Part shown: piece after piece, positions 1 through 52,055 of the stretch | Numbering within the stretch: position 1 is the stretch's first letter | Layout: each line of letters opens with the position of its first letter | Assembly (NCBI GenBank): GCA_045660945.1 | Contig: JAZRET010000067.1 | Coordinates: 1 to 52,055 of the forward strand | DNA from: Congzhengia sp. | Lineage (GTDB): Bacteria > Bacillota > Clostridia > UBA1381 > UBA9506 | Direction of reading: 5' to 3' | Length of the DNA stretch: 52,055 bases | The notes under the pieces: generated by a model | Told to the model about the DNA's origin: nothing | Databases searched by the model: none | The model's input: the letters and a program-made list of their open reading frames with translations, nothing else | Position numbers and translations under genes: made by a program

Positions 1-76
1 AGGGAAGAATACATTTACGAGATAATGAAAAGATACGGAAAACTCGATTAACACTGCTAAACAAAAGGAGACTAAA

Positions 77-211
77 ATGCAGACAAACATAAAACAAATG
101 ATTAAATACCTTACGGGCGGAAACAAGACTGAAATTGATACCCTGTGGCATTTATTATCTTTTGAAAAAGCGGCGATACGCCACGCGATTGTCGACATTA
201 CCAAAGGATAA
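77..211 (+). CDS. small hypothetical protein (44 aa, MQTNIKQ...)
   Basis: Open frame read by hand after the AAGGAGACTAAA RBS at 65-76; below the ORF track cutoff. Confidence 0.6.
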   Translation: MQTNIKQMIKYLTGGNKTEIDTLWHLLSFEKAAIRHAIVDITKG

Positions 212-214
212 ACT

Positions 215-499
215 ATGCCAGCACTTGTAATGACTAAAAATCTTCAGTTGTGGATGGTGGTTAAAATCTACAACGAAGGCGGTAGCGATGAACTTTCTGA
301 CGAACCTATGGCTGTATTCTTTGATGAACCCAGTGCAATAGATTACAGACAGAAGTTATACCGCAAAATGATTAACGAAGGTATCGAGTGGATTATAGAT
401 TGCCACGGTAGCGAACTAATGCCCGACTGGGATACCGATGACGTAGAATACTACTACGCAATTAAAAAAGGAAAACTTATGGAGCCAAACAATGATTAA
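215..499 (+). CDS. hypothetical early protein
   Basis: 94 aa acidic ORF, AAGGA RBS, packed between neighbours. Confidence 0.7.
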   Translation: MPALVMTKNLQLWMVVKIYNEGGSDELSDEPMAVFFDEPSAIDYRQKLYRKMINEGIEWIIDCHGSELMPDWDTDDVEYYYAIKKGKLMEPNND

Positions 500-1535
500 G
501 AAAACTATAAAAAAATACAGTGATTTAACTGATGTTGATGAAACTGTTTACGATAAAGAAAATAACACTTTGTGGGTGAGAAACCCATCGGTTGGAAACC
601 CAAGATTCGTAGCATACACTATTGAATCTGAGCAAATCTTAGATGGTTATACGGTCATAAATCCATTGAATAACACCCTGCGTGGATTAGGATTAAATTC
701 GCACTGGGGTATTTTCGGATACGGCGAATACCTTGAATGGATGAACAACCAAAGACGACCATTTGAAAGAAGTTTGCCAGACGAAAAAGACATAAAAATG
801 GCACTTAAACGACTTGAAAAATTCAAAACAGGGGACGGCTACGGCGCAACTGAAATTCAAATGGGCGTTGAATTGGAGCTCGAAGGGGATACAAAACAAC
901 CTATGACCGAATTGTTAAACGACTATATAGGGGCTAAAAAGCCGATTCAAGATGTTGGTTGCGATGGTTCTGTGTATGGTAGGGGAACAGAAATACGATT
1001 TAACCACCCGAAACTAACCGATTGGAAACTTGCTACTGTGCGTGATATTTTGCGTATAGCAAGAAAAAACGGTTGTGAGACAAAAGGTGGTTCAGCAGGG
1101 ATGCACGTCCACGTCTCACACCCAAAGGTTAAAATTGCGATTAACACATTCAAGAGCAACCTTGAGTTGATGCAAAAGATTTTGTATCCGATTAACTGTC
1201 GCCCACGAAAGAAAGTATTAAACGGAGAAGTTCGTGGTGATGTTTCCTACGGTGTTGGTGGGAATATATATCACGACCAAGGGGGGACATTTGGAACTTT
1301 GGAAATTCGTGCGTGGAATGCGACATTAAACCCACGGATGTTTATGGCGCGTGTAAGATTTTCGCGTTGGTTGGTAAATTATCTCACAAAAGATACGCAT
1401 CCAACTATGGCGAAGATTTTCAAAGCGATGGGGACACAAGCAAAACGCGACTATTTGTATATGTTGAATAGTAAAGAGAACCCACACCAATGGGGCGAAG
1501 ACCCAGAAAAGTTCAGAGCTCTGTTGGCAGCATAA
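492..1535 (+). CDS. putative amidoligase (COOH-NH2 ligase type 2 / Amidoligase_2-like)
   Basis: Motifs GVELELE, DGSV, EIRF, SAGMHVHVS and TLEIRAWNATLN match the phage amidoligase pattern. Confidence 0.8.
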   Translation: MIKKTIKKYSDLTDVDETVYDKENNTLWVRNPSVGNPRFVAYTIESEQILDGYTVINPLNNTLRGLGLNSHWGIFGYGEYLEWMNNQRRPFERSLPDEKDIKMALKRLEKFKTGDGYGATEIQMGVELELEGDTKQPMTELLNDYIGAKKPIQDVGCDGSVYGRGTEIRFNHPKLTDWKLATVRDILRIARKNGCETKGGSAGMHVHVSHPKVKIAINTFKSNLELMQKILYPINCRPRKKVLNGEVRGDVSYGVGGNIYHDQGGTFGTLEIRAWNATLNPRMFMARVRFSRWLVNYLTKDTHPTMAKIFKAMGTQAKRDYLYMLNSKENPHQWGEDPEKFRALLAA

Positions 1536-1556
1536 AGGAGACTAAAATGACTGTAA
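1527..1556 (+). repeat. 30-bp exact direct repeat (second copy at 51652-51681)
   Basis: GCAGCATAAAGGAGACTAAAATGACTGTAA at both sites. Confidence 0.85.
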
Positions 1557-2875
1557 GAATACGGTTTTCAAACGGTGATAAAGAAATCGCTGTTCCAGAT
1601 ACCTTCGTGACAGGTTTCGAGATATTGAAATATGTCATTGATAACAGGGAAGAATCTGTAGAAGATGCGAACAAACACACATTGAATTATGCGATTATTG
1701 ATGGAATTACATTTGGTGCAGAGACATACATTTGTGATTTCAAAGCGGTGGAATTCAATAACTGCGTATTCGATAACGCACGATTTCAGTATTCGACATT
1801 TTATGGATGTAAAGGCAAAGGGAATACATTTCATTATGAAGAAGATGCTGATATTTCGTGGATTGCGCGTGCAGGATTAAAAGGCAAAACAGTGACTAAA
1901 AAAGCACCACCAATTCTGACGCCAACCAACGAAGAAATTGCTGAGCGTTATAATGTGATTGTTACTGCGTTGCCAAACAAGTCGTTCGTGAAAATCAAAT
2001 GGACTTGTGCGTTCTGCCACAGGGATTTCACTGCGATTGCGCGCAGGGATAGGGTAGAAAAGGTGCTTACAAATCGAAAAGATGTGCCAAATTGTGCGAA
2101 AAAAGTATGCGAGCAATGTTTTAACACATACCGTTTGAGCGAAAAGTTCTATGGACACAGACATTACGGATATTCGGGTGCTGTCGCAAAGCATACGACA
2201 GATATGGATGCGAAAAATACTGTGTTGATCGGGCTAGAAATGGAATTTGAAGGCGATTTTACAGGCTGGAAAGAACTGGAAGATGCGCACAAAGGGCAAT
2301 TACACTACGGGTATGACAGTTCAGTTATAGGGCAAAATGAATTGTCTTGGGATTGCGGTTCGTATTCGTGGTGGAAATACTTGTCGAGCCTTAAAGATGT
2401 GTGTTCTGTTATTGAAAAAGGCAACGGACACGCAGGGGATTCGGCGGGAATACATATTCATATTTCGCGACCAGATGCAGATATTTACAGCGTCACAAAG
2501 ACAATAAATACTGCGTGCCGTAAAGGTGTTTGGAATGCGATTATGAAATCAGTGTCACTGCGTAATGATATGGAAAAGTTCAATCGTTATGCGAGTTTAA
2601 CTACAGAATGCGATGCACACCACGCGGCGATTTCATTTAATAGCCACGGAACTTGTGAGTTTCGTATATTCAACAGTTCGACAGATGCGACACTGATTCT
2701 GAAACAGATGAAGTTCTGCAAAGAAGTGTTCAATCTGTTCGCTGATGGTGAGTCTAATTACGACAAACTATCAAAAGAAAGCCTGCTGTTGATTAAAACC
2801 TGTGCAAAAACACAGCACGACAAAGGGTTTATAGACGACAGCGAGTATAACCTAATAACAACAAAAATAAAATAA
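1547..2875 (+). CDS. second putative amidoligase with N-terminal pentapeptide-repeat-like and Zn-ribbon segments
   Basis: GLEMEFE, YDSSV, SAGIHIHIS, TCEFRIFNSS; N-terminal DFKAVEFNNCVFDNARFQYSTF repeats and CAFC...CEQC; start reassigned to ATG 1547 after AAGGAGACTAAA. Confidence 0.78.
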   Translation: MTVRIRFSNGDKEIAVPDTFVTGFEILKYVIDNREESVEDANKHTLNYAIIDGITFGAETYICDFKAVEFNNCVFDNARFQYSTFYGCKGKGNTFHYEEDADISWIARAGLKGKTVTKKAPPILTPTNEEIAERYNVIVTALPNKSFVKIKWTCAFCHRDFTAIARRDRVEKVLTNRKDVPNCAKKVCEQCFNTYRLSEKFYGHRHYGYSGAVAKHTTDMDAKNTVLIGLEMEFEGDFTGWKELEDAHKGQLHYGYDSSVIGQNELSWDCGSYSWWKYLSSLKDVCSVIEKGNGHAGDSAGIHIHISRPDADIYSVTKTINTACRKGVWNAIMKSVSLRNDMEKFNRYASLTTECDAHHAAISFNSHGTCEFRIFNSSTDATLILKQMKFCKEVFNLFADGESNYDKLSKESLLLIKTCAKTQHDKGFIDDSEYNLITTKIK

Positions 2876-2888
2876 AGGAGACTAAACT

Positions 2889-4082
2889 ATGTGTGTTATT
2901 ATTGCTAAACCAAAGGGTGTCGACCCGTTAAAACGAGAATACTTTGAGAACGCGTGGGCGCACAATTCTCAAGGCGGTGGTGTTGTCTGGAAAGAAGACA
3001 ACGGCGAAGTGATGATGCAAAAAGGATTTATGGATAAAGATACCTTTTTGGCGAAACTTGACGAAATAAACCAAAAAGATACTGCGTTCATAGCGCATTT
3101 TAGGATAAAATCAGTTGGCGAAGTGAACCCTGAGAATACGCACCCGTTTGCGATGTCTCATGTGACGTTCGCCCATAATGGAACTATTAGTTCTATTAAG
3201 CCGATTGAAGGTAAAACAGATTCAGAGACGTTTGGTTTGTGGTTCTTGAAAGACCGTTCAATGAAATGGATTAAAGACAATTCATTATTGTTGGAATTGG
3301 CATTAGGAACGAGCAAGTTTGCGTTAATGGATAACAAGACAGGCGAAATACATATCTTGAATCGTGAATACGGACAAGAACGCGATGGCGCGTGGTTCTC
3401 AAACAGTTCTGCGTTCCCTTATGTCGCACCAAAGACGACTTCAAGTGCGTATTCTGGTGGGTATTGGAGAGGAAATACTTATTACAGTAGCCACTATGAT
3501 GACGATTATGATTGCCTTTCTTGTAACAGGGATAGTGTAATAAAAGCAAACAAACAGTTCGGGACAAAAGGTTATACACACGCATACGCAGAATACGATA
3601 ACGAACGCGGATGCTTTGTATATACCGCATCAAAGAGTCCTGTGTTCTGTGCGTATTTAAGTGGGGCTTTTGTTGAGAACCGCAGGGGCTTTTGGACACT
3701 TGATAAGAAATACCAACCGTTGGATTCTTTCAAGGATATGCCAAAAGAAATGAAACGACCCATCAACAAAGTGTTGGGGACATATACACAATATATGTGT
3801 AAATGTTTGCGTGAATATTACAGAGCGGATTTTGATTCGATTTTAGAACGGTCTGAAAACGAACAAGAGATTTCTGCGCTGTATTGTTTGTTGGATGTGT
3901 GCCGTAGATTGGTGCGTGCTGGTAAAACCATAAACGAAGATACATTGGACAAAATGTTATTGGAACGCGCACCTTCATACAACGCGGACAAATCTGCGTT
4001 CTTAATATACCTTGAAGGTTATGTGACAGATTTGCTTGACGACCTGTATCCAGAACGCAAAGCATTGATTTTGGCTGTGTAA
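2889..4082 (+). CDS. class II (Ntn) glutamine amidotransferase with C-terminal extension
   Basis: N-terminal MC nucleophile, HFR, NTHPF, HNG and TDSE motifs. Confidence 0.88.
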   Translation: MCVIIAKPKGVDPLKREYFENAWAHNSQGGGVVWKEDNGEVMMQKGFMDKDTFLAKLDEINQKDTAFIAHFRIKSVGEVNPENTHPFAMSHVTFAHNGTISSIKPIEGKTDSETFGLWFLKDRSMKWIKDNSLLLELALGTSKFALMDNKTGEIHILNREYGQERDGAWFSNSSAFPYVAPKTTSSAYSGGYWRGNTYYSSHYDDDYDCLSCNRDSVIKANKQFGTKGYTHAYAEYDNERGCFVYTASKSPVFCAYLSGAFVENRRGFWTLDKKYQPLDSFKDMPKEMKRPINKVLGTYTQYMCKCLREYYRADFDSILERSENEQEISALYCLLDVCRRLVRAGKTINEDTLDKMLLERAPSYNADKSAFLIYLEGYVTDLLDDLYPERKALILAV

Positions 4083-4163
4083 GTCGAAATACCCGATAAA
4101 ATAGTCTCCTATCGGGTATATGTGTAGGATGACAACCTGCGCACTGATGAGACAAGTCACATA
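4076..4163 (+). ncRNA. hammerhead ribozyme, type II
   Basis: GTC-GAAA (4083-4089); stem III 4089-4098/4110-4119; ATA cleavage triplet 4118-4120; stem I TGTGTAGG/CCTGCGCA; CTGATGA 4144-4150; GAC closes stem II; loop I TGAC can pair with GTCA at 4156-4159. Confidence 0.88.
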
Positions 4164-4186
4164 CTAAACAAAAAAAGGAGTAAAGT

Positions 4187-4639
4187 ATGAAAGTAATGAA
4201 AGGCATCTTGGTCAATCACACTGTCAAAACACCAGATTGTGCAGAACAACGCTTCTACACGACAACGGTTGAAGACGTTAAAAAAGACGACGTGTTCGCT
4301 GTGTGGGCGCACGGTAAATTGGCTTATTTTAAGGTCAAGGCAGTGATGGAAACTTATGAATACTTGCCGAGCGAAAATGCTGGTGTAAAGTTGGAAGATG
4401 TTTCCGTAGCATTGAACCGTATTGACTTTAAGGCATATACTGTGTCGAAGAAAGTCTTGGAAAAGACGAAACGCATCAGAGCGTGTATTGCGGAGCGTTT
4501 GGCTGAAGCGAAAGAATCTCAACAGATTGCTGAGCTTATTAAAACGGCAAACACGACTGAACGCAAAGCCGAAATTAAGGCTTTACAAGACCAACTTAAA
4601 GCGTTGGCTGAAAACCCAGAGTCAGTTCTGGAAGACTAA
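4187..4639 (+). CDS. hypothetical protein with coiled-coil C-terminus
   Basis: 150 aa ORF with AAGGAG RBS. Confidence 0.75.
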   Translation: MKVMKGILVNHTVKTPDCAEQRFYTTTVEDVKKDDVFAVWAHGKLAYFKVKAVMETYEYLPSENAGVKLEDVSVALNRIDFKAYTVSKKVLEKTKRIRACIAERLAEAKESQQIAELIKTANTTERKAEIKALQDQLKALAENPESVLED

Positions 4640-4640
4640 A

Positions 4641-4669
4641 AATAAGTCCCCCACAGGGGACTTTATTTT
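4641..4669 (+). terminator. probable intrinsic terminator
   Basis: AAGTCCCC-caca-GGGGACTT followed by TATTTT immediately after the stop codon. Confidence 0.65.
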
Positions 4670-4671
4670 GC

Positions 4672-4717
4672 GGTAGCATCGATTTCCTGTCATTAAAAAC
4701 CTTTAACGGTGCTACCA
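4672..4717 (+). ncRNA. hairpin RNA with anti-SD/anti-AUG loop
   Basis: 10-bp stem GGTAGCATCG/CGGTGCTACC plus A; the loop is the reverse complement of AAAGG-TTTTTA-ATG-ACA-GGA-AAT. Confidence 0.55.
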
Positions 4718-4736
4718 CATAATAAAGGAGACTAAA

Positions 4737-5117
4737 ATGTTTAGATGTAATATATATTTGGAAACACTAGATAAAAAGCGTTGGTATATTGACCAAACTT
4801 GCCGTTGCGAACGGGATTTGCATATAACAAAAGGATACGGATCGCCGTTCTATGTGCCAGTTGATATTGCCGACCAACCAAGATCGTCTTATACATTTTT
4901 AACGATGCGCAATATGATGCTAAACTGTATAAACACAGGACTAAAATTCTTAAAATGTCGAATAGATGATTTTAAGATTGATGTTCGCTCAGACGGTTAT
5001 ACGCATTTGGATAAAAAAGAACGGATGAGAATTAGCAGGTTTATAAAAAAAGAATTTGAAAGCATCAAAAATGATGTAAAGTTCATAAATAAAACACTGG
5101 GGGCGCAAAATGCTTAG
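4737..5117 (+). CDS. hypothetical protein
   Basis: ORF with AAGGAGACTAAA RBS. Confidence 0.75.
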   Translation: MFRCNIYLETLDKKRWYIDQTCRCERDLHITKGYGSPFYVPVDIADQPRSSYTFLTMRNMMLNCINTGLKFLKCRIDDFKIDVRSDGYTHLDKKERMRISRFIKKEFESIKNDVKFINKTLGAQNA

Positions 5118-5562
5118 GATTTGCTTTGCTATCGATACACTTGATAGGCACTACAGGTATTTAACGAGCCCTTCTTGTGCTATGCGACAAATGGAAATAG
5201 AAACATACAACATAAAAAACTACGATGAAAACTTTATCGAAAACAAACTTGTGTGGTATAGTTTCTACGATTTTGATTTAGAAGACGAAGATTTAATTCA
5301 ATTCTTCGACAAAGCGTGCATAAAAGAAGGACTTAAAATATTGCCAGTTCCAGTCGAGGCAATAAAACTTGACGAGGTTGTAGAAATCTTCAAAAGATTC
5401 GGACAGTTTTTAGCAAAACATAAAGAGTTTGAAGGAAAGATTCTGCCTTATCTGATAACAGAAGACGGAATTATGAAAGATGGGAAATACGGCTTGGTTC
5501 ATAATTCAACGGACACAAGCGAAAATACATCGGGCGGTATAACTACACCACCAACACGATAA
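5110..5562 (+). CDS. hypothetical protein
   Basis: 150 aa ORF overlapping the previous stop. Confidence 0.7.
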   Translation: MLRICFAIDTLDRHYRYLTSPSCAMRQMEIETYNIKNYDENFIENKLVWYSFYDFDLEDEDLIQFFDKACIKEGLKILPVPVEAIKLDEVVEIFKRFGQFLAKHKEFEGKILPYLITEDGIMKDGKYGLVHNSTDTSENTSGGITTPPTR

Positions 5563-5620
5563 ATCGCGTTGTATGGGCAAATAAATGCGTGTAATCGCTA
5601 TTTAACAAACGGAGGATGCT

Positions 5621-6049
5621 ATGCATATGGTATTTATACAGAAAAGAATCGATAAAAAGATAGTTTTTTGGACAACTAACCTTAAACCGACAGATAGTAT
5701 CAACAACGCGGCTCGCTACAACGGCTTTGATTCAATTTCTTCGGGTGATCTTAGTGTTATAAGAACTTGGATTCGTGACGAACACACTAGAGCAAACTTT
5801 AATGCCGTTATTGTTCCTGTTTGCGTAGACGAAGATACTGTCGAACCAAATGAACTTGGTGAGCCACAAGAACCAACAACAACTTGCAACCATTCTCTGA
5901 TGACAGAAAACATAAAGGCTTCTTTAAGAAGAGGTCTTCTGCCCGGATTCGATATAGCCAATTACATCGACTTTACAACAGATACAGACCTTGTTCGTAG
6001 AGTCCAAAAAATGGAAAAAGACAAATACGAAGAGCGCATTTCGTGGTAA
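5621..6049 (+). CDS. hypothetical protein
   Basis: 142 aa ORF with GGAGG RBS. Confidence 0.7.
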   Translation: MHMVFIQKRIDKKIVFWTTNLKPTDSINNAARYNGFDSISSGDLSVIRTWIRDEHTRANFNAVIVPVCVDEDTVEPNELGEPQEPTTTCNHSLMTENIKASLRRGLLPGFDIANYIDFTTDTDLVRRVQKMEKDKYEERISW

Positions 6050-6228
6050 TGCGCTCACGCGCGCGCACGCGTCTACAGAGTGTCCGTAAATTTATTTATT
6101 TATTTATTTAGGGATAAATAAATAAATTTACTCCTAGACCATTAAGAGACCAGATCCAAAGAAAGTCTAGAAAGATAAAAGAAAGAAATATATAAAGAAA
6201 GAAAAACGAAAGAAACGAAAGAAAGGTA
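6050..6228. other. candidate replication origin
   Basis: Non-coding; CG-alternating tract, AT-rich inverted repeat GTAAATTTATTTATTT/AAATAAATAAATTTAC and tandem AAAGAAAG / ACGAAAGAA repeats. Confidence 0.45.
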
Positions 6229-6242
6229 AGGAGACTAAAACG

Positions 6243-6815
6243 ATGGACAACGCAGTGAGATATATCAACAAGATATGTGAACTGTATAACCTTTCAGAGG
6301 ATACAAAAAAGACAATGTTAAAATACATAGACAAGGTTGTGAGGATGCTTGGCGATTTTACCTGGACGGAAATCGAGTCTGCTATCGCTTGGTATTACGC
6401 AAACCGTTCGCAGACCAAACAGCCACGACTTATTGAATTGAATTCGTGGTTGCGTGGCAGAAAGAAACCTGTTCAAAGACAGCCTGCCGAGGAACTGCCA
6501 CCAGCGAAACCTGCAACAGGTATTAGACAAATACAGGATTGTTTTTATACCGTTTGCAAGACTGCACACATACAGGGAATAGCGGGTGCTTACGGGTTTG
6601 AGTATTTTAATACCGTTGAAAAGTTGCCTACTGGCGACTCAGCCGCCATAATTGACAAGAACGGCGTCCCAACACTTGTCGTAAAACGATGGTTTTGGGA
6701 AGATGCTGTTAAACTTGCAAAAGAACAATACCCAGATAGGTTTGCACCGTTCAAAGGGATTACCTTTTGGGAGGAATGTGCGCTGGCTTACAAACTGGGT
6801 GTGCTACAACTATAA
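6243..6815 (+). CDS. hypothetical protein, possibly helicase loader/inhibitor-like
   Basis: N-terminal helical segment (LGDFTWTEIESAI...PRLIEL) reminiscent of phage P/G39P-like proteins; next to the candidate origin; function uncertain. Confidence 0.4.
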   Translation: MDNAVRYINKICELYNLSEDTKKTMLKYIDKVVRMLGDFTWTEIESAIAWYYANRSQTKQPRLIELNSWLRGRKKPVQRQPAEELPPAKPATGIRQIQDCFYTVCKTAHIQGIAGAYGFEYFNTVEKLPTGDSAAIIDKNGVPTLVVKRWFWEDAVKLAKEQYPDRFAPFKGITFWEECALAYKLGVLQL

Positions 6816-6824
6816 GGAGATGTT

Positions 6825-7031
6825 ATGTCGACAAGAAAAAAAGTAAAAATGACTGTTTTTTCACTTTTGCTATTGCTTATCGGGTTCTTTACTGGTAGGT
6901 TTATAGCGAACAGGGGCTGTGATGCGCGTTGCGATAGCGACATACGGGATATCGAAGAAGCCGTTATTAAGATTATTCACAACCCACACAATTGTATTTC
7001 TATCTGCAACAAACAATGTGGATGGGAATAA
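6825..7031 (+). CDS. small membrane-anchored Cys-rich protein
   Basis: AAGGAG RBS, hydrophobic N-terminal segment, several Cys. Confidence 0.6.
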   Translation: MSTRKKVKMTVFSLLLLLIGFFTGRFIANRGCDARCDSDIRDIEEAVIKIIHNPHNCISICNKQCGWE

Positions 7032-7036
7032 ACGAG

Positions 7037-7430
7037 TTCGTTACAGGGGTTTGTAACGATATTGTCCAAAATGTTTGTCTAATTTGACATTTTGAGCATG
7101 TTTGGTGGAATGATTTGGATGCAAACATTCCATCGCCTAGGAATAGATAGGCGACTCCTTTTCTTGCGAATAGTGCGTATGTTGATCTATTCCAATACGC
7201 ACAAGGTTGTGGACGCAAGTAAAAAGTTTCCACAACCGACTTTTATAGGGGGCGTTGTTTTCTTCATTCTCTCTCGTTTCAGAACGCTCCCTGCCAAATG
7301 CGAGATACCTGTTCGACTGGAAGACAGTTAGAGCAGAGAAAAATATCTCGCACCAAGTTTTGGATGGGGCTATATGGAACATTGAGCGTGTCTACGCAAC
7401 CTAACGGCGTTTGTTTCTGACTGCCCTATC
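7037..7430 (+). ncRNA. tandem array of hairpin RNAs upstream of the tRNAs
   Basis: Back-to-back stems at about 7037-7058, 7067-7094, 7104-7134, 7140-7194, 7205-7237, 7246-7296, 7299-7355 and 7363-7430; several end in CCA. Confidence 0.6.
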
Positions 7431-7432
7431 AC

Positions 7433-7508
7433 TGACCCGTAGTTCAATGAGCAGAACGATCGGCCGTTAACCGATAGGTTGCTGGGGCGGAGCCAGCCGG
7501 GTCAGCCA
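7433..7508 (+). tRNA. tRNA-Asn(GTT), non-canonical T loop
   Basis: Acceptor TGACCCG/CGGGTCA-G-CCA; anticodon arm ATCGG-CCGTTAA-CCGAT; T arm GCTGG-GGCGGAG-CCAGC. Confidence 0.85.
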
Positions 7509-7510
7509 GA

Positions 7511-7586
7511 TGTCCAGTAGGTCAACGGTTTAGACCGACAATCTGATAAGTTGTAGACGCAAGTTCGACTCTTGCCTGGACAACCA
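7511..7586 (+). tRNA. tRNA-Ile(GAT)
   Basis: Acceptor TGTCCAG/CTGGACA-A-CCA; anticodon loop CTGATAA; canonical TTCGACT T loop. Confidence 0.93.
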
Positions 7587-7601
7587 ACTAAAGGATTAGT
7601 T

Positions 7602-8033
7602 ATGAAAGCGGATTATCTTTTTGTCCCACACACAAAGACAGGGCAAAGGCTACATAGAAAAATTGCGGAACAAAAGGTCGGAAGAAAACTTGAGTATAAC
7701 GAATGTGTGCACCATATAAACGGGGATAAACACGATAACCGACCAGAAAATCTTGCTATTACAACAAGATCTTCGCATAGCAGGGAACACGCAAAAGAAT
7801 ATTGGGCTAAAAAGACAAAACAAGAAAGAGTATTGTTAACAAAAAAACTTGTGGCTGAATCTTCAATAAAAAACAGAAGATGCGTTGCGTGTATAAACGA
7901 TAAAGGCGGTATTGTTAAAAAGTTTGATGCTATAAAAGATACTGCCGCTTGTGGTTTTGACCCACAACATGTATGTCAGTGCTGTAAGGGGCACAGGAAG
8001 ACACATAAAGGGTTCAAGTGGGTGTATGTATAA
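7602..8033 (+). CDS. HNH homing endonuclease with NUMOD1-like C-terminal DNA-binding domain
   Basis: HRKIAE...VHHINGDKHDNRPENL...H..EH; C-terminal CCKG..KTHKGFKW; start ATG 7602 after AAGGA. Confidence 0.88.
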   Translation: MKADYLFVPHTKTGQRLHRKIAEQKVGRKLEYNECVHHINGDKHDNRPENLAITTRSSHSREHAKEYWAKKTKQERVLLTKKLVAESSIKNRRCVACINDKGGIVKKFDAIKDTAACGFDPQHVCQCCKGHRKTHKGFKWVYV

Positions 8034-8040
8034 TAGTTTT

Positions 8041-8101
8041 TGCGGGCGGTGCATATAAAATCCTTATGACACTCTGCGTATAGTCATTACCGCCCGCGCC
8101 A
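8041..8101 (+). ncRNA. CCA-terminated hairpin RNA with anti-SD/anti-AUG segment
   Basis: Stem TGCGGGCGGTG/TACCGCCCGCG plus CCA; internal CATATAAAATCCTT is antisense of AAGGA-TTTTAT-ATG. Confidence 0.55.
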
Positions 8102-8109
8102 AAGATTCG

Positions 8110-8213
8110 GGTATTCCGTCCTATGATGGCTCTGCAGGGCTTCAGCCCTTCGCCTAGGAGAATACCAGATAGGTTGGTGTTAGTTCCCAACCGCTCGGCG
8201 GAGCAATCCGCCA
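8110..8213 (+). ncRNA. unclassified structured RNA
   Basis: GGTATTC/GAATACC enclosing TCCTA/TAGGA and AGGGC-ttca-GCCCT; then GGTTGG/CCAACC and GGCGGA-gcaa-TCCGCC-A. Confidence 0.45.
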
Positions 8214-8222
8214 AAGATTACC

Positions 8223-8296
8223 GCAACGGTAGTTAAATAGTATAATATATCCTTGCCAAGGATAAGTTCTCGGAGCGTAACCGGGTCGTTGCACCA
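8223..8296 (+). tRNA. tRNA-Gly(GCC), non-canonical T loop
   Basis: Acceptor GCAACGG/TCGTTGC-A-CCA; anticodon arm TATCC-TTGCCAA-GGATA; T loop AGCGTAA. Confidence 0.85.
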
Positions 8297-8314
8297 GTAT
8301 AAAAAAGGAAAAAA

Positions 8315-8803
8315 ATGATTTGTCGTTGTCCAAAATGTAAAAAAGAGTTTAATAATACTACTAACAGAACCTTTTGTTCTAGGCGATGCGCAAACTCTAG
8401 GGTTGTCTCAACGGAGACAAAAAAGAAGATAGGATTGGCATTACACGACAAATATAAAGAACCTACTTTTAGGGGTGCTATTGAAAAAGCACGCGAGAGG
8501 GCATTAAACAAGGTGCGTTGTAACAGATTGATGCGAAAGGTTAAAGCGAAAAACGGTCAAGAATTAGACATAACAAATAAAGACTTAGAAGAATACCGAA
8601 AAACACATTTTGTTTGTGAAATCTGCGGTAAAGCAGAAAGAGCAACTCATAATAAAAAGAGTATATCTAAGTTATGCTGTGACCACGACCATACAACATC
8701 TAAGTTTAGGGGACTTTTGTGTTCAAATTGTAATAGGAAACTTGGTTGGTATGAAACATACACAACACAAATAAGAGAATACCTACGAAGGGGCAAATTA
8801 TGA
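8315..8803 (+). CDS. endonuclease VII-domain homing-type endonuclease
   Basis: CEIC...DHDH.T.KFRGLLCSNCNRKLG; N-terminal Zn finger and SxETKKKI (NUMOD3-like) segment. Confidence 0.82.
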   Translation: MICRCPKCKKEFNNTTNRTFCSRRCANSRVVSTETKKKIGLALHDKYKEPTFRGAIEKARERALNKVRCNRLMRKVKAKNGQELDITNKDLEEYRKTHFVCEICGKAERATHNKKSISKLCCDHDHTTSKFRGLLCSNCNRKLGWYETYTTQIREYLRRGKL

Positions 8804-9027
8804 AGAAGGAAGAAAGGCTGGGAGCAATTAAAGTTTTTAATATTGACGGCAAACGGTTGCTCGGCACTGTCGAGGTTAACCTTGAGCCATACAATAAGAA
8901 AGGCAACTATATGCCAGCGCATACCACGATACAATTACCACAATGGCTGTGCGCTGAGATTTATAACCTTGTGTATGCCGAATACGCATCTAACTGTGGG
9001 GAGACAAAAGATGAAAGAGAAAAATGA
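8800..9027 (+). CDS. hypothetical protein
   Basis: ATGA overlap with the upstream gene. Confidence 0.6.
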   Translation: MKKEERLGAIKVFNIDGKRLLGTVEVNLEPYNKKGNYMPAHTTIQLPQWLCAEIYNLVYAEYASNCGETKDEREK

Positions 9028-9316
9028 TTACGGCATGTATTCGGGTGGTTATATTTGCGACCAATTAGACCGCCACGCGCTGATAACAATTCATATGCAG
9101 TTCCCAGAGACACGCCATATGGTTTTGGTAACAAAGACTGCTTTGATAACTTATGTGCGCCAATTATGCTCCAAGAAAGGTGTCACATTTACGATCTTTT
9201 GTGTTCACAAAGAAGGCGATAGTTATGTCGTAACAAACAGAATTAAACAAAACGACAGAATAATAGCGAAAGGGACATTTGAGTTTGTTTCCGCTACTAA
9301 CCACTGCGAGGTGTAG
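9011..9316 (+). CDS. hypothetical protein
   Basis: Start reassigned to ATG 9011 after GGGAG. Confidence 0.6.
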   Translation: MKEKNDYGMYSGGYICDQLDRHALITIHMQFPETRHMVLVTKTALITYVRQLCSKKGVTFTIFCVHKEGDSYVVTNRIKQNDRIIAKGTFEFVSATNHCEV

Positions 9317-9317
9317 C

Positions 9318-9554
9318 ATGTGGATAATAGGCGAGGATGTTTCGTGGGGCTTTAATTATGACCTAGCAGATATGATAGGCGTAAATAACGATATGTTAGT
9401 GTTTCATATGCGGGATTCTAACTGCCAGTATGTGTTGCAGTTCAAGGATAATTTAATGGCAAAAGCATACTGGGCGCGTATGGCGAACGCAAAGCAGGAA
9501 GGGGCAGAGAAATTCGTAATACCAAAAGGAGATTTGAAACATGAAAAGAAATAA
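9318..9554 (+). CDS. hypothetical protein
   Basis: Start ATG 9318 after GAGGT. Confidence 0.6.
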   Translation: MWIIGEDVSWGFNYDLADMIGVNNDMLVFHMRDSNCQYVLQFKDNLMAKAYWARMANAKQEGAEKFVIPKGDLKHEKK

Positions 9555-9906
9555 GATATACGAACCAGAAACTATTTACGATATCGCCAAGTGGCACCAA
9601 GAAACATTCCCTGATGCTACCCTTGATGGGCAAATCGATAAGTATGATGAAGAACAAAAGGAATTTATTGATTCAAAATACAAGGATGTTACTGAACTAG
9701 CAGACATGTTTATTGTTGCCTGCGGTATGACACGGTTCGATGCCTTCACTGCCATATGGTATTTGAAAGATGTTTACGATTGGGTTGAAGAGTGTTCTAT
9801 CTTAGAGCGCGATGTGGAACAGGCTGTCGCAAAGAAGATGGCTATCAACCGCCACAGGGTTTGGGAAAAGAAAGGTGGCTTATACAAACACATAAAGGAC
9901 GATTAA
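9541..9906 (+). CDS. MazG-like dATP/dGTP pyrophosphohydrolase (DUF550-like)
   Basis: W..ETFP, acidic EExxE and ELADMFIV, KMAINRHRVW motifs. Confidence 0.75.
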   Translation: MKRNKIYEPETIYDIAKWHQETFPDATLDGQIDKYDEEQKEFIDSKYKDVTELADMFIVACGMTRFDAFTAIWYLKDVYDWVEECSILERDVEQAVAKKMAINRHRVWEKKGGLYKHIKDD

Positions 9907-10196
9907 TGAAATGCCCATACTGTAACAGAGAACTACACTGTGGTGCACAATTAAACTCTGACGGGTTTATTGTTGAACTATACCAGTGTTCTAACCCAGA
10001 GTGCGAACCAACAGAATTCCTAGTTGGGTGTAAAGAGTTTTGGGATATACTAGGACAGAATAAACGCAAGCAACAGATGTTAGATGTGTTTCAAGAGTTT
10101 ATATCCAAATGGTATCTGAACGGGAATATTACAGACGAGCATCTAAGAAGATTAAAGAAAAGGATTAAGAATGCCAGACATTTCGATGTGCATTGA
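9906..10196 (+). CDS. Zn-ribbon protein
   Basis: MKCPYC...QCSNPEC. Confidence 0.65.
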   Translation: MKCPYCNRELHCGAQLNSDGFIVELYQCSNPECEPTEFLVGCKEFWDILGQNKRKQQMLDVFQEFISKWYLNGNITDEHLRRLKKRIKNARHFDVH

Positions 10197-10386
10197 CGAT
10201 AAATGCCCACTGCGGTTTAAGTGCCACAGGTTTACGGCTGAACCAGATTACTGGCAGTCGTTCTGTGCGTTCAAATACAATAATGGTTGTGATGCCTTCT
10301 GGGATAACAACGGTTATAAAAAAAGAAAAGGGTATAAGACAAAAATCTTTACAGAAGAAGGAGTGGATGATGGCGTTTCAAAATAA
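10171..10386 (+). CDS. small Cys-rich phage protein
   Basis: MPDISMC....CPLR..CHRFTA.P..WQS pattern seen in small phage proteins. Confidence 0.65.
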   Translation: MPDISMCIDDKCPLRFKCHRFTAEPDYWQSFCAFKYNNGCDAFWDNNGYKKRKGYKTKIFTEEGVDDGVSK

Positions 10387-10606
10387 AAACTTGTCTGTGA
10401 TTGCTTGCGCAAATGGTTTCACATTGTGGCACTATGTCGCACAAGAACCTTTGGCAGACTTGAGCAAGGTTGGTTACTTTGATAAAGTGTTCCATTTATC
10501 GGCAACAGGCGATATAATAATCCTTAATGGCGCAGACGGAACAGCAATTAAAACTATGGAACTGACCGATGACCGCCATATTAAACTAACCAAGTTAAAG
10601 GATTAA
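10370..10606 (+). CDS. conserved hypothetical protein (ANGFTLWHY family)
   Basis: MAF.N.NLSVIA.ANGFTLWHY...GYF...GDIII.N; recalled from alphaproteobacterial proteins; AAGGAG RBS. Confidence 0.7.
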   Translation: MAFQNKNLSVIACANGFTLWHYVAQEPLADLSKVGYFDKVFHLSATGDIIILNGADGTAIKTMELTDDRHIKLTKLKD

Positions 10607-10608
10607 CA

Positions 10609-10890
10609 ATGACGGAATTAAAATGTCCGTTTTGTGGGCAGAAATTACATAAAGATTCTGACGGTTATTACACCTGTTATACCGATAACTGCGGGTGTTG
10701 GGCAAACGGTGGCAACGGTGCAAGCGGTAGTGAATCACTATGGTTGACACTAATAACCATAAAGAAGAAACTTGATGCCTGTATAAGGGGGTTAGACCAA
10801 ATGACTTGGGGTTGTAATAGTTCTGATGCGGAATATTTATTAAAAGAAATTAAAGAAACAACAGCACTGGATCAAAAGGATGTGAAATGA
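10609..10890 (+). CDS. Lar-like Zn-ribbon protein
   Basis: MTELKCPFCG...TC....C. Confidence 0.6.
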   Translation: MTELKCPFCGQKLHKDSDGYYTCYTDNCGCWANGGNGASGSESLWLTLITIKKKLDACIRGLDQMTWGCNSSDAEYLLKEIKETTALDQKDVK

Positions 10891-11126
10891 TTCGCGGTAA
10901 AATGATTGAGTGTAAGTGTGCCGTGTGTGGCGAAAAGTTTATGGCAAGAGTTGCAGACCGTAATCGTGGTTGGGCGAAATGTTGTTCCAAGTCGTGTGCG
11001 GCGACATTGAGCAACAAAAAGACAGGCAAATACCGAAAACATTTAGCGTGCCAAAACAAAATGGATAATCTTGGTTATGAAGACGTAGATTATTACGATG
11101 ATAGTCATTTATTCGGTGACGAATAA
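10887..11126 (+). CDS. Zn-finger protein
   Basis: CAVCG..F.AR.AD..RGW.KCCSKSC. Confidence 0.7.
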   Translation: MIRGKMIECKCAVCGEKFMARVADRNRGWAKCCSKSCAATLSNKKTGKYRKHLACQNKMDNLGYEDVDYYDDSHLFGDE

Positions 11127-11189
11127 CAACACTGAAACAAAAGAACATTTTGCTGACGCCAGCAAAAAGATCAAAAAAAGGAAATAACG

Positions 11190-11543
11190 ATGCCAACAAG
11201 TATCATAGATAATGAAGCGTATCTTTGTGTAACATTTCGCGTGGCTTGCCCGGATAACAACTTTATGTATCCATTCGTGCTCCGCGAAGGTAACACAGAA
11301 GACCCTGTGTATGCGTGGACTACAGAAGCAAACGAAGCCAAGGTATGGGGAGACTTGGGCGACCAAGAATTCGTTAGGGTTATGGCAAAATACCCAGCCG
11401 CAGAAACCTGCTATATGGCTTTCTTAAGACCAATAGCGCCACGCCTATACAGCCGTGATTATCGGGAATACCCAAACGGGGCTGGCGGCGGCTACGGGAC
11501 GTATATGGCTCAAGAAGAAAGGAAACAACATGGTCTTATATAA
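11190..11543 (+). CDS. hypothetical protein
   Basis: 117 aa ORF with AAGGA RBS. Confidence 0.65.
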   Translation: MPTSIIDNEAYLCVTFRVACPDNNFMYPFVLREGNTEDPVYAWTTEANEAKVWGDLGDQEFVRVMAKYPAAETCYMAFLRPIAPRLYSRDYREYPNGAGGGYGTYMAQEERKQHGLI

Positions 11544-11748
11544 TGCAGAAGTTTGGCGTGATGTAATCTATGACGATATGTGGTCAATGATTAACCAATA
11601 TATTACCGCCAAGACAGGAATTCAACCAACGGTTCGGCTTACTGAACCAGAGCGTCAAACAATTCAAAATACTATCGATATAATTACCGATATTATTCTG
11701 GATAAAGTAGAACTAAAGGAGGAAAAGCGTGGCGAAGACGAAGCCTAA
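11530..11748 (+). CDS. hypothetical protein
   Basis: Start ATG 11530 after AAGGA. Confidence 0.6.
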   Translation: MVLYNAEVWRDVIYDDMWSMINQYITAKTGIQPTVRLTEPERQTIQNTIDIITDIILDKVELKEEKRGEDEA

Positions 11749-11898
11749 ATGGCTGTTTAGTGGTTGGCACTGCTGGTCCCGGTTTATGATCGGGTTGGAT
11801 TGGTGCTACACCAGACAAAACGGGCTGACGGAAATTGATTTCTTTTTCTTGTTTTGGGGCTTTGGTTGGGTAAAATACTTCCAACCAAGGAGAAAGAA

Positions 11899-11967
11899 AT
11901 GACGTTAGCCATAATAATTTGTGTTTGTGTAATACTTTTTTATATAACAAGACCAAAGGGGTATTAA
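11899..11967 (+). CDS. 22-aa hydrophobic peptide MTLAIIICVCVILFYITRPKGY
   Basis: AAGGAG RBS, single TM-like helix with basic tail; not in the ORF track. Confidence 0.5.
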   Translation: MTLAIIICVCVILFYITRPKGY

Positions 11968-11968
11968 A

Positions 11969-12238
11969 ATGAAGAAATTACTTACTGCCGCTGTATTGGC
12001 GACAACAATCGGAACAGCACAAGCGGTTCCAGCAATGACAAGACCAACAACACCAAGACCAACTTATAACTATGGTTATAATGTGGGTTACCATCATGGC
12101 AAAAATGATGCCTATAATAATGTGGCACGCACTGCGGTTATCGTGGGCGCTGTTGTTATAGCAGGTATTATTGTTTACCATTTGGGCGAAGAAAGCCGCT
12201 TTACAGCGAACGAAAAAGGTGTTGTTTACAGATTCTAA
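11969..12238 (+). CDS. secreted/membrane protein
   Basis: Signal peptide (MKKLL...AQA) and C-terminal TM segment. Confidence 0.7.
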   Translation: MKKLLTAAVLATTIGTAQAVPAMTRPTTPRPTYNYGYNVGYHHGKNDAYNNVARTAVIVGAVVIAGIIVYHLGEESRFTANEKGVVYRF

Positions 12239-12252
12239 ACAAGGAGTAGAAA

Positions 12253-12561
12253 ATGAAAAAGAAAGTAAAAGAAACGAAAGTAAAAATGATTAAAGAATCC
12301 GAGGCACAGGCGAAGTTTGATGCCTTGAAGGCTAATTCAATGCGTTCTTCTTACCACGCGGCTATGAGTATTCAAGAAGTTCTCGTCAACTTCCGCGAAT
12401 TTATTGAAGATGTTAAAGTTACGCAACCAAATGAACAAACCTTATTAAAGAAACGCGCAGACGAATTACTGGAATATATCGATGAACGCCAAATGTATGT
12501 CGAGGCCGTTAAAGCAATGACCAGTGAATACGTCCCAGAAGAGGAAAAAGATGAAGATTAA
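12253..12561 (+). CDS. hypothetical protein
   Basis: AAGGAG RBS, helical charged protein. Confidence 0.7.
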   Translation: MKKKVKETKVKMIKESEAQAKFDALKANSMRSSYHAAMSIQEVLVNFREFIEDVKVTQPNEQTLLKKRADELLEYIDERQMYVEAVKAMTSEYVPEEEKDED

Positions 12562-12895
12562 TGTAGGGGCAATTTACTCTACGAAATCTGAGAAATACCC
12601 ACGCGTTAGAGTTATTTCTGAGCGTGGGTGTAAAGTCCATATTGAAAAGCGCAAGGTAATGCGCCTAGGCGTTGAGTACACCGAAAAGCACGAAATATAT
12701 GAACCAGTAGGTTATTGCGTTCAACCGATTGGTTGCGATACAATGGCACCTGTGTTCTTTGTTGACCTTGATGGTGTTTACGACGTCGAAAACGGACTGT
12801 ATCTTGTTGAACAGATGAGCGAACCGGCCGAGAGGTATGTTCTACGAGAGAAATTGCCAAAAGAACAAAAACAAAACTTTACAACTGAAAAATAA
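12551..12895 (+). CDS. hypothetical protein
   Basis: Start ATG 12551 after GAGG. Confidence 0.65.
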   Translation: MKINVGAIYSTKSEKYPRVRVISERGCKVHIEKRKVMRLGVEYTEKHEIYEPVGYCVQPIGCDTMAPVFFVDLDGVYDVENGLYLVEQMSEPAERYVLREKLPKEQKQNFTTEK

Positions 12896-12905
12896 GTGCT
12901 ATAAC
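12878..12905 (+). promoter_or_regulatory. sigma70-type promoter upstream of the methylase
   Basis: TTTACA-16 nt-TATAAC with TG at the extended -10 position. Confidence 0.45.
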
Positions 12906-12924
12906 AACTCTAAAGGTAGCGAGA

Positions 12925-13710
12925 ATGATACAACTTGAACCGTGGATCCCTTATATGGGTAACAAAGCAAGCCTGTTAGGAAATATAGAGGCTACAATTA
13001 AACAACTGGCGATCCCAAACCCAACTTGCATCGTTGATGCGTTCTGTGGTGGCGGGTCGTTCGGTTACTATATGGCCACCCGCGGATACAAGGTTATCAT
13101 GAACGACTTAGACCCCGGTGTCATAAACCTTCATAAATCGCTTCAAATACACCCAGAACGGCTGGAACTGTTTAAGCAGGTAGCACCAACCAAGGATGAA
13201 TTTAAGGCGTGTGTGAACGGAAATAGCGATTATGACGCCTACATAAAATATATCTGGTCATTTGGCACCAAAGGTGACACCTACCTTACTTCGTTGGAAA
13301 ATGAAACCAACAAGATAGAAGAGTACTGGCGTGGGGAGGCTGAACCAAATTCAAGGGTTAAACACTTGGAAGACATTGTGCTTATGTATGCACATTGTAA
13401 GCCAGACATAACCTTTGTTAATGGGTCATATGAAGACCTAGAAATACCCGAAGGGGCATTGGTTTATGCTGACCCACCCTACATTAACACAGGCGAATAT
13501 CTTATGGATTCGTTCGACCACGGTAAGTTTTACCAGTGGTTGAAAGAACAAAAGGAAATCGTTTTGATTTCCGAGTACACTATGCCCGATGAGTTTCCAC
13601 TCATTGACGCATATACAAAAAACTGCGTAATGGCTGGCGCTGATGGTAGAAAAGCAACAATAGAAAAATTGTTTGCTAACCGTGAGTTGCCGTTATTGCG
13701 TTTATTCTAA
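12925..13710 (+). CDS. DNA adenine methyltransferase (Dam/D12 class)
   Basis: PYMGNK, DAFCGGGS (motif I) and YADPPY (motif IV). Confidence 0.9.
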   Translation: MIQLEPWIPYMGNKASLLGNIEATIKQLAIPNPTCIVDAFCGGGSFGYYMATRGYKVIMNDLDPGVINLHKSLQIHPERLELFKQVAPTKDEFKACVNGNSDYDAYIKYIWSFGTKGDTYLTSLENETNKIEEYWRGEAEPNSRVKHLEDIVLMYAHCKPDITFVNGSYEDLEIPEGALVYADPPYINTGEYLMDSFDHGKFYQWLKEQKEIVLISEYTMPDEFPLIDAYTKNCVMAGADGRKATIEKLFANRELPLLRLF

Positions 13711-13726
13711 CCCAAAGGAACAAAAA

Positions 13727-14164
13727 ATGAAACTTATATATCACTTGCGTGAGTATTTGCCTGGGCGTTACCAAGTTACAGCCAATATGCATGGCGTTTC
13801 TGGGCAACCAGATAATACTTACAAACTAAGCATAACCTGCGATGGTAGCAAATGCTTAACAATTGATCAGATCGACTCAAAAGTAAAAGCAGGCATTCGT
13901 TCTAGAATGTATATGGATAACAAACGCGATCCGCGTATCCCTTCTGCAACCGGCTTAACCGTGTTGTGGGATGAAGACCGCACAGATATGAATACCTTTG
14001 CCATTAAAAAGGCACCAAAGGTCGATTTGTCTGATTGTGTTTATGAAGTAACACAGGTTAGCGGTGTTTGGACTATTTGCAAACACGATGCGCCATTGCT
14101 TACATATGATGAAGCCACAGAATTGTTGTTTAAACAATTAACAAAAGGGGGCAATAATGAATAA
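13727..14164 (+). CDS. hypothetical protein (paralog of next gene)
   Basis: Start ATG 13727 after AAGGA; C-terminus aligns with the next ORF. Confidence 0.7.
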   Translation: MKLIYHLREYLPGRYQVTANMHGVSGQPDNTYKLSITCDGSKCLTIDQIDSKVKAGIRSRMYMDNKRDPRIPSATGLTVLWDEDRTDMNTFAIKKAPKVDLSDCVYEVTQVSGVWTICKHDAPLLTYDEATELLFKQLTKGGNNE

Positions 14165-14642
14165 ACAGGTTATTGTTTCAGCACAATACAAAATGTTAGA
14201 TAACTTTAGTTATATTGTGACAATTAAAGCAAAAAATGAACACAACGAACTTATTTTTGATGGCCAGCAAAAGTGTAAATTCCTTGGAAAAACACCGTAT
14301 TTGCCGCTGGATAGCAAAGAAAAGTTGGTAAAAAAGAACATAAGAAACATTCTTTACCATGCTAAACGCATAAGTTTGGGTACAAAGATTGTTACTTCTT
14401 TAACCCGTTATGGTGATATTCCACCACAGTTGGCCAACCCAGATGTGGAAATGCACGCAAAAGAAGGCTATTTTACCGGAAAAGATCCTAAAGCATACGG
14501 CGATTTGCGCGACCAGCGCATATGGCAAGTTGTTTTACTGAACGGCAACCCGACAATTGTCCGTGCTGAAAACCCACGCCTTTCTTCGCAAGAAGCAAAA
14601 GACCTTCTGTTAAAGAAAATATTAGGGGAAAACAATGGATAG
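14157..14642 (+). CDS. hypothetical protein (paralog of previous gene)
   Basis: Overlapping start; shared DL.D..Y/W.V....G..TI.....P.L...EA..LL.K.L motif. Confidence 0.7.
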   Translation: MNKQVIVSAQYKMLDNFSYIVTIKAKNEHNELIFDGQQKCKFLGKTPYLPLDSKEKLVKKNIRNILYHAKRISLGTKIVTSLTRYGDIPPQLANPDVEMHAKEGYFTGKDPKAYGDLRDQRIWQVVLLNGNPTIVRAENPRLSSQEAKDLLLKKILGENNG

Positions 14643-14646
14643 TTGG

Positions 14647-14676
14647 TTGGATGTGCTATACTGGTTTTGGTATAAT
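14647..14676 (+). promoter_or_regulatory. sigma70-type promoter of the recombination module
   Basis: TTGGAT-18 nt-TATAAT with extended -10 TG. Confidence 0.55.
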
Positions 14677-14708
14677 GTGCCCGCTAATGATTATTAAAGG
14701 AGTAAAAA

Positions 14709-15302
14709 ATGGCAGAAGTAAAAGTAAACTATTTTGAAGAATTGTATGAACAAGATGTCTCACAGTATGTCGAAAAGAAAAACGGCCTAAACTATGTGTC
14801 TTGGGCTTACGCTTGGGCAGGAATAAAAAAACTGCACCCAGATGCCACATACAAGGTGTATGAAACCCCAGAAGGTTGCAATTACTTCACAGATGGGCGT
14901 TTCTGCTGGGTTAAAACTGGCGTTACAGTAGAAGGCGTTGAACATATTGAATACTTGCCTGTGTTGGATTATAGAAACAAATCTATACCGTTAAACGCAG
15001 TGACTTCGTTCGATGTTAATACTTCTATTCAGCGTTCGTTAACCAAGGCTTGTGCAAGACACGGTTATGGTTTGAAAGTGTACGCAGGCGAAGACGTTGA
15101 AGCCGCAACTAAAGAAGCCCCAACGCCAATGACAGAAGCACAACGCGAAGAGTTGGTGCAATTGGGCGTTAATATTCCACAGTTGTGTGAATTCTTTAAG
15201 GTCAAAAGCCTTGATGAAGTAACTGAAGCAATGGCCAAAGCCGCTATAGATGCCAAGAAACGGAAAATGGCTAAAGCCCCTTTGGAGGAAAAAGATGCCT
15301 AA
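14709..15302 (+). CDS. sak: Sak/Rad52-like single-strand annealing protein (DUF1071)
   Basis: VEKKNGLNYVSWAYAW, LPVLDYRNK, FDVNTSIQRSLTKACA.HG.GL..YAGED. Confidence 0.88.
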   Translation: MAEVKVNYFEELYEQDVSQYVEKKNGLNYVSWAYAWAGIKKLHPDATYKVYETPEGCNYFTDGRFCWVKTGVTVEGVEHIEYLPVLDYRNKSIPLNAVTSFDVNTSIQRSLTKACARHGYGLKVYAGEDVEAATKEAPTPMTEAQREELVQLGVNIPQLCEFFKVKSLDEVTEAMAKAAIDAKKRKMAKAPLEEKDA

Positions 15303-15909
15303 ACAACCGCATTACGATTTCGATATCGAACAACAGACACCGGAGTGGTATGCCGCAAAACTTGGGATGTTCTCTGGCTCGACTTTTCACGTTTTCCTCG
15401 GTGACTCCAAAACCAAGGACGAAAAATTATGGGAAATCCTAGCCGAAAGACGTTACCAAGACTCTGATGCCGAAGAGTTCCTTGGGTTCTACACCGAAAG
15501 GGGCAAAACCTTAGAACACGAGGCAAGAAGAGTTTACCAAGTTGTTAACGAAGTCGAAGTACAGCAGGTTGGTCTTGTAGAAGACATGGAATATTTCCCC
15601 GGCTGGGTCGTCTGTTCCCCAGACGGCCTGGTTGGGGATGATGGAATAATTGAAATTAAATGCCTGGTTGCAAAGAACATGTTGCAATACACAGAAGGTA
15701 AGTATGCGGATGATTATTATATATCACCGCAATACAAGACCCAAGTGCAATTTAACTTGTTCGTTACGCAACGCCAATGGTGCGATTTCATTTACTATCA
15801 CCCACGCGTTGGCATCCGCGTGAAGCGCATATTCCGTGACGAAGAATATATAGAAAAAATTAAAAACGCATTAACAGAATGTATAAAGATTATAGAGGAA
15901 AGATTATGA
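15295..15909 (+). CDS. YqaJ/lambda-type exonuclease
   Basis: Q.TPEW, G..LE..AR, CSPDGLV, IEIKC, Y..QVQ. Confidence 0.9.
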   Translation: MPKQPHYDFDIEQQTPEWYAAKLGMFSGSTFHVFLGDSKTKDEKLWEILAERRYQDSDAEEFLGFYTERGKTLEHEARRVYQVVNEVEVQQVGLVEDMEYFPGWVVCSPDGLVGDDGIIEIKCLVAKNMLQYTEGKYADDYYISPQYKTQVQFNLFVTQRQWCDFIYYHPRVGIRVKRIFRDEEYIEKIKNALTECIKIIEERL

Positions 15910-16214
15910 TAACAGACGAAAACATTAGAGAATTCGTAAGACAGTTTAACACAGCGCAAACACAGGTTACACCACCGAACGAAATAACCACAAAGACTGG
16001 TGCAACATTTGTGTTTGGCGCCATGAATGGTTATTTGCACATGATGCGAACAGATAAAGACTATTCGACTGAAACTTACAATATTGTAAAAAATGCCTTC
16101 CAAAATGTGGTTGAATTCTTTACAATGGAATTAGATGTAGAGAACTTTGAAACGCGCGAGCAAAACAAAGAACTTGAATATATAAAATTCCCGGAGGAAA
16201 AAAATAATGATTAG
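15906..16214 (+). CDS. hypothetical protein
   Basis: ATGA overlap, GAGG RBS. Confidence 0.65.
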   Translation: MITDENIREFVRQFNTAQTQVTPPNEITTKTGATFVFGAMNGYLHMMRTDKDYSTETYNIVKNAFQNVVEFFTMELDVENFETREQNKELEYIKFPEEKNND

Positions 16215-16551
16215 TTTACACCACAGTTTTGTTATTGACCATATAGAAGATAAAAAAATACCAACGCGTAACGGCGACACTTTTGAATTCACAGAAGTGA
16301 CAATGTACACGAAGGGCAAATACCCAACTTGGTTGCAAGCACGCCTGGAAAGCCCAGACATGAAACTGCAACTGCTTGGTGGGGAAGAATATGCTATGGA
16401 TATCTCAGTTAGTTCGTGGAAATCAGACGATGGCCGTATATTCCCACGCTTCACTATTCGTAGCATTGTTGCGGTTAACCCTAAACAAGTGATCGATGCA
16501 CCAGCAGAGACACCAAGTTACGATTATGAAGGAGATGAGATTCCGTTTTGA
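16207..16551 (+). CDS. ssb: single-stranded DNA-binding protein
   Basis: OB-fold-sized, acidic tail ending DEIPF, located in the recombination module. Confidence 0.7.
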   Translation: MISLHHSFVIDHIEDKKIPTRNGDTFEFTEVTMYTKGKYPTWLQARLESPDMKLQLLGGEEYAMDISVSSWKSDDGRIFPRFTIRSIVAVNPKQVIDAPAETPSYDYEGDEIPF

Positions 16552-16578
16552 TCGTAAAATCAATGGTTTAGGTAAAGT

Positions 16579-16668
16579 TTGGTGCCGTCTAGAAAAATCC
16601 CTCCTACATTCTCCCCAGGAGCCTCCTTTCCTTCCTTTCATAAAACAGGCTCCACTAGACGGCACCAA
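16579..16668 (+). ncRNA. structured RNA with CU-rich anti-SD loops
   Basis: 14-bp stem TTGGTGCCGTCTAG/CTAGACGGCACCAA, inner GGAGCCT/AGGCTCC, loops CCCTCCTACATTCTCCCC and CCTTTCCTTCCTTTCAT. Confidence 0.6.
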
Positions 16669-16688
16669 GAAAGAAAGGAAAAAAGGAA

Positions 16689-17072
16689 ATGAATTACAGG
16701 AGAGAGGCGACAACGCCAGAACAAAAAATGTTCGATAAGTGCGATAAACTGTACCCACAGTTAAGGCACGGCAGGTGTTGTATGGCGTGTCTTTCACGGT
16801 GGCGTGTTAGACCTGCAGACCATATACACCATATAATAGGACGCGCAAACTTGCATATGCGCTTTGAAATACTTAACCTAATCCCGTTATGCTGGGAGTG
16901 CCACCAAAAGATTCACGAAGGTAAGTTAACAGAACCAATATCGGAGCAACATAGAGAATGGCTTGTAAAACAGTCTAACAAAGACTTTAAGGGTATGCTT
17001 ATAGCCCGCGGCCTTACAAAGGAAGAGTATTATAAGCAACAATATGAAAGAATGAAAGGACTGTTATTATGA
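16689..17072 (+). CDS. HNH endonuclease (NinG-like position)
   Basis: CMAC...HIHHII.R......R....NLIPLCWECHQKIH. Confidence 0.8.
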   Translation: MNYRREATTPEQKMFDKCDKLYPQLRHGRCCMACLSRWRVRPADHIHHIIGRANLHMRFEILNLIPLCWECHQKIHEGKLTEPISEQHREWLVKQSNKDFKGMLIARGLTKEEYYKQQYERMKGLLL

Positions 17073-17383
17073 GCGATTACACAAAGTTACTGGAAGACGC
17101 GGTACCTTGCAAAGGTATTATTCGTGTTCCAGACCCAGAAAAAACAAAGGCACGGGACGAAAAACTCGTGGCCAACGGGAAAAAGCCCGGTTCCAGACCG
17201 GCAATGAAATCGATCCCGTGTAAGCATAAGCCGAAAATAGTGCAGTATGCAGATTTGTATTATGCACAATGCCCGTGCTGTCACAAATGGGATCCATACC
17301 AGTTCCTTGGTTCTACACCAAAGATAGCGGTAGAACAATGGAATCTGTACAACTCAAAAATGACGGAGGTAGACTTATGGTAA
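17069..17383 (+). CDS. Zn-binding hypothetical protein
   Basis: Cys motifs and AVEQWN C-terminus reminiscent of Lar-like proteins. Confidence 0.55.
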   Translation: MSDYTKLLEDAVPCKGIIRVPDPEKTKARDEKLVANGKKPGSRPAMKSIPCKHKPKIVQYADLYYAQCPCCHKWDPYQFLGSTPKIAVEQWNLYNSKMTEVDLW

Positions 17384-17550
17384 AAACTTTAGTTTTGTTA
17401 TCTGTAATACAAGGAAATATTAACCTTGTTGGGAACCGGTGGGAAATATACGACCAATATGTTGGCCGTGCATGTACCACTGTACAAACCGAGCGATTTA
17501 TACTCGCTTACCCGTATAACCTAGAAATGTCTTACATACAAAAAATATAA
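17377..17550 (+). CDS. small hypothetical protein
   Basis: GGAGG RBS before ATG 17377. Confidence 0.5.
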   Translation: MVKTLVLLSVIQGNINLVGNRWEIYDQYVGRACTTVQTERFILAYPYNLEMSYIQKI

Positions 17551-17561
17551 AGGAGAGAACT

Positions 17562-17687
17562 ATGAAATATCACAACAGTATCGGCCAATATTTAGAAAAA
17601 GCCTTCGGTATAACAGAATTTTGGTACCAAGGCCGCAGAACAGCAAAGACAACTGCTGGCGTTTGGTTAACCTTTGATAAGGAGTAA
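17562..17687 (+). CDS. small hypothetical protein (41 aa)
   Basis: AAGGAG RBS; fills the gap before the lysozyme; not in the ORF track. Confidence 0.5.
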   Translation: MKYHNSIGQYLEKAFGITEFWYQGRRTAKTTAGVWLTFDKE

Positions 17688-17690
17688 AAT

Positions 17691-18113
17691 ATGGACGGCG
17701 TAGCGTTAATCGAAAAATGGGAAGGTTTCCGTGCACAAGCATACAAATGCCCAGCAGGCGTGTGGACGTATGGCTTCGGTTCGACAGTAAAGCCAGACGG
17801 AACCCCCGTTAAAAAGGGCGACACAATAACTAAAGCGAAAGCAGAAGCGTTGTTGGTCGATTACCTTAACAAGAACGTCCGCCCAAAGTTAACTGGTCTT
17901 CGTTTGAAGCCATGCCAGATTGCCGCAATAGAATCGATTGTGTACAATGTAGGGCCTGGTTTCTTCCGGTCTAATTGCTTTAAGGGAATTCAAGAAAAAG
18001 ACTGGGGAAAGGTTTATAATAACTGGGACTGGATAAAAGCAAACGGCAAAGTTCTAAATGGTCTTATAAGGCGCCGTAGCGAAGAACTTGCCCTATTCTT
18101 TTCGGAGTTGTAG
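17691..18113 (+). CDS. endolysin, GH24 (T4-type) lysozyme
   Basis: EG....Y.CPAGVWTYGFG.T, YNVG, GL..RR..E. Confidence 0.92.
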   Translation: MDGVALIEKWEGFRAQAYKCPAGVWTYGFGSTVKPDGTPVKKGDTITKAKAEALLVDYLNKNVRPKLTGLRLKPCQIAAIESIVYNVGPGFFRSNCFKGIQEKDWGKVYNNWDWIKANGKVLNGLIRRRSEELALFFSEL

Positions 18114-18114
18114 A

Positions 18115-18285
18115 ATGAAAATGTGGGATTTAGTATATTCGCGTGAAAGGGAATTGCGTGATATTTTTGATTCAGTATTAGCACAAATCTTGCGTATGGC
18201 AGAAACCCGCACACAAGAAGAACTGATCGATATTATCAAAATGTTTCGCAAACAAAACAAACGAGCAAAATACTTGGCACATTAA
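18115..18285 (+). CDS. small hypothetical protein
   Basis: GGAG RBS; packed after the lysozyme. Confidence 0.5.
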   Translation: MKMWDLVYSRERELRDIFDSVLAQILRMAETRTQEELIDIIKMFRKQNKRAKYLAH

Positions 18286-18286
18286 C

Positions 18287-18748
18287 ATGAATATATACCA
18301 ACCGTTTGTAAAATTAGATTTGCCAACAGGAAAACTAATTGGCTTTACATCTAATTATTTTGAGCATACAGTAGTATGGAATGCTATGCCGGTTGGTGTT
18401 AGATTCAATTCGCTTCGCCCAAAACCAGGCGTTGAAGACGAAGCAATAAAGCAACTTTTGGTTAGAATAAACAAACTGGGGTTGAAGGCAAACTTTCTTT
18501 GCCCTCACCCCCATTTAGTTAAACACCTTATTGATTTTCGTTATTCTGGCTATTACGACCCAGCAGGTTCCCCAATGTGGGCAAACTTATCCGAGAAAGG
18601 GTACGCCGCAGTAATAGCACGAGGAGGATACAAACCAATCCAGATAGACCAAGAACTAATAGATTTTTGTAACGGAGCTTCGCCTCAAGATTACTTTTCT
18701 CCAAGTTACAGGATCGCACAACATTATCAACCTGCTTCTGCGCGTTAA
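18287..18748 (+). CDS. hypothetical protein
   Basis: 153 aa ORF; its 3' half overlaps the convergent lipoprotein gene. Confidence 0.5.
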   Translation: MNIYQPFVKLDLPTGKLIGFTSNYFEHTVVWNAMPVGVRFNSLRPKPGVEDEAIKQLLVRINKLGLKANFLCPHPHLVKHLIDFRYSGYYDPAGSPMWANLSEKGYAAVIARGGYKPIQIDQELIDFCNGASPQDYFSPSYRIAQHYQPASAR

Positions 18749-18911
18749 CATGCGCTTCTTTGACTTCTTTTGTCTGGCATTCCTTGGGTAATGTATTATA
18801 TATGCCGGAAATCGTTTCTTTTGCCACGTCAGCCACAGTTTCACTCACTGGCTTAGTAGTACAGCCATTTAACAAAAATGTTAAAATTAACAGAATTGTA
18901 AAGCGCTTCAT
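18528..18911 (-). CDS. lipoprotein with C-terminal TM helix, unimolecular-spanin-like
   Basis: MKRFTILLILTFLLNG-C lipobox plus LLVLGLSGLVCILLVLLL TM segment; last gene of the late arm, downstream of the holin. Confidence 0.6.
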   Translation of the reverse strand: MKRFTILLILTFLLNGCTTKPVSETVADVAKETISGIYNTLPKECQTKEVKEAHVNAQKQVDNVVRSCNLEKSNLEAKLRYKNLLVLGLSGLVCILLVLLLRRTLSRISLPTLGNLLGRNSQNNENQ

Positions 18912-19240
18912 CTGCATTGCCCTTTTAATAAACAATCCTTGCATGGATCTGTTGCATATGCTTCCCATTGGTCAATAGCCGCCTGCACAAACTTGGCGTC
19001 TGCCTTCTTAAGATTCCAACGCATTAAGGCCCGGTAAGCCAGGTTAATTCTCTTATCAACCCAATCACATGGCATGTTATCTGCCTTAATAAAGTTTATT
19101 ACCCTATGTGCGTAGTGAATATTATCCGGGTTGTCACGAACCCACAAGGGGGCTAAAGAATATGGAACATAGTGGTCTTTGGTTAATGCCTTTATGGGCG
19201 CTTCTAAATTACTCAAATAACAAATAAATGTCTCGTTCAT
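18908..19240 (-). CDS. HNH-like protein
   Basis: TKDHYVP.S......NI..A....N..KAD. Confidence 0.6.
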   Translation of the reverse strand: MNETFICYLSNLEAPIKALTKDHYVPYSLAPLWVRDNPDNIHYAHRVINFIKADNMPCDWVDKRINLAYRALMRWNLKKADAKFVQAAIDQWEAYATDPCKDCLLKGQCR

Positions 19241-19252
19241 CGTAACACCTTA

Positions 19253-19283
19253 GCCGGTATGCGCTCGTGACCGGCAACACGAG
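19253..19283 (-). ncRNA. H-type pseudoknot upstream of an RBS
   Basis: Minus strand CTCGTG-tt-GCCGGT-CACGAG-cgcat-ACCGGC. Confidence 0.55.
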
Positions 19284-19395
19284 AAAAAACCCAAGGTTAA
19301 AGGTTGCGACTTTGCCCAGTTTGGGGGAACGGCTGGGTTACCGCTTATGAAGACCGTCAGACAGAAGAATATAAGAATACGGCCACCCCGAACTC

Positions 19396-19602
19396 TTATT
19401 TCTTCTTTTTCATTGCATCAGCAATAACTTTCGCATCTTCTTTCGTGAAGACAATCGAAAATACATCTGCCCATTTAACAACTTTCGCCAAGAATGTATC
19501 GTCTTTTTGGGTCGGTGTAAGTTTCACAATCATGGTGCAGAATGTAACAATCATGCCCCAAATTGCGAAAATAGTCTCCCAGTTATCAACTATCCAAGTC
19601 AT
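19396..19602 (-). CDS. putative holin
   Basis: 68 aa, TM helix followed by LTPTQKDD motif, basic C-terminus. Confidence 0.7.
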   Translation of the reverse strand: MTWIVDNWETIFAIWGMIVTFCTMIVKLTPTQKDDTFLAKVVKWADVFSIVFTKEDAKVIADAMKKKK

Positions 19603-19871
19603 TTTTTACTCCTTTTTTTTGGATTTTTACAATAATCTTTATACATTTCCTGTATGTAAGAATTCCCACCTAACGCCTTGTATTCATCATATAATTGATG
19701 AACAACAGTCCTATCGTTTCTTTCTATGGCTTCCATGATTTCTAGGCGTAACAATCTCCTCTCGTGTTTGTCGAGAGTTTGTAGTATTAAGTCTATCTTG
19801 CCCTCCAATCTTGATTTGTACTGCATTCTCTTCAATACCCAACTTAATAATGTTACGCCAAGTTTCCACAT
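19599..19871 (-). CDS. phage protein (holin-adjacent, Y..LGGNS family)
   Basis: LYDEYKALGGNSYI motif. Confidence 0.6.
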   Translation of the reverse strand: MWKLGVTLLSWVLKRMQYKSRLEGKIDLILQTLDKHERRLLRLEIMEAIERNDRTVVHQLYDEYKALGGNSYIQEMYKDYCKNPKKRSKK

Positions 19872-19872
19872 G

Positions 19873-20190
19873 TTATAGCCCTGTTTTTACCCAAAGTTTG
19901 TTTGTTTCATCTTTAGTATAAGTTATTTCGTTCGTGACCATACCAGTTGTCGGTTCGTTTTCAGACACCATGAATTGACAGTGTCCAGCAATTTTTACCT
20001 TATAACTCTTCCCTATTTCCATAGGTTGCGCCAACAAACTCTCCAAAAGAACCCACTTGCCACGGGTCGTAATATTTAAAACCTCTGGTTCTTTTCCTAC
20101 AGGTTGCTCACTAACTTGTTCAGTAACTTGTTCAGTATCGGTATCAAGTTCTGTGTCAACTTCCTGTTTTAATACTTCTTCCGGTTCCAT
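19873..20190 (-). CDS. small virion-associated protein, paralog of 22832-23122
   Basis: W..LES...Y...PT...YTKD...L..KT pattern shared with 22832-23122. Confidence 0.6.
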   Translation of the reverse strand: MEPEEVLKQEVDTELDTDTEQVTEQVSEQPVGKEPEVLNITTRGKWVLLESLLAQPMEIGKSYKVKIAGHCQFMVSENEPTTGMVTNEITYTKDETNKLWVKTGL

Positions 20191-20200
20191 TTTAATCTCC

Positions 20201-22825
20201 TTATATAATTGTCACTGTAACATCGTTATCAAGATTTGCGCTTTCTACTTCTTGCACCGTCAACTGAACTTGTGTGTTATACTGTGCCTCTAACTCCAAG
20301 TTGTTCAAACTCGCCTGCGTGATTTCCAGCACATTGTCGCCGTCCGTCACTTGCAATGTCTGCCCTGTGACAGATTCCGTTGTCGGTGTCGCAAGTGGGT
20401 ATATTACGATTACAGGTGTTCCTGCGGTGTATTGGCTTGCTAGCCATTGTTGCCACGCAGCCAAACTTGTTATGTTGGCATCCCAACCAACTGTAAAGTT
20501 GATTGTCGTTCCAGTAGAGTTGATACTTATGTTTGGCGCAGTAGCACTTACACCAGACCAACTGGAAGCGGTAAACATATTACATAGTAAAGCAGGCATA
20601 GAACTTGTGGCTGTTTCTACTGTTTGTATATTTAATCTTGCCCGCCACCCGCTTGATGCGTTCCAAGTCCAATTTTCCGTTCCATCCAGCACCTTTACCC
20701 CGACATTTCTCGTGACAGCACCGTCAATAATGCTTTGGACATCTTGATAGTCGCCAACTTTTAACAGCATTTCCGCTGTCGCTGTGCCACCGTCATAATA
20801 CGGGACATAGGCTGTGGCGGTTGCGCCTTGCTCTAATTGAACATCATACGGAAATGTTGGTGTTGAATTATTCTGTCTTAAACCGAATAAAATCCAAGTG
20901 CAATCAGTAGGTGTTGTAAATGTATAACTACCGTCAACGATTTCAGTTGTATTTACTTGTATCTGATAATCTGCTGGTATTGCTGACGATGATGGTTCGG
21001 TTTTTGTTCTATAACCTGTAATAGTCAAACGACTACCGCCTTTTTTGGACAGGGTGTAAGTCGTGTTTGGTTTAACATAACTTCCGTAAGTCACCGCTTC
21101 CGAAGAACTGGACACCGCCTGCCAAGCACCATCGCCACTGTTTGACCACGATGTTCTGTATCTTGTTGCAGTTGATTGGTCAAACAAATTCTTTCCGTGG
21201 ACATTTATCGTTTCCACCGTGCCGTCTGTGTAACCTTCAAGGTCGTTTACTTGGTTGCCTGCTACAAAATCGCCTGTGCCTGCGTTTGTAAAGAATGTTC
21301 CGCTTACGGTATCATACATACCTAAGACATTGTCGCTGTTGCGTTTGCAAGGAACGAGGTTGCGAACCAACGCGCCACTCTTTTTAACCACAAGTCCATA
21401 ACAAGCCATAGAAATAAAGTTGTTTGCAGAGCCGGAATTGTTACGAGCAAACAAATAAAGTGATAAAGTTGTATCACCTTGAAGACTATAAGAGAATGAA
21501 ACGTCGTTATTGTCAACAGATAGCACGCCGCCAGCAGTTGCACCTGTTGTTATCTTGAAAGTGTGTCTAGAAGTATCTGCGCTAGTGGCATAGGTGTAAC
21601 CAGCGCCCCCCGCTCCAACTTGTGTGTAAAACCGTAAGGTACTTGTTACGCCAATCGGAATTTTGTACATGGAAACGCTGGAAACAGAGGCGCCAAGCAT
21701 TGTAGAAAAACTGCCCCCATATATCTCAGATAATTTTGCATCAAGTATAAATTCGCTATCAGTAATATCCGTAATTCCCGTATCGATATATTGTGTTCCT
21801 GTGCTTTCAATATACTCTAACAAAGTATAACCCAATGGCAAACCGCTTTGATGTCTTACTTTCAACACCCCATTATTACTCACAATATCCATTGGTTTAT
21901 CTGGTGTTGGTGCTGCCTCTGGCCCTGCCGCAAATATGCCTGCTGACGGTGTGCGAAAACCGCCTGTGACTCTGTCATAGAACCCAACAACCATCGTTTG
22001 CCCTTTCTGCACCGCTGGCACCAAGTCCATTACCAAATCGCCTTGGTCGTTCCAAATTTTGACAGAATACACATAAATACCGCTTGTATCGGTTTGCCAA
22101 TAATCGTTGCCACTTACATAACTATTTATACCCCATTTTGTGCTTGTATCATCAGTGACAGTAAATGTCCGTGTGCTGATTACACTTCCGCCAGATTCCA
22201 ATGTGCAAACACCGTTATTGTATGTGTATTTATATCTTGTAGCAGGTTGAAATTGTACTGTTGGGTCATAGTATTCTGTGCCTGATTCAAAACCGTATAA
22301 AACAACTCTGTTTAGAGTAGTGCCGCCTGCTGCTAATTTAGACAAACGGAAACCGCCACCTGCTGATACTCCGTTTGCACGACCACCAATAAAATTACGC
22401 AAAGGCGAAGCCAATGTAAGTGTTTGGAACTCAAACTCAACACGATAGCCAGCACTTATTAGCAAATCTTCCACCTTGATATACGACCCGTCCATCATAT
22501 AGATAAACTGCCGTTGCAAGTAATTATCGGGAATATCACGCTGTTCTGTTCCACCAAATGCTTTGACATACGAAAGGGAATCGGCAATAGCATCGGGCAA
22601 GATAAGTGGCGATTGTCCTCGGACAATAACGCTAATAATCGTGCTATGCGAAATCTTTTTTCCAAGAAGAACATTGTTAGACAAAACTAGGCCATTAAAA
22701 TCATTTATGAGCCCGGCTTTACCACCAAGAATAACATCTGTGCCAAACACAATACCAGCAGGAACATCCATAAGGGTGTCCTTACCAAGTATCACTTTAG
22801 CAGCGGTTCCGCGTTTCATGCGCAC
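20201..22825 (-). CDS. large beta-rich adhesin/receptor-binding-like structural protein
   Basis: 874 aa, two lectin/LamG-like repeats (LEYIESTGTQYIDTG...LVP...G.YD.V.G.F) and a CBM-like segment. Confidence 0.65.
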   Translation of the reverse strand: MRMKRGTAAKVILGKDTLMDVPAGIVFGTDVILGGKAGLINDFNGLVLSNNVLLGKKISHSTIISVIVRGQSPLILPDAIADSLSYVKAFGGTEQRDIPDNYLQRQFIYMMDGSYIKVEDLLISAGYRVEFEFQTLTLASPLRNFIGGRANGVSAGGGFRLSKLAAGGTTLNRVVLYGFESGTEYYDPTVQFQPATRYKYTYNNGVCTLESGGSVISTRTFTVTDDTSTKWGINSYVSGNDYWQTDTSGIYVYSVKIWNDQGDLVMDLVPAVQKGQTMVVGFYDRVTGGFRTPSAGIFAAGPEAAPTPDKPMDIVSNNGVLKVRHQSGLPLGYTLLEYIESTGTQYIDTGITDITDSEFILDAKLSEIYGGSFSTMLGASVSSVSMYKIPIGVTSTLRFYTQVGAGGAGYTYATSADTSRHTFKITTGATAGGVLSVDNNDVSFSYSLQGDTTLSLYLFARNNSGSANNFISMACYGLVVKKSGALVRNLVPCKRNSDNVLGMYDTVSGTFFTNAGTGDFVAGNQVNDLEGYTDGTVETINVHGKNLFDQSTATRYRTSWSNSGDGAWQAVSSSSEAVTYGSYVKPNTTYTLSKKGGSRLTITGYRTKTEPSSSAIPADYQIQVNTTEIVDGSYTFTTPTDCTWILFGLRQNNSTPTFPYDVQLEQGATATAYVPYYDGGTATAEMLLKVGDYQDVQSIIDGAVTRNVGVKVLDGTENWTWNASSGWRARLNIQTVETATSSMPALLCNMFTASSWSGVSATAPNISINSTGTTINFTVGWDANITSLAAWQQWLASQYTAGTPVIVIYPLATPTTESVTGQTLQVTDGDNVLEITQASLNNLELEAQYNTQVQLTVQEVESANLDNDVTVTII

Positions 22826-22831
22826 CCCCTA

Positions 22832-23122
22832 TTATGATAATTCACTTATCTTCAACCAAACAAAGTTCGTTCCTTCCTCGGTGCGTGCATACAATGTGCC
22901 GCTATCCTTGGTATAGAATGCAACTTGCGTATTGTTAATCCGTTCGCCATCGTCTGCATCTGTAGGAGCAGCACTAGCGTTTGCCAAACGAACACCAACA
23001 GGGCCTTCGCTCTGTAATTGATAAGTAGAATTACCAAATGTAAAACTACCAATCTGCGAAGTTACCATGCTTTCTACGCTTGTCCATGTATCGGTTACTT
23101 TAATCTTTCCAATATATGCCAT
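22832..23122 (-). CDS. small virion-associated protein
   Basis: GAGGAG RBS; located in the tail fibre region. Confidence 0.65.
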   Translation of the reverse strand: MAYIGKIKVTDTWTSVESMVTSQIGSFTFGNSTYQLQSEGPVGVRLANASAAPTDADDGERINNTQVAFYTKDSGTLYARTEEGTNFVWLKISELS

Positions 23123-23180
23123 TTTAAACTCCTCAAATTCTATCTTTATTTTAACCGTTAAATCGCCTCAAGGCAACTCA

Positions 23181-23609
23181 TTACGCTGCCATACCTTTGA
23201 CTTCCCATGTCAGACTATTTGCGTTGTTCAGATTTACACCTAATGTAGTTGTTGTGCTTGGCCGTATTGAGCCTGCATTCCATGTGCTTGCTGCTGAATA
23301 ATAGAACCCTGCGGTCACTGTGTAATTCGTATCGGCCATTTCTACTGGTAATGTGACACTGCCTGTTGTGGTAGTTATTCCGCCCTGTTCAACCCAGCCA
23401 TCACTATATTTACGATACCAAGTATAGTTATTGGTTGCCGAAGGGTATTGTACAGCAACTAATGTCGGAACTTTGTACCCGCCGCGCAGGCTACCATCAT
23501 GAACGTGAAGCCCCTTTGTCACTGTATCCATAGTTATTTCGCCTTCGGCACCAGTAAACAGGTTGTTAGCCATTGTAGTGCCCCTGCGAACTTGTAATTG
23601 TTTTGCCAT
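23181..23609 (-). CDS. short tail fibre protein (Mtd N-terminal-like plus gp53-like domain)
   Basis: QLQVRRGTT....FTGAEGEITMDT...LHVHDG...GG and WYRKYSDGWVEQGG. Confidence 0.75.
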   Translation of the reverse strand: MAKQLQVRRGTTMANNLFTGAEGEITMDTVTKGLHVHDGSLRGGYKVPTLVAVQYPSATNNYTWYRKYSDGWVEQGGITTTTGSVTLPVEMADTNYTVTAGFYYSAASTWNAGSIRPSTTTTLGVNLNNANSLTWEVKGMAA

Positions 23610-23619
23610 AATTTACTCC

Positions 23620-26600
23620 TTATATTAAGTCACAATCTATTGTTTCTGTTATAAGCGCATCTGTTAAACGCCCACAATCTATCGTCTCGTCAGAAGAATC
23701 TTCTACACTACCACAATCGGTTGTGTCTGTTACATTTTCAAACCTATAAATAAACGCATAACCGTCTGTACCATTATAGTACGCGTCTGGTTCGGTAGTC
23801 CCTTTAAAACCATAACCACCGATACCGTATTTCAGTGGCCGTCCTTCATCATCTGTCTTAAATAACGGTTCATGAAAATCTAAATTAGTCCCAGCGTTAG
23901 TAGAACCAAAGCGTGCACCAGCAGCACCCGGCGCACCACCACCGCCGGCACCACAATACGACCCAGATTCATTGCGGCCACCACCACCGCCGCCACCGCC
24001 GGCACCATAACCATAACCACCAGCGCCACCTGCGCGCGCATGACTCGGTTCCCCAGCGTATGCAGTTATTCCATAACCGTCAATACCATTGTATGCCCCG
24101 GCACCAGGCGAACCTACTGCTGCTGCGCCACCAGCACCACCATCGCCACCAGCAACCAAATAATAACTTTTGTTCTCAAGGTCGACGCGGTACCATGCAC
24201 CACCGCCGCCTCCACCGGCACCAACACCGTTTCTCTGGCCTTGATATGTGCCGCCAGAACCACCGCCGCCACCAGTAGCATCATTAAAGATGCAGGGAAC
24301 TAAGCCAGAAATAGTTGTGTCAATATTCGGGTTACCAGAATAATAAACATTAGTGTAAACTAACCCGTCTTGCTGACATGTAAGTTCTTGCGGGTTTGGA
24401 ATTGTGCTGCTCTTGTACCCAGTCTTCCCATTCAACACACCATTCTCATCACAGAATTTAGTCAATTTACCAACACTATCTGGCAATGAATTGCGTGTGT
24501 ACATAACTGTTGAACCATTTGTCCAAGAATATAGTCTAACTTTCATTGAAACAACATTAACATCCTTGTCAAATGCTATAATCGTCGGTTCCCCAGCCGC
24601 TCCCCCAGCGCAACCAGGTCTTGACGCTCCGCCACCAGAAGAAGCGCCACCGGCACCAGCATTAGTACTCTTAACACCTCCCTTGCCAACATGGATACGC
24701 CCAACACAATGCTCCGGGGCGGTAAATATTATTTTTCTTAAGTCTGAGCAACCGCCGGCACCACCGTAATAATTTATGTTTATAACGCCATTAGAACCAC
24801 CACCGGCGCCACCACCAGAAATCAAAGCGGCACCATAGGTATAACCAGGCACAAAACCAAGTTGTCTGTCTGTTGTGCTTGTGTACTCACGAACCTTCCA
24901 TGGCGCTGAATCTGGCCATAAACCAAATGCAATCGTTTCTGTCGAAATTGTGTATGTGTTAATAGTAATAGAACCGTTATCACCGCGCATTTCCATTACC
25001 AAGATATCCCCTTGCTTTATATCTTGGAAGAACATTTCTGTCGTTCTATGTGATGCTTTAATAACCCATGTGTCGGGAACAGCAACACCGTTTAATGTAA
25101 ATGCAACAGTGTATTGTTGATCAGATGGTGGGAAATATATCTTTTGTGCATATTTCGTAACATCTGTCGAATCCGTTAACTTATATATTTTGGTAGTACT
25201 GCTCCCAACTGTAGCACTTCCGCCGCCTTCCCCGTGTAACGCGACAGTATCGTTTCCATCTACTACACACCAAGCACCAGACTGGGCATGAGTTGCACCA
25301 AAGGCACCGCCAGGGCCTTCTTTGCAAACCCAAGTGTCTTGGTTTTGAAAAAACTCGCCAGTGCCCTTTAATGGTGTGCCCAATGCGCAACCCCCGCGCA
25401 TAGCATTCGCAGTGTAATTGGACATGTTGCCGCCACCACCAGCGAGAAGTCTAAAATAACAACCAGTCATTGTGTGTGTATAATTTTGTTTGCGCCATAT
25501 GCTAGGATTAGCCCCTGTAACAGCCAAAACAACCCGTGCACCTGTTTTATCAAGTTCTGGAACTCTTTCCTGTGCGTACCCAGTGGAAATATTAACTTTT
25601 CCACAAACACACATTTTCCCCCTAACTAATTCATAAGCGAAAACACCATTAGCCCCAAAAGTACCCGTCACAGATGAGTTAGTATATAAAATCCTAGTCA
25701 TGTCTCCTGGTGTTACGCCAGTTAAAGGATGAATTGGTACGCGCCACGCATAATACACTTGTTGTGAATACGATGCTTGTGCATCTTCATCGTAATAATA
25801 TGTTGCACCATTGAAAACAAAACACTTTACACCAAACGCAGTTGTTACAGCACCAGCCTTGCCAACTTCTACGCATGTGGTAGACATAACAGGATACCCT
25901 TGCAAAATATTATTAGGGTTCGTTTCTTGCATAAAATATGTGGTCTTCGTGACTTCATCAACAGTAGTTGTTTGAATTGGATTTACCTGGTCACTTGTTA
26001 AGTACACAACTATTTGCATTCCTACACTTGCAATATGTTTCGGCGTAAAACCAGTTACAGCAAGCGTTCCGCCTGTGCTTGAAGCAGGATCTGGTATAAA
26101 ACCAGTCCAAGCGTAACCATTGTCACTATCGCTAGCGGGTGTTCTTGTTAGCGTTATAGGGTTACCGTCTGTTTGCAAATATACTAAACTAGGGTTGTTT
26201 GAATACCCTTGCATGGTCTTTATTTCAATCGGCGTACCAGCACTATATGTGGGTTCTTGGTTCCTTGCAAGGTACGCAACAAAACCTGCACCACCAGATA
26301 TTGATGTAGAACCAGTTGTCGATGAACTGCCCCACCCAGAACCAGCGCCGGCACCCCCTTGTTTGATACCAGACGTATATGTACCTGTACCACCCCAACA
26401 AGCGGTTCCATTAGTATCAAGGGTGTTTGCACCGCCTTTATAGGAATTCCACATCGTGAATTCTGTGCCAGGGCATAAATATGTTATGTACTCTTTAGCC
26501 CCACCAACACCGCCAGTTTGTGCCGAAACCCCTTGTTGCCATGGTTCTGCTGAAGTGGTTATTTTGTACCAACCTTGCTCCCCATCTGCTAAGGCGTAGT

Positions 26601-26754
26601 CTAACCTGTTGGTACTACCCGCTGGGCATTCTTTAAACAAAGTTTGAACCATTGTCGCTGGGACAACACTAGGATCCATCGAAGCAATAGCAGGCCGCAC
26701 CCCAAGTAAAGGGAACGGGTGTTGCCTGGAAAAAGTCCTGCTGATTAAAAACAT
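23620..26754 (-). CDS. glycine-rich tail fibre/adhesin
   Basis: 1044 aa, many GGGGG/GAGG runs, C-terminal DCG repeats. Confidence 0.7.
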   Translation of the reverse strand: MFLISRTFSRQHPFPLLGVRPAIASMDPSVVPATMVQTLFKECPAGSTNRLDYALADGEQGWYKITTSAEPWQQGVSAQTGGVGGAKEYITYLCPGTEFTMWNSYKGGANTLDTNGTACWGGTGTYTSGIKQGGAGAGSGWGSSSTTGSTSISGGAGFVAYLARNQEPTYSAGTPIEIKTMQGYSNNPSLVYLQTDGNPITLTRTPASDSDNGYAWTGFIPDPASSTGGTLAVTGFTPKHIASVGMQIVVYLTSDQVNPIQTTTVDEVTKTTYFMQETNPNNILQGYPVMSTTCVEVGKAGAVTTAFGVKCFVFNGATYYYDEDAQASYSQQVYYAWRVPIHPLTGVTPGDMTRILYTNSSVTGTFGANGVFAYELVRGKMCVCGKVNISTGYAQERVPELDKTGARVVLAVTGANPSIWRKQNYTHTMTGCYFRLLAGGGGNMSNYTANAMRGGCALGTPLKGTGEFFQNQDTWVCKEGPGGAFGATHAQSGAWCVVDGNDTVALHGEGGGSATVGSSTTKIYKLTDSTDVTKYAQKIYFPPSDQQYTVAFTLNGVAVPDTWVIKASHRTTEMFFQDIKQGDILVMEMRGDNGSITINTYTISTETIAFGLWPDSAPWKVREYTSTTDRQLGFVPGYTYGAALISGGGAGGGSNGVININYYGGAGGCSDLRKIIFTAPEHCVGRIHVGKGGVKSTNAGAGGASSGGGASRPGCAGGAAGEPTIIAFDKDVNVVSMKVRLYSWTNGSTVMYTRNSLPDSVGKLTKFCDENGVLNGKTGYKSSTIPNPQELTCQQDGLVYTNVYYSGNPNIDTTISGLVPCIFNDATGGGGGSGGTYQGQRNGVGAGGGGGGAWYRVDLENKSYYLVAGGDGGAGGAAAVGSPGAGAYNGIDGYGITAYAGEPSHARAGGAGGYGYGAGGGGGGGGRNESGSYCGAGGGGAPGAAGARFGSTNAGTNLDFHEPLFKTDDEGRPLKYGIGGYGFKGTTEPDAYYNGTDGYAFIYRFENVTDTTDCGSVEDSSDETIDCGRLTDALITETIDCDLI

Positions 26755-26766
26755 ACAGCACCTCCG

Positions 26767-28332
26767 TTAATTCATTTGTTGATACGCCTGGTAACTCCCA
26801 TACCAATAACCTTGTATGTAATCAAACACAATCACGTATGCACACCCCTGTACAAATTGCGGAACAGTTGTCCACCAACGAACCGTATTAGGGAAGGTTA
26901 TTCCCTGCAACTGTGTTTGGTTATCATCATCAACTGCAATATATTTAACCATTAACTGATTCGCAAACCCAATATTCGGGCTAGGCATTGTCACCACAAC
27001 TGGTGCATCAGCAGAACCTACAATAACATTTGAACATTGGTTGATTAATGTTACAGCGGTGCCAGATAATTCAATTTCACGCATAGGAACAAAATTACCA
27101 ACAGACCCACCAGATTGGCCAGCAGAAGCCGTGTACCCACTTAACTGCTGTGGTATAATACCAACAGTCTTAAAATCCTCGCCATAAGTCAAATCTGTCG
27201 CCCCTACACGAACAATTATAGATTGGCCAGCATATATCGCACGTGCACGCGTAGTGTCACTTGAAGTCGAAGTGTATTGCAAACCGAAGATAGCCGCTTC
27301 AGCAGCAGCCTGTGAATCAAACAACTGTGAATAAACACCATCGCTTTCTTCAGACATAGCAGGAATCATCATCCTTTGGCCCGTAGGCGCAACACAAGGA
27401 ACTTGTACCATGAACTTATCATAATAAGTAGAGTCAAGTTCGTCCCATGTTTCTGTCGTCATGTTGTAAATATGTGTAGTATCAATCGATTCAAACCGCG
27501 CCTGTGTTGTTATGTAATCTGGGAACAAATACGGGAAGTCTTCATATGTGCCTTCCGGGAATGTTATAATATCTGGGCTATACTTACCAGAACCGGTTTC
27601 CCCATAGTTAATACCTTCTGCAACAACTTCAAGCGCACCCATGTCAACTACTGTGCCAGAAACGGCTGTAATAAAACCGCCTTTGGTCTTTGCTGTCGTA
27701 ACTTCACGTGTTTCCCGCGCTGTGCTCATTAACCACGGATTAAAAGCAAAAGAACCTTCTTGTATCTCCAAAGTTCCATCATTATCTATAACGAACAACG
27801 ACCCAAGCATACATTTTGTAGCACCCTCAGAACCCAGAATCGGTGTTGTCTGATTGCCAAGTGTGCCAGAACTGGTTGCAAAAATATAGTTAACGCCTGG
27901 CATCCATGTGTTATCAACAGAAAGAGTTACGGCATCAAAATCAACAACAGTTCTATCTGCTTGGCTGCTACCATAATAAACCTTTGAATTAAAGGAAATC
28001 TTCCCTGTGAATGTTACTGCCGAACTCGTGGCAGAAGCAGAAACCGTATCATCCACCAGCCCAGTTAATGTATAACCACCATTTAAATGGTTGATTAACT
28101 GTGCAACCTGTGTGTTATCAAGTGCATCCGGTTCGATATTCTGTTGGCGTAACGCGTTTACAATTTCTTGGCACAATATGTACACGAATTCATCGGACAT
28201 GTTGCCAAATGTGTTTACGTCTTCAGCGTATGCAATAGTATTCGGTGTCATACCAGAACGGTAAGCAGTCTCGTTCCGTTTCGTGGCATCCTGTTGCCCA
28301 GCAGAACCAAATATAGTGGTTTTTTCTTTCAT
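26767..28332 (-). CDS. tail fibre / baseplate-anchored protein
   Basis: Follows the wedge genes; N-terminal QEIVNAL....I.PD..D.TQ anchor-like motif. Confidence 0.65.
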   Translation of the reverse strand: MKEKTTIFGSAGQQDATKRNETAYRSGMTPNTIAYAEDVNTFGNMSDEFVYILCQEIVNALRQQNIEPDALDNTQVAQLINHLNGGYTLTGLVDDTVSASATSSAVTFTGKISFNSKVYYGSSQADRTVVDFDAVTLSVDNTWMPGVNYIFATSSGTLGNQTTPILGSEGATKCMLGSLFVIDNDGTLEIQEGSFAFNPWLMSTARETREVTTAKTKGGFITAVSGTVVDMGALEVVAEGINYGETGSGKYSPDIITFPEGTYEDFPYLFPDYITTQARFESIDTTHIYNMTTETWDELDSTYYDKFMVQVPCVAPTGQRMMIPAMSEESDGVYSQLFDSQAAAEAAIFGLQYTSTSSDTTRARAIYAGQSIIVRVGATDLTYGEDFKTVGIIPQQLSGYTASAGQSGGSVGNFVPMREIELSGTAVTLINQCSNVIVGSADAPVVVTMPSPNIGFANQLMVKYIAVDDDNQTQLQGITFPNTVRWWTTVPQFVQGCAYVIVFDYIQGYWYGSYQAYQQMN

Positions 28333-28344
28333 TAGTTTTTCTCC

Positions 28345-28911
28345 TTACTCTTCTAATATGTAGTTTATTGTATATGATATGCCTGTCGGTTTACCAAACG
28401 GATACGGATCTATTGATAATAATGTCACCATATCGCCCAATGTTCCTTCATCAAGTGTAACAGTCAAATCAAAATGCATTAACGATTCAGCCACAGAAAT
28501 TGCCGTATCCGGATCAAATTCTCTGTGTTCCAGGCAAACGGCAAAAAAGTTCTTAATGTTCTGTAGCGTTAAGTTTTTGTTGCGCATCTGAACCTTTGCC
28601 TTAATGTAATTCTTTAACAAGTCAAATGTATCAGCAGGCAAGCCAGACCAATAATTTTCTTCAACCCCATCTACAGACCAATTATTTACATTATAAATAA
28701 GAGCCTGTTCTATGCCAACCCAATCAGAACGGAGCCCATAAAGTGTAGCCACGAACTTTAATTGCATCGCTGTCGTTGCGTGCTCTATATCTAAAGCAGA
28801 TAAAAGGGTTATAGGACTAATCGTAACTGCTGTGTTATACAAACCTTCGTATAAAGTCATAAACCCTTCTGAGTTCTGGAGGTACCATGGAAAATCATAA
28901 TTAATCTGCAT
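28345..28911 (-). CDS. baseplate wedge protein (DUF2612-like)
   Basis: Directly after baseplate J; LDI..A...QL..VA..YG..., P.G motif at the C-terminus. Confidence 0.65.
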   Translation of the reverse strand: MQINYDFPWYLQNSEGFMTLYEGLYNTAVTISPITLLSALDIEHATTAMQLKFVATLYGLRSDWVGIEQALIYNVNNWSVDGVEENYWSGLPADTFDLLKNYIKAKVQMRNKNLTLQNIKNFFAVCLEHREFDPDTAISVAESLMHFDLTVTLDEGTLGDMVTLLSIDPYPFGKPTGISYTINYILEE

Positions 28912-30104
28912 TATGCACCAATCCTTATGTTAGCAACATCCACGACAGCACATTCGCGTACCCCTATTGGGTAATTTGCGTTTGATACCCATGTGGAACC
29001 ACCGATGGCTCGCATCTTCAATGATGAAATATCGAAGTTCGCATTGTTTAATATAATCTGGAATATACGCGACATTGAAACATCGACACCCGTACCAAGG
29101 TTGTTTATGTATGCTGCAATGTTGTCAGTAATCGTTCCAACCTGCGATAAATCCAAGTATGGCTGCTCTTCACGCGTAGATATAGATACCTCGATTTCCA
29201 AGTTAATAGCATCGGGAATAGTGAACTTAACATCTTTTTCTGCCCCAAAAGGGTCTACAACATTGGTTACAGTAGTGTTCCCATGCGTTGGTGCACCAGG
29301 AACTTTATTCCATAAAATCGCCTTGGCAACATCTTGTTTCCATTGTGGTAACGCCGCTTCATCAACACCTGTGCCAGGCATAACAATAAATTCAGTGCAA
29401 TATGGCGGAATGCCACCTTCTTCAGTTGGCAAATCGTTATATTCAACACCTACAGAACGGACACCCTGCGTTAAAGAAATCTGATTCATAACATACTGCA
29501 ATGTTCCCGTAGCAACTGAAGCAGAACTGTTCAAACGGGTTCTGTATTCCAAATCTGTTTCGGCGTCTGAACCAGCAATCAACCCCGTCACTTCAATAGA
29601 AGTAATCGGGCTTAAGCCTTCGGTTGACATGTGGTAGCCTATTTGCGTTGCAGAATTGCCCGAAGAATCAAATGTTAAGGTTACTGTGGCGCTTGTACTG
29701 GAAACCTGTGTAAGGCTTTCTGCAACGAATATTTCGCCCGTTTCGTACACTGTGAATTCTTGCCCCTGCGGAATACTAAATGGTACACCAGAACCTGTTG
29801 AAGTAATTAACACTGTTGCCTTTTGTGAATGCCCTGTATTACGCGGTAACCCACGCAGGATACCAATAAGGTCAAGCCACAAACCAGAAGTTGTGTTCGG
29901 GTTTAATTGCGCCAACACTTCAATGCTATCAGCATCCGCATTAGCAAACAATTCGGCAATTTCCTGTATAACAATGTTTTGTGGCAGTGTATCATCTGTC
30001 ACGTTAAAATCTGCACCGTAGGCGTTCTGAAAAACGGTCTGAAGTTGGGCTTTGTAATAAGCCACATCTTGCGCTATAAAACCTGTATTCGTCCATTGAC
30101 CCAT
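28911..30104 (-). CDS. baseplate J-like protein
   Basis: LNPNTTSG.WLD.IG...G..R and G.D.ETD.EYR.R motifs. Confidence 0.88.
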   Translation of the reverse strand: MGQWTNTGFIAQDVAYYKAQLQTVFQNAYGADFNVTDDTLPQNIVIQEIAELFANADADSIEVLAQLNPNTTSGLWLDLIGILRGLPRNTGHSQKATVLITSTGSGVPFSIPQGQEFTVYETGEIFVAESLTQVSSTSATVTLTFDSSGNSATQIGYHMSTEGLSPITSIEVTGLIAGSDAETDLEYRTRLNSSASVATGTLQYVMNQISLTQGVRSVGVEYNDLPTEEGGIPPYCTEFIVMPGTGVDEAALPQWKQDVAKAILWNKVPGAPTHGNTTVTNVVDPFGAEKDVKFTIPDAINLEIEVSISTREEQPYLDLSQVGTITDNIAAYINNLGTGVDVSMSRIFQIILNNANFDISSLKMRAIGGSTWVSNANYPIGVRECAVVDVANIRIGA

Positions 30105-30124
30105 AACTAATCCTTTATTGCTTT

Positions 30125-30153
30125 ATTATAACTGCCTTATGCTAAACTTTCAA
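30125..30153 (-). promoter_or_regulatory. internal sigma70-type promoter before baseplate J
   Basis: TTGAAA-17 nt-TATAAT on the minus strand. Confidence 0.6.
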
Positions 30154-30553
30154 ATGTCTTATTGTACTCTATTTCGCCATAAACACTTTCAATTGTGAAA
30201 TAAAAAGTCATACTGTGATAAACCCTATCTATGTCGCACTTGTTGTATTTCACATTGTTCACATCTTCACAGCGCATAATAACACGCGTTATTTCTTGCA
30301 CTTTCATCGCTAATGGCGTGTTTGAAAAGATAATGCCAAAATAGTCAACGCCCGCAGTTTCGTCTTCTACCTCTCCTTTTATTACTTGAAGGTTGCAGTC
30401 TATCTGCGTGCGTAATGCTTCTAAGCCTTCTTCAACAGCAATTACATTTGTAGTTTCTTCAACACCATCTACTACAACCGCATTCTCTTTAACAACTAAC
30501 TCGTTGCCATATGGCTTTTCCGGTGTTGGTTTTGTAATACCCCAAGTTTTCAT
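30137..30553 (-). CDS. baseplate gp25-like wedge/sheath initiator
   Basis: L....GE..D...GVDYF...I...EDV...F.IESVYG pattern. Confidence 0.7.
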   Translation of the reverse strand: MKTWGITKPTPEKPYGNELVVKENAVVVDGVEETTNVIAVEEGLEALRTQIDCNLQVIKGEVEDETAGVDYFGIIFSNTPLAMKVQEITRVIMRCEDVNNVKYNKCDIDRVYHSMTFYFTIESVYGEIEYNKTFESLA

Positions 30554-30562
30554 TCTTTACTC

Positions 30563-31510
30563 CTATAAGTTTGGCCCACCAGTTGTTGTTGAACTGCTGC
30601 CAGTCTGTATGCCCGGAACCGTATGCGTGTGGGTTTCTAGACCAGATATTGTGCTGTTCATTGAAGGCACGCTCGGCGTAGAAATGTTCGAGCCAGATAT
30701 CACGCCAGAAGATATCACACCAGCGCAGGTCACAGTTCCTGTTGCGGTTATGTTCGCACCAAAAGTTGCATCGGCTGTAACATCCAGTGTGTCGCCAACG
30801 CTGCATTTGCTCGCCATGGTTACATCCCCATCAACATTCAGTTTCCCTGTTATTGTGGTTTGCGGTGTATCTATCTTAACCGAATCGCTTGCTTTTGCTT
30901 CAACCGTCTTACAGTTGGCAGAAACCGCGGCATCCGGCGCATCTAGCGTTATCTTGCCTTCAGCATCTATTGTTAATGTTATTCCTGTCATAGTCAACAC
31001 TACCTTCTCTTTCCCTTCGTCTGGTGTAGTCATAGTAAGGTTAATCTTATCTGATTTTATAACAAACGACTCGTTTGTCGCTGGGTATTGTGGATCGCAA
31101 TTCGTCTTGTTAGGAATAAACGGAACGAATACGCAACTCTTCTTCTTGAAATGATCCGCAGACCAAGGAATTGACCGCGAACCGTTTTCCACCCAATCTT
31201 GTATGTCGTTGGTCATAACTTCAATATAACCAGTATCACCAACAGCAGGGCAACACTGTAAGTGCCACTTTCCCCAGCGTTCTTGCTTTACAGGGATGCC
31301 ATAAAGAATATCCAGATCCTTCAAGGCCACAACAATTGTTTCGCCAAACTCATTGTTGCGCACAATTTGCCCATCATAAGTGTTTGTAAATTCGTACACG
31401 TCTTGTATCAAGTCGACAGTTTGTGTCTCTGGATGGTAGGCAAGAACCTTCATTATATAATGGGTCTTAATGAGGTACATGGATACAATAGATTCGTCTG
31501 GGCACATCAT
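30563..31510 (-). CDS. baseplate central spike (gp138/gpV-like)
   Basis: OB-like N-terminus with GDTG, beta-helix repeats, HTHT apex motif; start reassigned to 31510 (ATGA overlap). Confidence 0.82.
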   Translation of the reverse strand: MMCPDESIVSMYLIKTHYIMKVLAYHPETQTVDLIQDVYEFTNTYDGQIVRNNEFGETIVVALKDLDILYGIPVKQERWGKWHLQCCPAVGDTGYIEVMTNDIQDWVENGSRSIPWSADHFKKKSCVFVPFIPNKTNCDPQYPATNESFVIKSDKINLTMTTPDEGKEKVVLTMTGITLTIDAEGKITLDAPDAAVSANCKTVEAKASDSVKIDTPQTTITGKLNVDGDVTMASKCSVGDTLDVTADATFGANITATGTVTCAGVISSGVISGSNISTPSVPSMNSTISGLETHTHTVPGIQTGSSSTTTGGPNL

Positions 31511-32958
31511 CTTGTGTTCTCCGTTGCTAGTTTTCCACGAATTAACGGGGTTGTTTTTATTAGTGTAACCCAATCATTTCCGTGTGTGTTTAACTTATGA
31601 TTTGTAGTAACAATAAGGAAAGGGTTGTTATAAAGATAACCGTATGCCAGCCCACGCGCTTGGTTGTTAAGAACACCGGCAACCCCAGTCGAACCAGACA
31701 ACTGGGTTGTGGCAATAGCGGGGTTCTGTGCTTGACCGGCAAAACCACCAATCAACTTATCATCAACTGTTAACAAACCAGTATTTTGAAGTTTTGCGAT
31801 ACCTTCGCCAAGATTTTCGGCGCCAGTAAAAACAAGTTGTATATATGCCCACGGTGCGCAACGCCTATTAAAAAACATCTTCATGGTTAAACTTCCGGTA
31901 CCATCAATAACCGGCTGTTCCATTAGGTTTTGGAAGTTAATAATGGTTACAATACCTTTGTCTTTCAATTTCGATATCTTGACCGCTTCTTCTTTCCTAT
32001 ACACAATATAAGTTGGCGTAGAGGCATAACGAACATCTAACTCCCAATCTAAATTAAGGGCAGCATAGTTGCATAATTCATTCAGCATTGTGTCCAAGCG
32101 CTCTGCATTTGTATAAAAACTACTTGTAATTGTTGCATCCCTACATACAGCGGCAAGATTAGCATCTTCCACAGAAGAACCGGTACCTGGATTTTGTTTT
32201 ATATTATAATAATATTCTTGTGGGCTCCGAACATATAGTACCCTATATTTTGACCTATTGTCAGTAGCGCGTGGTAAAATAGTTTCGAAGTGGTCAACAA
32301 GATTTTTAAATGTGCTATCAAAAGTAGCCTTCCCACGTCTTCTTTCATCCATTTGCTCCAGATATGAATCAACAGCGCTGTCTGTTTTTGCAAACAATTC
32401 GCCATAAGAGTTGGCTTTAGCACTTGCCTGTGACATATCCACATCGTGGCAATATATTGTTAATACATCATCGGTTCCTTGCCTAAAATAATAAGTGTTG
32501 TTAACATAACCGTCTAAAATTGGTGCGTTGCCATAATCCCCATCTTTTATAGATTCGTCATAATAGCCAGCATATACTTTAACACGCATCTTGTTCGCAT
32601 AATAACGCCGTACAGACGCATCGCTGCTTTTGCTGCTTGCTGGCTCACCATTATTCTTGTTGGTAAACTCATAAAACCAGGTTACGGATTTTGCAACCAT
32701 TTGTATGATTTCTTGCCCAGGGTTATATATTTTTAAAACACCAGAATAACCAGGCCTATCTTTTTCGTTAGGTGACGGCATGTCTTTTATATCTGCTTCT
32801 AGGTGCGGACAAAGTCTTTCATCTTTTCGAGGGCAGTATTCAATCGTTAAAGGGGCATTGATGATTTGCCCGTTTTCATCTGTTTTTGTTAAATTTGGCC
32901 CAGTGAACACAAATTTCAAGCATCTATCAAAAAAGAAATCTTCATCATTAATCTTCAT
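31507..32958 (-). CDS. baseplate hub protein
   Basis: LKIYN, VYAGY, H.L.THG.DW motifs and synteny. Confidence 0.7.
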   Translation of the reverse strand: MKINDEDFFFDRCLKFVFTGPNLTKTDENGQIINAPLTIEYCPRKDERLCPHLEADIKDMPSPNEKDRPGYSGVLKIYNPGQEIIQMVAKSVTWFYEFTNKNNGEPASSKSSDASVRRYYANKMRVKVYAGYYDESIKDGDYGNAPILDGYVNNTYYFRQGTDDVLTIYCHDVDMSQASAKANSYGELFAKTDSAVDSYLEQMDERRRGKATFDSTFKNLVDHFETILPRATDNRSKYRVLYVRSPQEYYYNIKQNPGTGSSVEDANLAAVCRDATITSSFYTNAERLDTMLNELCNYAALNLDWELDVRYASTPTYIVYRKEEAVKISKLKDKGIVTIINFQNLMEQPVIDGTGSLTMKMFFNRRCAPWAYIQLVFTGAENLGEGIAKLQNTGLLTVDDKLIGGFAGQAQNPAIATTQLSGSTGVAGVLNNQARGLAYGYLYNNPFLIVTTNHKLNTHGNDWVTLIKTTPLIRGKLATENTR

Positions 32959-33244
32959 TGTCTACCTCTACAATCTGTAGTCTGGTACCTAATGCGTTAT
33001 ATGGTTCATATTCGCCTTCTGGCTCTTTCATATCTATAACACCTAACGCAACAGCAGAAATATCATTTAATCCGCAGGTGTCTGGGGTTAATGCTATGCC
33101 AGCATATATTAACTCATTGTCTTTATACAAATCGTAATACCACCTATAATAAAAAGGATCAAAACGCAAGTCTGCCGTGTACCCATTCGCCAGACCAAGT
33201 ATCTGTGGTTCAGATGTAACAGAAAGTTTTATTCCAGTTTTCAT
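32948..33244 (-). CDS. baseplate plug-like protein
   Basis: LRF......WY.DL......I.AGI.L and synteny. Confidence 0.6.
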   Translation of the reverse strand: MKTGIKLSVTSEPQILGLANGYTADLRFDPFYYRWYYDLYKDNELIYAGIALTPDTCGLNDISAVALGVIDMKEPEGEYEPYNALGTRLQIVEVDNED

Positions 33245-34119
33245 TGTGTTGTACCCCCAATCCAGTGTGAAAGCGTAAAGTTGCCTTTATTTTGCTTGTC
33301 CATTATCGTTCGAGCCGGTGTCGTATTCTTTTTTAAGTCTGTCGTACTTTCTCTATAATAAGAATACAATATCACTTCTTGAAACTCTATATCGGCATAT
33401 AGCATATCCATTGTGGTATCTGTCGTTCTTGGTTTTATACTTTTAATTAACATGTTTTCATACATACCGTGCGGCGTATAAACTGTGAACGGCTTGCCAT
33501 TTTCCATAAGCCAACGAAGCCTATATAATGCCGCTTGTGCACGGGTGGCGCCACCATTTAGCAACTGGTTAATAACGCCACTGCCAAGGTTGCCCAAAGC
33601 CCGCGTGCCCACATTTAACAAATCCCCTAACACATCATCAGCCAAATAATTTGAAATACCAACTACTGCGTTAATTCGTGCCGGTTGCCTTATTCTTGTG
33701 TCAACGATACCGTTGGTCATATACATCATCGGATTGCTTGTAAAATCAACAGAGGTTTCGCCAGAAACATCCCCAAGGCAATCAATAATAACACCCTGTT
33801 GTTCTGTCCCATATACTAAATTTTGAACAGCCCGCACAGAAGCCCCAACCCCCGCTGCCGATAAATATTTGCCTGTGTTGCTGCTATCTAACCAGTTTGT
33901 CCTTTGTATTTCTCCTATGGTTAAATAAGGTGCCTTAACACCAAACAACCCAGAAAACATATCTGCAGCATCATTGACGGCGCTTATTGTGTCCGTAAAG
34001 TCCTTAAAGCCATCCGCGTTGCGCTTATCAAGCGAATCTTGACCGTGCAGGCCTTCCGCAATACTAGACAACGCCCCCATTTTAGCATTCAAAACAGTGT
34101 TTCTAACATTTCTTTTCAT
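33241..34119 (-). CDS. tail tube initiator / Dit-like baseplate protein
   Basis: P.TV.T..G.Y.NMLI.S...F.EV motif after the tape measure. Confidence 0.65.
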   Translation of the reverse strand: MKRNVRNTVLNAKMGALSSIAEGLHGQDSLDKRNADGFKDFTDTISAVNDAADMFSGLFGVKAPYLTIGEIQRTNWLDSSNTGKYLSAAGVGASVRAVQNLVYGTEQQGVIIDCLGDVSGETSVDFTSNPMMYMTNGIVDTRIRQPARINAVVGISNYLADDVLGDLLNVGTRALGNLGSGVINQLLNGGATRAQAALYRLRWLMENGKPFTVYTPHGMYENMLIKSIKPRTTDTTMDMLYADIEFQEVILYSYYRESTTDLKKNTTPARTIMDKQNKGNFTLSHWIGGTTQ

Positions 34120-34120
34120 T

Positions 34121-36031
34121 TTAGTACCCTATTTCGCTATAAACAGACATCTTGCCCGCCTTGGCCGCCTGTTCCCCACGCACTTGTATCTCTTTGGCTT
34201 TTTGGTCACCTACATACACTTGTATAACAAAATTTTTGCTTTCGTTGGGGCCCCATTGGCCATACATTCTTTCTTGGAACTTTGCATATTCCTCTGGTGT
34301 TCTTTTGTTTATTAGGCTTGCCATTTCTTTGAACAAATAACCAGTGTTTTGGAAAACATCCTCATATGAAGTCTGGAATATTTGTCCACTTGCATACGCT
34401 TTTTGCAAATCTATAGAATTAGCAATTGGCACTGCCCCATATTGTGGCTTTGTATGTGTGAACACTGGCCGCAAACCAGCACTTGAGTCAAAGATACCAA
34501 TTTCGTTTTCTGTCACGGCAGTCGCGTTACCGCCTTCTGCCCACGCCAATTCAGCGTTGGCCAAACCGCGTTGCACACTTCCACCTTGCCAAGCCCCGCT
34601 ATACGCCACCATCATCTGGTCAATCCAATGCCCCTTCCCCGCATTTGCAAGTACTTTATTGAAAAACGGATCTTGCGCGAACGCTGCCATTCCTGCAGAA
34701 CCACCACCAACAGTCGAACCAGCCCACAATCTCATCATGGGCGGCAACGCCTGTAAGTCGCGCGCATAAGCGGCAGCCAATTCTGCATCGGATGCACCAG
34801 CCATAGCGGCCGCAAAGTAATTCGGCATAAGCGAATACATAAGCATTTCATTTTCGCCAACCTGGCCAAACATCATTCGCGCACCAAGTGTTTGCGAGTT
34901 ACCTACCATGTTTTCGACATCCGCTGCACTGGCCATGCCCATTTCTTGCACCATTCCGCCAAACGACACAGAATATGCGCCCCGGTACATATTATTCGCT
35001 CTAATCCTAGATTGAAAATCTTGTATGGTTCTTTGTTTGCCTTGAAATGCTTTTTCTAACGCAGTCCCTGGAAGGCCGCCTAAAGCACCACCAACAGTGC
35101 CTCCAAGTTGTGCCCCAATAAGTGCACCGCCAGGGCCTAATGTTGCGCCAAGTATGCCCCCAAACAAAGTCCCAGCAACCCCGCCACCTATCGTTCCTGC
35201 GGCTTTTACACGGCTATTGTAAGCCGCCACAGAACCAAACACATTTCTATCAACTTGTTGTTGCATGAAACTTGTTGAAAAAGCAGCGACCATTTGTGCA
35301 CCAGCGCCCACGGCTGCTACTGCTGTGTTAAGATAAAGCATGGCCTGTGTGTTTTTAGAAAGTGCCCTTATATGCTCCTTTTCGACCTCTTCTGCTTTTT
35401 TTATATCAACACTTTCAGCAACATCTTTGAATCTTCGCGATCTTACATATTTTGCAGCCGCCTCATATTTCTTTCTCGCAAACGCAATGTCTGTACTATC
35501 GCCTTTTTCAACAGCGCTTTCTAAATCGTCTTTTGCAGAATAAAAACTTTCAACCGCAGATTTGTACGCATCGGTTAGTTTTGCCCTACTTATTTTTTGG
35601 CTGCGGTCATAGTTTTTGCTGAAAGCATCGGCACGCCTGGACTCGTTAATAGCAGTCTGACCAGATGCTATAGCAATTGCGGCACTAATTTGTTGGTCTA
35701 TAGACCCCGCGCCTTTCCGCATCCATTCTTTGGTAGCGTTTATAATTTGTTGCATAGCAACTCTGCGCACCTGGCCACTAACACGAGTGTCGCCAGCAAT
35801 AGATGTTATGTGTGCGATGGCCTTTTGTGCACCTTCGTCTAGATAATAACCTTTTTTTGGGGTTTTTCCATTGTGCTCTTTGGGGATCGCCGAATATACG
35901 GCTTTAAAAGAATCCAAAAAGGCATTGGTGGCGGCATTTCCTGCCGCACGCCCAATTTCCTCACCGGTTTTCTTGGCAGATGCTACATCAGCCATTGCAC
36001 CTAAAACTATCCGCTCATCATAGTTCGCCAT
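34121..36031 (-). CDS. tape measure protein
   Basis: 636 aa, Ala/Gly-rich helical with hydrophobic segments; follows the chaperones. Confidence 0.75.
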   Translation of the reverse strand: MANYDERIVLGAMADVASAKKTGEEIGRAAGNAATNAFLDSFKAVYSAIPKEHNGKTPKKGYYLDEGAQKAIAHITSIAGDTRVSGQVRRVAMQQIINATKEWMRKGAGSIDQQISAAIAIASGQTAINESRRADAFSKNYDRSQKISRAKLTDAYKSAVESFYSAKDDLESAVEKGDSTDIAFARKKYEAAAKYVRSRRFKDVAESVDIKKAEEVEKEHIRALSKNTQAMLYLNTAVAAVGAGAQMVAAFSTSFMQQQVDRNVFGSVAAYNSRVKAAGTIGGGVAGTLFGGILGATLGPGGALIGAQLGGTVGGALGGLPGTALEKAFQGKQRTIQDFQSRIRANNMYRGAYSVSFGGMVQEMGMASAADVENMVGNSQTLGARMMFGQVGENEMLMYSLMPNYFAAAMAGASDAELAAAYARDLQALPPMMRLWAGSTVGGGSAGMAAFAQDPFFNKVLANAGKGHWIDQMMVAYSGAWQGGSVQRGLANAELAWAEGGNATAVTENEIGIFDSSAGLRPVFTHTKPQYGAVPIANSIDLQKAYASGQIFQTSYEDVFQNTGYLFKEMASLINKRTPEEYAKFQERMYGQWGPNESKNFVIQVYVGDQKAKEIQVRGEQAAKAGKMSVYSEIGY

Positions 36032-36032
36032 G

Positions 36033-36299
36033 CTATATTCTCTTATTTAACGCCCGTTTACGCTGTATCTTACGCTCTTCTTCTTGAATCAGTTTGTTCT
36101 CATAATTTATTAAATCATTAAGAACCTGTAAATCATACAAATTCAAGCTCCCATTTTTTAGGTCTGCATAAGATATGTACCCCTTCATTACTGGGTTCAA
36201 AAAGAACCAGTCGAAGTCTTCTTCTGGGGACGGCTTGGTTACTTTACCATCGCCTGCATATAGGTCGCTACGTCCTTGTCGCCCCCTAGGGATAAAGGG
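36033..36299 (-). CDS. tail assembly chaperone, -1 frameshift extension (gpGT-like)
   Basis: -1 frame open from the slippery C CCT TTA (36299-36293) to TAG at 36033, encoding ...DWFFLNPVMKGYISYADLKNGSLNLYDLQVLNDLI... Confidence 0.75.
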   Translation of the reverse strand, partial: PFIPRGRQGRSDLYAGDGKVTKPSPEEDFDWFFLNPVMKGYISYADLKNGSLNLYDLQVLNDLINYENKLIQEEERKIQRKRALNKRI

Positions 36300-36631
36300 A
36301 GAATTAGCCCATCCAAATACGCTAACTTCATGACTTCCAGTTCGCCAATAGATAACTGATCTAAAATAACAGGTCTGCCATCTACCGTGGTGTTTGCGGC
36401 TATCAACTTTAACAACTCTGCTTCCGCTTCAAATGTGTTCTGCATAATGAAAGCGTTACGCGCGTACACCATGCGCTTCTGTTGCATCACAGAATGCGGT
36501 AACGTCATAACCCAATGCTTGTCGTTATGAACGAAGTCGAATAACTCCGGAATGTCACCGCTTTTCTGTGCCGCTTCAACTCTCGCCTTGATCGCCTCTG
36601 TGTATTTTTCTTCTGTGTTTTTGGTTTCCAT
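36239..36631 (-). CDS. tail assembly chaperone (gpG-like)
   Basis: Between tube and tape measure; carries the slippery site. Confidence 0.75.
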   Translation of the reverse strand: METKNTEEKYTEAIKARVEAAQKSGDIPELFDFVHNDKHWVMTLPHSVMQQKRMVYARNAFIMQNTFEAEAELLKLIAANTTVDGRPVILDQLSIGELEVMKLAYLDGLILPLSLGGDKDVATYMQAMVK

Positions 36632-36647
36632 TTTTTACTCCTTTACA

Positions 36648-37256
36648 TTACGGGTTTTCTGATCCGCCTTCATCATACGAAGCGTTGTTGTATTTATCAA
36701 CAGTGCCAGAATATGTGATAGTTTCTTTATCATCCGGGAATGCGTTATTAGCATAATTAGAGCCCCAAGATGAGTAGGTACCAGAATTGAACTCTGCGTT
36801 GGAACATTTGAATGTCATTTCAAAGTCACCAGATGCACCAGCACCGGCTTCCAACCCAGCGAAGTTAACCAAGAAAGCCTGTGGCGCTACCAAGGTTTCG
36901 TTCTTAACACCAGTCGCACCGTTACCAAAGTTCCGGTTTGTGAAGTTAATACCAACCGTAGTTACATGCCCATTCAAGATTTCTTGAATCAAATATGTGC
37001 CCTTACAATAGTCCAAAGAATGGCGAAGCAAACGAATCGTAACCGTCCAGTTCTTGACCTTATACGATTTGTTAGCAAGCAATTGGCCAGTCGAACCTTC
37101 AAACACATTCATGACGTTTCCATCATTACCCGGTGTAGCCAAAATAGCCACATCATTAGGCCCAAGGTTCTTGGCCACAAGGTCGCCAAGTGGAGTTTGG
37201 ATGATGAAGTCCACCAAACCAATATCGTTAAAAGCACCTTCAAATTGTGTAGCCAT
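36648..37256 (-). CDS. tail tube protein
   Basis: Directly after the sheath; size and beta-rich composition. Confidence 0.7.
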   Translation of the reverse strand: MATQFEGAFNDIGLVDFIIQTPLGDLVAKNLGPNDVAILATPGNDGNVMNVFEGSTGQLLANKSYKVKNWTVTIRLLRHSLDYCKGTYLIQEILNGHVTTVGINFTNRNFGNGATGVKNETLVAPQAFLVNFAGLEAGAGASGDFEMTFKCSNAEFNSGTYSSWGSNYANNAFPDDKETITYSGTVDKYNNASYDEGGSENP

Positions 37257-37267
37257 TTAATTACTCC

Positions 37268-38425
37268 TTATTTTTTCAGTTCGTTGCCAATAACAACTTT
37301 CTTTGCCGAAGCGGTCAACAAACCAACACAATAGATGCCTTCCCACAAGCCGTTTGCACGCGCTACGCCGGTTGGAATCGGAATGTTAATCTTGTAACCC
37401 GGATTCGGTATTACATCGCCATCCAACGCAACACCACCAGAAATCATGCCAGAAGCAGAAAGTTCGTTCAAGCATTTAACCAATGTGTTGTTCAACAGAA
37501 CCGCACCGTCTTGGTTCATCGCCAAACGTGGAACTGATTGTAACAGTTGGAAGACAGCCACGGAAACTCTGTAATTCAAGTAATCCGCAGAAATGAAATC
37601 TGAAACATCATCGCCAGAAGGCAAGTTGCCGCGTTCCCAAGCAGGCAAGCCAACAACCTTAATGTTCGCATACACATTGCAGTTTTTCGCATCCAAGTTC
37701 TTAAACCGTGCCGTTGGGCTCTGGGTGTTGCCAGCAACAGTAATGGTTAAATCAACCGGTGCTATACCAGAAGCGCGTTTGTGTGCCAATGAACACATCT
37801 GACGGCTAGAAGCATCAAACCTGCGTGTAGCATAGAACGAAGCCATACCAGCAGAATAATATTTGTTAGTGTTAGTAGATTCAGACCAACACACAACCGA
37901 ATGTGTGTAGTTGTTGTTTCTGCAGTACGCAGCAACAGAAGCAGTATCCGTTTCTAAATCTTTTGTTAAGGCGTCTGTTGAATGATCATCCAAATACAGC
38001 ATATGCGCGGTTGTCGTTAAAGCCGCTTCGTTCGCAGCAGCAGCCGCTTTTTGCATATCCGCAGTAAAGTTCGTATCCAACACGATACCATAGTACGCTT
38101 CACTCGTTAAAAGCGCAGTAAAGTTTGTAGTGAAATCGCTGGTCGTAGAAGCGCTAATAACCGCTACGGTAATAGGCGAAGTCGGTGTAATACCGTTATA
38201 CCCAGTACCATAGAAAATAGTTGCAGCCTTGGCGCCTTCAGAGTTAGAAGCGGCATCCAAAAGATCCTGCAAGTTATCATAAGTGGTTATGGTTGTAGCA
38301 GCACCATCTGTGCCTTTTTGCACAAACAGCAAAGCACCCCAATCACGCGCAACATTCACTGGCGTAGCAGCCACCGAGGTGGTAACGTCAACGAATTCAC
38401 GAATGTTAATAACATTAGTTGCCAT
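37268..38425 (-). CDS. tail sheath protein (DUF3383-like)
   Basis: VDV...V, L..K...GI, N.N.Y, D.L...V...VF.LL....R....DG motifs. Confidence 0.8.
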   Translation of the reverse strand: MATNVINIREFVDVTTSVAATPVNVARDWGALLFVQKGTDGAATTITTYDNLQDLLDAASNSEGAKAATIFYGTGYNGITPTSPITVAVISASTTSDFTTNFTALLTSEAYYGIVLDTNFTADMQKAAAAANEAALTTTAHMLYLDDHSTDALTKDLETDTASVAAYCRNNNYTHSVVCWSESTNTNKYYSAGMASFYATRRFDASSRQMCSLAHKRASGIAPVDLTITVAGNTQSPTARFKNLDAKNCNVYANIKVVGLPAWERGNLPSGDDVSDFISADYLNYRVSVAVFQLLQSVPRLAMNQDGAVLLNNTLVKCLNELSASGMISGGVALDGDVIPNPGYKINIPIPTGVARANGLWEGIYCVGLLTASAKKVVIGNELKK

Positions 38426-38434
38426 TTAATTCTC

Positions 38435-39022
38435 CTATATTTTTAACTCAGTGGTTAGTTCTACAGAATCCGGCAGGTCTGCCAATGTGTCTGGCCTGTT
38501 GACGAATTCCACAGCATCTCGCACTATCACTTCTTCCTTGAAGTTCATACGCATTTCAAAATGCGCACGCTCTGTCCAAACTCCGTTTTCCAAGTCAGAC
38601 AGGTTTTTCAAGGTAGAAACTCTTTCTAGTCCTAACAACCGCCCACTTTGTCTTACAAAATCATTATAGCGGTTGTTTTGTAAGTTAGCAATGATGAATC
38701 TTGCCGCATCAAAGGCATCACCAAGCCCTTTGGACATTACATTCACATAAACATCAAAGGTTCGCAATTCGTATATATGTTCGCCACCTTGTGCATCGTA
38801 ATACACTGTTCCGCGCCCATAACGCTGTGCTCGCCAGTTGTTGTAATTATCTATGCGAATGGTAACTATTGTCTTTGCGTCTGGCATAACGCTTATTTTT
38901 TGCCGTTCGGCCAATACCCTATGTGTTGGGTCAGCAGAGAAGTTAAATGCAGCATAATTACTTCCTATTAAAGCCTTAATCATGTTACAAATGTACTTTT
39001 CCAATTCTACATATGTTAACAT
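38435..39022 (-). CDS. neck/tail terminator protein
   Basis: Synteny; W.ERA.F.M..N pattern. Confidence 0.6.
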   Translation of the reverse strand: MLTYVELEKYICNMIKALIGSNYAAFNFSADPTHRVLAERQKISVMPDAKTIVTIRIDNYNNWRAQRYGRGTVYYDAQGGEHIYELRTFDVYVNVMSKGLGDAFDAARFIIANLQNNRYNDFVRQSGRLLGLERVSTLKNLSDLENGVWTERAHFEMRMNFKEEVIVRDAVEFVNRPDTLADLPDSVELTTELKI

Positions 39023-39426
39023 TAGAAACTCCTATCTGGGTTGACCGAATCTGGTGCATAACGCGACATAGCAACTTCATAGTACCCTTGTTGGAAAGGC
39101 GTGCCTTCATCCCACACCCACGAAGTAACCCCGCGTACATACCAGTCCTTATTGTTAAAATGAACCACTACAACCTTATTGCCGGCAGGTAGTGGCAGTT
39201 TCTTTAGTGTGTAAATCACATAAAATTCGTTTGTGGCGTAGTCCGGGTATCCCTTTAACTGCGCTTCAGCGGCAGTCATAGGTTGCACACTCTTACGCGC
39301 CCTAAATGTTTGGGTGGCAGAAGTTTCACTGGCAAAGCCATCCACATATGTGATAGTCTTATACGAAGCCGTAACAACGCCCCCAGAAATTAACGGATCC
39401 GCTAAAGCATCAGTAAAGAAAGACAT
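39022..39426 (-). CDS. head closure protein
   Basis: SVQP motif, DG......T pattern and synteny. Confidence 0.6.
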   Translation of the reverse strand: MSFFTDALADPLISGGVVTASYKTITYVDGFASETSATQTFRARKSVQPMTAAEAQLKGYPDYATNEFYVIYTLKKLPLPAGNKVVVVHFNNKDWYVRGVTSWVWDEGTPFQQGYYEVAMSRYAPDSVNPDRSF

Positions 39427-39437
39427 CTTATCTCCTT

Positions 39438-40061
39438 TTAATAGTCATAATCGTCATCATCGCCGACTTTTGTTTCTTCGTATTCTTTCATAACAGCATC
39501 ATACCCGGCTGTGCTGTGCCCCAACATCTGGTTTATAAACGCTACATCTTTTTCAGATTTACCATATGTCTTAATAAGATCTTCAATGCTTTGCCCTTTA
39601 TAGGTTTCTGCGATATCTTTAGCTATTTGTTTGTCTATTTCGTTCAAAACACCGTGCTGTCTTCTAGTTCTTTCTAGCGCTTCTTGGTGTGCGGTGTTTA
39701 TTGTTGTATTTTTTGTGGGCAACGCCTGGGGCGTGTTTCGTTGGCCCTTCCTAACAGATTTTACTGCTATTTCTTTCGAATCGCCAGTTAAGTCTTTTTC
39801 TATTTTGTTGGCCAGTGCGCTCCACCTTGCGTTTACACGCGCCAGTTCTAATTGTGTTTTCTTCCAGTACGCCCCTTTATATTTCTTTAAAAGCGGAGCA
39901 CCAGCCTTTCCACCAAGATTTACATGTGGGGTTATCCGCATATAAAAGTCTTTTCCCCCAGGCCCGTCGTCAACCAATTCCTGGTGCCAAGTAACACTGA
40001 TAGGAATTTTAACAGTTTCGCGATATACTCTTAATCCTGCCATTATATGCCCTCTACCCAA
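39438..40061 (-). CDS. hypothetical protein in the neck module
   Basis: 207 aa ORF; start may be the ATG at 40043. Confidence 0.55.
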   Translation of the reverse strand: MGRGHIMAGLRVYRETVKIPISVTWHQELVDDGPGGKDFYMRITPHVNLGGKAGAPLLKKYKGAYWKKTQLELARVNARWSALANKIEKDLTGDSKEIAVKSVRKGQRNTPQALPTKNTTINTAHQEALERTRRQHGVLNEIDKQIAKDIAETYKGQSIEDLIKTYGKSEKDVAFINQMLGHSTAGYDAVMKEYEETKVGDDDDYDY

Positions 40062-40606
40062 TGCTTTACATTGTTTACCAGTTCGCCTGTGTTTATTAAG
40101 GGTTGGTTAAAACCCTTGTGTTTTTCTGTGGACTTGGCGTTCTTGGGTTGAACCATTAGTAATGCCTGTATTTGGTTGTTTGCCATTTCGTTGGCAATAC
40201 GCAGCAATACGCGTTCCGGCCCACGCCTGCCACCAGCAAACGAAGCCTGGCCTGTGGTTTTATTCCAGCCTTCGTAAGTTCTTTCTTTTGAACCACTCAT
40301 AGCAGCCGCTACAGCCTCTTCAAAATCCCGTGCGCCAGTAACATCTTCAAGCGCATGATCTATAAAGTGCCGTTCTGGTATAATACCAACCTGTACGCTC
40401 TCCAAATGCGAAAACTGGCGTTGAACGGCTTGTGTTTTCCGTATTGTGCCACCATAATGGTTTATGCGTGCCTTGCGCTGGTTTTCTGGATCGTTTGTTA
40501 TCCCAGCACAAGCAGAGCCTTTTTCAAACTGCGCTAACGCCCGGCCAACCTTTTCGGTTAGTACCATGGTTACCCTGCTTTCAAAAGCCCTCGCCAGTCT
40601 TCCCAT
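40043..40606 (-). CDS. neck/tail completion protein
   Basis: A.IN.YG, IPERHFI and N..ST...KG...PLI.TG.L motifs. Confidence 0.72.
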   Translation of the reverse strand: MGRLARAFESRVTMVLTEKVGRALAQFEKGSACAGITNDPENQRKARINHYGGTIRKTQAVQRQFSHLESVQVGIIPERHFIDHALEDVTGARDFEEAVAAAMSGSKERTYEGWNKTTGQASFAGGRRGPERVLLRIANEMANNQIQALLMVQPKNAKSTEKHKGFNQPLINTGELVNNVKHWVEGI

Positions 40607-41481
40607 TATTCGCCTGTGCTACCGCCCTTAAGAATCCGTACGTTTCCACGAAGGTAAGGCATCATAAGGTTGAACGCCTTGCGGCCATAGTCATTTGTGG
40701 AAAGGAATTCATAAGACGGATAATTCTTAAACAATTTCGATTCCATATAGGAAACACTCATTTTCCCAACAGTTCTACTCAAAACAGGCCCCGCAGCGCT
40801 GTTACCATTCATGCCACTAGAAGCCATTTGTCTGTCGTACACCAAGAAGAACATCGTCAGATAAAGGAATATTAGTTTACCTTTCTCTTCAGCGAACAAG
40901 TTTACATTGAACTTAAACGATGCTTCGCCCATAGCACGCAGAATATCTGCATCCAGAATAACATCTGAAAGGTTCGCTGTTTCATCAACGTCCAACTCCC
41001 ACGCTTCAGTGTTAGTGCCCGGAACAGCATAATTGCCGCCAATCTTGGACTTCCATACGCCCGGTTTAAAGTTTACAACAGCAATAACCTTATCATTCGC
41101 TGCGTATTCTTTTGGTGCTTGCCATTGGGTGTAATCATACGGAACATCTGGTATGATTTTCCAATTATCGATGTCGGTTCCTGGATCGTCGACAAGCGCT
41201 TGCCACCATTCGTAACCATCATCGCCCAAGTCACGAATAATATCGCCCTTGTCGTATGTGACTTCCGGATCGTAATGGCCGATAACTAATTGCCACCCGT
41301 CAAGTGTACCTGGCACTTCATAGTTGTCTGCGTGTGTAGATTTCCACAACTCATCATCGTACATAACATAAACATCAGCATCATAAGTCGTTTTCACGAA
41401 CGTCTCATATGGTTGATATTCTAAACCAGCCTCGCGCAAAAAATATAGTTTGAACTCTTCAAGAGTTATAGGAAATATCAT
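40606..41481 (-). CDS. head-tail adaptor (DUF4054-like) with inserted carbohydrate-binding-like repeats
   Basis: C-terminal S..VG..SVSY...T.YG..F motif; central W...Y...D.V....W.S repeats. Confidence 0.7.
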   Translation of the reverse strand: MIFPITLEEFKLYFLREAGLEYQPYETFVKTTYDADVYVMYDDELWKSTHADNYEVPGTLDGWQLVIGHYDPEVTYDKGDIIRDLGDDGYEWWQALVDDPGTDIDNWKIIPDVPYDYTQWQAPKEYAANDKVIAVVNFKPGVWKSKIGGNYAVPGTNTEAWELDVDETANLSDVILDADILRAMGEASFKFNVNLFAEEKGKLIFLYLTMFFLVYDRQMASSGMNGNSAAGPVLSRTVGKMSVSYMESKLFKNYPSYEFLSTNDYGRKAFNLMMPYLRGNVRILKGGSTGE

Positions 41482-41678
41482 TTCTTAGTCTTTTTTGTTG
41501 GTTTTGGTTCTTCTTCAACTTGTTCTGTAACAAACACTTTGTTTTTGCCATATAAACCAGACAAAATGTCTGCTTCCCAATCTTCAACAACCGTCAAGCC
41601 ATGCGCACGCAACCAACCGCCGGTTATTGTTAAGATATCATTTTTTGTTTGATTTGTTACTCTTACGCTTTTTGCCAT
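41478..41678 (-). CDS. small head-associated protein
   Basis: ORF after the capsid gene with Lys-rich tail. Confidence 0.55.
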   Translation of the reverse strand: MAKSVRVTNQTKNDILTITGGWLRAHGLTVVEDWEADILSGLYGKNKVFVTEQVEEEPKPTKKTKK

Positions 41679-41874
41679 TTTCTTCCACCTTTTCTATTGT
41701 TTCGGTTTTACCTTCAATTACAGGTTTGTCTTCAATAATCTCACTATTGAACAAGCCCGCAATGCTTTTTGCGTGTTCCGCAGCCATTTCAACTGCTTCG
41801 CCCGGTTTGATTTCTATTGTGGTGCCTTTGTACATCCAAAAGAAAGATGTGTGGCCGTTATTCTTAATTTTCAT
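41638..41874 (-). CDS. small head-associated protein
   Basis: AGGAG RBS; I.PGE.VE motif typical of post-capsid small proteins. Confidence 0.6.
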   Translation of the reverse strand: MKIKNNGHTSFFWMYKGTTIEIKPGEAVEMAAEHAKSIAGLFNSEIIEDKPVIEGKTETIEKVEENGKKRKSNKSNKK

Positions 41875-41891
41875 TTGTCGCTCCTATGATT

Positions 41892-41920
41892 AAGGGCGGG
41901 GCTTTTTACCCCGCCCCCTT
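41892..41920 (-). terminator. hairpin after the major capsid gene (terminator/stabiliser)
   Basis: GGGCGGGG/CCCCGCCC inverted repeat. Confidence 0.55.
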
Positions 41921-41941
41921 TAAGGCCTCGTTGGCTAAGCC

Positions 41942-42973
41942 TTAGGCTTTTTGCCAAGTCAAGTAAACCATTTCCGCTGGACGGTTCACGAACACGTCAG
42001 ACAAACGAGCATACGCTGTGTTCTGATAGTTCATGCCATCAACTGTAGCACCTTGAACCACATTGTAGTCATACGGTCTGTAAACACGCAATGTGTCAAA
42101 GTCTCTGCGGTACAAGACGTATTTGTAATAACCACCATTGAATTCTGGTTCGCAGTACGCCAACATCTTAATATCAGCGTTCGGGTTACCCGTAACTTCG
42201 CGGAACACTTCTTTCGCACGAGTCAACATTGACTGAACTAACGGATATTGTTCGTCAACCGCAACACCCAAACCTAAGAAGTCAGATGGTGCAATCGCCA
42301 AAGTATCCGGCAAAACAGTCATTGAAGAGTTCTTGAAGTATTCAGCAAACACTGAACCCAAGAATGTGCGGAATTCGCCAGAAGTCATTGTCGAAATTGG
42401 TTTCGTCAACACAGTCGTGTTAGAAGCGACACCAGTTTGGTTCAACAAGCCTTTGAAGTTGGAATCGCCCAACAGAACTGCTTTCTGTACCGCTAAGTCG
42501 TAGTCGCGTTTGCGTGCACGTTCTTTTTCGGTAACAATGTTCCAACGGCCTGTTTCCATTGCTGAACGCATTTCAAACAATGAATACGAAACCATTTTTG
42601 CCAAGTTGTGAATCTTCAAAGATTCAGCACCCAGCGTAACACCAACTTGTGCACGGCGAGCATTGTCTGCATCTACACCGCGTTCCCATGTGGAAATATC
42701 CGCATCGGTATTGCTGTAGTTACGCAATACAGTGATGAAATCTGCCCAGCCACCTTGTGTGGTATCAAACGGGACAAACAGCTCTGGATCTATTTGATAG
42801 AACTTCTGTTGCGAAACTTCCCGTTCGATTTGTGTTAACAAGGTAACATCGATGTCACCGTAACCCAAGTCATTTAATAACGCTTGGTTGCGATCAATAA
42901 CCGCTAACTCATCCGAGTTAAACAGTTCTTCGCGTTCTTTTTCAACGCCATTTACTAAGTATTTTTTTGCCAT
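41942..42973 (-). CDS. major capsid protein (DUF2184-like)
   Basis: 343 aa; YS..E...A, GD....GLLN, PDTLAI.P motifs. Confidence 0.85.
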   Translation of the reverse strand: MAKKYLVNGVEKEREELFNSDELAVIDRNQALLNDLGYGDIDVTLLTQIEREVSQQKFYQIDPELFVPFDTTQGGWADFITVLRNYSNTDADISTWERGVDADNARRAQVGVTLGAESLKIHNLAKMVSYSLFEMRSAMETGRWNIVTEKERARKRDYDLAVQKAVLLGDSNFKGLLNQTGVASNTTVLTKPISTMTSGEFRTFLGSVFAEYFKNSSMTVLPDTLAIAPSDFLGLGVAVDEQYPLVQSMLTRAKEVFREVTGNPNADIKMLAYCEPEFNGGYYKYVLYRRDFDTLRVYRPYDYNVVQGATVDGMNYQNTAYARLSDVFVNRPAEMVYLTWQKA

Positions 42974-42989
42974 CGTAAATGCTCCTTAA

Positions 42990-43472
42990 TTATATTGCCT
43001 GGCGAATAACTTCAACAGCAATTAAGGTACCGTCTGTCGAAGCAGATGTTTTCTGCAACGAAATACCCATTTTGATGTTATTCGTAGATGTGGTTGTGAT
43101 TTCGCCAGTAGCAGGAATCATATAAACAACTGCGCCTGCGTTAATGGCTTCTGTAGTAGCCTCAGAAATAACGCCACCATCGCAAAGAACGGAAACGATA
43201 TCACCCGCTTTGTAGGTTTCGTGTTTCGGGTTGTACAAGATATAGCCATATACTCTTGTGCTCGCAGTAGCAGCAGCAACTTTCAGTTTGCCTGTGGATG
43301 TAGCCACGATAGCAACTGGGTCGCCAGCATACAAAGCGGTTGCTTGTGTGCTGTCAATTTCAACTTCCATAACATGCGCGTTCAAGCCCCAGTCCAGATA
43401 TTCGCCGCGAATACGGTTCGGCGCAAACTGGTTCAAGGAATGTGCATAGAATGTCGTTTTATCAAATGCCAT
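42990..43472 (-). CDS. head decoration/cement protein
   Basis: 160 aa Ala/Thr-rich, between scaffold and capsid genes. Confidence 0.7.
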   Translation of the reverse strand: MAFDKTTFYAHSLNQFAPNRIRGEYLDWGLNAHVMEVEIDSTQATALYAGDPVAIVATSTGKLKVAAATASTRVYGYILYNPKHETYKAGDIVSVLCDGGVISEATTEAINAGAVVYMIPATGEITTTSTNNIKMGISLQKTSASTDGTLIAVEVIRQAI

Positions 43473-43485
43473 TTTGTTCTCCTTA

Positions 43486-44418
43486 TTACAGTTTTACATT
43501 TGGGACTTTAACGATAATATCTTTGACTTCTTCAGTCAAAGCGTTGTTTAAGTCCTTTCTCAAATCAGCATCCGTCTCCGGCGCCGTTTCTTGAGTTCCT
43601 TCAACAGGTGCCGCTTCCGGCGCCTGTGTTTCAGCCGCAGCAGCAGCCTCTTCAAGACGCTTTTCAGCCTCTTCAAGTTTGGCCTTCAAATCTACTTTTT
43701 CGGCTTCCAAACCCTCAATGGTCTTTTCATGTTCCGCAACCTTTTCTGTGGCCGCTTCCAATTCGTTGACCAATTCTTCAATAGTCTTGTCGCCAATCTT
43801 TGTGTTAATCAACACGTCTTTGTCCAACTCGACTTTGTTTTTCTTTATTCCAAACATAATGTTATCCTTTTGATTGAATAGAACCCCGTCAGAAACCAAG
43901 CACTCGTCTTCAGAGTTCCTCCATATCTCTGTCCCATTATACCGTGGGTTTTTGACTAACGCAAGATGCATCATCTCGCCGCCAAGAATCTCACGTTTGT
44001 ATGTGACATTGTTCAGTTTAACTTCGTCAGCAGATAAGTCTGCACGGTACGCACAAGAAACATATGGTAAAGAACCATTATCGATCTTTTCAATCGTTTT
44101 TGGGCAAAATACCACAAAGTCTGCATACCAATTGCCAGATTCGTCCCTGTCAACAGCAGAAACATACCCAACAGCCTTGTCCAACATATCTGATTCATCT
44201 ACAATGTCTTGGTGGCCAACAATGACCGGGCAACGCTTTAATGTGTACGCAAATTCATCCAGGGCATATTGGGGCAGAAGGTAAGTCCCTTCTTTGTACC
44301 CAACAGCGCCAGCACAGATGAACTTCGCACGGTATGTCATACCTTTCGGTATCTCTTGTTCAACAGGCAACGTCTTACGTTTGTTTTCTTTATCAAACTC
44401 ATTACATCTAGTTGCCAT
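43486..44418 (-). CDS. prohead protease/scaffold (DUF2213-like)
   Basis: PV..GH, SCAY, HLALV..PR motifs; coiled-coil acidic C-terminus. Confidence 0.8.
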   Translation of the reverse strand: MATRCNEFDKENKRKTLPVEQEIPKGMTYRAKFICAGAVGYKEGTYLLPQYALDEFAYTLKRCPVIVGHQDIVDESDMLDKAVGYVSAVDRDESGNWYADFVVFCPKTIEKIDNGSLPYVSCAYRADLSADEVKLNNVTYKREILGGEMMHLALVKNPRYNGTEIWRNSEDECLVSDGVLFNQKDNIMFGIKKNKVELDKDVLINTKIGDKTIEELVNELEAATEKVAEHEKTIEGLEAEKVDLKAKLEEAEKRLEEAAAAAETQAPEAAPVEGTQETAPETDADLRKDLNNALTEEVKDIIVKVPNVKL

Positions 44419-44420
44419 TT

Positions 44421-46001
44421 TTACTTTCCTCCAAAGCCAGGCTTAAAGACTTGCTTCGCCATAGGATCAGCAACGAACTTATCCTTGTACGAAACTTCAA
44501 TACCCAGCAGGTTGTGTTTATTTACGGCTTCTTGCCATTCTTTGTTGGTAATGCGGCCCCATATGCTTGCTTCGTTCAAATTGGCTAACAGAAGGGTTTT
44601 TGTCTTTTCCCTTTCGTATTCCGATGTACGAATAAGCGGCGCCCATTCCATTTCAAAGTCCAGGGTTTTGCCCAGAACCTTTCTTCCAACAAACTCTAAT
44701 ATACGGATAATTGCATATTCGGCAGGAATACGAACTTCCGCTTCAACAGTATCAGCATAAGTCTCACGATCCGCTTCGCCCGAATTAAACCCAGCCGGTG
44801 ACATGCCATACAACTTGTTCATTGTAATTCTGGCATCCGCAGCCATATCAACACGGGAATCTGCTTTTAAATCTGCCAAACCGTTGAAATGTATTTGTTT
44901 CTGTTGGTACTGATCTTCCGAGTCCAGCAACAACGCTTTCATATAATTCTTTACCATTGAAGCATAACCTACGCGTTTTGTGATAGCGTCAGTAGCATCC
45001 GGATCTTGTAAAGCGTCATTTAACCCATAAAACGAGAAAACATCTATCTTTGATTCATCCAACAGTTCAAATATAACATTTTCGTTCTTTACACCCTTGT
45101 TCAGCGTGCGAACCAACGGTTCAAGTATAGACATACCCCAACCACGGCCAATAGCCCTGTACAGCGGTGGAAACTCTTTACCTTTGAAGGTAATAACACG
45201 AGATTTGTGTATTTGGTGCCCACGCAATGTAAATGGTGTATCAGAGTTCCAGTCAATAGGATCCATCTGCTTGCCATCAACTGCGCTAGTCATACCACTA
45301 ATTTCCCAGTTATCGGTTACATAAAACTCTAATGGTGTATCTTGGCTAACATCTTCTAATTTAAGTTCTGTTTTCGGATCCCTTCCGTCAAGAACAACAA
45401 TCGCGGAACCGCCATACAAACGATTCCAGAAAAGAGCCTGTTGAACTTTCCGCCATGTTTGGTCTCTACGAAGATAAATCTCCATACGGCGAATATCTTG
45501 CCCAGGGATTTCATCACGGAAGTATGAATCTTCAGCCTTCTTGTCTTTTTCGTCTTTAGCAACTTGTTCTTTTTCCCACTCTTCACGCTTCTTCATTTGC
45601 TCTATTTGAAAATCCAAACCAGCATCGCGTTGTGGCTGTTGCTTGCTATCATCAGCATTCCAGAACCTAAAGATGTGTTTTTTCTTCTTTTCCGGCAAAA
45701 TAACCTTGTTTTCGTACCCAGTAAACTTAATACCGCCCCTAAAGGCATCTAATACCGGTACTTCTATCAAAGATTGAATTAACCCAAACTGCTGGTAAAG
45801 GCATGTAAGAAGCCCGTAGTTAAGCGTTAAGTATTCGCCGCGTACTTGTAGCATCAAACTGCTAATTGCGTTTATAGCATTAGGGGAAAGCGAACCACGG
45901 CCCCTTTGGCCGCCAGGAACAATACCTGCCACCAATTGTGCCATTGAATTGTTCAACTTCGTTCCTTTAATACCAATATTTTTTGATTTTTTAGTCGCCA
46001 T
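44421..46001 (-). CDS. portal protein (DUF1073-like)
   Basis: RLYGGS, IH.SR..F.G, GWG.S.L, KL.G.SPAG.N.GE.D...Y motifs. Confidence 0.88.
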   Translation of the reverse strand: MATKKSKNIGIKGTKLNNSMAQLVAGIVPGGQRGRGSLSPNAINAISSLMLQVRGEYLTLNYGLLTCLYQQFGLIQSLIEVPVLDAFRGGIKFTGYENKVILPEKKKKHIFRFWNADDSKQQPQRDAGLDFQIEQMKKREEWEKEQVAKDEKDKKAEDSYFRDEIPGQDIRRMEIYLRRDQTWRKVQQALFWNRLYGGSAIVVLDGRDPKTELKLEDVSQDTPLEFYVTDNWEISGMTSAVDGKQMDPIDWNSDTPFTLRGHQIHKSRVITFKGKEFPPLYRAIGRGWGMSILEPLVRTLNKGVKNENVIFELLDESKIDVFSFYGLNDALQDPDATDAITKRVGYASMVKNYMKALLLDSEDQYQQKQIHFNGLADLKADSRVDMAADARITMNKLYGMSPAGFNSGEADRETYADTVEAEVRIPAEYAIIRILEFVGRKVLGKTLDFEMEWAPLIRTSEYEREKTKTLLLANLNEASIWGRITNKEWQEAVNKHNLLGIEVSYKDKFVADPMAKQVFKPGFGGK

Positions 46002-46023
46002 ATTCGCTCCTATGTACCTCGCT

Positions 46024-46068
46024 ATTATAATTATTTATTTGACAATCAGCAAGTTATTTGTCTAGAAT
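46024..46068. promoter_or_regulatory. overlapping divergent sigma70-type promoters
   Basis: Plus: TTGACA(46039)-18-TAGAAT(46063); minus: TTGCTG(46052)-17-TATAAT(46029). Confidence 0.65.
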
Positions 46069-46093
46069 CAAGTAACCAAGCAAGGAGAGTGCT

Positions 46094-46423
46094 ATGGAAA
46101 TATCCGGGCCAGGTCATGTTCTGGTCAGAAATGGGCTTCCATTTAATAAGTACGAAGTTGTGGAAAGGCTACGCACGCCGAAGGGTACGCTAGCCACTTT
46201 TTATTTCTTCGATAAGTATAAAGACGCAGAAGTGTATTACCATTACCTGCTGCAAGTTCATGGCGTTGAAAGCATAGATAAGGCTATCGCTAATAAACGA
46301 ACCTACCTTTGGGAAAAAGAAGAGTTAAGGGAGTTTAAAGCATCATTAGATCTTACAGTGCTTGAAAAGGCCGTGGCAAAACTTAAATTTGAAAAAGACG
46401 AACAATTTTACCCAGCAAAATAG
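46094..46423 (+). CDS. hypothetical protein
   Basis: AAGGAG RBS and its own promoter. Confidence 0.7.
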   Translation: MEISGPGHVLVRNGLPFNKYEVVERLRTPKGTLATFYFFDKYKDAEVYYHYLLQVHGVESIDKAIANKRTYLWEKEELREFKASLDLTVLEKAVAKLKFEKDEQFYPAK

Positions 46424-46432
46424 GAGCATATT

Positions 46433-46690
46433 ATGGACGTTAAAGAATTGTGCGCGAAAAACATCGCGGAAGAAGCAAAGGCTATCGAAAACTATTACCC
46501 GCTAATCGAAGCCCTCGAATTGGAAAAAGATTACGAAGGTATCGAAATAATCAAGGAAATTATATCAGACGAAAAAAACCACTTGAACCTTTTACAGGGA
46601 CTCATGCTGGAACACGATAAAATTAAAATCGCCGGCGATGATATGGCTTCCACTTTGGACTTCTTGAAAAAGAATACCACTAAAGCCTAA
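46433..46690 (+). CDS. ferritin-like/rubrerythrin-like helical protein
   Basis: EE.KAI..Y...EI.SDEKNH di-metal carboxylate-type motif. Confidence 0.7.
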   Translation: MDVKELCAKNIAEEAKAIENYYPLIEALELEKDYEGIEIIKEIISDEKNHLNLLQGLMLEHDKIKIAGDDMASTLDFLKKNTTKA

Positions 46691-47109
46691 ATGTATTCGT
46701 TAAACTCTATGTCCGGATAACGCTGTACAAAGAGTTTCTTCTTTATAATATATTCCGGTTTCTTACGGGTTACCGCAGACTTTACATCTTCGGCGACCCA
46801 ATTACCCTTTTCACAGTCATAATAATAAAAGTCAGCAAACCAAGAACACTTCCTATACTTTATACCACGACATTCAAACGCATCTATTAAAATAAATTCC
46901 TTCTGCTTTTCTAAACCCTTTATTTTGTGTGCCGCCTGTAACCGTTCTAAAGCCGCCCCACGGCCCGCTTCTTTCCTTGAATCGTATGTTGTGCCATTAA
47001 CAGTAGTTTTAACCGCGTGGTACTTGTTTTTAGGCTGACAGCACTTGGGTTCCCCTTCTAGTGCCAGTTTACGGAATTGTTCTGCTGTTAAATGTAAGAA
47101 TTCGCCCAT
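46687..47109 (-). CDS. DUF1064 PD-(D/E)XK endonuclease
   Basis: NKY.A.KT...G..YDS.KEA, ADF.Y, EDVKS, Y.IKKKL. Confidence 0.85.
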   Translation of the reverse strand: MGEFLHLTAEQFRKLALEGEPKCCQPKNKYHAVKTTVNGTTYDSRKEAGRGAALERLQAAHKIKGLEKQKEFILIDAFECRGIKYRKCSWFADFYYYDCEKGNWVAEDVKSAVTRKKPEYIIKKKLFVQRYPDIEFNEYI

Positions 47110-47149
47110 GTTCTCTCCCAAAATATTTTTTTGTGTTGGTTTTTATATA

Positions 47150-47320
47150 TAGGGGCTTGTTGTCACTTACATCTTAAACACGGAATATAACCTGTTTATG
47201 TCTTCGGCTTTTCTTTAGGTTCTCCGGTAACCTACTACGGTCATTCGGTTTACGATTCACAAGTCACTTGTTTCTTCATATTCCGCGTTTAGCACCTACG
47301 TCAAGCCCAACAAGCCCTAG
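47150..47320 (-). ncRNA. long structured RNA / 5' leader
   Basis: Minus strand GGGCTTGTTG/CAACAAGCCC closing stem and TAAACGCGGAATAT/ATATTCCGTGTTTA inner stem; a G-U pair favours the minus strand. Confidence 0.55.
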
Positions 47321-47355
47321 AAAAAGAGTAGACAACCGGTGCCTTATCGAATACT

Positions 47356-47384
47356 AATATAATATTATTTTTTTCGGTTTTCAA
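47356..47384 (-). promoter_or_regulatory. sigma70-type promoter
   Basis: TTGAAA-17 nt-TATATT. Confidence 0.55.
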
Positions 47385-47475
47385 GTAAAAAATAACGCGG
47401 GGGCTTGTTGGTACCGCGTTATTTATAATAAATAGTCTACAACGATTTACAACAATTGTCAACACAATTTAATAA

Positions 47476-48894
47476 TTAAACGAAAATACTTCCCGTTTTT
47501 ATGTTAAAAGCAATCTCACATGCGTCACCTGTGTTATCGATGGTTTCGTCCTTCGGGTTCTTGTCAGCAGGATTGTAAGCCAAGAACTGCGCACGCATGT
47601 TCACATAGTTCGGATCCGCTTCCCTAAAATAAACCCTTCCTGCTTCCATCCAAGTCATAGCACTTTCAACACGGTTCATCTTGTTCTTCTTCGCACCACG
47701 CTGTAATGGCATAATCGCCATATCAGGGCATTCCCTGCGCATATCTTGTATAAAACCTATACCAGATAGCGTGTTTTCAACATAAACCCTGCGACATTGC
47801 TTAAAAGCCGCCCTACAGTGCCGGAAAAACTCAATACAGTACTTTTTAGCGTCCGGACTTTCCCATTTGCCCATTCTTGACCTTAAATGGTATAAATTGT
47901 GGTCTTTCGCTAGCCCCCAGCACACAAATAGCGTGTAATCGCCCCCATCTGCCGTAAAAGCGAAGTCGGTCGTTATAAATACCTTCTCAAACGCTTCTGG
48001 CTGCATTCTGTAGGTTCTAATCCATTCTTCGTGGAAGTATGCACCATAGTTCTCTACAGGTTCCTGCTGGTACATAGCGGCAAACATAAAAGGATTCTGC
48101 TTCTCTAGCCTTCTTAATTCTTCAATAGGGTAACGCTTCGGATAATAACTTTCCCCGTTCTCATCAATAGCAGGTACCTTAAACACTTCCCATTCTTCCG
48201 GTTCATGCTTCATTACCCACCCAGCAAAGTCATTCTTGTGATGCCGCTGCATAATACAGATAGTTGGTACCGTTGGCATTCTTCGTCTGGTCGCTAGTTT
48301 CCTTTGATACGTCTCCGGCGCTTCAATCTGCTCGTGAATACTCGTAACAACTTCCGGACTGTTTATATCATCTAATATCAGTGCACCAGTAAAATACCGA
48401 TCCGGACTACTCGGATTCCCAGCATCTAACCCCAATATAGCAGACGAAATCGTACCAGCCGTTAATCCACTTCTTACACCACCACTTATTAAATGATAGT
48501 TCAATACAGACTTGTCACCAGGATCCATCTCCTTGCCAAACAGGTCTTCCCATTCCGGCATCATCATTAAATTACGACTTTCCCTACTTAACTTCTTAAT
48601 AAGCCTTTCCCCATACGCAATATAACAAAACATGCAGTGCTTCGACCTAGCAAAACACCAAGTAATAAAATACTGTATCAATAGTGACTTCCCAAACCCA
48701 GGACTCACATTAACCATCAAGTTACGCTTCTCATTCATTCCTTCAGCATATTGCTGTAACTTGTCACATAAACGCGCATGCGAAGCAGTCATATCATATT
48801 CCGAGCCCTGCGCTATCTTATGTATCCACTTAACATATTCCTTGAAGTCTAATAATAACTTCTTCGCTAATTCAAATTTCTCTTGCCCTTCCAT
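47476..48894 (-). CDS. terL: terminase large subunit
   Basis: Walker A (PGFGKS), LILDD Walker B, MQR.H..D, YQQEP, D.A, DE..D nuclease motifs. Confidence 0.93.
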   Translation of the reverse strand: MEGQEKFELAKKLLLDFKEYVKWIHKIAQGSEYDMTASHARLCDKLQQYAEGMNEKRNLMVNVSPGFGKSLLIQYFITWCFARSKHCMFCYIAYGERLIKKLSRESRNLMMMPEWEDLFGKEMDPGDKSVLNYHLISGGVRSGLTAGTISSAILGLDAGNPSSPDRYFTGALILDDINSPEVVTSIHEQIEAPETYQRKLATRRRMPTVPTICIMQRHHKNDFAGWVMKHEPEEWEVFKVPAIDENGESYYPKRYPIEELRRLEKQNPFMFAAMYQQEPVENYGAYFHEEWIRTYRMQPEAFEKVFITTDFAFTADGGDYTLFVCWGLAKDHNLYHLRSRMGKWESPDAKKYCIEFFRHCRAAFKQCRRVYVENTLSGIGFIQDMRRECPDMAIMPLQRGAKKNKMNRVESAMTWMEAGRVYFREADPNYVNMRAQFLAYNPADKNPKDETIDNTGDACEIAFNIKTGSIFV

Positions 48895-49009
48895 AATTAA
48901 ACCTTATAATATATATCGTTTTCTATAGGGAGCCCAAACAGGCCCGTCTAGGCTGAAAGAATATCCTAGTATGGCGCGCCGAATGAAAACAAACGAACTG
49001 AATCATTTA

Positions 49010-49591
49010 TTAACCCCCCGCGCGTTCGGGCTCTTTCTCGTCCCTTATATCTATAACATCCCGTAAACCACCTACAGCACCACCCGTCTTGCTGCTACTC
49101 TGCACAACAGGTACCACCACCGTATTGGGCTTCCAGTTCATGTCCTTCTTCACAGCAGCCGCCGCTTTCGTTAACGCTAACAAGTTGTTCGAGATCAATA
49201 TCAAATCCTTCAATTCTAACGATTCTACATCCCGTACACCACGCTTCGCTAACTCCCGCGCTATCATGTTAATACACCCAGCAACTAACTCACTAGTAGC
49301 CATCCCGTCTTCATGCGTTACCAACTTCTCTAACAGCAGAACTTCAGTAGTATCAGACTCTTGCTTAGCCTTTAACGCCCTTTCTTCCCAACGCTCCCTT
49401 GACGCTACCGCTTGCCGCTTCCTACCTTCTTCAGTCCCTTGATACGCACGCCATACAGCCGTAGATCGCCTAAACCGCTCCCGATTAAACTCTACCTTGC
49501 TCTCAAAACTACTTTCATCCAATAAATAATTGTTCGCCCTAGACCAACCATTCCATTCAAAGTCGTCAGGTAACCCAGTCTTCTTGCTCAT
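49010..49591 (-). CDS. putative terminase small subunit
   Basis: Immediately upstream of terL; helical; start reassigned to MSKK at 49591. Confidence 0.5.
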   Translation of the reverse strand: MSKKTGLPDDFEWNGWSRANNYLLDESSFESKVEFNRERFRRSTAVWRAYQGTEEGRKRQAVASRERWEERALKAKQESDTTEVLLLEKLVTHEDGMATSELVAGCINMIARELAKRGVRDVESLELKDLILISNNLLALTKAAAAVKKDMNWKPNTVVVPVVQSSSKTGGAVGGLRDVIDIRDEKEPERAGG

Positions 49592-49880
49592 CTCTTGAAC
49601 ACCTTTATTCTTACATATATAACATCCTACATGTCTTTTACGCATTCGTCAACTAACCAACCCATACCCACCCCCCCCCATGGATGAGAAATTAGAATCG
49701 CCACCCACGCAAAAAGAATTCTTTTTTGGCGGAAATCCGCGGGTTTTAGCGTGTCGACCGAATCGCTAACGAAAAGTGAACTAGACGGTAACAATCGGTT
49801 TCGATTTGTATAATAATATATAATGTAGCAAGGCAAGGTTGCCAAGTTATAAAAGAAAAATAAAACAATAGGAGTCAAAT

Positions 49881-49970
49881 ATGATAAAAGAAGTGTTGTG
49901 TGAATTGCTAGTAGGTGGTGTATTGGGTATTATAATAGCGGGGTGTTTTATAGCGTCTTGTTATTTATAG
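49881..49970 (+). CDS. 29-aa hydrophobic peptide
   Basis: AGGAG RBS; MIKEVLCELLVGGVLGIIIAGCFIASCYL. Confidence 0.5.
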   Translation: MIKEVLCELLVGGVLGIIIAGCFIASCYL

Positions 49971-50184
49971 GTTGATTTGGTGATTTTAATAGGTAGAACC
50001 AAAGGAGTCGGTATGTAGTCGATGAAGGGTGGATATATATTAAAAAGTTTTTATCGGGTAGATTGACCTATTGTATCGGGTGTGGGGTGCAGAGTCGCGG
50101 TTGCGGGTAGCGTCTAGGTTGTTGCTATAAACGATGGATTCGTGGTGGATTCATCATAGATAGCAATAACCAAAGGAGACAAAT

Positions 50185-50616
50185 ATGCTATTGACTAGAG
50201 ACCAAATGAACTTGACTCACTTTTCGAGCCGTAAACGGTATATAAAGGACGAGTCTGGACAGGTAGTAGAAACGCGATATGACCGCTTGCTGATTGGCTT
50301 GCGTGTAGCAGGTAGGGATTGGCTTGCGAGTCACTACGACAACCAAGACGATATAGTGACTACATTTATGTTAGGTGATAAGAATATAGTATTCACTTAC
50401 CGCAAGGGTGACTCTGTGATGTATGTGAATCGCAAAGCAGGAGCACAAGCGATGGAATATGCGCACTACTGGGCGGATAAAAACTACTGCGAGATGGTAT
50501 TTGTGGATGATTTACCGACTGCGATTCATACGCGGACTGGCGGTGGCAAGAAAGTCGAGTCGATGGATGATTTAATTGAAAAATCGCTTGCGACTAGTGT
50601 TGACTGCGGATTGTAG
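50185..50616 (+). CDS. hypothetical early protein
   Basis: AAGGAGAC RBS. Confidence 0.7.
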   Translation: MLLTRDQMNLTHFSSRKRYIKDESGQVVETRYDRLLIGLRVAGRDWLASHYDNQDDIVTTFMLGDKNIVFTYRKGDSVMYVNRKAGAQAMEYAHYWADKNYCEMVFVDDLPTAIHTRTGGGKKVESMDDLIEKSLATSVDCGL

Positions 50617-50622
50617 AACTAC

Positions 50623-50652
50623 GGTCGACGGGCGGCGACCTATAACCGCCCG
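50623..50652 (+). ncRNA. H-type pseudoknot upstream of an RBS
   Basis: GGTCG-a-CGGGCGG-CGACC-tataa-CCGCCCG. Confidence 0.55.
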
Positions 50653-50681
50653 ACTTTATAGCAACGGAAGGAGACTAAACT

Positions 50682-50990
50682 ATGTTTGGCAAGGTGATTT
50701 GTGTGCCTCACACAAGGGGTGGATACCTAGATTTTTGGGGATTTATTAAAGACGACGGGCGACCATTGACTAACGGTGCGTTTAGGACGATTGTCCATAC
50801 GCGTCAAGAGACTTTTATGGACGACTTAAAAAAGATTTTGAGTCAACGCAAGCGTGATTTAATGACTGAATACTACAAGTCGATGAAGGCGACTGCGGCG
50901 CGGAGATGGTATGGTGCGACTAAGGCATTATACGATGCGATGCGTGACACTGAGATTGAATCAAAGATTGAACACACTACGGATTTATAA
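50682..50990 (+). CDS. hypothetical early protein
   Basis: AAGGAGACTAAAC RBS. Confidence 0.7.
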   Translation: MFGKVICVPHTRGGYLDFWGFIKDDGRPLTNGAFRTIVHTRQETFMDDLKKILSQRKRDLMTEYYKSMKATAARRWYGATKALYDAMRDTEIESKIEHTTDL

Positions 50991-51001
50991 AGGAGACTAC
51001 T

Positions 51002-51301
51002 ATGAGCAGAACTACGGCGATTAAAGCATACAACGGTAAAAGATTATTTAAGGATTATACGAGACGGTCAACTATGAAATACGACCCTGCTACTGTGACA
51101 TTTGAACAGGCGATTACGGACATTGACACAAGTTGGAACGAAAACGGACTACTGACGCGCCTTGATAGGGTGTTAGCATTAGCGAAAAAGGGCTACGATG
51201 AGAAGCGAGTTAAAGACCAACTTAAAGAGTGGATTACAGACTTTTGTCCTTGGAAAGATTTACAGCGTGAGTTATTGCGTGCGTATATACCGACAAAGTA
51301 A
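51002..51301 (+). CDS. hypothetical early protein
   Basis: AAGGAGACTAC RBS. Confidence 0.7.
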   Translation: MSRTTAIKAYNGKRLFKDYTRRSTMKYDPATVTFEQAITDIDTSWNENGLLTRLDRVLALAKKGYDEKRVKDQLKEWITDFCPWKDLQRELLRAYIPTK

Positions 51302-51329
51302 GACAACTATGGAAAGGAAGGAGACTAAA

Positions 51330-51422
51330 ATGTTGAAATTACTACAAGATTTAATTGACGAATACAAAGCAGACAGATTCATACGGAAAAGATTAAAGGC
51401 ATTACGACCAGTGATGAAATAG
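51330..51422 (+). CDS. small early peptide (30 aa)
   Basis: AAGGAGACTAAA RBS. Confidence 0.55.
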   Translation: MLKLLQDLIDEYKADRFIRKRLKALRPVMK

Positions 51423-51430
51423 AACGGATA

Positions 51431-51531
51431 TCGGATATTACGGTATCCGACATCGGTTTTACCGATGGACTCCTTGGTTGATGTGTTGCTACCGATGCCT
51501 GTTCCTATTGGGGCATCGGCAACGACATAAC
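51431..51531 (+). ncRNA. three-hairpin RNA with unpaired anti-SD GACTCCTT
   Basis: TCGGATAT-tacg-GTATCCGA, CATCGGT-ttt-ACCGATG, then GACTCCTT, then a long GGTT...AACC hairpin. Confidence 0.5.
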
Positions 51532-51567
51532 CCGCATAAAGGGGGGATAAAATGTAAAGGATGTAAA

Positions 51568-51660
51568 ATGAAATACATTTATAAATTGTTAGGGATACAC
51601 GGCTCTACTTATTATAGAGTGAACAAAAGATGGATTTTGATAAGCAACCCAGCAGCATAA
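51568..51660 (+). CDS. small early peptide (30 aa)
   Basis: AAGGA RBS before ATG 51568. Confidence 0.45.
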   Translation: MKYIYKLLGIHGSTYYRVNKRWILISNPAA

Positions 51661-51671
51661 AGGAGACTAAA

Positions 51672-51854
51672 ATGACTGTAAAACAACTGATTGATGCACT
51701 GAATAAAATATCGCCAAGTGCTACTGTTTATACAGAAGACGGCGAAGGTCACGACTACTGTGTAGTAAACGAAATTGATTTTTCGGCTAAGATTACGGAA
51801 CAGACAGAAACAACACGCGTTGTGTTGCGATGGAAATACGAAAAGGATGTATGA
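51672..51854 (+). CDS. hypothetical early protein
   Basis: AAGGAGACTAAA RBS; MTVKQLIDAL.K....A.V motif common in small phage proteins. Confidence 0.7.
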   Translation: MTVKQLIDALNKISPSATVYTEDGEGHDYCVVNEIDFSAKITEQTETTRVVLRWKYEKDV

Positions 51855-52021
51855 TGAAAGAAAAACTATTTAAGTTTAAGGTGAGCAGTATTCAATACGG
51901 CGAGTTGCTTCGTTACGAACTAGCCGCGATAAAATTCATTATTGGCGACTACGAAATTGTGAAGAAACGCAATTGCCCAATGGGATTCGATATGAAAATT
52001 TGGTGCAGAAAGAAAGACTAA
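51851..52021 (+). CDS. hypothetical early protein
   Basis: ATGA overlap, AAGGA RBS. Confidence 0.55.
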   Translation: MMKEKLFKFKVSSIQYGELLRYELAAIKFIIGDYEIVKKRNCPMGFDMKIWCRKKD

Positions 52022-52055
52022 GTCGGAGGCCAAGCGGTCTTAGGAAGACAACATG

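What the first reader, a model, noticed from the sequence alone, without database searches (positions are those of the whole stretch)
4076..4163. Type II hammerhead ribozyme whose stem III loop is antisense to the phage's own early-gene RBS
Seen: a complete hammerhead core (GAAA 4086-4089, AUA cleavage triplet ending at 4120, CUGAUGA 4144-4150, stems I-III, loop I UGAC able to pair with GUCA) overlaps the GATase stop codon. The stem III loop region reads UAGUCUCCU (4102-4110), the exact complement of AGGAGACUA, the RBS motif in front of nine early genes including amidoligase 2 and the GATase just upstream. Established: hammerhead core consensus and type II topology. Inference: self-cleavage leaves the upstream RNA ending in a stable hairpin that displays an anti-RBS loop, which could act as a ribozyme-released translational timer for the early regulon. 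I know of no described system of this form.
Basis: partly seen in the sequence, partly recalled or inferred. Interest (0 to 1): 0.92.

Follow-up and report, generated by a model that had tools for sequence, protein, structure and literature searches.

The report
Hammerhead ribozyme carrying anti-ribosome-site loop
A phage carries a conserved hammerhead RNA, predicted to cut itself, between two early genes, and in this lineage one of its loops is the exact complement of a ribosome-binding tag found before nine early genes, so it likely also damps their translation, though neither cutting nor repression has been tested.

Summary
Observation confirmed. Window 4083-4159 is a canonical type II hammerhead with a loop I/3'-tail pseudoknot, kept after the GATase stop in all 9 related phages examined, with strong covariation. 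That part is a known kind: phage intergenic type II hammerheads are common (268 collected).

AGGAGACTA precedes nine early start codons; its single reverse copy lies in the 11-nt stem III loop, the longest among the 268 (chance about 2e-4 or less). Loop and tag occur together in the window and one sister phage; eight other lineages lack the loop and have no dominant tag. That is one evolutionary event, not covariation.

Cluster K mycobacteriophages have a published, unexplained analogue: many start-associated tags plus one reverse copy. I found that copy in a hairpin's apical loop.

The loop is exposed before and after cleavage, so 'ribozyme-released timer' is unsupported. Best reading, about 50%: an ordinary mRNA-processing ribozyme with a grafted anti-tag loop that damps early translation. 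The scan noted similar anti-RBS loops on other phage DNA.

The parts
4083..4159 (+). Type II hammerhead ribozyme (core, stems I-III, loop I/3'-tail pseudoknot); predicted cleavage between A4120 and U4121
4089..4119 (+). Stem III hairpin (10 bp, 11-nt loop 4099-4109); would form the 3' end of the upstream cleavage product
4102..4110 (+). Anti-tag sequence UAGUCUCCU, the only reverse copy of AGGAGACTA in the contig; 8 of 9 bases unpaired
4130..4133 (+). Loop I pseudoknot strand UGAC
4156..4159 (+). 3'-tail pseudoknot strand GUCA
2889..4082 (+). Class II glutamine amidotransferase gene (397 aa; PF13230); its stop codon ends 3 nt before GAAA
1547..2875 (+). Amidoligase-2-like gene (442 aa from the tagged ATG; PF12224)
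4187..4639 (+). Conserved 150-aa gene at the head of the downstream product; untagged RBS (AGGAGTAAAG); beta-barrel plus coiled coil, weak PriA 3'-binding-domain likeness
4644..4663 (+). Intrinsic-terminator-like hairpin after the 150-aa gene
66..74 (+). AGGAGACTA tag before ATG 77
1536..1544 (+). AGGAGACTA tag before the amidoligase-2 ATG 1547
2876..2884 (+). AGGAGACTA tag before the GATase ATG 2889
4726..4734 (+). AGGAGACTA tag before ATG 4737
6229..6237 (+). AGGAGACTA tag before ATG 6243
50669..50677 (+). AGGAGACTA tag before ATG 50682
50991..50999 (+). AGGAGACTA tag before ATG 51002
51319..51327 (+). AGGAGACTA tag before ATG 51330
51661..51669 (+). AGGAGACTA tag before ATG 51672

Best explanation
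This is a conserved phage type II hammerhead, predicted to cut the early transcript just after the GATase stop codon, whose stem III loop in this lineage is the exact complement of the tag before nine early genes and likely damps their translation by covering the Shine-Dalgarno sequence. Shown: the core, stems and pseudoknot, their covariation, the nine tags, the single reverse copy in an open loop, and the joint presence of tag and loop in one lineage. Inferred: cleavage at 4120/4121 would release a single-gene mRNA (4121 to the terminator near 4665) for the 150-aa protein, whose own RBS pairs with the loop over only 5 bp and so would escape. The loop would stay on the 3' end of the upstream message, where it could fold back on, or pair in trans with, tagged RBSs (9 bp, about -14 kcal/mol before loop strain). 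Stem III is peripheral and free to vary, so it would be a tolerated place to graft such a module. Cleavage is not needed to expose the loop. Any delay would come from the loop being transcribed several kilobases after the first tagged genes, not from the cleavage rate.
For: Ribozyme: 93% of cells paired, 14 of 20 pairs with two-sided changes, 0/500 shuffles as high, slid controls 28-43% (10 sequences); core-flanking pairs intact in 10 of 10. Generic processing layout: 214 of 258 phage type II hammerheads have an upstream ORF stop within 20 nt (random positions 8.5%); median cleavage-to-start 60 nt, here 66. Loop: 248 of 268 stem III terminal loops are 3-6 nt; the only two of 11 nt are this window and its sister, and they give the two longest loop/own-RBS complements (9 and 10 nt; next 7). 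Chance of the match 1.6e-5 to 3e-4, 2.2e-4 allowing any 9-mer shared by 5 or more tags. The nine best + strand duplex sites are the nine tags; the downstream gene's RBS gives -6.3. Sister phage: 4 differences in 4083-4165, namely one compensatory stem pair and two loop bases outside the match, none in the 8 matching loop bases; the changes lengthen pairing to 10-11 bp. The tag is dominant only where the loop is: 9 and 4 copies, against at most 3 copies of any AGGAG 9-mer in the sequence held for eight other lineages. Independent parallel: Cluster K1 mycobacteriophages have many SAS tags and one reverse copy of unknown role (PMC3203893); in both genomes I checked it fills the apical loop of a long intergenic hairpin (P unpaired >=0.99 over 8 nt).
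Against: Only one evolutionary event: 8 of 9 relatives have unrelated 3-7-nt loops. L012 has the tag twice with no antisense copy in its whole record. Loop conservation in the sister is not significant (Fisher p=0.055; P(0 of 8 changed) 0.43 to 0.008 depending on background rate). Tags erode in the sister: of 9 orthologous sites 3 are identical, 3 are kept by G-U, 2 are weakened and 1 is lost; A-to-G changes are expected anyway. An unrelated 74-kb phage has the same stem III twice, with 5-nt loops that are exact inversions of each other and not antisense to its own repeated RBS, so loops in this stem can flip neutrally. A targeted IMG/VR scan for this anti-tag inside a type II hammerhead gave 9 hits, of which only the two sister-phage records were hammerheads. 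The best single duplex is not exceptional against about 1,200 foreign RBS regions (p=0.14); the signal is the number of matched sites, which are not independent. Pairing cannot extend into the stem, one loop faces up to nine targets, and no Hfq over cut-off was found in 21 genomes of the assembly's genus.
Confidence: 0.5

Rival explanations
1. The ribozyme is an ordinary processing element and the anti-tag loop is a neutral relic: a fragment holding the phage's commonest intergenic motif was captured in stem III and flipped by hairpin-loop inversion, and has not yet decayed.
For: Eight of nine relatives do without it. Loop inversion in this very stem is seen between two copies in one phage. 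Conservation in the sister is not significant, and three further strains read from contigs show no listed loop difference while the GATase 3' end is diverged, which looks like recent recombination rather than an independent test. A 12-nt match of the same loop to a late gene's coding region shows that long matches occur: 1.8% of random 12-mers have a second copy, and this one is absent from the sister.
Against: The captured piece is precisely the tag, and sits in the only 11-nt loop among 268 hammerheads. The sister's changes spare the match and extend it. The same one-reverse-copy-in-a-loop layout occurs in unrelated Cluster K1 phages.
Confidence: 0.33
2. The loop does pair with tagged RNA but for another purpose: as an allosteric input to the ribozyme (loop GUCUC could pair with core GAGAC and be released by tagged RNA), as a helper of tagged-gene translation or decay, or as a DNA-level inverted-repeat site.
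For: GUCUC 4104-4108 is complementary to GAGAC 4149-4153. The hammerhead fold is not the minimum-energy fold without its pseudoknot; a hairpin over the GATase stop competes for the GAA core (P 0.48-0.77), so cleavage could be conditional. Pope et al. leave the role of SAS open.
Against: The loop-core pairing is only 5 bp and could not be scored (pseudoknot). The competing hairpin is weaker in the sister. Pairing over a Shine-Dalgarno represses in the precedents read (icaR, 6C RNA abstracts).
Confidence: 0.1
3. One reading: cleavage releases or activates the anti-RBS hairpin and so times the shut-off of the early regulon.
For: Cleavage would put the hairpin at the 3' end of the upstream RNA, which could stabilise it or free it from the downstream message.
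Against: The loop is predicted open in both precursor and product. The ribozyme is kept in eight lineages with no such loop. Pseudoknotted type II hammerheads are described as high-speed (PMC3088659).
Confidence: 0.07

Closest known systems
Type II hammerhead ribozymes with a loop I/3'-tail pseudoknot flanking genes in phages and prophages (Perreault et al. 2011, PMC3088659; passages and Discussion part 1 read)
   Same: Topology, full core consensus, 4-bp pseudoknot, intergenic position in a phage operon; proposed role in cutting long phage transcripts into gene- or operon-length mRNAs.
   Different: An 11-nt stem III loop complementary to the phage's own RBS tag; nothing like it in the passages read, nor in 266 other hammerheads collected here.
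Start-associated sequences (SAS) of Cluster K mycobacteriophages (Pope et al. 2011, PMC3203893; passages read)
   Same: Repeated asymmetric AGGAG-containing tag just before start codons of non-structural genes, longer than 16S pairing explains, rare in the host, one orientation except for a single reverse copy away from any gene start; that copy is in a hairpin loop (my).
   Different: Different sequence (9-11 nt versus 13 nt), unrelated phage; in K1 phages the reverse copy is in a stand-alone hairpin, not in a ribozyme. Analogy, not homology; function unproven there too.
icaR mRNA 3'-UTR/Shine-Dalgarno pairing in Staphylococcus aureus (PMC3868564; abstract and author summary read)
   Same: A short anti-SD motif at the 3' end of an mRNA pairs with an RBS of the same mRNA and blocks initiation.
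   Different: One chromosomal gene, extended pairing and RNase III cleavage; here nine targets, 9 bp, and a ribozyme-made 3' end.
P4 CI RNA (as described in PMC4825925, passage read); P1 C4 RNA (recalled)
   Same: An RNA element processed out of an early phage transcript that pairs with sites on the same transcript.
   Different: CI is a discrete small RNA that pairs at two sites and causes termination; here no discrete small RNA is shown, pairing is single-site, and processing is by self-cleavage.
C-rich-loop sRNAs such as mycobacterial 6C RNA (PMC6486639; abstract read)
   Same: Hairpin loops pair with several mRNAs without Hfq or ProQ.
   Different: Independent sRNA with G-C-rich pairing; not part of a ribozyme and not matched to a phage-specific tag.

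Membership tests
Type II hammerhead ribozyme | Core consensus C3 U4 G5 A6 N7 G8 A9, G12 A13 A14, A15.1-U16.1, H17 | tested here: met
   CUGAUGA 4144-4150, GAAA 4086-4089, U4119, A4120
Type II hammerhead ribozyme | Stems I and III closed by loops, stem II open; no mispair next to the core | tested here: met
   core-flanking pairs intact in 10 of 10 sequences
Type II hammerhead ribozyme | Pseudoknot of about 4 bp between loop I and the 3' tail | tested here: met
   UGAC/GUCA; 2 of 4 pairs change on both sides across relatives, 80% of cells paired
Type II hammerhead ribozyme | Structure conserved by covariation | tested here: met
   14 of 20 pairs with two-sided change, 0/500 shuffles
Type II hammerhead ribozyme | Match to an Rfam hammerhead model | tested here: not met
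   No hammerhead hit at gathering threshold in the window or in L006, L008, L012, L027, nor at E<=10 on 3900-4400. The miss also covers relatives with short stem III, so I read it as a limit of the models; the class is defined by its core, which is met.
Type II hammerhead ribozyme | Mg-dependent self-cleavage after H17 | not testable with these tools
   No assay; assembled RNA contigs cannot show ends
Start-associated sequence (SAS)-like tag | Repeated asymmetric motif with AGGAG a few bases before start codons | tested here: met
   9 of 9 + strand copies precede an ATG by 2-4 nt
Start-associated sequence (SAS)-like tag | Confined to non-structural genes; rare in the host genome | tested here: met
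   All in 50669-52055 and 1-6237, none before minus-strand structural genes; 3 copies in the other 1.73 Mb of the assembly, which may or may not be the true host
Start-associated sequence (SAS)-like tag | Conserved bases beyond 16S rRNA complementarity | tested here: met
   16S 3' end is canonical in 2 genomes of the assembly's genus, pairing AAGGAG but not ACUA; host assignment assumed
Start-associated sequence (SAS)-like tag | Single reverse copy not at a gene start | tested here: met
   4102-4110 only; the same in the sister record, 4 sense plus 1 reverse
Cluster K SAS proper | 13-bp Cluster K consensus | tested here: not met
   Different motif; not filed as a member, only as an analogue
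Cluster K SAS proper | Extended SAS inverted repeats upstream of about half the tags | not tested
   Not searched
Processed phage antisense RNA (P4 CI type) | Discrete stable small RNA | not testable with these tools
   Only assembled contigs were available
Processed phage antisense RNA (P4 CI type) | Two-site or extended pairing with the target | tested here: not met
   Single 9-bp helix; the stem is not complementary to the targets
Anti-SD regulator (icaR 3'-UTR or 6C type) | Pairing over the SD lowers translation | not testable with these tools
   Only duplex and opening energies were computed

The most novel reading that the evidence does not exclude
Phages use a recurring two-part code for early-gene translation: a private tag in the RBS of many early genes and one antisense copy displayed in a hairpin loop that silences them as a group. 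This lineage has built the anti-tag into a self-cleaving ribozyme, giving one RNA that both cuts the operon and regulates its upstream part. The same logic would explain the unexplained single reverse SAS of Cluster K mycobacteriophages.
Probability: 0.42. Interest if true: 0.82.

Novelty: new variant of a known kind. Interest (0 to 1): 0.6.

Why it matters
The biological role of bacterial and phage self-cleaving ribozymes is described as largely unresolved (PMC6765202), and the role of start-associated sequences has been open since 2011 (PMC3203893). If the loop represses, this is a natural ribozyme doubling as a multi-target antisense regulator, and it gives a direct test of what SAS-type tags are for, including in culturable Cluster K1 phages. 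If the loop is inert, the locus is still a well-supported phage type II hammerhead that Rfam misses, ordinary in kind.

Tried and rejected
Rfam found no hammerhead.

RNA runs: contigs from 5 RNA runs in 4 studies lay only within 4130-4652, over the downstream gene; none covered the GATase or the stem III loop, apart from one unrelated 47-nt piece. The contig starts differ (4130, 4149, 4170, 4175, 4210), and contigs cannot show ends, strand or level, so I use this neither as proof of cleavage nor as evidence that the loop-bearing RNA is absent.

An antisense gene using the reverse tag as its own RBS was rejected: no start codon follows it in the window. A non-canonical 16S tail explaining the tag was rejected. 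The 12-nt loop match in a holin-like late gene was rejected as chance. No + strand sigma-70-like site was found near 4121, but the scan is weak: 10 found, 19 expected.

Family-wide test of long-loop intergenic hairpins against own RBS regions: 4 of 25 sense-strand loops versus 1 of 26 antisense-strand loops at p<0.05 (one of the four is the sister's hammerhead loop). Suggestive only; the first version had too small a null.

More relatives were sought without success: IMG/VR with the downstream protein gave the same 7 records; GenBank phages none; 239 genomes of the order and 400 of the class only the own assembly (one genome unscored). DNA for the 56-82% GATase relatives (P0002-P0007) could not be obtained, so the decisive covariation test is open. 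One search used a mis-registered structure string and is void; one search is the valid count. No covariance model was built. Distant GATase loci (L013-L017, L026, own contig C41) showed no hammerhead after the gene; L019 and L025 end before the site and were left out.

Literature: searches listed no natural hammerhead with an anti-RBS loop; most subscription papers and all supplements were not seen.

Full report
Setting. The window is a whole 52,055-nt contig (C67) of a 1.78-Mb metagenome assembly. It is a tailed phage, with terminase and major head protein on the minus strand and small early genes on the plus strand at both ends; the sister record L006 carries the orthologues of the window's last and first genes in one run. 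Near-identical DNA is held by gut and bovine-gut runs. The only named genome record with a full-length relative is an uncultured alphaproteobacterial assembly. The host is assumed, not shown.

The observation. The region folds better than all 200 shuffles (z -3.6). The ribozyme starts right after the GATase stop. Rfam gives no hammerhead hit. AGGAGACTA occurs nine times on the plus strand, each just before an ATG, and once in reverse at 4102-4110; the rest of the assembly has 3 copies in 1.73 Mb.

The ribozyme is real and of a known kind. Searches with an 88-sequence GATase alignment gave nine related phages with DNA past the stop codon: L006 (with duplicates L007, L018), L008, L009, L010, L011, L012, L021, L023, L027. 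All nine have a type II hammerhead between the GATase and the same downstream gene. On the 10-sequence alignment 93% of cells pair, 14 of 20 pairs change on both sides, and no shuffle of 500 reaches this. Of 258 with enough upstream sequence, 214 follow an ORF stop within 20 nt. Perreault et al. 2011 describe this architecture, its pseudoknot and its position around prophage genes, and propose processing into gene- or operon-length mRNAs (PMC3088659, passages and Discussion part 1). Here cleavage at 4121 and a terminator-like hairpin at 4644-4663 would bracket one 150-aa gene. Contigs from RNA libraries of four studies cover that gene, the longest from 4130 to 4652, while DNA contigs run across 4121; this fits the model, but contigs cannot show ends or levels. 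The protein has no named family; its model shows a small beta-barrel and a coiled coil with weak likeness to the PriA 3'-binding domain (Foldseek E 0.08).

The loop is an outlier. Stem III terminal loops are 3-6 nt in 248 of 268 hammerheads. The only two of 11 nt are this one and the sister's, and they give the longest complements to their own RBS regions. The chance of such a match is 1.6e-5 to 3e-4 by composition and 2.2e-4 with a looser target definition. The loop pairs with each tag at -13.7 to -13.9 kcal/mol, tag opening costs are 0.4-2.2, and the downstream gene's RBS gives only -6.3. ACUA is not explained by 16S pairing in the assembly's genus. The sister phage (GATase 96% identical) differs at four places in 4083-4165: one compensatory pair and two loop bases outside the match, which lengthen pairing to 10-11 bp.

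Limits. Eight of nine relatives have short unrelated loops. They also lack a dominant tag in the 6.5-25 kb held for each, except L012 with two copies and no reverse copy in its record. Tag and loop therefore arose together once, which is not covariation. Loop conservation in the sister is not significant (p=0.055), and 3 of 9 orthologous tags there are weakened or lost. An unrelated phage has the same stem III twice with 5-nt loops that are inversions of each other and do not match its repeated RBS, which offers a neutral route to a reversed motif. No other phage in IMG/VR showed this anti-tag in a hammerhead. The loop is predicted open both before and after cleavage, so the ribozyme does not release it.

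An independent parallel. Earlier scan notes (unchecked AI notes, used as leads) report anti-RBS loops in other phages, two of them with hammerheads, and pointed to Cluster K mycobacteriophages. Pope et al. 2011 describe 11-19 start-associated sequences per genome, containing AGGAG, confined to non-structural genes, and with a single reverse copy in four K1 phages; they leave the function open (PMC3203893, passages). I fetched the right arms of Anaya and CrimD. In both, the one reverse copy found forms the apical loop of a long intergenic hairpin, with the loop unchanged and the stem varying. These two phages are close kin, so this is one further case. Within the present family, some relatives carry other long-looped hairpins with 15-bp matches to one of their own RBS regions, but the family-wide excess is only suggestive.

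Mechanism. Most likely the hammerhead cuts the early transcript as in its relatives (inferred from family knowledge, about 90%). The lengthened stem III loop likely pairs with tagged RBSs and lowers their translation, while the untagged downstream gene escapes (inferred, about 50%). Precedents for the second step are the icaR 3'-UTR/SD pairing (PMC3868564, abstract), chaperone-independent loop pairing by 6C RNA (PMC6486639, abstract) and P4 CI RNA processed from the transcript it controls (PMC4825925, passage). The main rival is a neutral captured and inverted motif (about one third). The strict 'cleavage-released timer' is unlikely.

Novelty and verdict. The ribozyme is a new member of a known kind; the anti-tag loop inside it is a new variant. 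My paper searches listed no natural example, within a library that lacks most subscription papers; supplements were not read. The review PMC6765202 (passages) calls the roles of bacterial self-cleaving ribozymes largely elusive. Interest 0.6: observation solid, function untested, and the link to the open SAS question makes it directly testable.

Noticed in passing
window 51423-51530 (hairpin 51485-51525); L006 about 6366-6406: Structured intergenic block (z -4.9 for 51420-51680) with a long hairpin identical in the sister phage. Its 10-nt loop can pair over 10 bp (with G-U) with the RBS regions near 49866-49875 and before gene 46433; not significant against foreign RBS regions (p 0.14). No Rfam hit.
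   Followed up: partly
L006 6308-6336; L011 6007-6039: Long-looped intergenic hairpins whose loops form 15-bp helices (13-14 Watson-Crick pairs) with one own RBS: the endonuclease VII-like gene in L006, an 84-aa gene 1.35 kb upstream in L011. The window's orthologous hairpin lacks the long loop.
   Followed up: partly
L021 about 3110-3175; L027 about 5640-5705: Downstream of the 150-aa gene, a strong hairpin whose loop is complementary over 12 nt to a segment about 25 nt upstream, with a compensatory change between the two phages: a likely pseudoknot or switch of no named family.
   Followed up: partly
L268 5001-5062 and 8541-8601: Unrelated 74-kb phage with two type II hammerheads that share the window's stem III; their 5-nt loops are exact inversions of each other. 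It has its own repeated RBS before at least 7 genes.
   Followed up: partly
L288 29871-29883; L289 13836-13848: The single reverse SAS of mycobacteriophages Anaya and CrimD lies in the apical loop of a long intergenic hairpin, just after another strong hairpin, near the end of the right arm.
   Followed up: yes
L008 8255-8430: About 180 nt of structured non-coding sequence between the GATase stop and the hammerhead, absent from the other relatives; no Rfam hit.
   Followed up: no
L009 11099-11160: Hammerhead variant with an extra A between A9 and G10.1.
   Followed up: no
G000:C41 7823-8896: A second phage-like contig in the same assembly encodes a GATase relative with no hammerhead after it.
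   Followed up: partly
L277 and L279, just after the 16S rRNA end: The pre-16S trailer in two genomes of the assembly's genus begins with AAGGAGAC, matching 8-9 nt of the phage tag; probably a coincidence of the anti-SD hairpin.
   Followed up: no
window 7511-7583, 8223-8293, 7572-8033, 8315-8803: Two tRNA genes, each followed by a nuclease gene (HNH_3 with NUMOD-like domain; endonuclease VII).
   Followed up: no
L045, L065, L085, L193-L196, L201-L203: Phage loci with 4-8 type II hammerheads within a few kilobases, typically between a stop codon and the next RBS; none was tested against Rfam.
   Followed up: no

What the first reader, a model, noticed from the sequence alone, without database searches (positions are those of the whole stretch)
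4672..16668. Dispersed family of hairpin sRNAs, mostly CCA-ended, with loops antisense to SD-spacer-AUG translation starts
Seen: unrelated stems of 9-14 bp enclose pyrimidine-rich loops whose reverse complements read as translation initiation regions. 4672-4717 gives AAAGG-TTTTTA-ATG-ACA-GGA-AAT; 7246-7296 gives GAGAGAGA-ATG-AAG-AAA-AC; 8041-8101 gives AAGGA-TTTTAT-ATG; 16579-16668 gives GGGGAGA-ATG and GAAAGGAAGGAAAGGAGG; 7140-7194 gives AAAAGGAGTCG. Where G-U pairs occur they favour the + strand as the RNA. All five finish in CCA, unpaired at 7296 and 8101 as in a tRNA minihelix, and three lie inside the tRNA cluster. I found no phage gene starting MTGN or MKKT. Inference: a phage arsenal of guide-like antisense RNAs, excised by tRNA-processing nucleases (RNase P accepts stem plus RCCA substrates), that silence particular host mRNAs such as defence genes.
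Basis: partly seen in the sequence, partly recalled or inferred. Interest (0 to 1): 0.88.

Follow-up and report, generated by a model that had tools for sequence, protein, structure and literature searches.

The report
Phage RNAs copying a host regulator
A gut phage carries small hairpin RNA genes, most ending like a tRNA, and one repeats letter for letter the two loops of a predicted regulatory RNA of its likely bacterial host, as other phage types also do, so the phage likely uses these RNAs to block protein synthesis from chosen genes.

Summary
Four of the five hairpins are real; the 7140-7194 stem is probably misdrawn. In a relative the stems change in pairs while the loops stay. The contig sits in a Clostridia-like genome bin but most likely infects Rs-D84 (Ca. 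Enterousia) alphaproteobacteria. New here: 16579-16668 carries 16- and 18-base exact copies of both loops of a chromosomal small RNA of those bacteria, which has its own promoter and terminator. The first loop recurs in unrelated stems in 4 of 8 relatives and in three other alphaproteobacterial phage records. The loops mirror ribosome-binding regions; SD-plus-AUG mirrors occur in 8 of 27 loops against 2.4 expected. The 16579 AUG is followed by a stop and is not conserved, so that loop is anti-SD, not anti-start. Targets are not established: no host genome or RNA data were available, host-fragment matches are weak, and three loops match the phage's own gene starts best. Best reading: trans-acting translation-blocking RNAs on tRNA-like scaffolds (0.55). 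Defence-gene targets have no support.

The parts
4640..4669 (+). GC-rich hairpin with A/T-rich flanks after the 4187-4639 gene (terminator-like)
   Evidence: sequence; kept in G041
4672..4717 (+). E1 hairpin, 25-base loop mirroring SD-spacer-AUG; CCA partly paired
   Evidence: z -3.9; passes strict SD+ATG rule; G041 has a hairpin of like size with another loop at this site; best own-genome start match is gene 39438-40061, 0 of 300 shuffles as good
7120..7242 (+). E2 domain: hairpins 7133-7154, 7173-7202 (loops complementary over 8 bases) and 7205-7234; single-stranded anti-SD stretch at 7153-7166
   Evidence: fold z -5.6; counterpart in G041 folds no better than shuffles
7246..7296 (+). E3 minihelix with unpaired CCA; pyrimidine loop mirroring a GA-repeat leader plus Met-Lys-Lys-Thr codons; shares 11 bases with host RNA loop 1
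   Evidence: z -3.3; covarying stem in G041; like loops in G041 and G049
7299..7355 (+). CCA-ended structured non-tRNA element, no anti-SD
   Evidence: z -6.1; covarying stem in G041; strain variant
7363..7430 (+). conserved three-way-junction RNA of unknown kind
   Evidence: 12 of 23 predicted pairs change on both sides in 4 phages; no Rfam match
7433..7508 (+). tRNA-Asn(GTT) with non-canonical T loop
   Evidence: Rfam 46.7 bits; ARAGORN only at lowered threshold
7511..7586 (+). tRNA-Ile(GAT)
7602..8033 (+). HNH endonuclease gene inserted in the array; absent in G041
8041..8101 (+). E4 minihelix with unpaired CCA; single strand 8052-8066 mirrors SD-spacer-AUG
   Evidence: z -2.9; one compensatory pair, loop kept in G041; passes strict rule
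8109..8213 (+). two further CCA-ended non-tRNA elements (8109-8167, 8172-8213)
8223..8296 (+). tRNA-Gly(GCC) with non-canonical T loop
10367..10606 (+). small gene 54-60% identical to a gene of the host's chromosomal T7-like cluster; host evidence
   Evidence: tblastn E 1e-22 to 1e-25 in 5 of 5 host fragments
16579..16668 (+). E5: 14-pair outer stem, 7-pair inner stem (16618-16624 with 16647-16653); 16598-16613 and 16623-16640 are identical to loops 1 and 2 of the host small RNA; CCA paired
   Evidence: z -6.3; covariation with G041; host RNA in L035, L038, L039

Best explanation
These hairpins are likely small RNAs that block translation by pairing their pyrimidine-rich loops with ribosome-binding regions, and the 16579 element holds exact copies of both loops of a predicted regulatory RNA of the likely host, an Rs-D84 alphaproteobacterium. 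Shown: covarying stems, kept loops, identity to the host RNA's loops, recurrence of loop 1 in other phage types, position in the tRNA transcript with encoded CCA for 7246 and 8041. Inferred: release by tRNA-processing nucleases and stabilisation by the stem, accumulation during infection, and pairing to mRNA. The borrowed loops would let the phage impose the host RNA's repression at will; the 7246-type loops would extend it to a host gene that begins Met-Lys-Lys, probably a secreted or surface protein. A minority of loops may instead be aimed at the phage's own genes.
For: Host RNA: promoter 11 of 12 consensus matches, two long-loop hairpins and a terminator on the pyrimidine strand, loops nearly invariant and stems different in 3 of 3 complete copies. 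Its neighbours are named Alphaproteobacteria or Ca. Enterousia proteins on contigs up to 1.2 Mb. The 19-base loop-1 pattern hit 10 viral-collection records: 3 host fragments, 2 relatives, 3 other phages, all 8 hairpin-enclosed, plus 2 copies of one marine phage where it lies in a gene end. The three other phages each encode GapR, found in only 1 of 14 control genomes, Caulobacter. G449 encodes a loop-1 RNA and a loop-2-like RNA separately, each after its own near-consensus promoter and before a U run; the 231-kb phage has loop 1 twice and loop 2 pieces. Loop-1-like hairpins sit at the 16579 site in G041, G043, G048, G049. SD-plus-AUG mirrors in 8 of 27 loops, 2.4 expected, P about 0.001. Three 7246-type loops (window, G041, G049) mirror a GA-repeat leader, a start codon and two Lys codons that differ only at third positions. 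Precedent for two independent anti-SD loops: AbcR1/2 (PMC8844928, passages).
Against: No target is shown. Against 69 host start regions the host loops' best energies are no better than shuffled loops (30 of 40 and 24 of 40 as good). The start of the host histone-like HC2 gene ranks first or second in all 5 fragments for host loop 1, the 7246 loop and the G049 loop (2 of 120 shuffles each), but most shuffled loops also prefer it and the window's own 16579 loops do not stand out (59 and 47 of 120). The 8041 match to the host capsid-gene start is 9 of 600 unconstrained but 50 of 120 at family level. The 27 loops were partly chosen by eye and include kin, so P is too small. The mirrored AUG of loop 1 is followed by a stop and is absent in G043. 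A folding-energy test of strand was inconclusive (15 of 26 for the pyrimidine strand). G044 lacks an element at the 16579 site, and none was found in G452, G453 or G456 by the scans.
Confidence: 0.55

Rival explanations
1. The RNAs mainly time the phage's own programme by holding down translation of its own late or replication genes.
For: Of 20 loops tested against their own phage's gene starts, three beat all 40 shuffles (a fourth was the loop's own antisense frame): G048's second hairpin with its endolysin start (-24.6 kcal/mol, near-perfect), G449's loop-2 RNA with the neighbouring replication-type gene start (-22.0), and window 4672 with late gene 39438-40061 (-21.7; 0 of 300).
Against: The other 16 loops, including 7246, 8041 and both 16579 loops, are not beyond shuffles or only marginal. 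Endolysin and 39438-type starts of other relatives have no matching loop of like strength. It does not explain why several phage types keep the host loop letter for letter.
Confidence: 0.2
2. The loops are decoys for a host protein that binds the host RNA in a sequence-specific way (a toxin, Rho, S1 or a chaperone), as phage copies of type III antitoxin RNA are (recalled).
For: Whole 22-27-base loops are nearly invariant across hosts and phages, more than a short seed needs; the anti-AUG is dispensable; no convincing mRNA target was found.
Against: No toxin gene lies next to the host RNA; the other loops differ widely yet mirror starts more often than chance, which a single protein site would not predict.
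Confidence: 0.14
3. Each hairpin acts in cis on the next gene or is only a processing spacer of the transcript.
For: 4672 and 16579 lie directly before purine-rich ribosome-binding sites; host loop 2 pairs best in the window with the start of gene 16689 (-21.9).
Against: The same loop occurs before a tRNA, before other RNAs and as free-standing promoter-terminator units in other phages; the window's own loop 2 prefers other starts.
Confidence: 0.07
4. The working RNA is the purine-rich opposite strand: a start-stop minigene or GGA-rich decoy, like CreT RNA toxins or CsrB.
For: The opposite strand of loop 1 reads SD, AUG, UAG and has several GGA motifs; energy test of strand inconclusive. CreT toxins use an SD and mini-ORF (PMC10097628, passages).
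Against: Promoters and terminators of the host RNA and of G449 face the pyrimidine strand; CCA ends and tRNAs are on that strand; G043 lacks the AUG; no cas gene among the host neighbours examined.
Confidence: 0.04

Closest known systems
C4 antisense RNA of phages P1/P7 (and P4 CI RNA, recalled)
   Same: Phage RNA cut from a longer transcript by RNase P; its loops pair with a target and occlude a ribosome-binding site (PMC5320573, passages).
   Different: C4 is a three-stem RNA of temperate phages aimed at the phage's own immunity operon; here simple minihelices in a tRNA array of a phage with no prophage found, no Rfam C4 match, and loops shared with a host RNA.
AbcR1/AbcR2 anti-SD sRNAs of alphaproteobacteria
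   Same: Two separate C/U-rich single-stranded motifs that silence many mRNAs at the ribosome-binding site (PMC8844928, passages); the Rs-D84 RNA has the same plan.
   Different: No Rfam match for the Rs-D84 RNA; its loops are 22-27 bases; the papers seen describe chromosomal RNAs, not phage copies.
T4 RNA C and RNA D
   Same: Non-tRNA RNAs of unknown function in a lytic phage (PMC9697503, passages); position in the tRNA cluster and CCA ends are recalled.
   Different: No sequence match reported by Rfam; no anti-SD loops or host counterpart known to me.
Phage sRNAs acting on host mRNAs (lambda PreS, VP882 VpdS)
   Same: Phage RNAs that retune host gene expression (PMC12197685, first sixth of the text).
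   Different: Hfq-dependent RNAs of temperate phages; not tRNA-like scaffolds, not copies of a host RNA's loops in the part read.
Chlamydia IhtA
   Same: A loop occludes the start codon of a histone-like gene (PMC4355289, abstract); the best host candidate here is also a histone H1-like gene.
   Different: Host-only RNA; the target here is weakly supported.

Membership tests
C4/CI antisense RNAs | Match to the Rfam C4 models / three-stem fold | tested here: not met
   No hit at gathering score in the window or at E up to 10 in 4600-8400 and around 16579
C4/CI antisense RNAs | RNase P processing from a precursor | not testable with these tools
   Stem plus unpaired CCA at 7296 and 8101 fits; no RNA reads
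C4/CI antisense RNAs | Loops pair with a cognate site in the same phage | tested here: inconclusive
   3 of 20 loops beat all shuffles on own gene starts
AbcR-type anti-SD sRNAs | Rfam family match | tested here: not met
   host RNA in L035, L038, L039 and the 16579 element
AbcR-type anti-SD sRNAs | Two single-stranded C/U-rich anti-SD motifs, own promoter and terminator | tested here: met
   Met by the host RNA; the window copy has both loops but no promoter or terminator of its own was looked for at 16579
AbcR-type anti-SD sRNAs | Repression of many mRNAs by pairing at the ribosome-binding site | tested here: inconclusive
   Only 69 host starts available; energies not beyond shuffles
tRNA | Cloverleaf with anticodon arm | tested here: not met
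   The five elements are not called by ARAGORN or Rfam
CreT-like RNA toxins | SD plus mini-ORF RNA beside cas genes, repressed by CreA | tested here: not met
   Promoter faces the other strand; no cas among neighbours scanned

The most novel reading that the evidence does not exclude
Lytic phages of several unrelated types have each captured the seed loops of one host master small RNA and mounted them, with evolved derivatives, on exchangeable tRNA-like scaffolds: a modular RNA kit that keeps host genes silent, possibly including the conserved T7-like (gene-transfer-agent-like) particle cluster beside the host RNA, from which this phage also holds a gene homologue.
Probability: 0.3. Interest if true: 0.9.

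Novelty: new variant of a known kind. Interest (0 to 1): 0.72.

Why it matters
CCA-ended non-tRNA genes in phage tRNA clusters are common and mostly without a known job (T4 RNA C/D). Here some have a readable function: their loops mirror ribosome-binding regions, and one is an exact copy of a host regulator's loops kept by several phage types. If right, phages take over a host small-RNA network by copying its seed, a route not found in my literature searches, and the copied loops point to which host genes matter in infection of an uncultured, widespread gut lineage. It also yields an uncatalogued Rs-D84 small RNA and a design for stable antisense RNAs.

Tried and rejected
Bin genome G000 as host: its genes look Clostridia-like; longest loop matches are 12-16 bases; the loop-1 mirror is absent outside the phage contig at 3 mismatches and gives one 1-mismatch hit in 400 genomes of that class; no capsid relative in 40 kin genomes. 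Rfam: only tRNAs. Expression: no RNA holder listed; four contig sets were laid and show strain variation only. A looser 16-base loop pattern gave 32 matches in 31 records: 8 in tight hairpins, all known already, the rest unrelated. CreT-antitoxin idea: dropped, see rivals. Strand by folding energy: inconclusive. One search used a misregistered structure and is uninformative; one search replaced it. Alignment 81 misaligned the E2 domain. A planned script table of antisense ORF lengths and stem pairs was not run, so those points rest and on counts by eye. Plasmid and cultured-phage searches gave only distant hits. The original C4/RNase P paper was not held; PMC3014915 passages gave nothing on RNA C/D. 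No supplements were read.
Full report
Setting. The window is the whole 52-kb contig C67 of bin G000. It encodes a capsid, portal, terminase, Sak, YqaJ, lysozyme and an Rz-like spanin; the nearest cultured phage is Bdellovibrio phi1422 at 31% capsid identity, and over 100 uncultured relatives are seen as proteins. The bin's own genes look Clostridia-like (my reading), which fits badly with a spanin. Gene 10367-10606 is 54-60% identical to a gene in five fragments whose proteins are named Alphaproteobacteria or Ca. Enterousia and lie on contigs up to 1.2 Mb. I take Rs-D84 alphaproteobacteria as the likely host; the order name for Enterousia is from recall and a search listing.

Observation. The five sequences are present. 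Four fold far better than shuffles. The pattern alone is common (28 hits in the window), so I relied on relatives. G041 keeps the array: tRNAs Asn, Ile, Gly and six non-tRNA elements, joined by short spacers after CCA. By eye, stems of 7246, 7299, 8041 and 16579 change on both sides while the 8041 and 16579 loops stay. Contigs of other strains swap whole cassettes at CCA junctions. The 7140-7194 stem is better read as a loop-loop match between two hairpins, with its CCA in a loop. About half of the array elements have structured interiors and no mirror of a start.

The key result. A 19-base pattern from the first 16579 loop hit 10 records. Three are not phage genes but host chromosome pieces: rlmD, the RNA, then on the other strand an HTH regulator, birA and a T7-like particle cluster with a histone H1-like gene. 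There the RNA has a promoter (11 of 12 matches), two long-loop hairpins and a terminator; stems differ among the 3 complete copies, loops hardly. Window 16598-16613 equals 16 bases of loop 1 and 16623-16640 equals 18 bases of loop 2 (read). Two hits are relatives of the window. Three are other phages: G448 (hairpin plus unpaired CCA, followed by another CCA element), G449 (loop 1 and a loop-2-like RNA as separate promoter-led units) and a 231-kb phage with loop 1 twice. None showed similarity to five window proteins in 6-kb flanks or came up among capsid relatives; G448 and G449 share recombination-type genes and may be kin; all three encode GapR. The last two hits are one marine phage where the match lies in a gene end, in line with chance. 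Among 8 relatives examined, G041, G043, G048 and G049 carry loop-1-like hairpins at the same site, three of them with unpaired CCA; G044 has none there, and none was found in G452, G453, G456. A looser pattern added no new lineage.

What the loops read. Of 27 phage loops, 19 mirror an SD core (15 expected from composition) and 8 mirror SD plus ATG at a usable spacing (2.4 expected, P about 0.001). The set was partly chosen by eye and holds kin, so this is support, not proof. Loop 1 mirrors AUG-UAG and G043 lacks the AUG, so it is better seen as two anti-SD halves. The 7246 loop shares 11 bases with loop 1; it, its G041 counterpart and a G049 hairpin at another site all mirror a GA-repeat leader, a start codon and two Lys codons varying at third positions, as expected if they aim at one protein-coding start. 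No such start was found in the 2.9 Mb held, apart from one loose match in G000.

Targets. None is established. In about 56 kb of host fragments (69 starts) the histone-like gene's start ranks first or second in all five fragments for loop 1 and first in all five for 7246, with 2 of 120 shuffles as consistent, but shuffled loops usually pick the same gene and absolute energies are unremarkable. The 8041 loop fits the host capsid-gene start in 3 of 5 fragments (9 of 600 shuffles; 50 of 120 at family level). Against the phages' own starts, 3 of 20 loops beat all shuffles, including 4672 with late gene 39438-40061 and a G048 loop with its endolysin start. Nothing points to defence genes.

Mechanism. 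Most likely the array and the intergenic hairpins are cut out of early or middle transcripts by tRNA-type processing (inferred from CCA, spacers and the C4 precedent in PMC5320573, passages), giving stable RNAs whose open loops pair with ribosome-binding regions, as AbcR1/2 do with two anti-SD motifs (PMC8844928, passages). Copying a host regulator's loops would let the phage enforce that regulator's repression. Confidence 0.55; rivals are self-regulation (0.2), protein decoy (0.14), cis or spacer role (0.07) and the opposite strand (0.04). Strand rests on promoters, terminators, tRNAs and CCA; the energy test was inconclusive. No RNA data were available.

Novelty. The elements fail Rfam membership for C4, AbcR and tRNA but would work like C4 and AbcR. 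Ten literature searches listed no report of lytic phages carrying copies of a host sRNA's loops on tRNA-like stems; the library lacks most subscription papers and I read passages or abstracts only. Earlier scan notes describe CCA-ended non-tRNA RNAs in other phages but not this sequence. Verdict: a real, uncatalogued RNA set, new variant of a known kind, interest 0.72.

Noticed in passing
window 7363-7430; L001 11133-11200; L027 3514-3587; L028 2613-2690 (-): Conserved three-way-junction RNA in four phages, 12 of 23 pairs compensatory, no Rfam match; function unknown.
   Followed up: partly
L038 2936-3132, L035, L039: Uncatalogued chromosomal small RNA of Rs-D84-type alphaproteobacteria with promoter, a 5' hairpin, two pyrimidine-loop hairpins and terminator.
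   Followed up: yes
L062, L063, L064, L070, L071: T7-like particle gene cluster (scaffold, histone H1-like HC2, capsid, tail, split terminase, portal) in the same order in five host fragments, beside birA and, in L064, dnaB: candidate gene transfer agent or domesticated prophage.
   Followed up: partly
window 10367-10606: Homologue of the small gene that follows the capsid gene in the host cluster; also in G041, G044, G048. Possible decoy or interference gene.
   Followed up: partly
window 7433-7508 and 8223-8296: tRNA-Asn and tRNA-Gly have non-canonical T loops; G041 has a different tRNA-Ile(GAT) sequence at the same place.
   Followed up: no
window 7120-7242: Two hairpins with loops complementary over 8 bases (possible kissing loop) at the head of the array; a -35-like box at 7084-7089 but no promoter called by the scan.
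   Followed up: partly
window 7602-8033: HNH/NUMOD endonuclease gene inserted after tRNA-Ile, absent in G041; an HNH-like gene also interrupts the tRNA region of G453.
   Followed up: no
L027 3990-4350; L081 13000-13230 (-); L084 3300-3530: A longer structured non-coding stretch shared by the tRNA regions of G044, G452 and G453; not characterised.
   Followed up: no
L077 10511 (-); L089 8394 (+): Homologous short CCA-ended elements with a T-arm-like hairpin in G048 and G456.
   Followed up: no
G448, G449, G458: Three phage records with the host loop also encode the nucleoid protein GapR.
   Followed up: partly
window as contig C67 of G000: The phage contig is probably misbinned into a Clostridia-like genome.
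   Followed up: yes
window 492-4082: Two amidoligase-like genes and a class II glutamine amidotransferase gene in a row.
   Followed up: no
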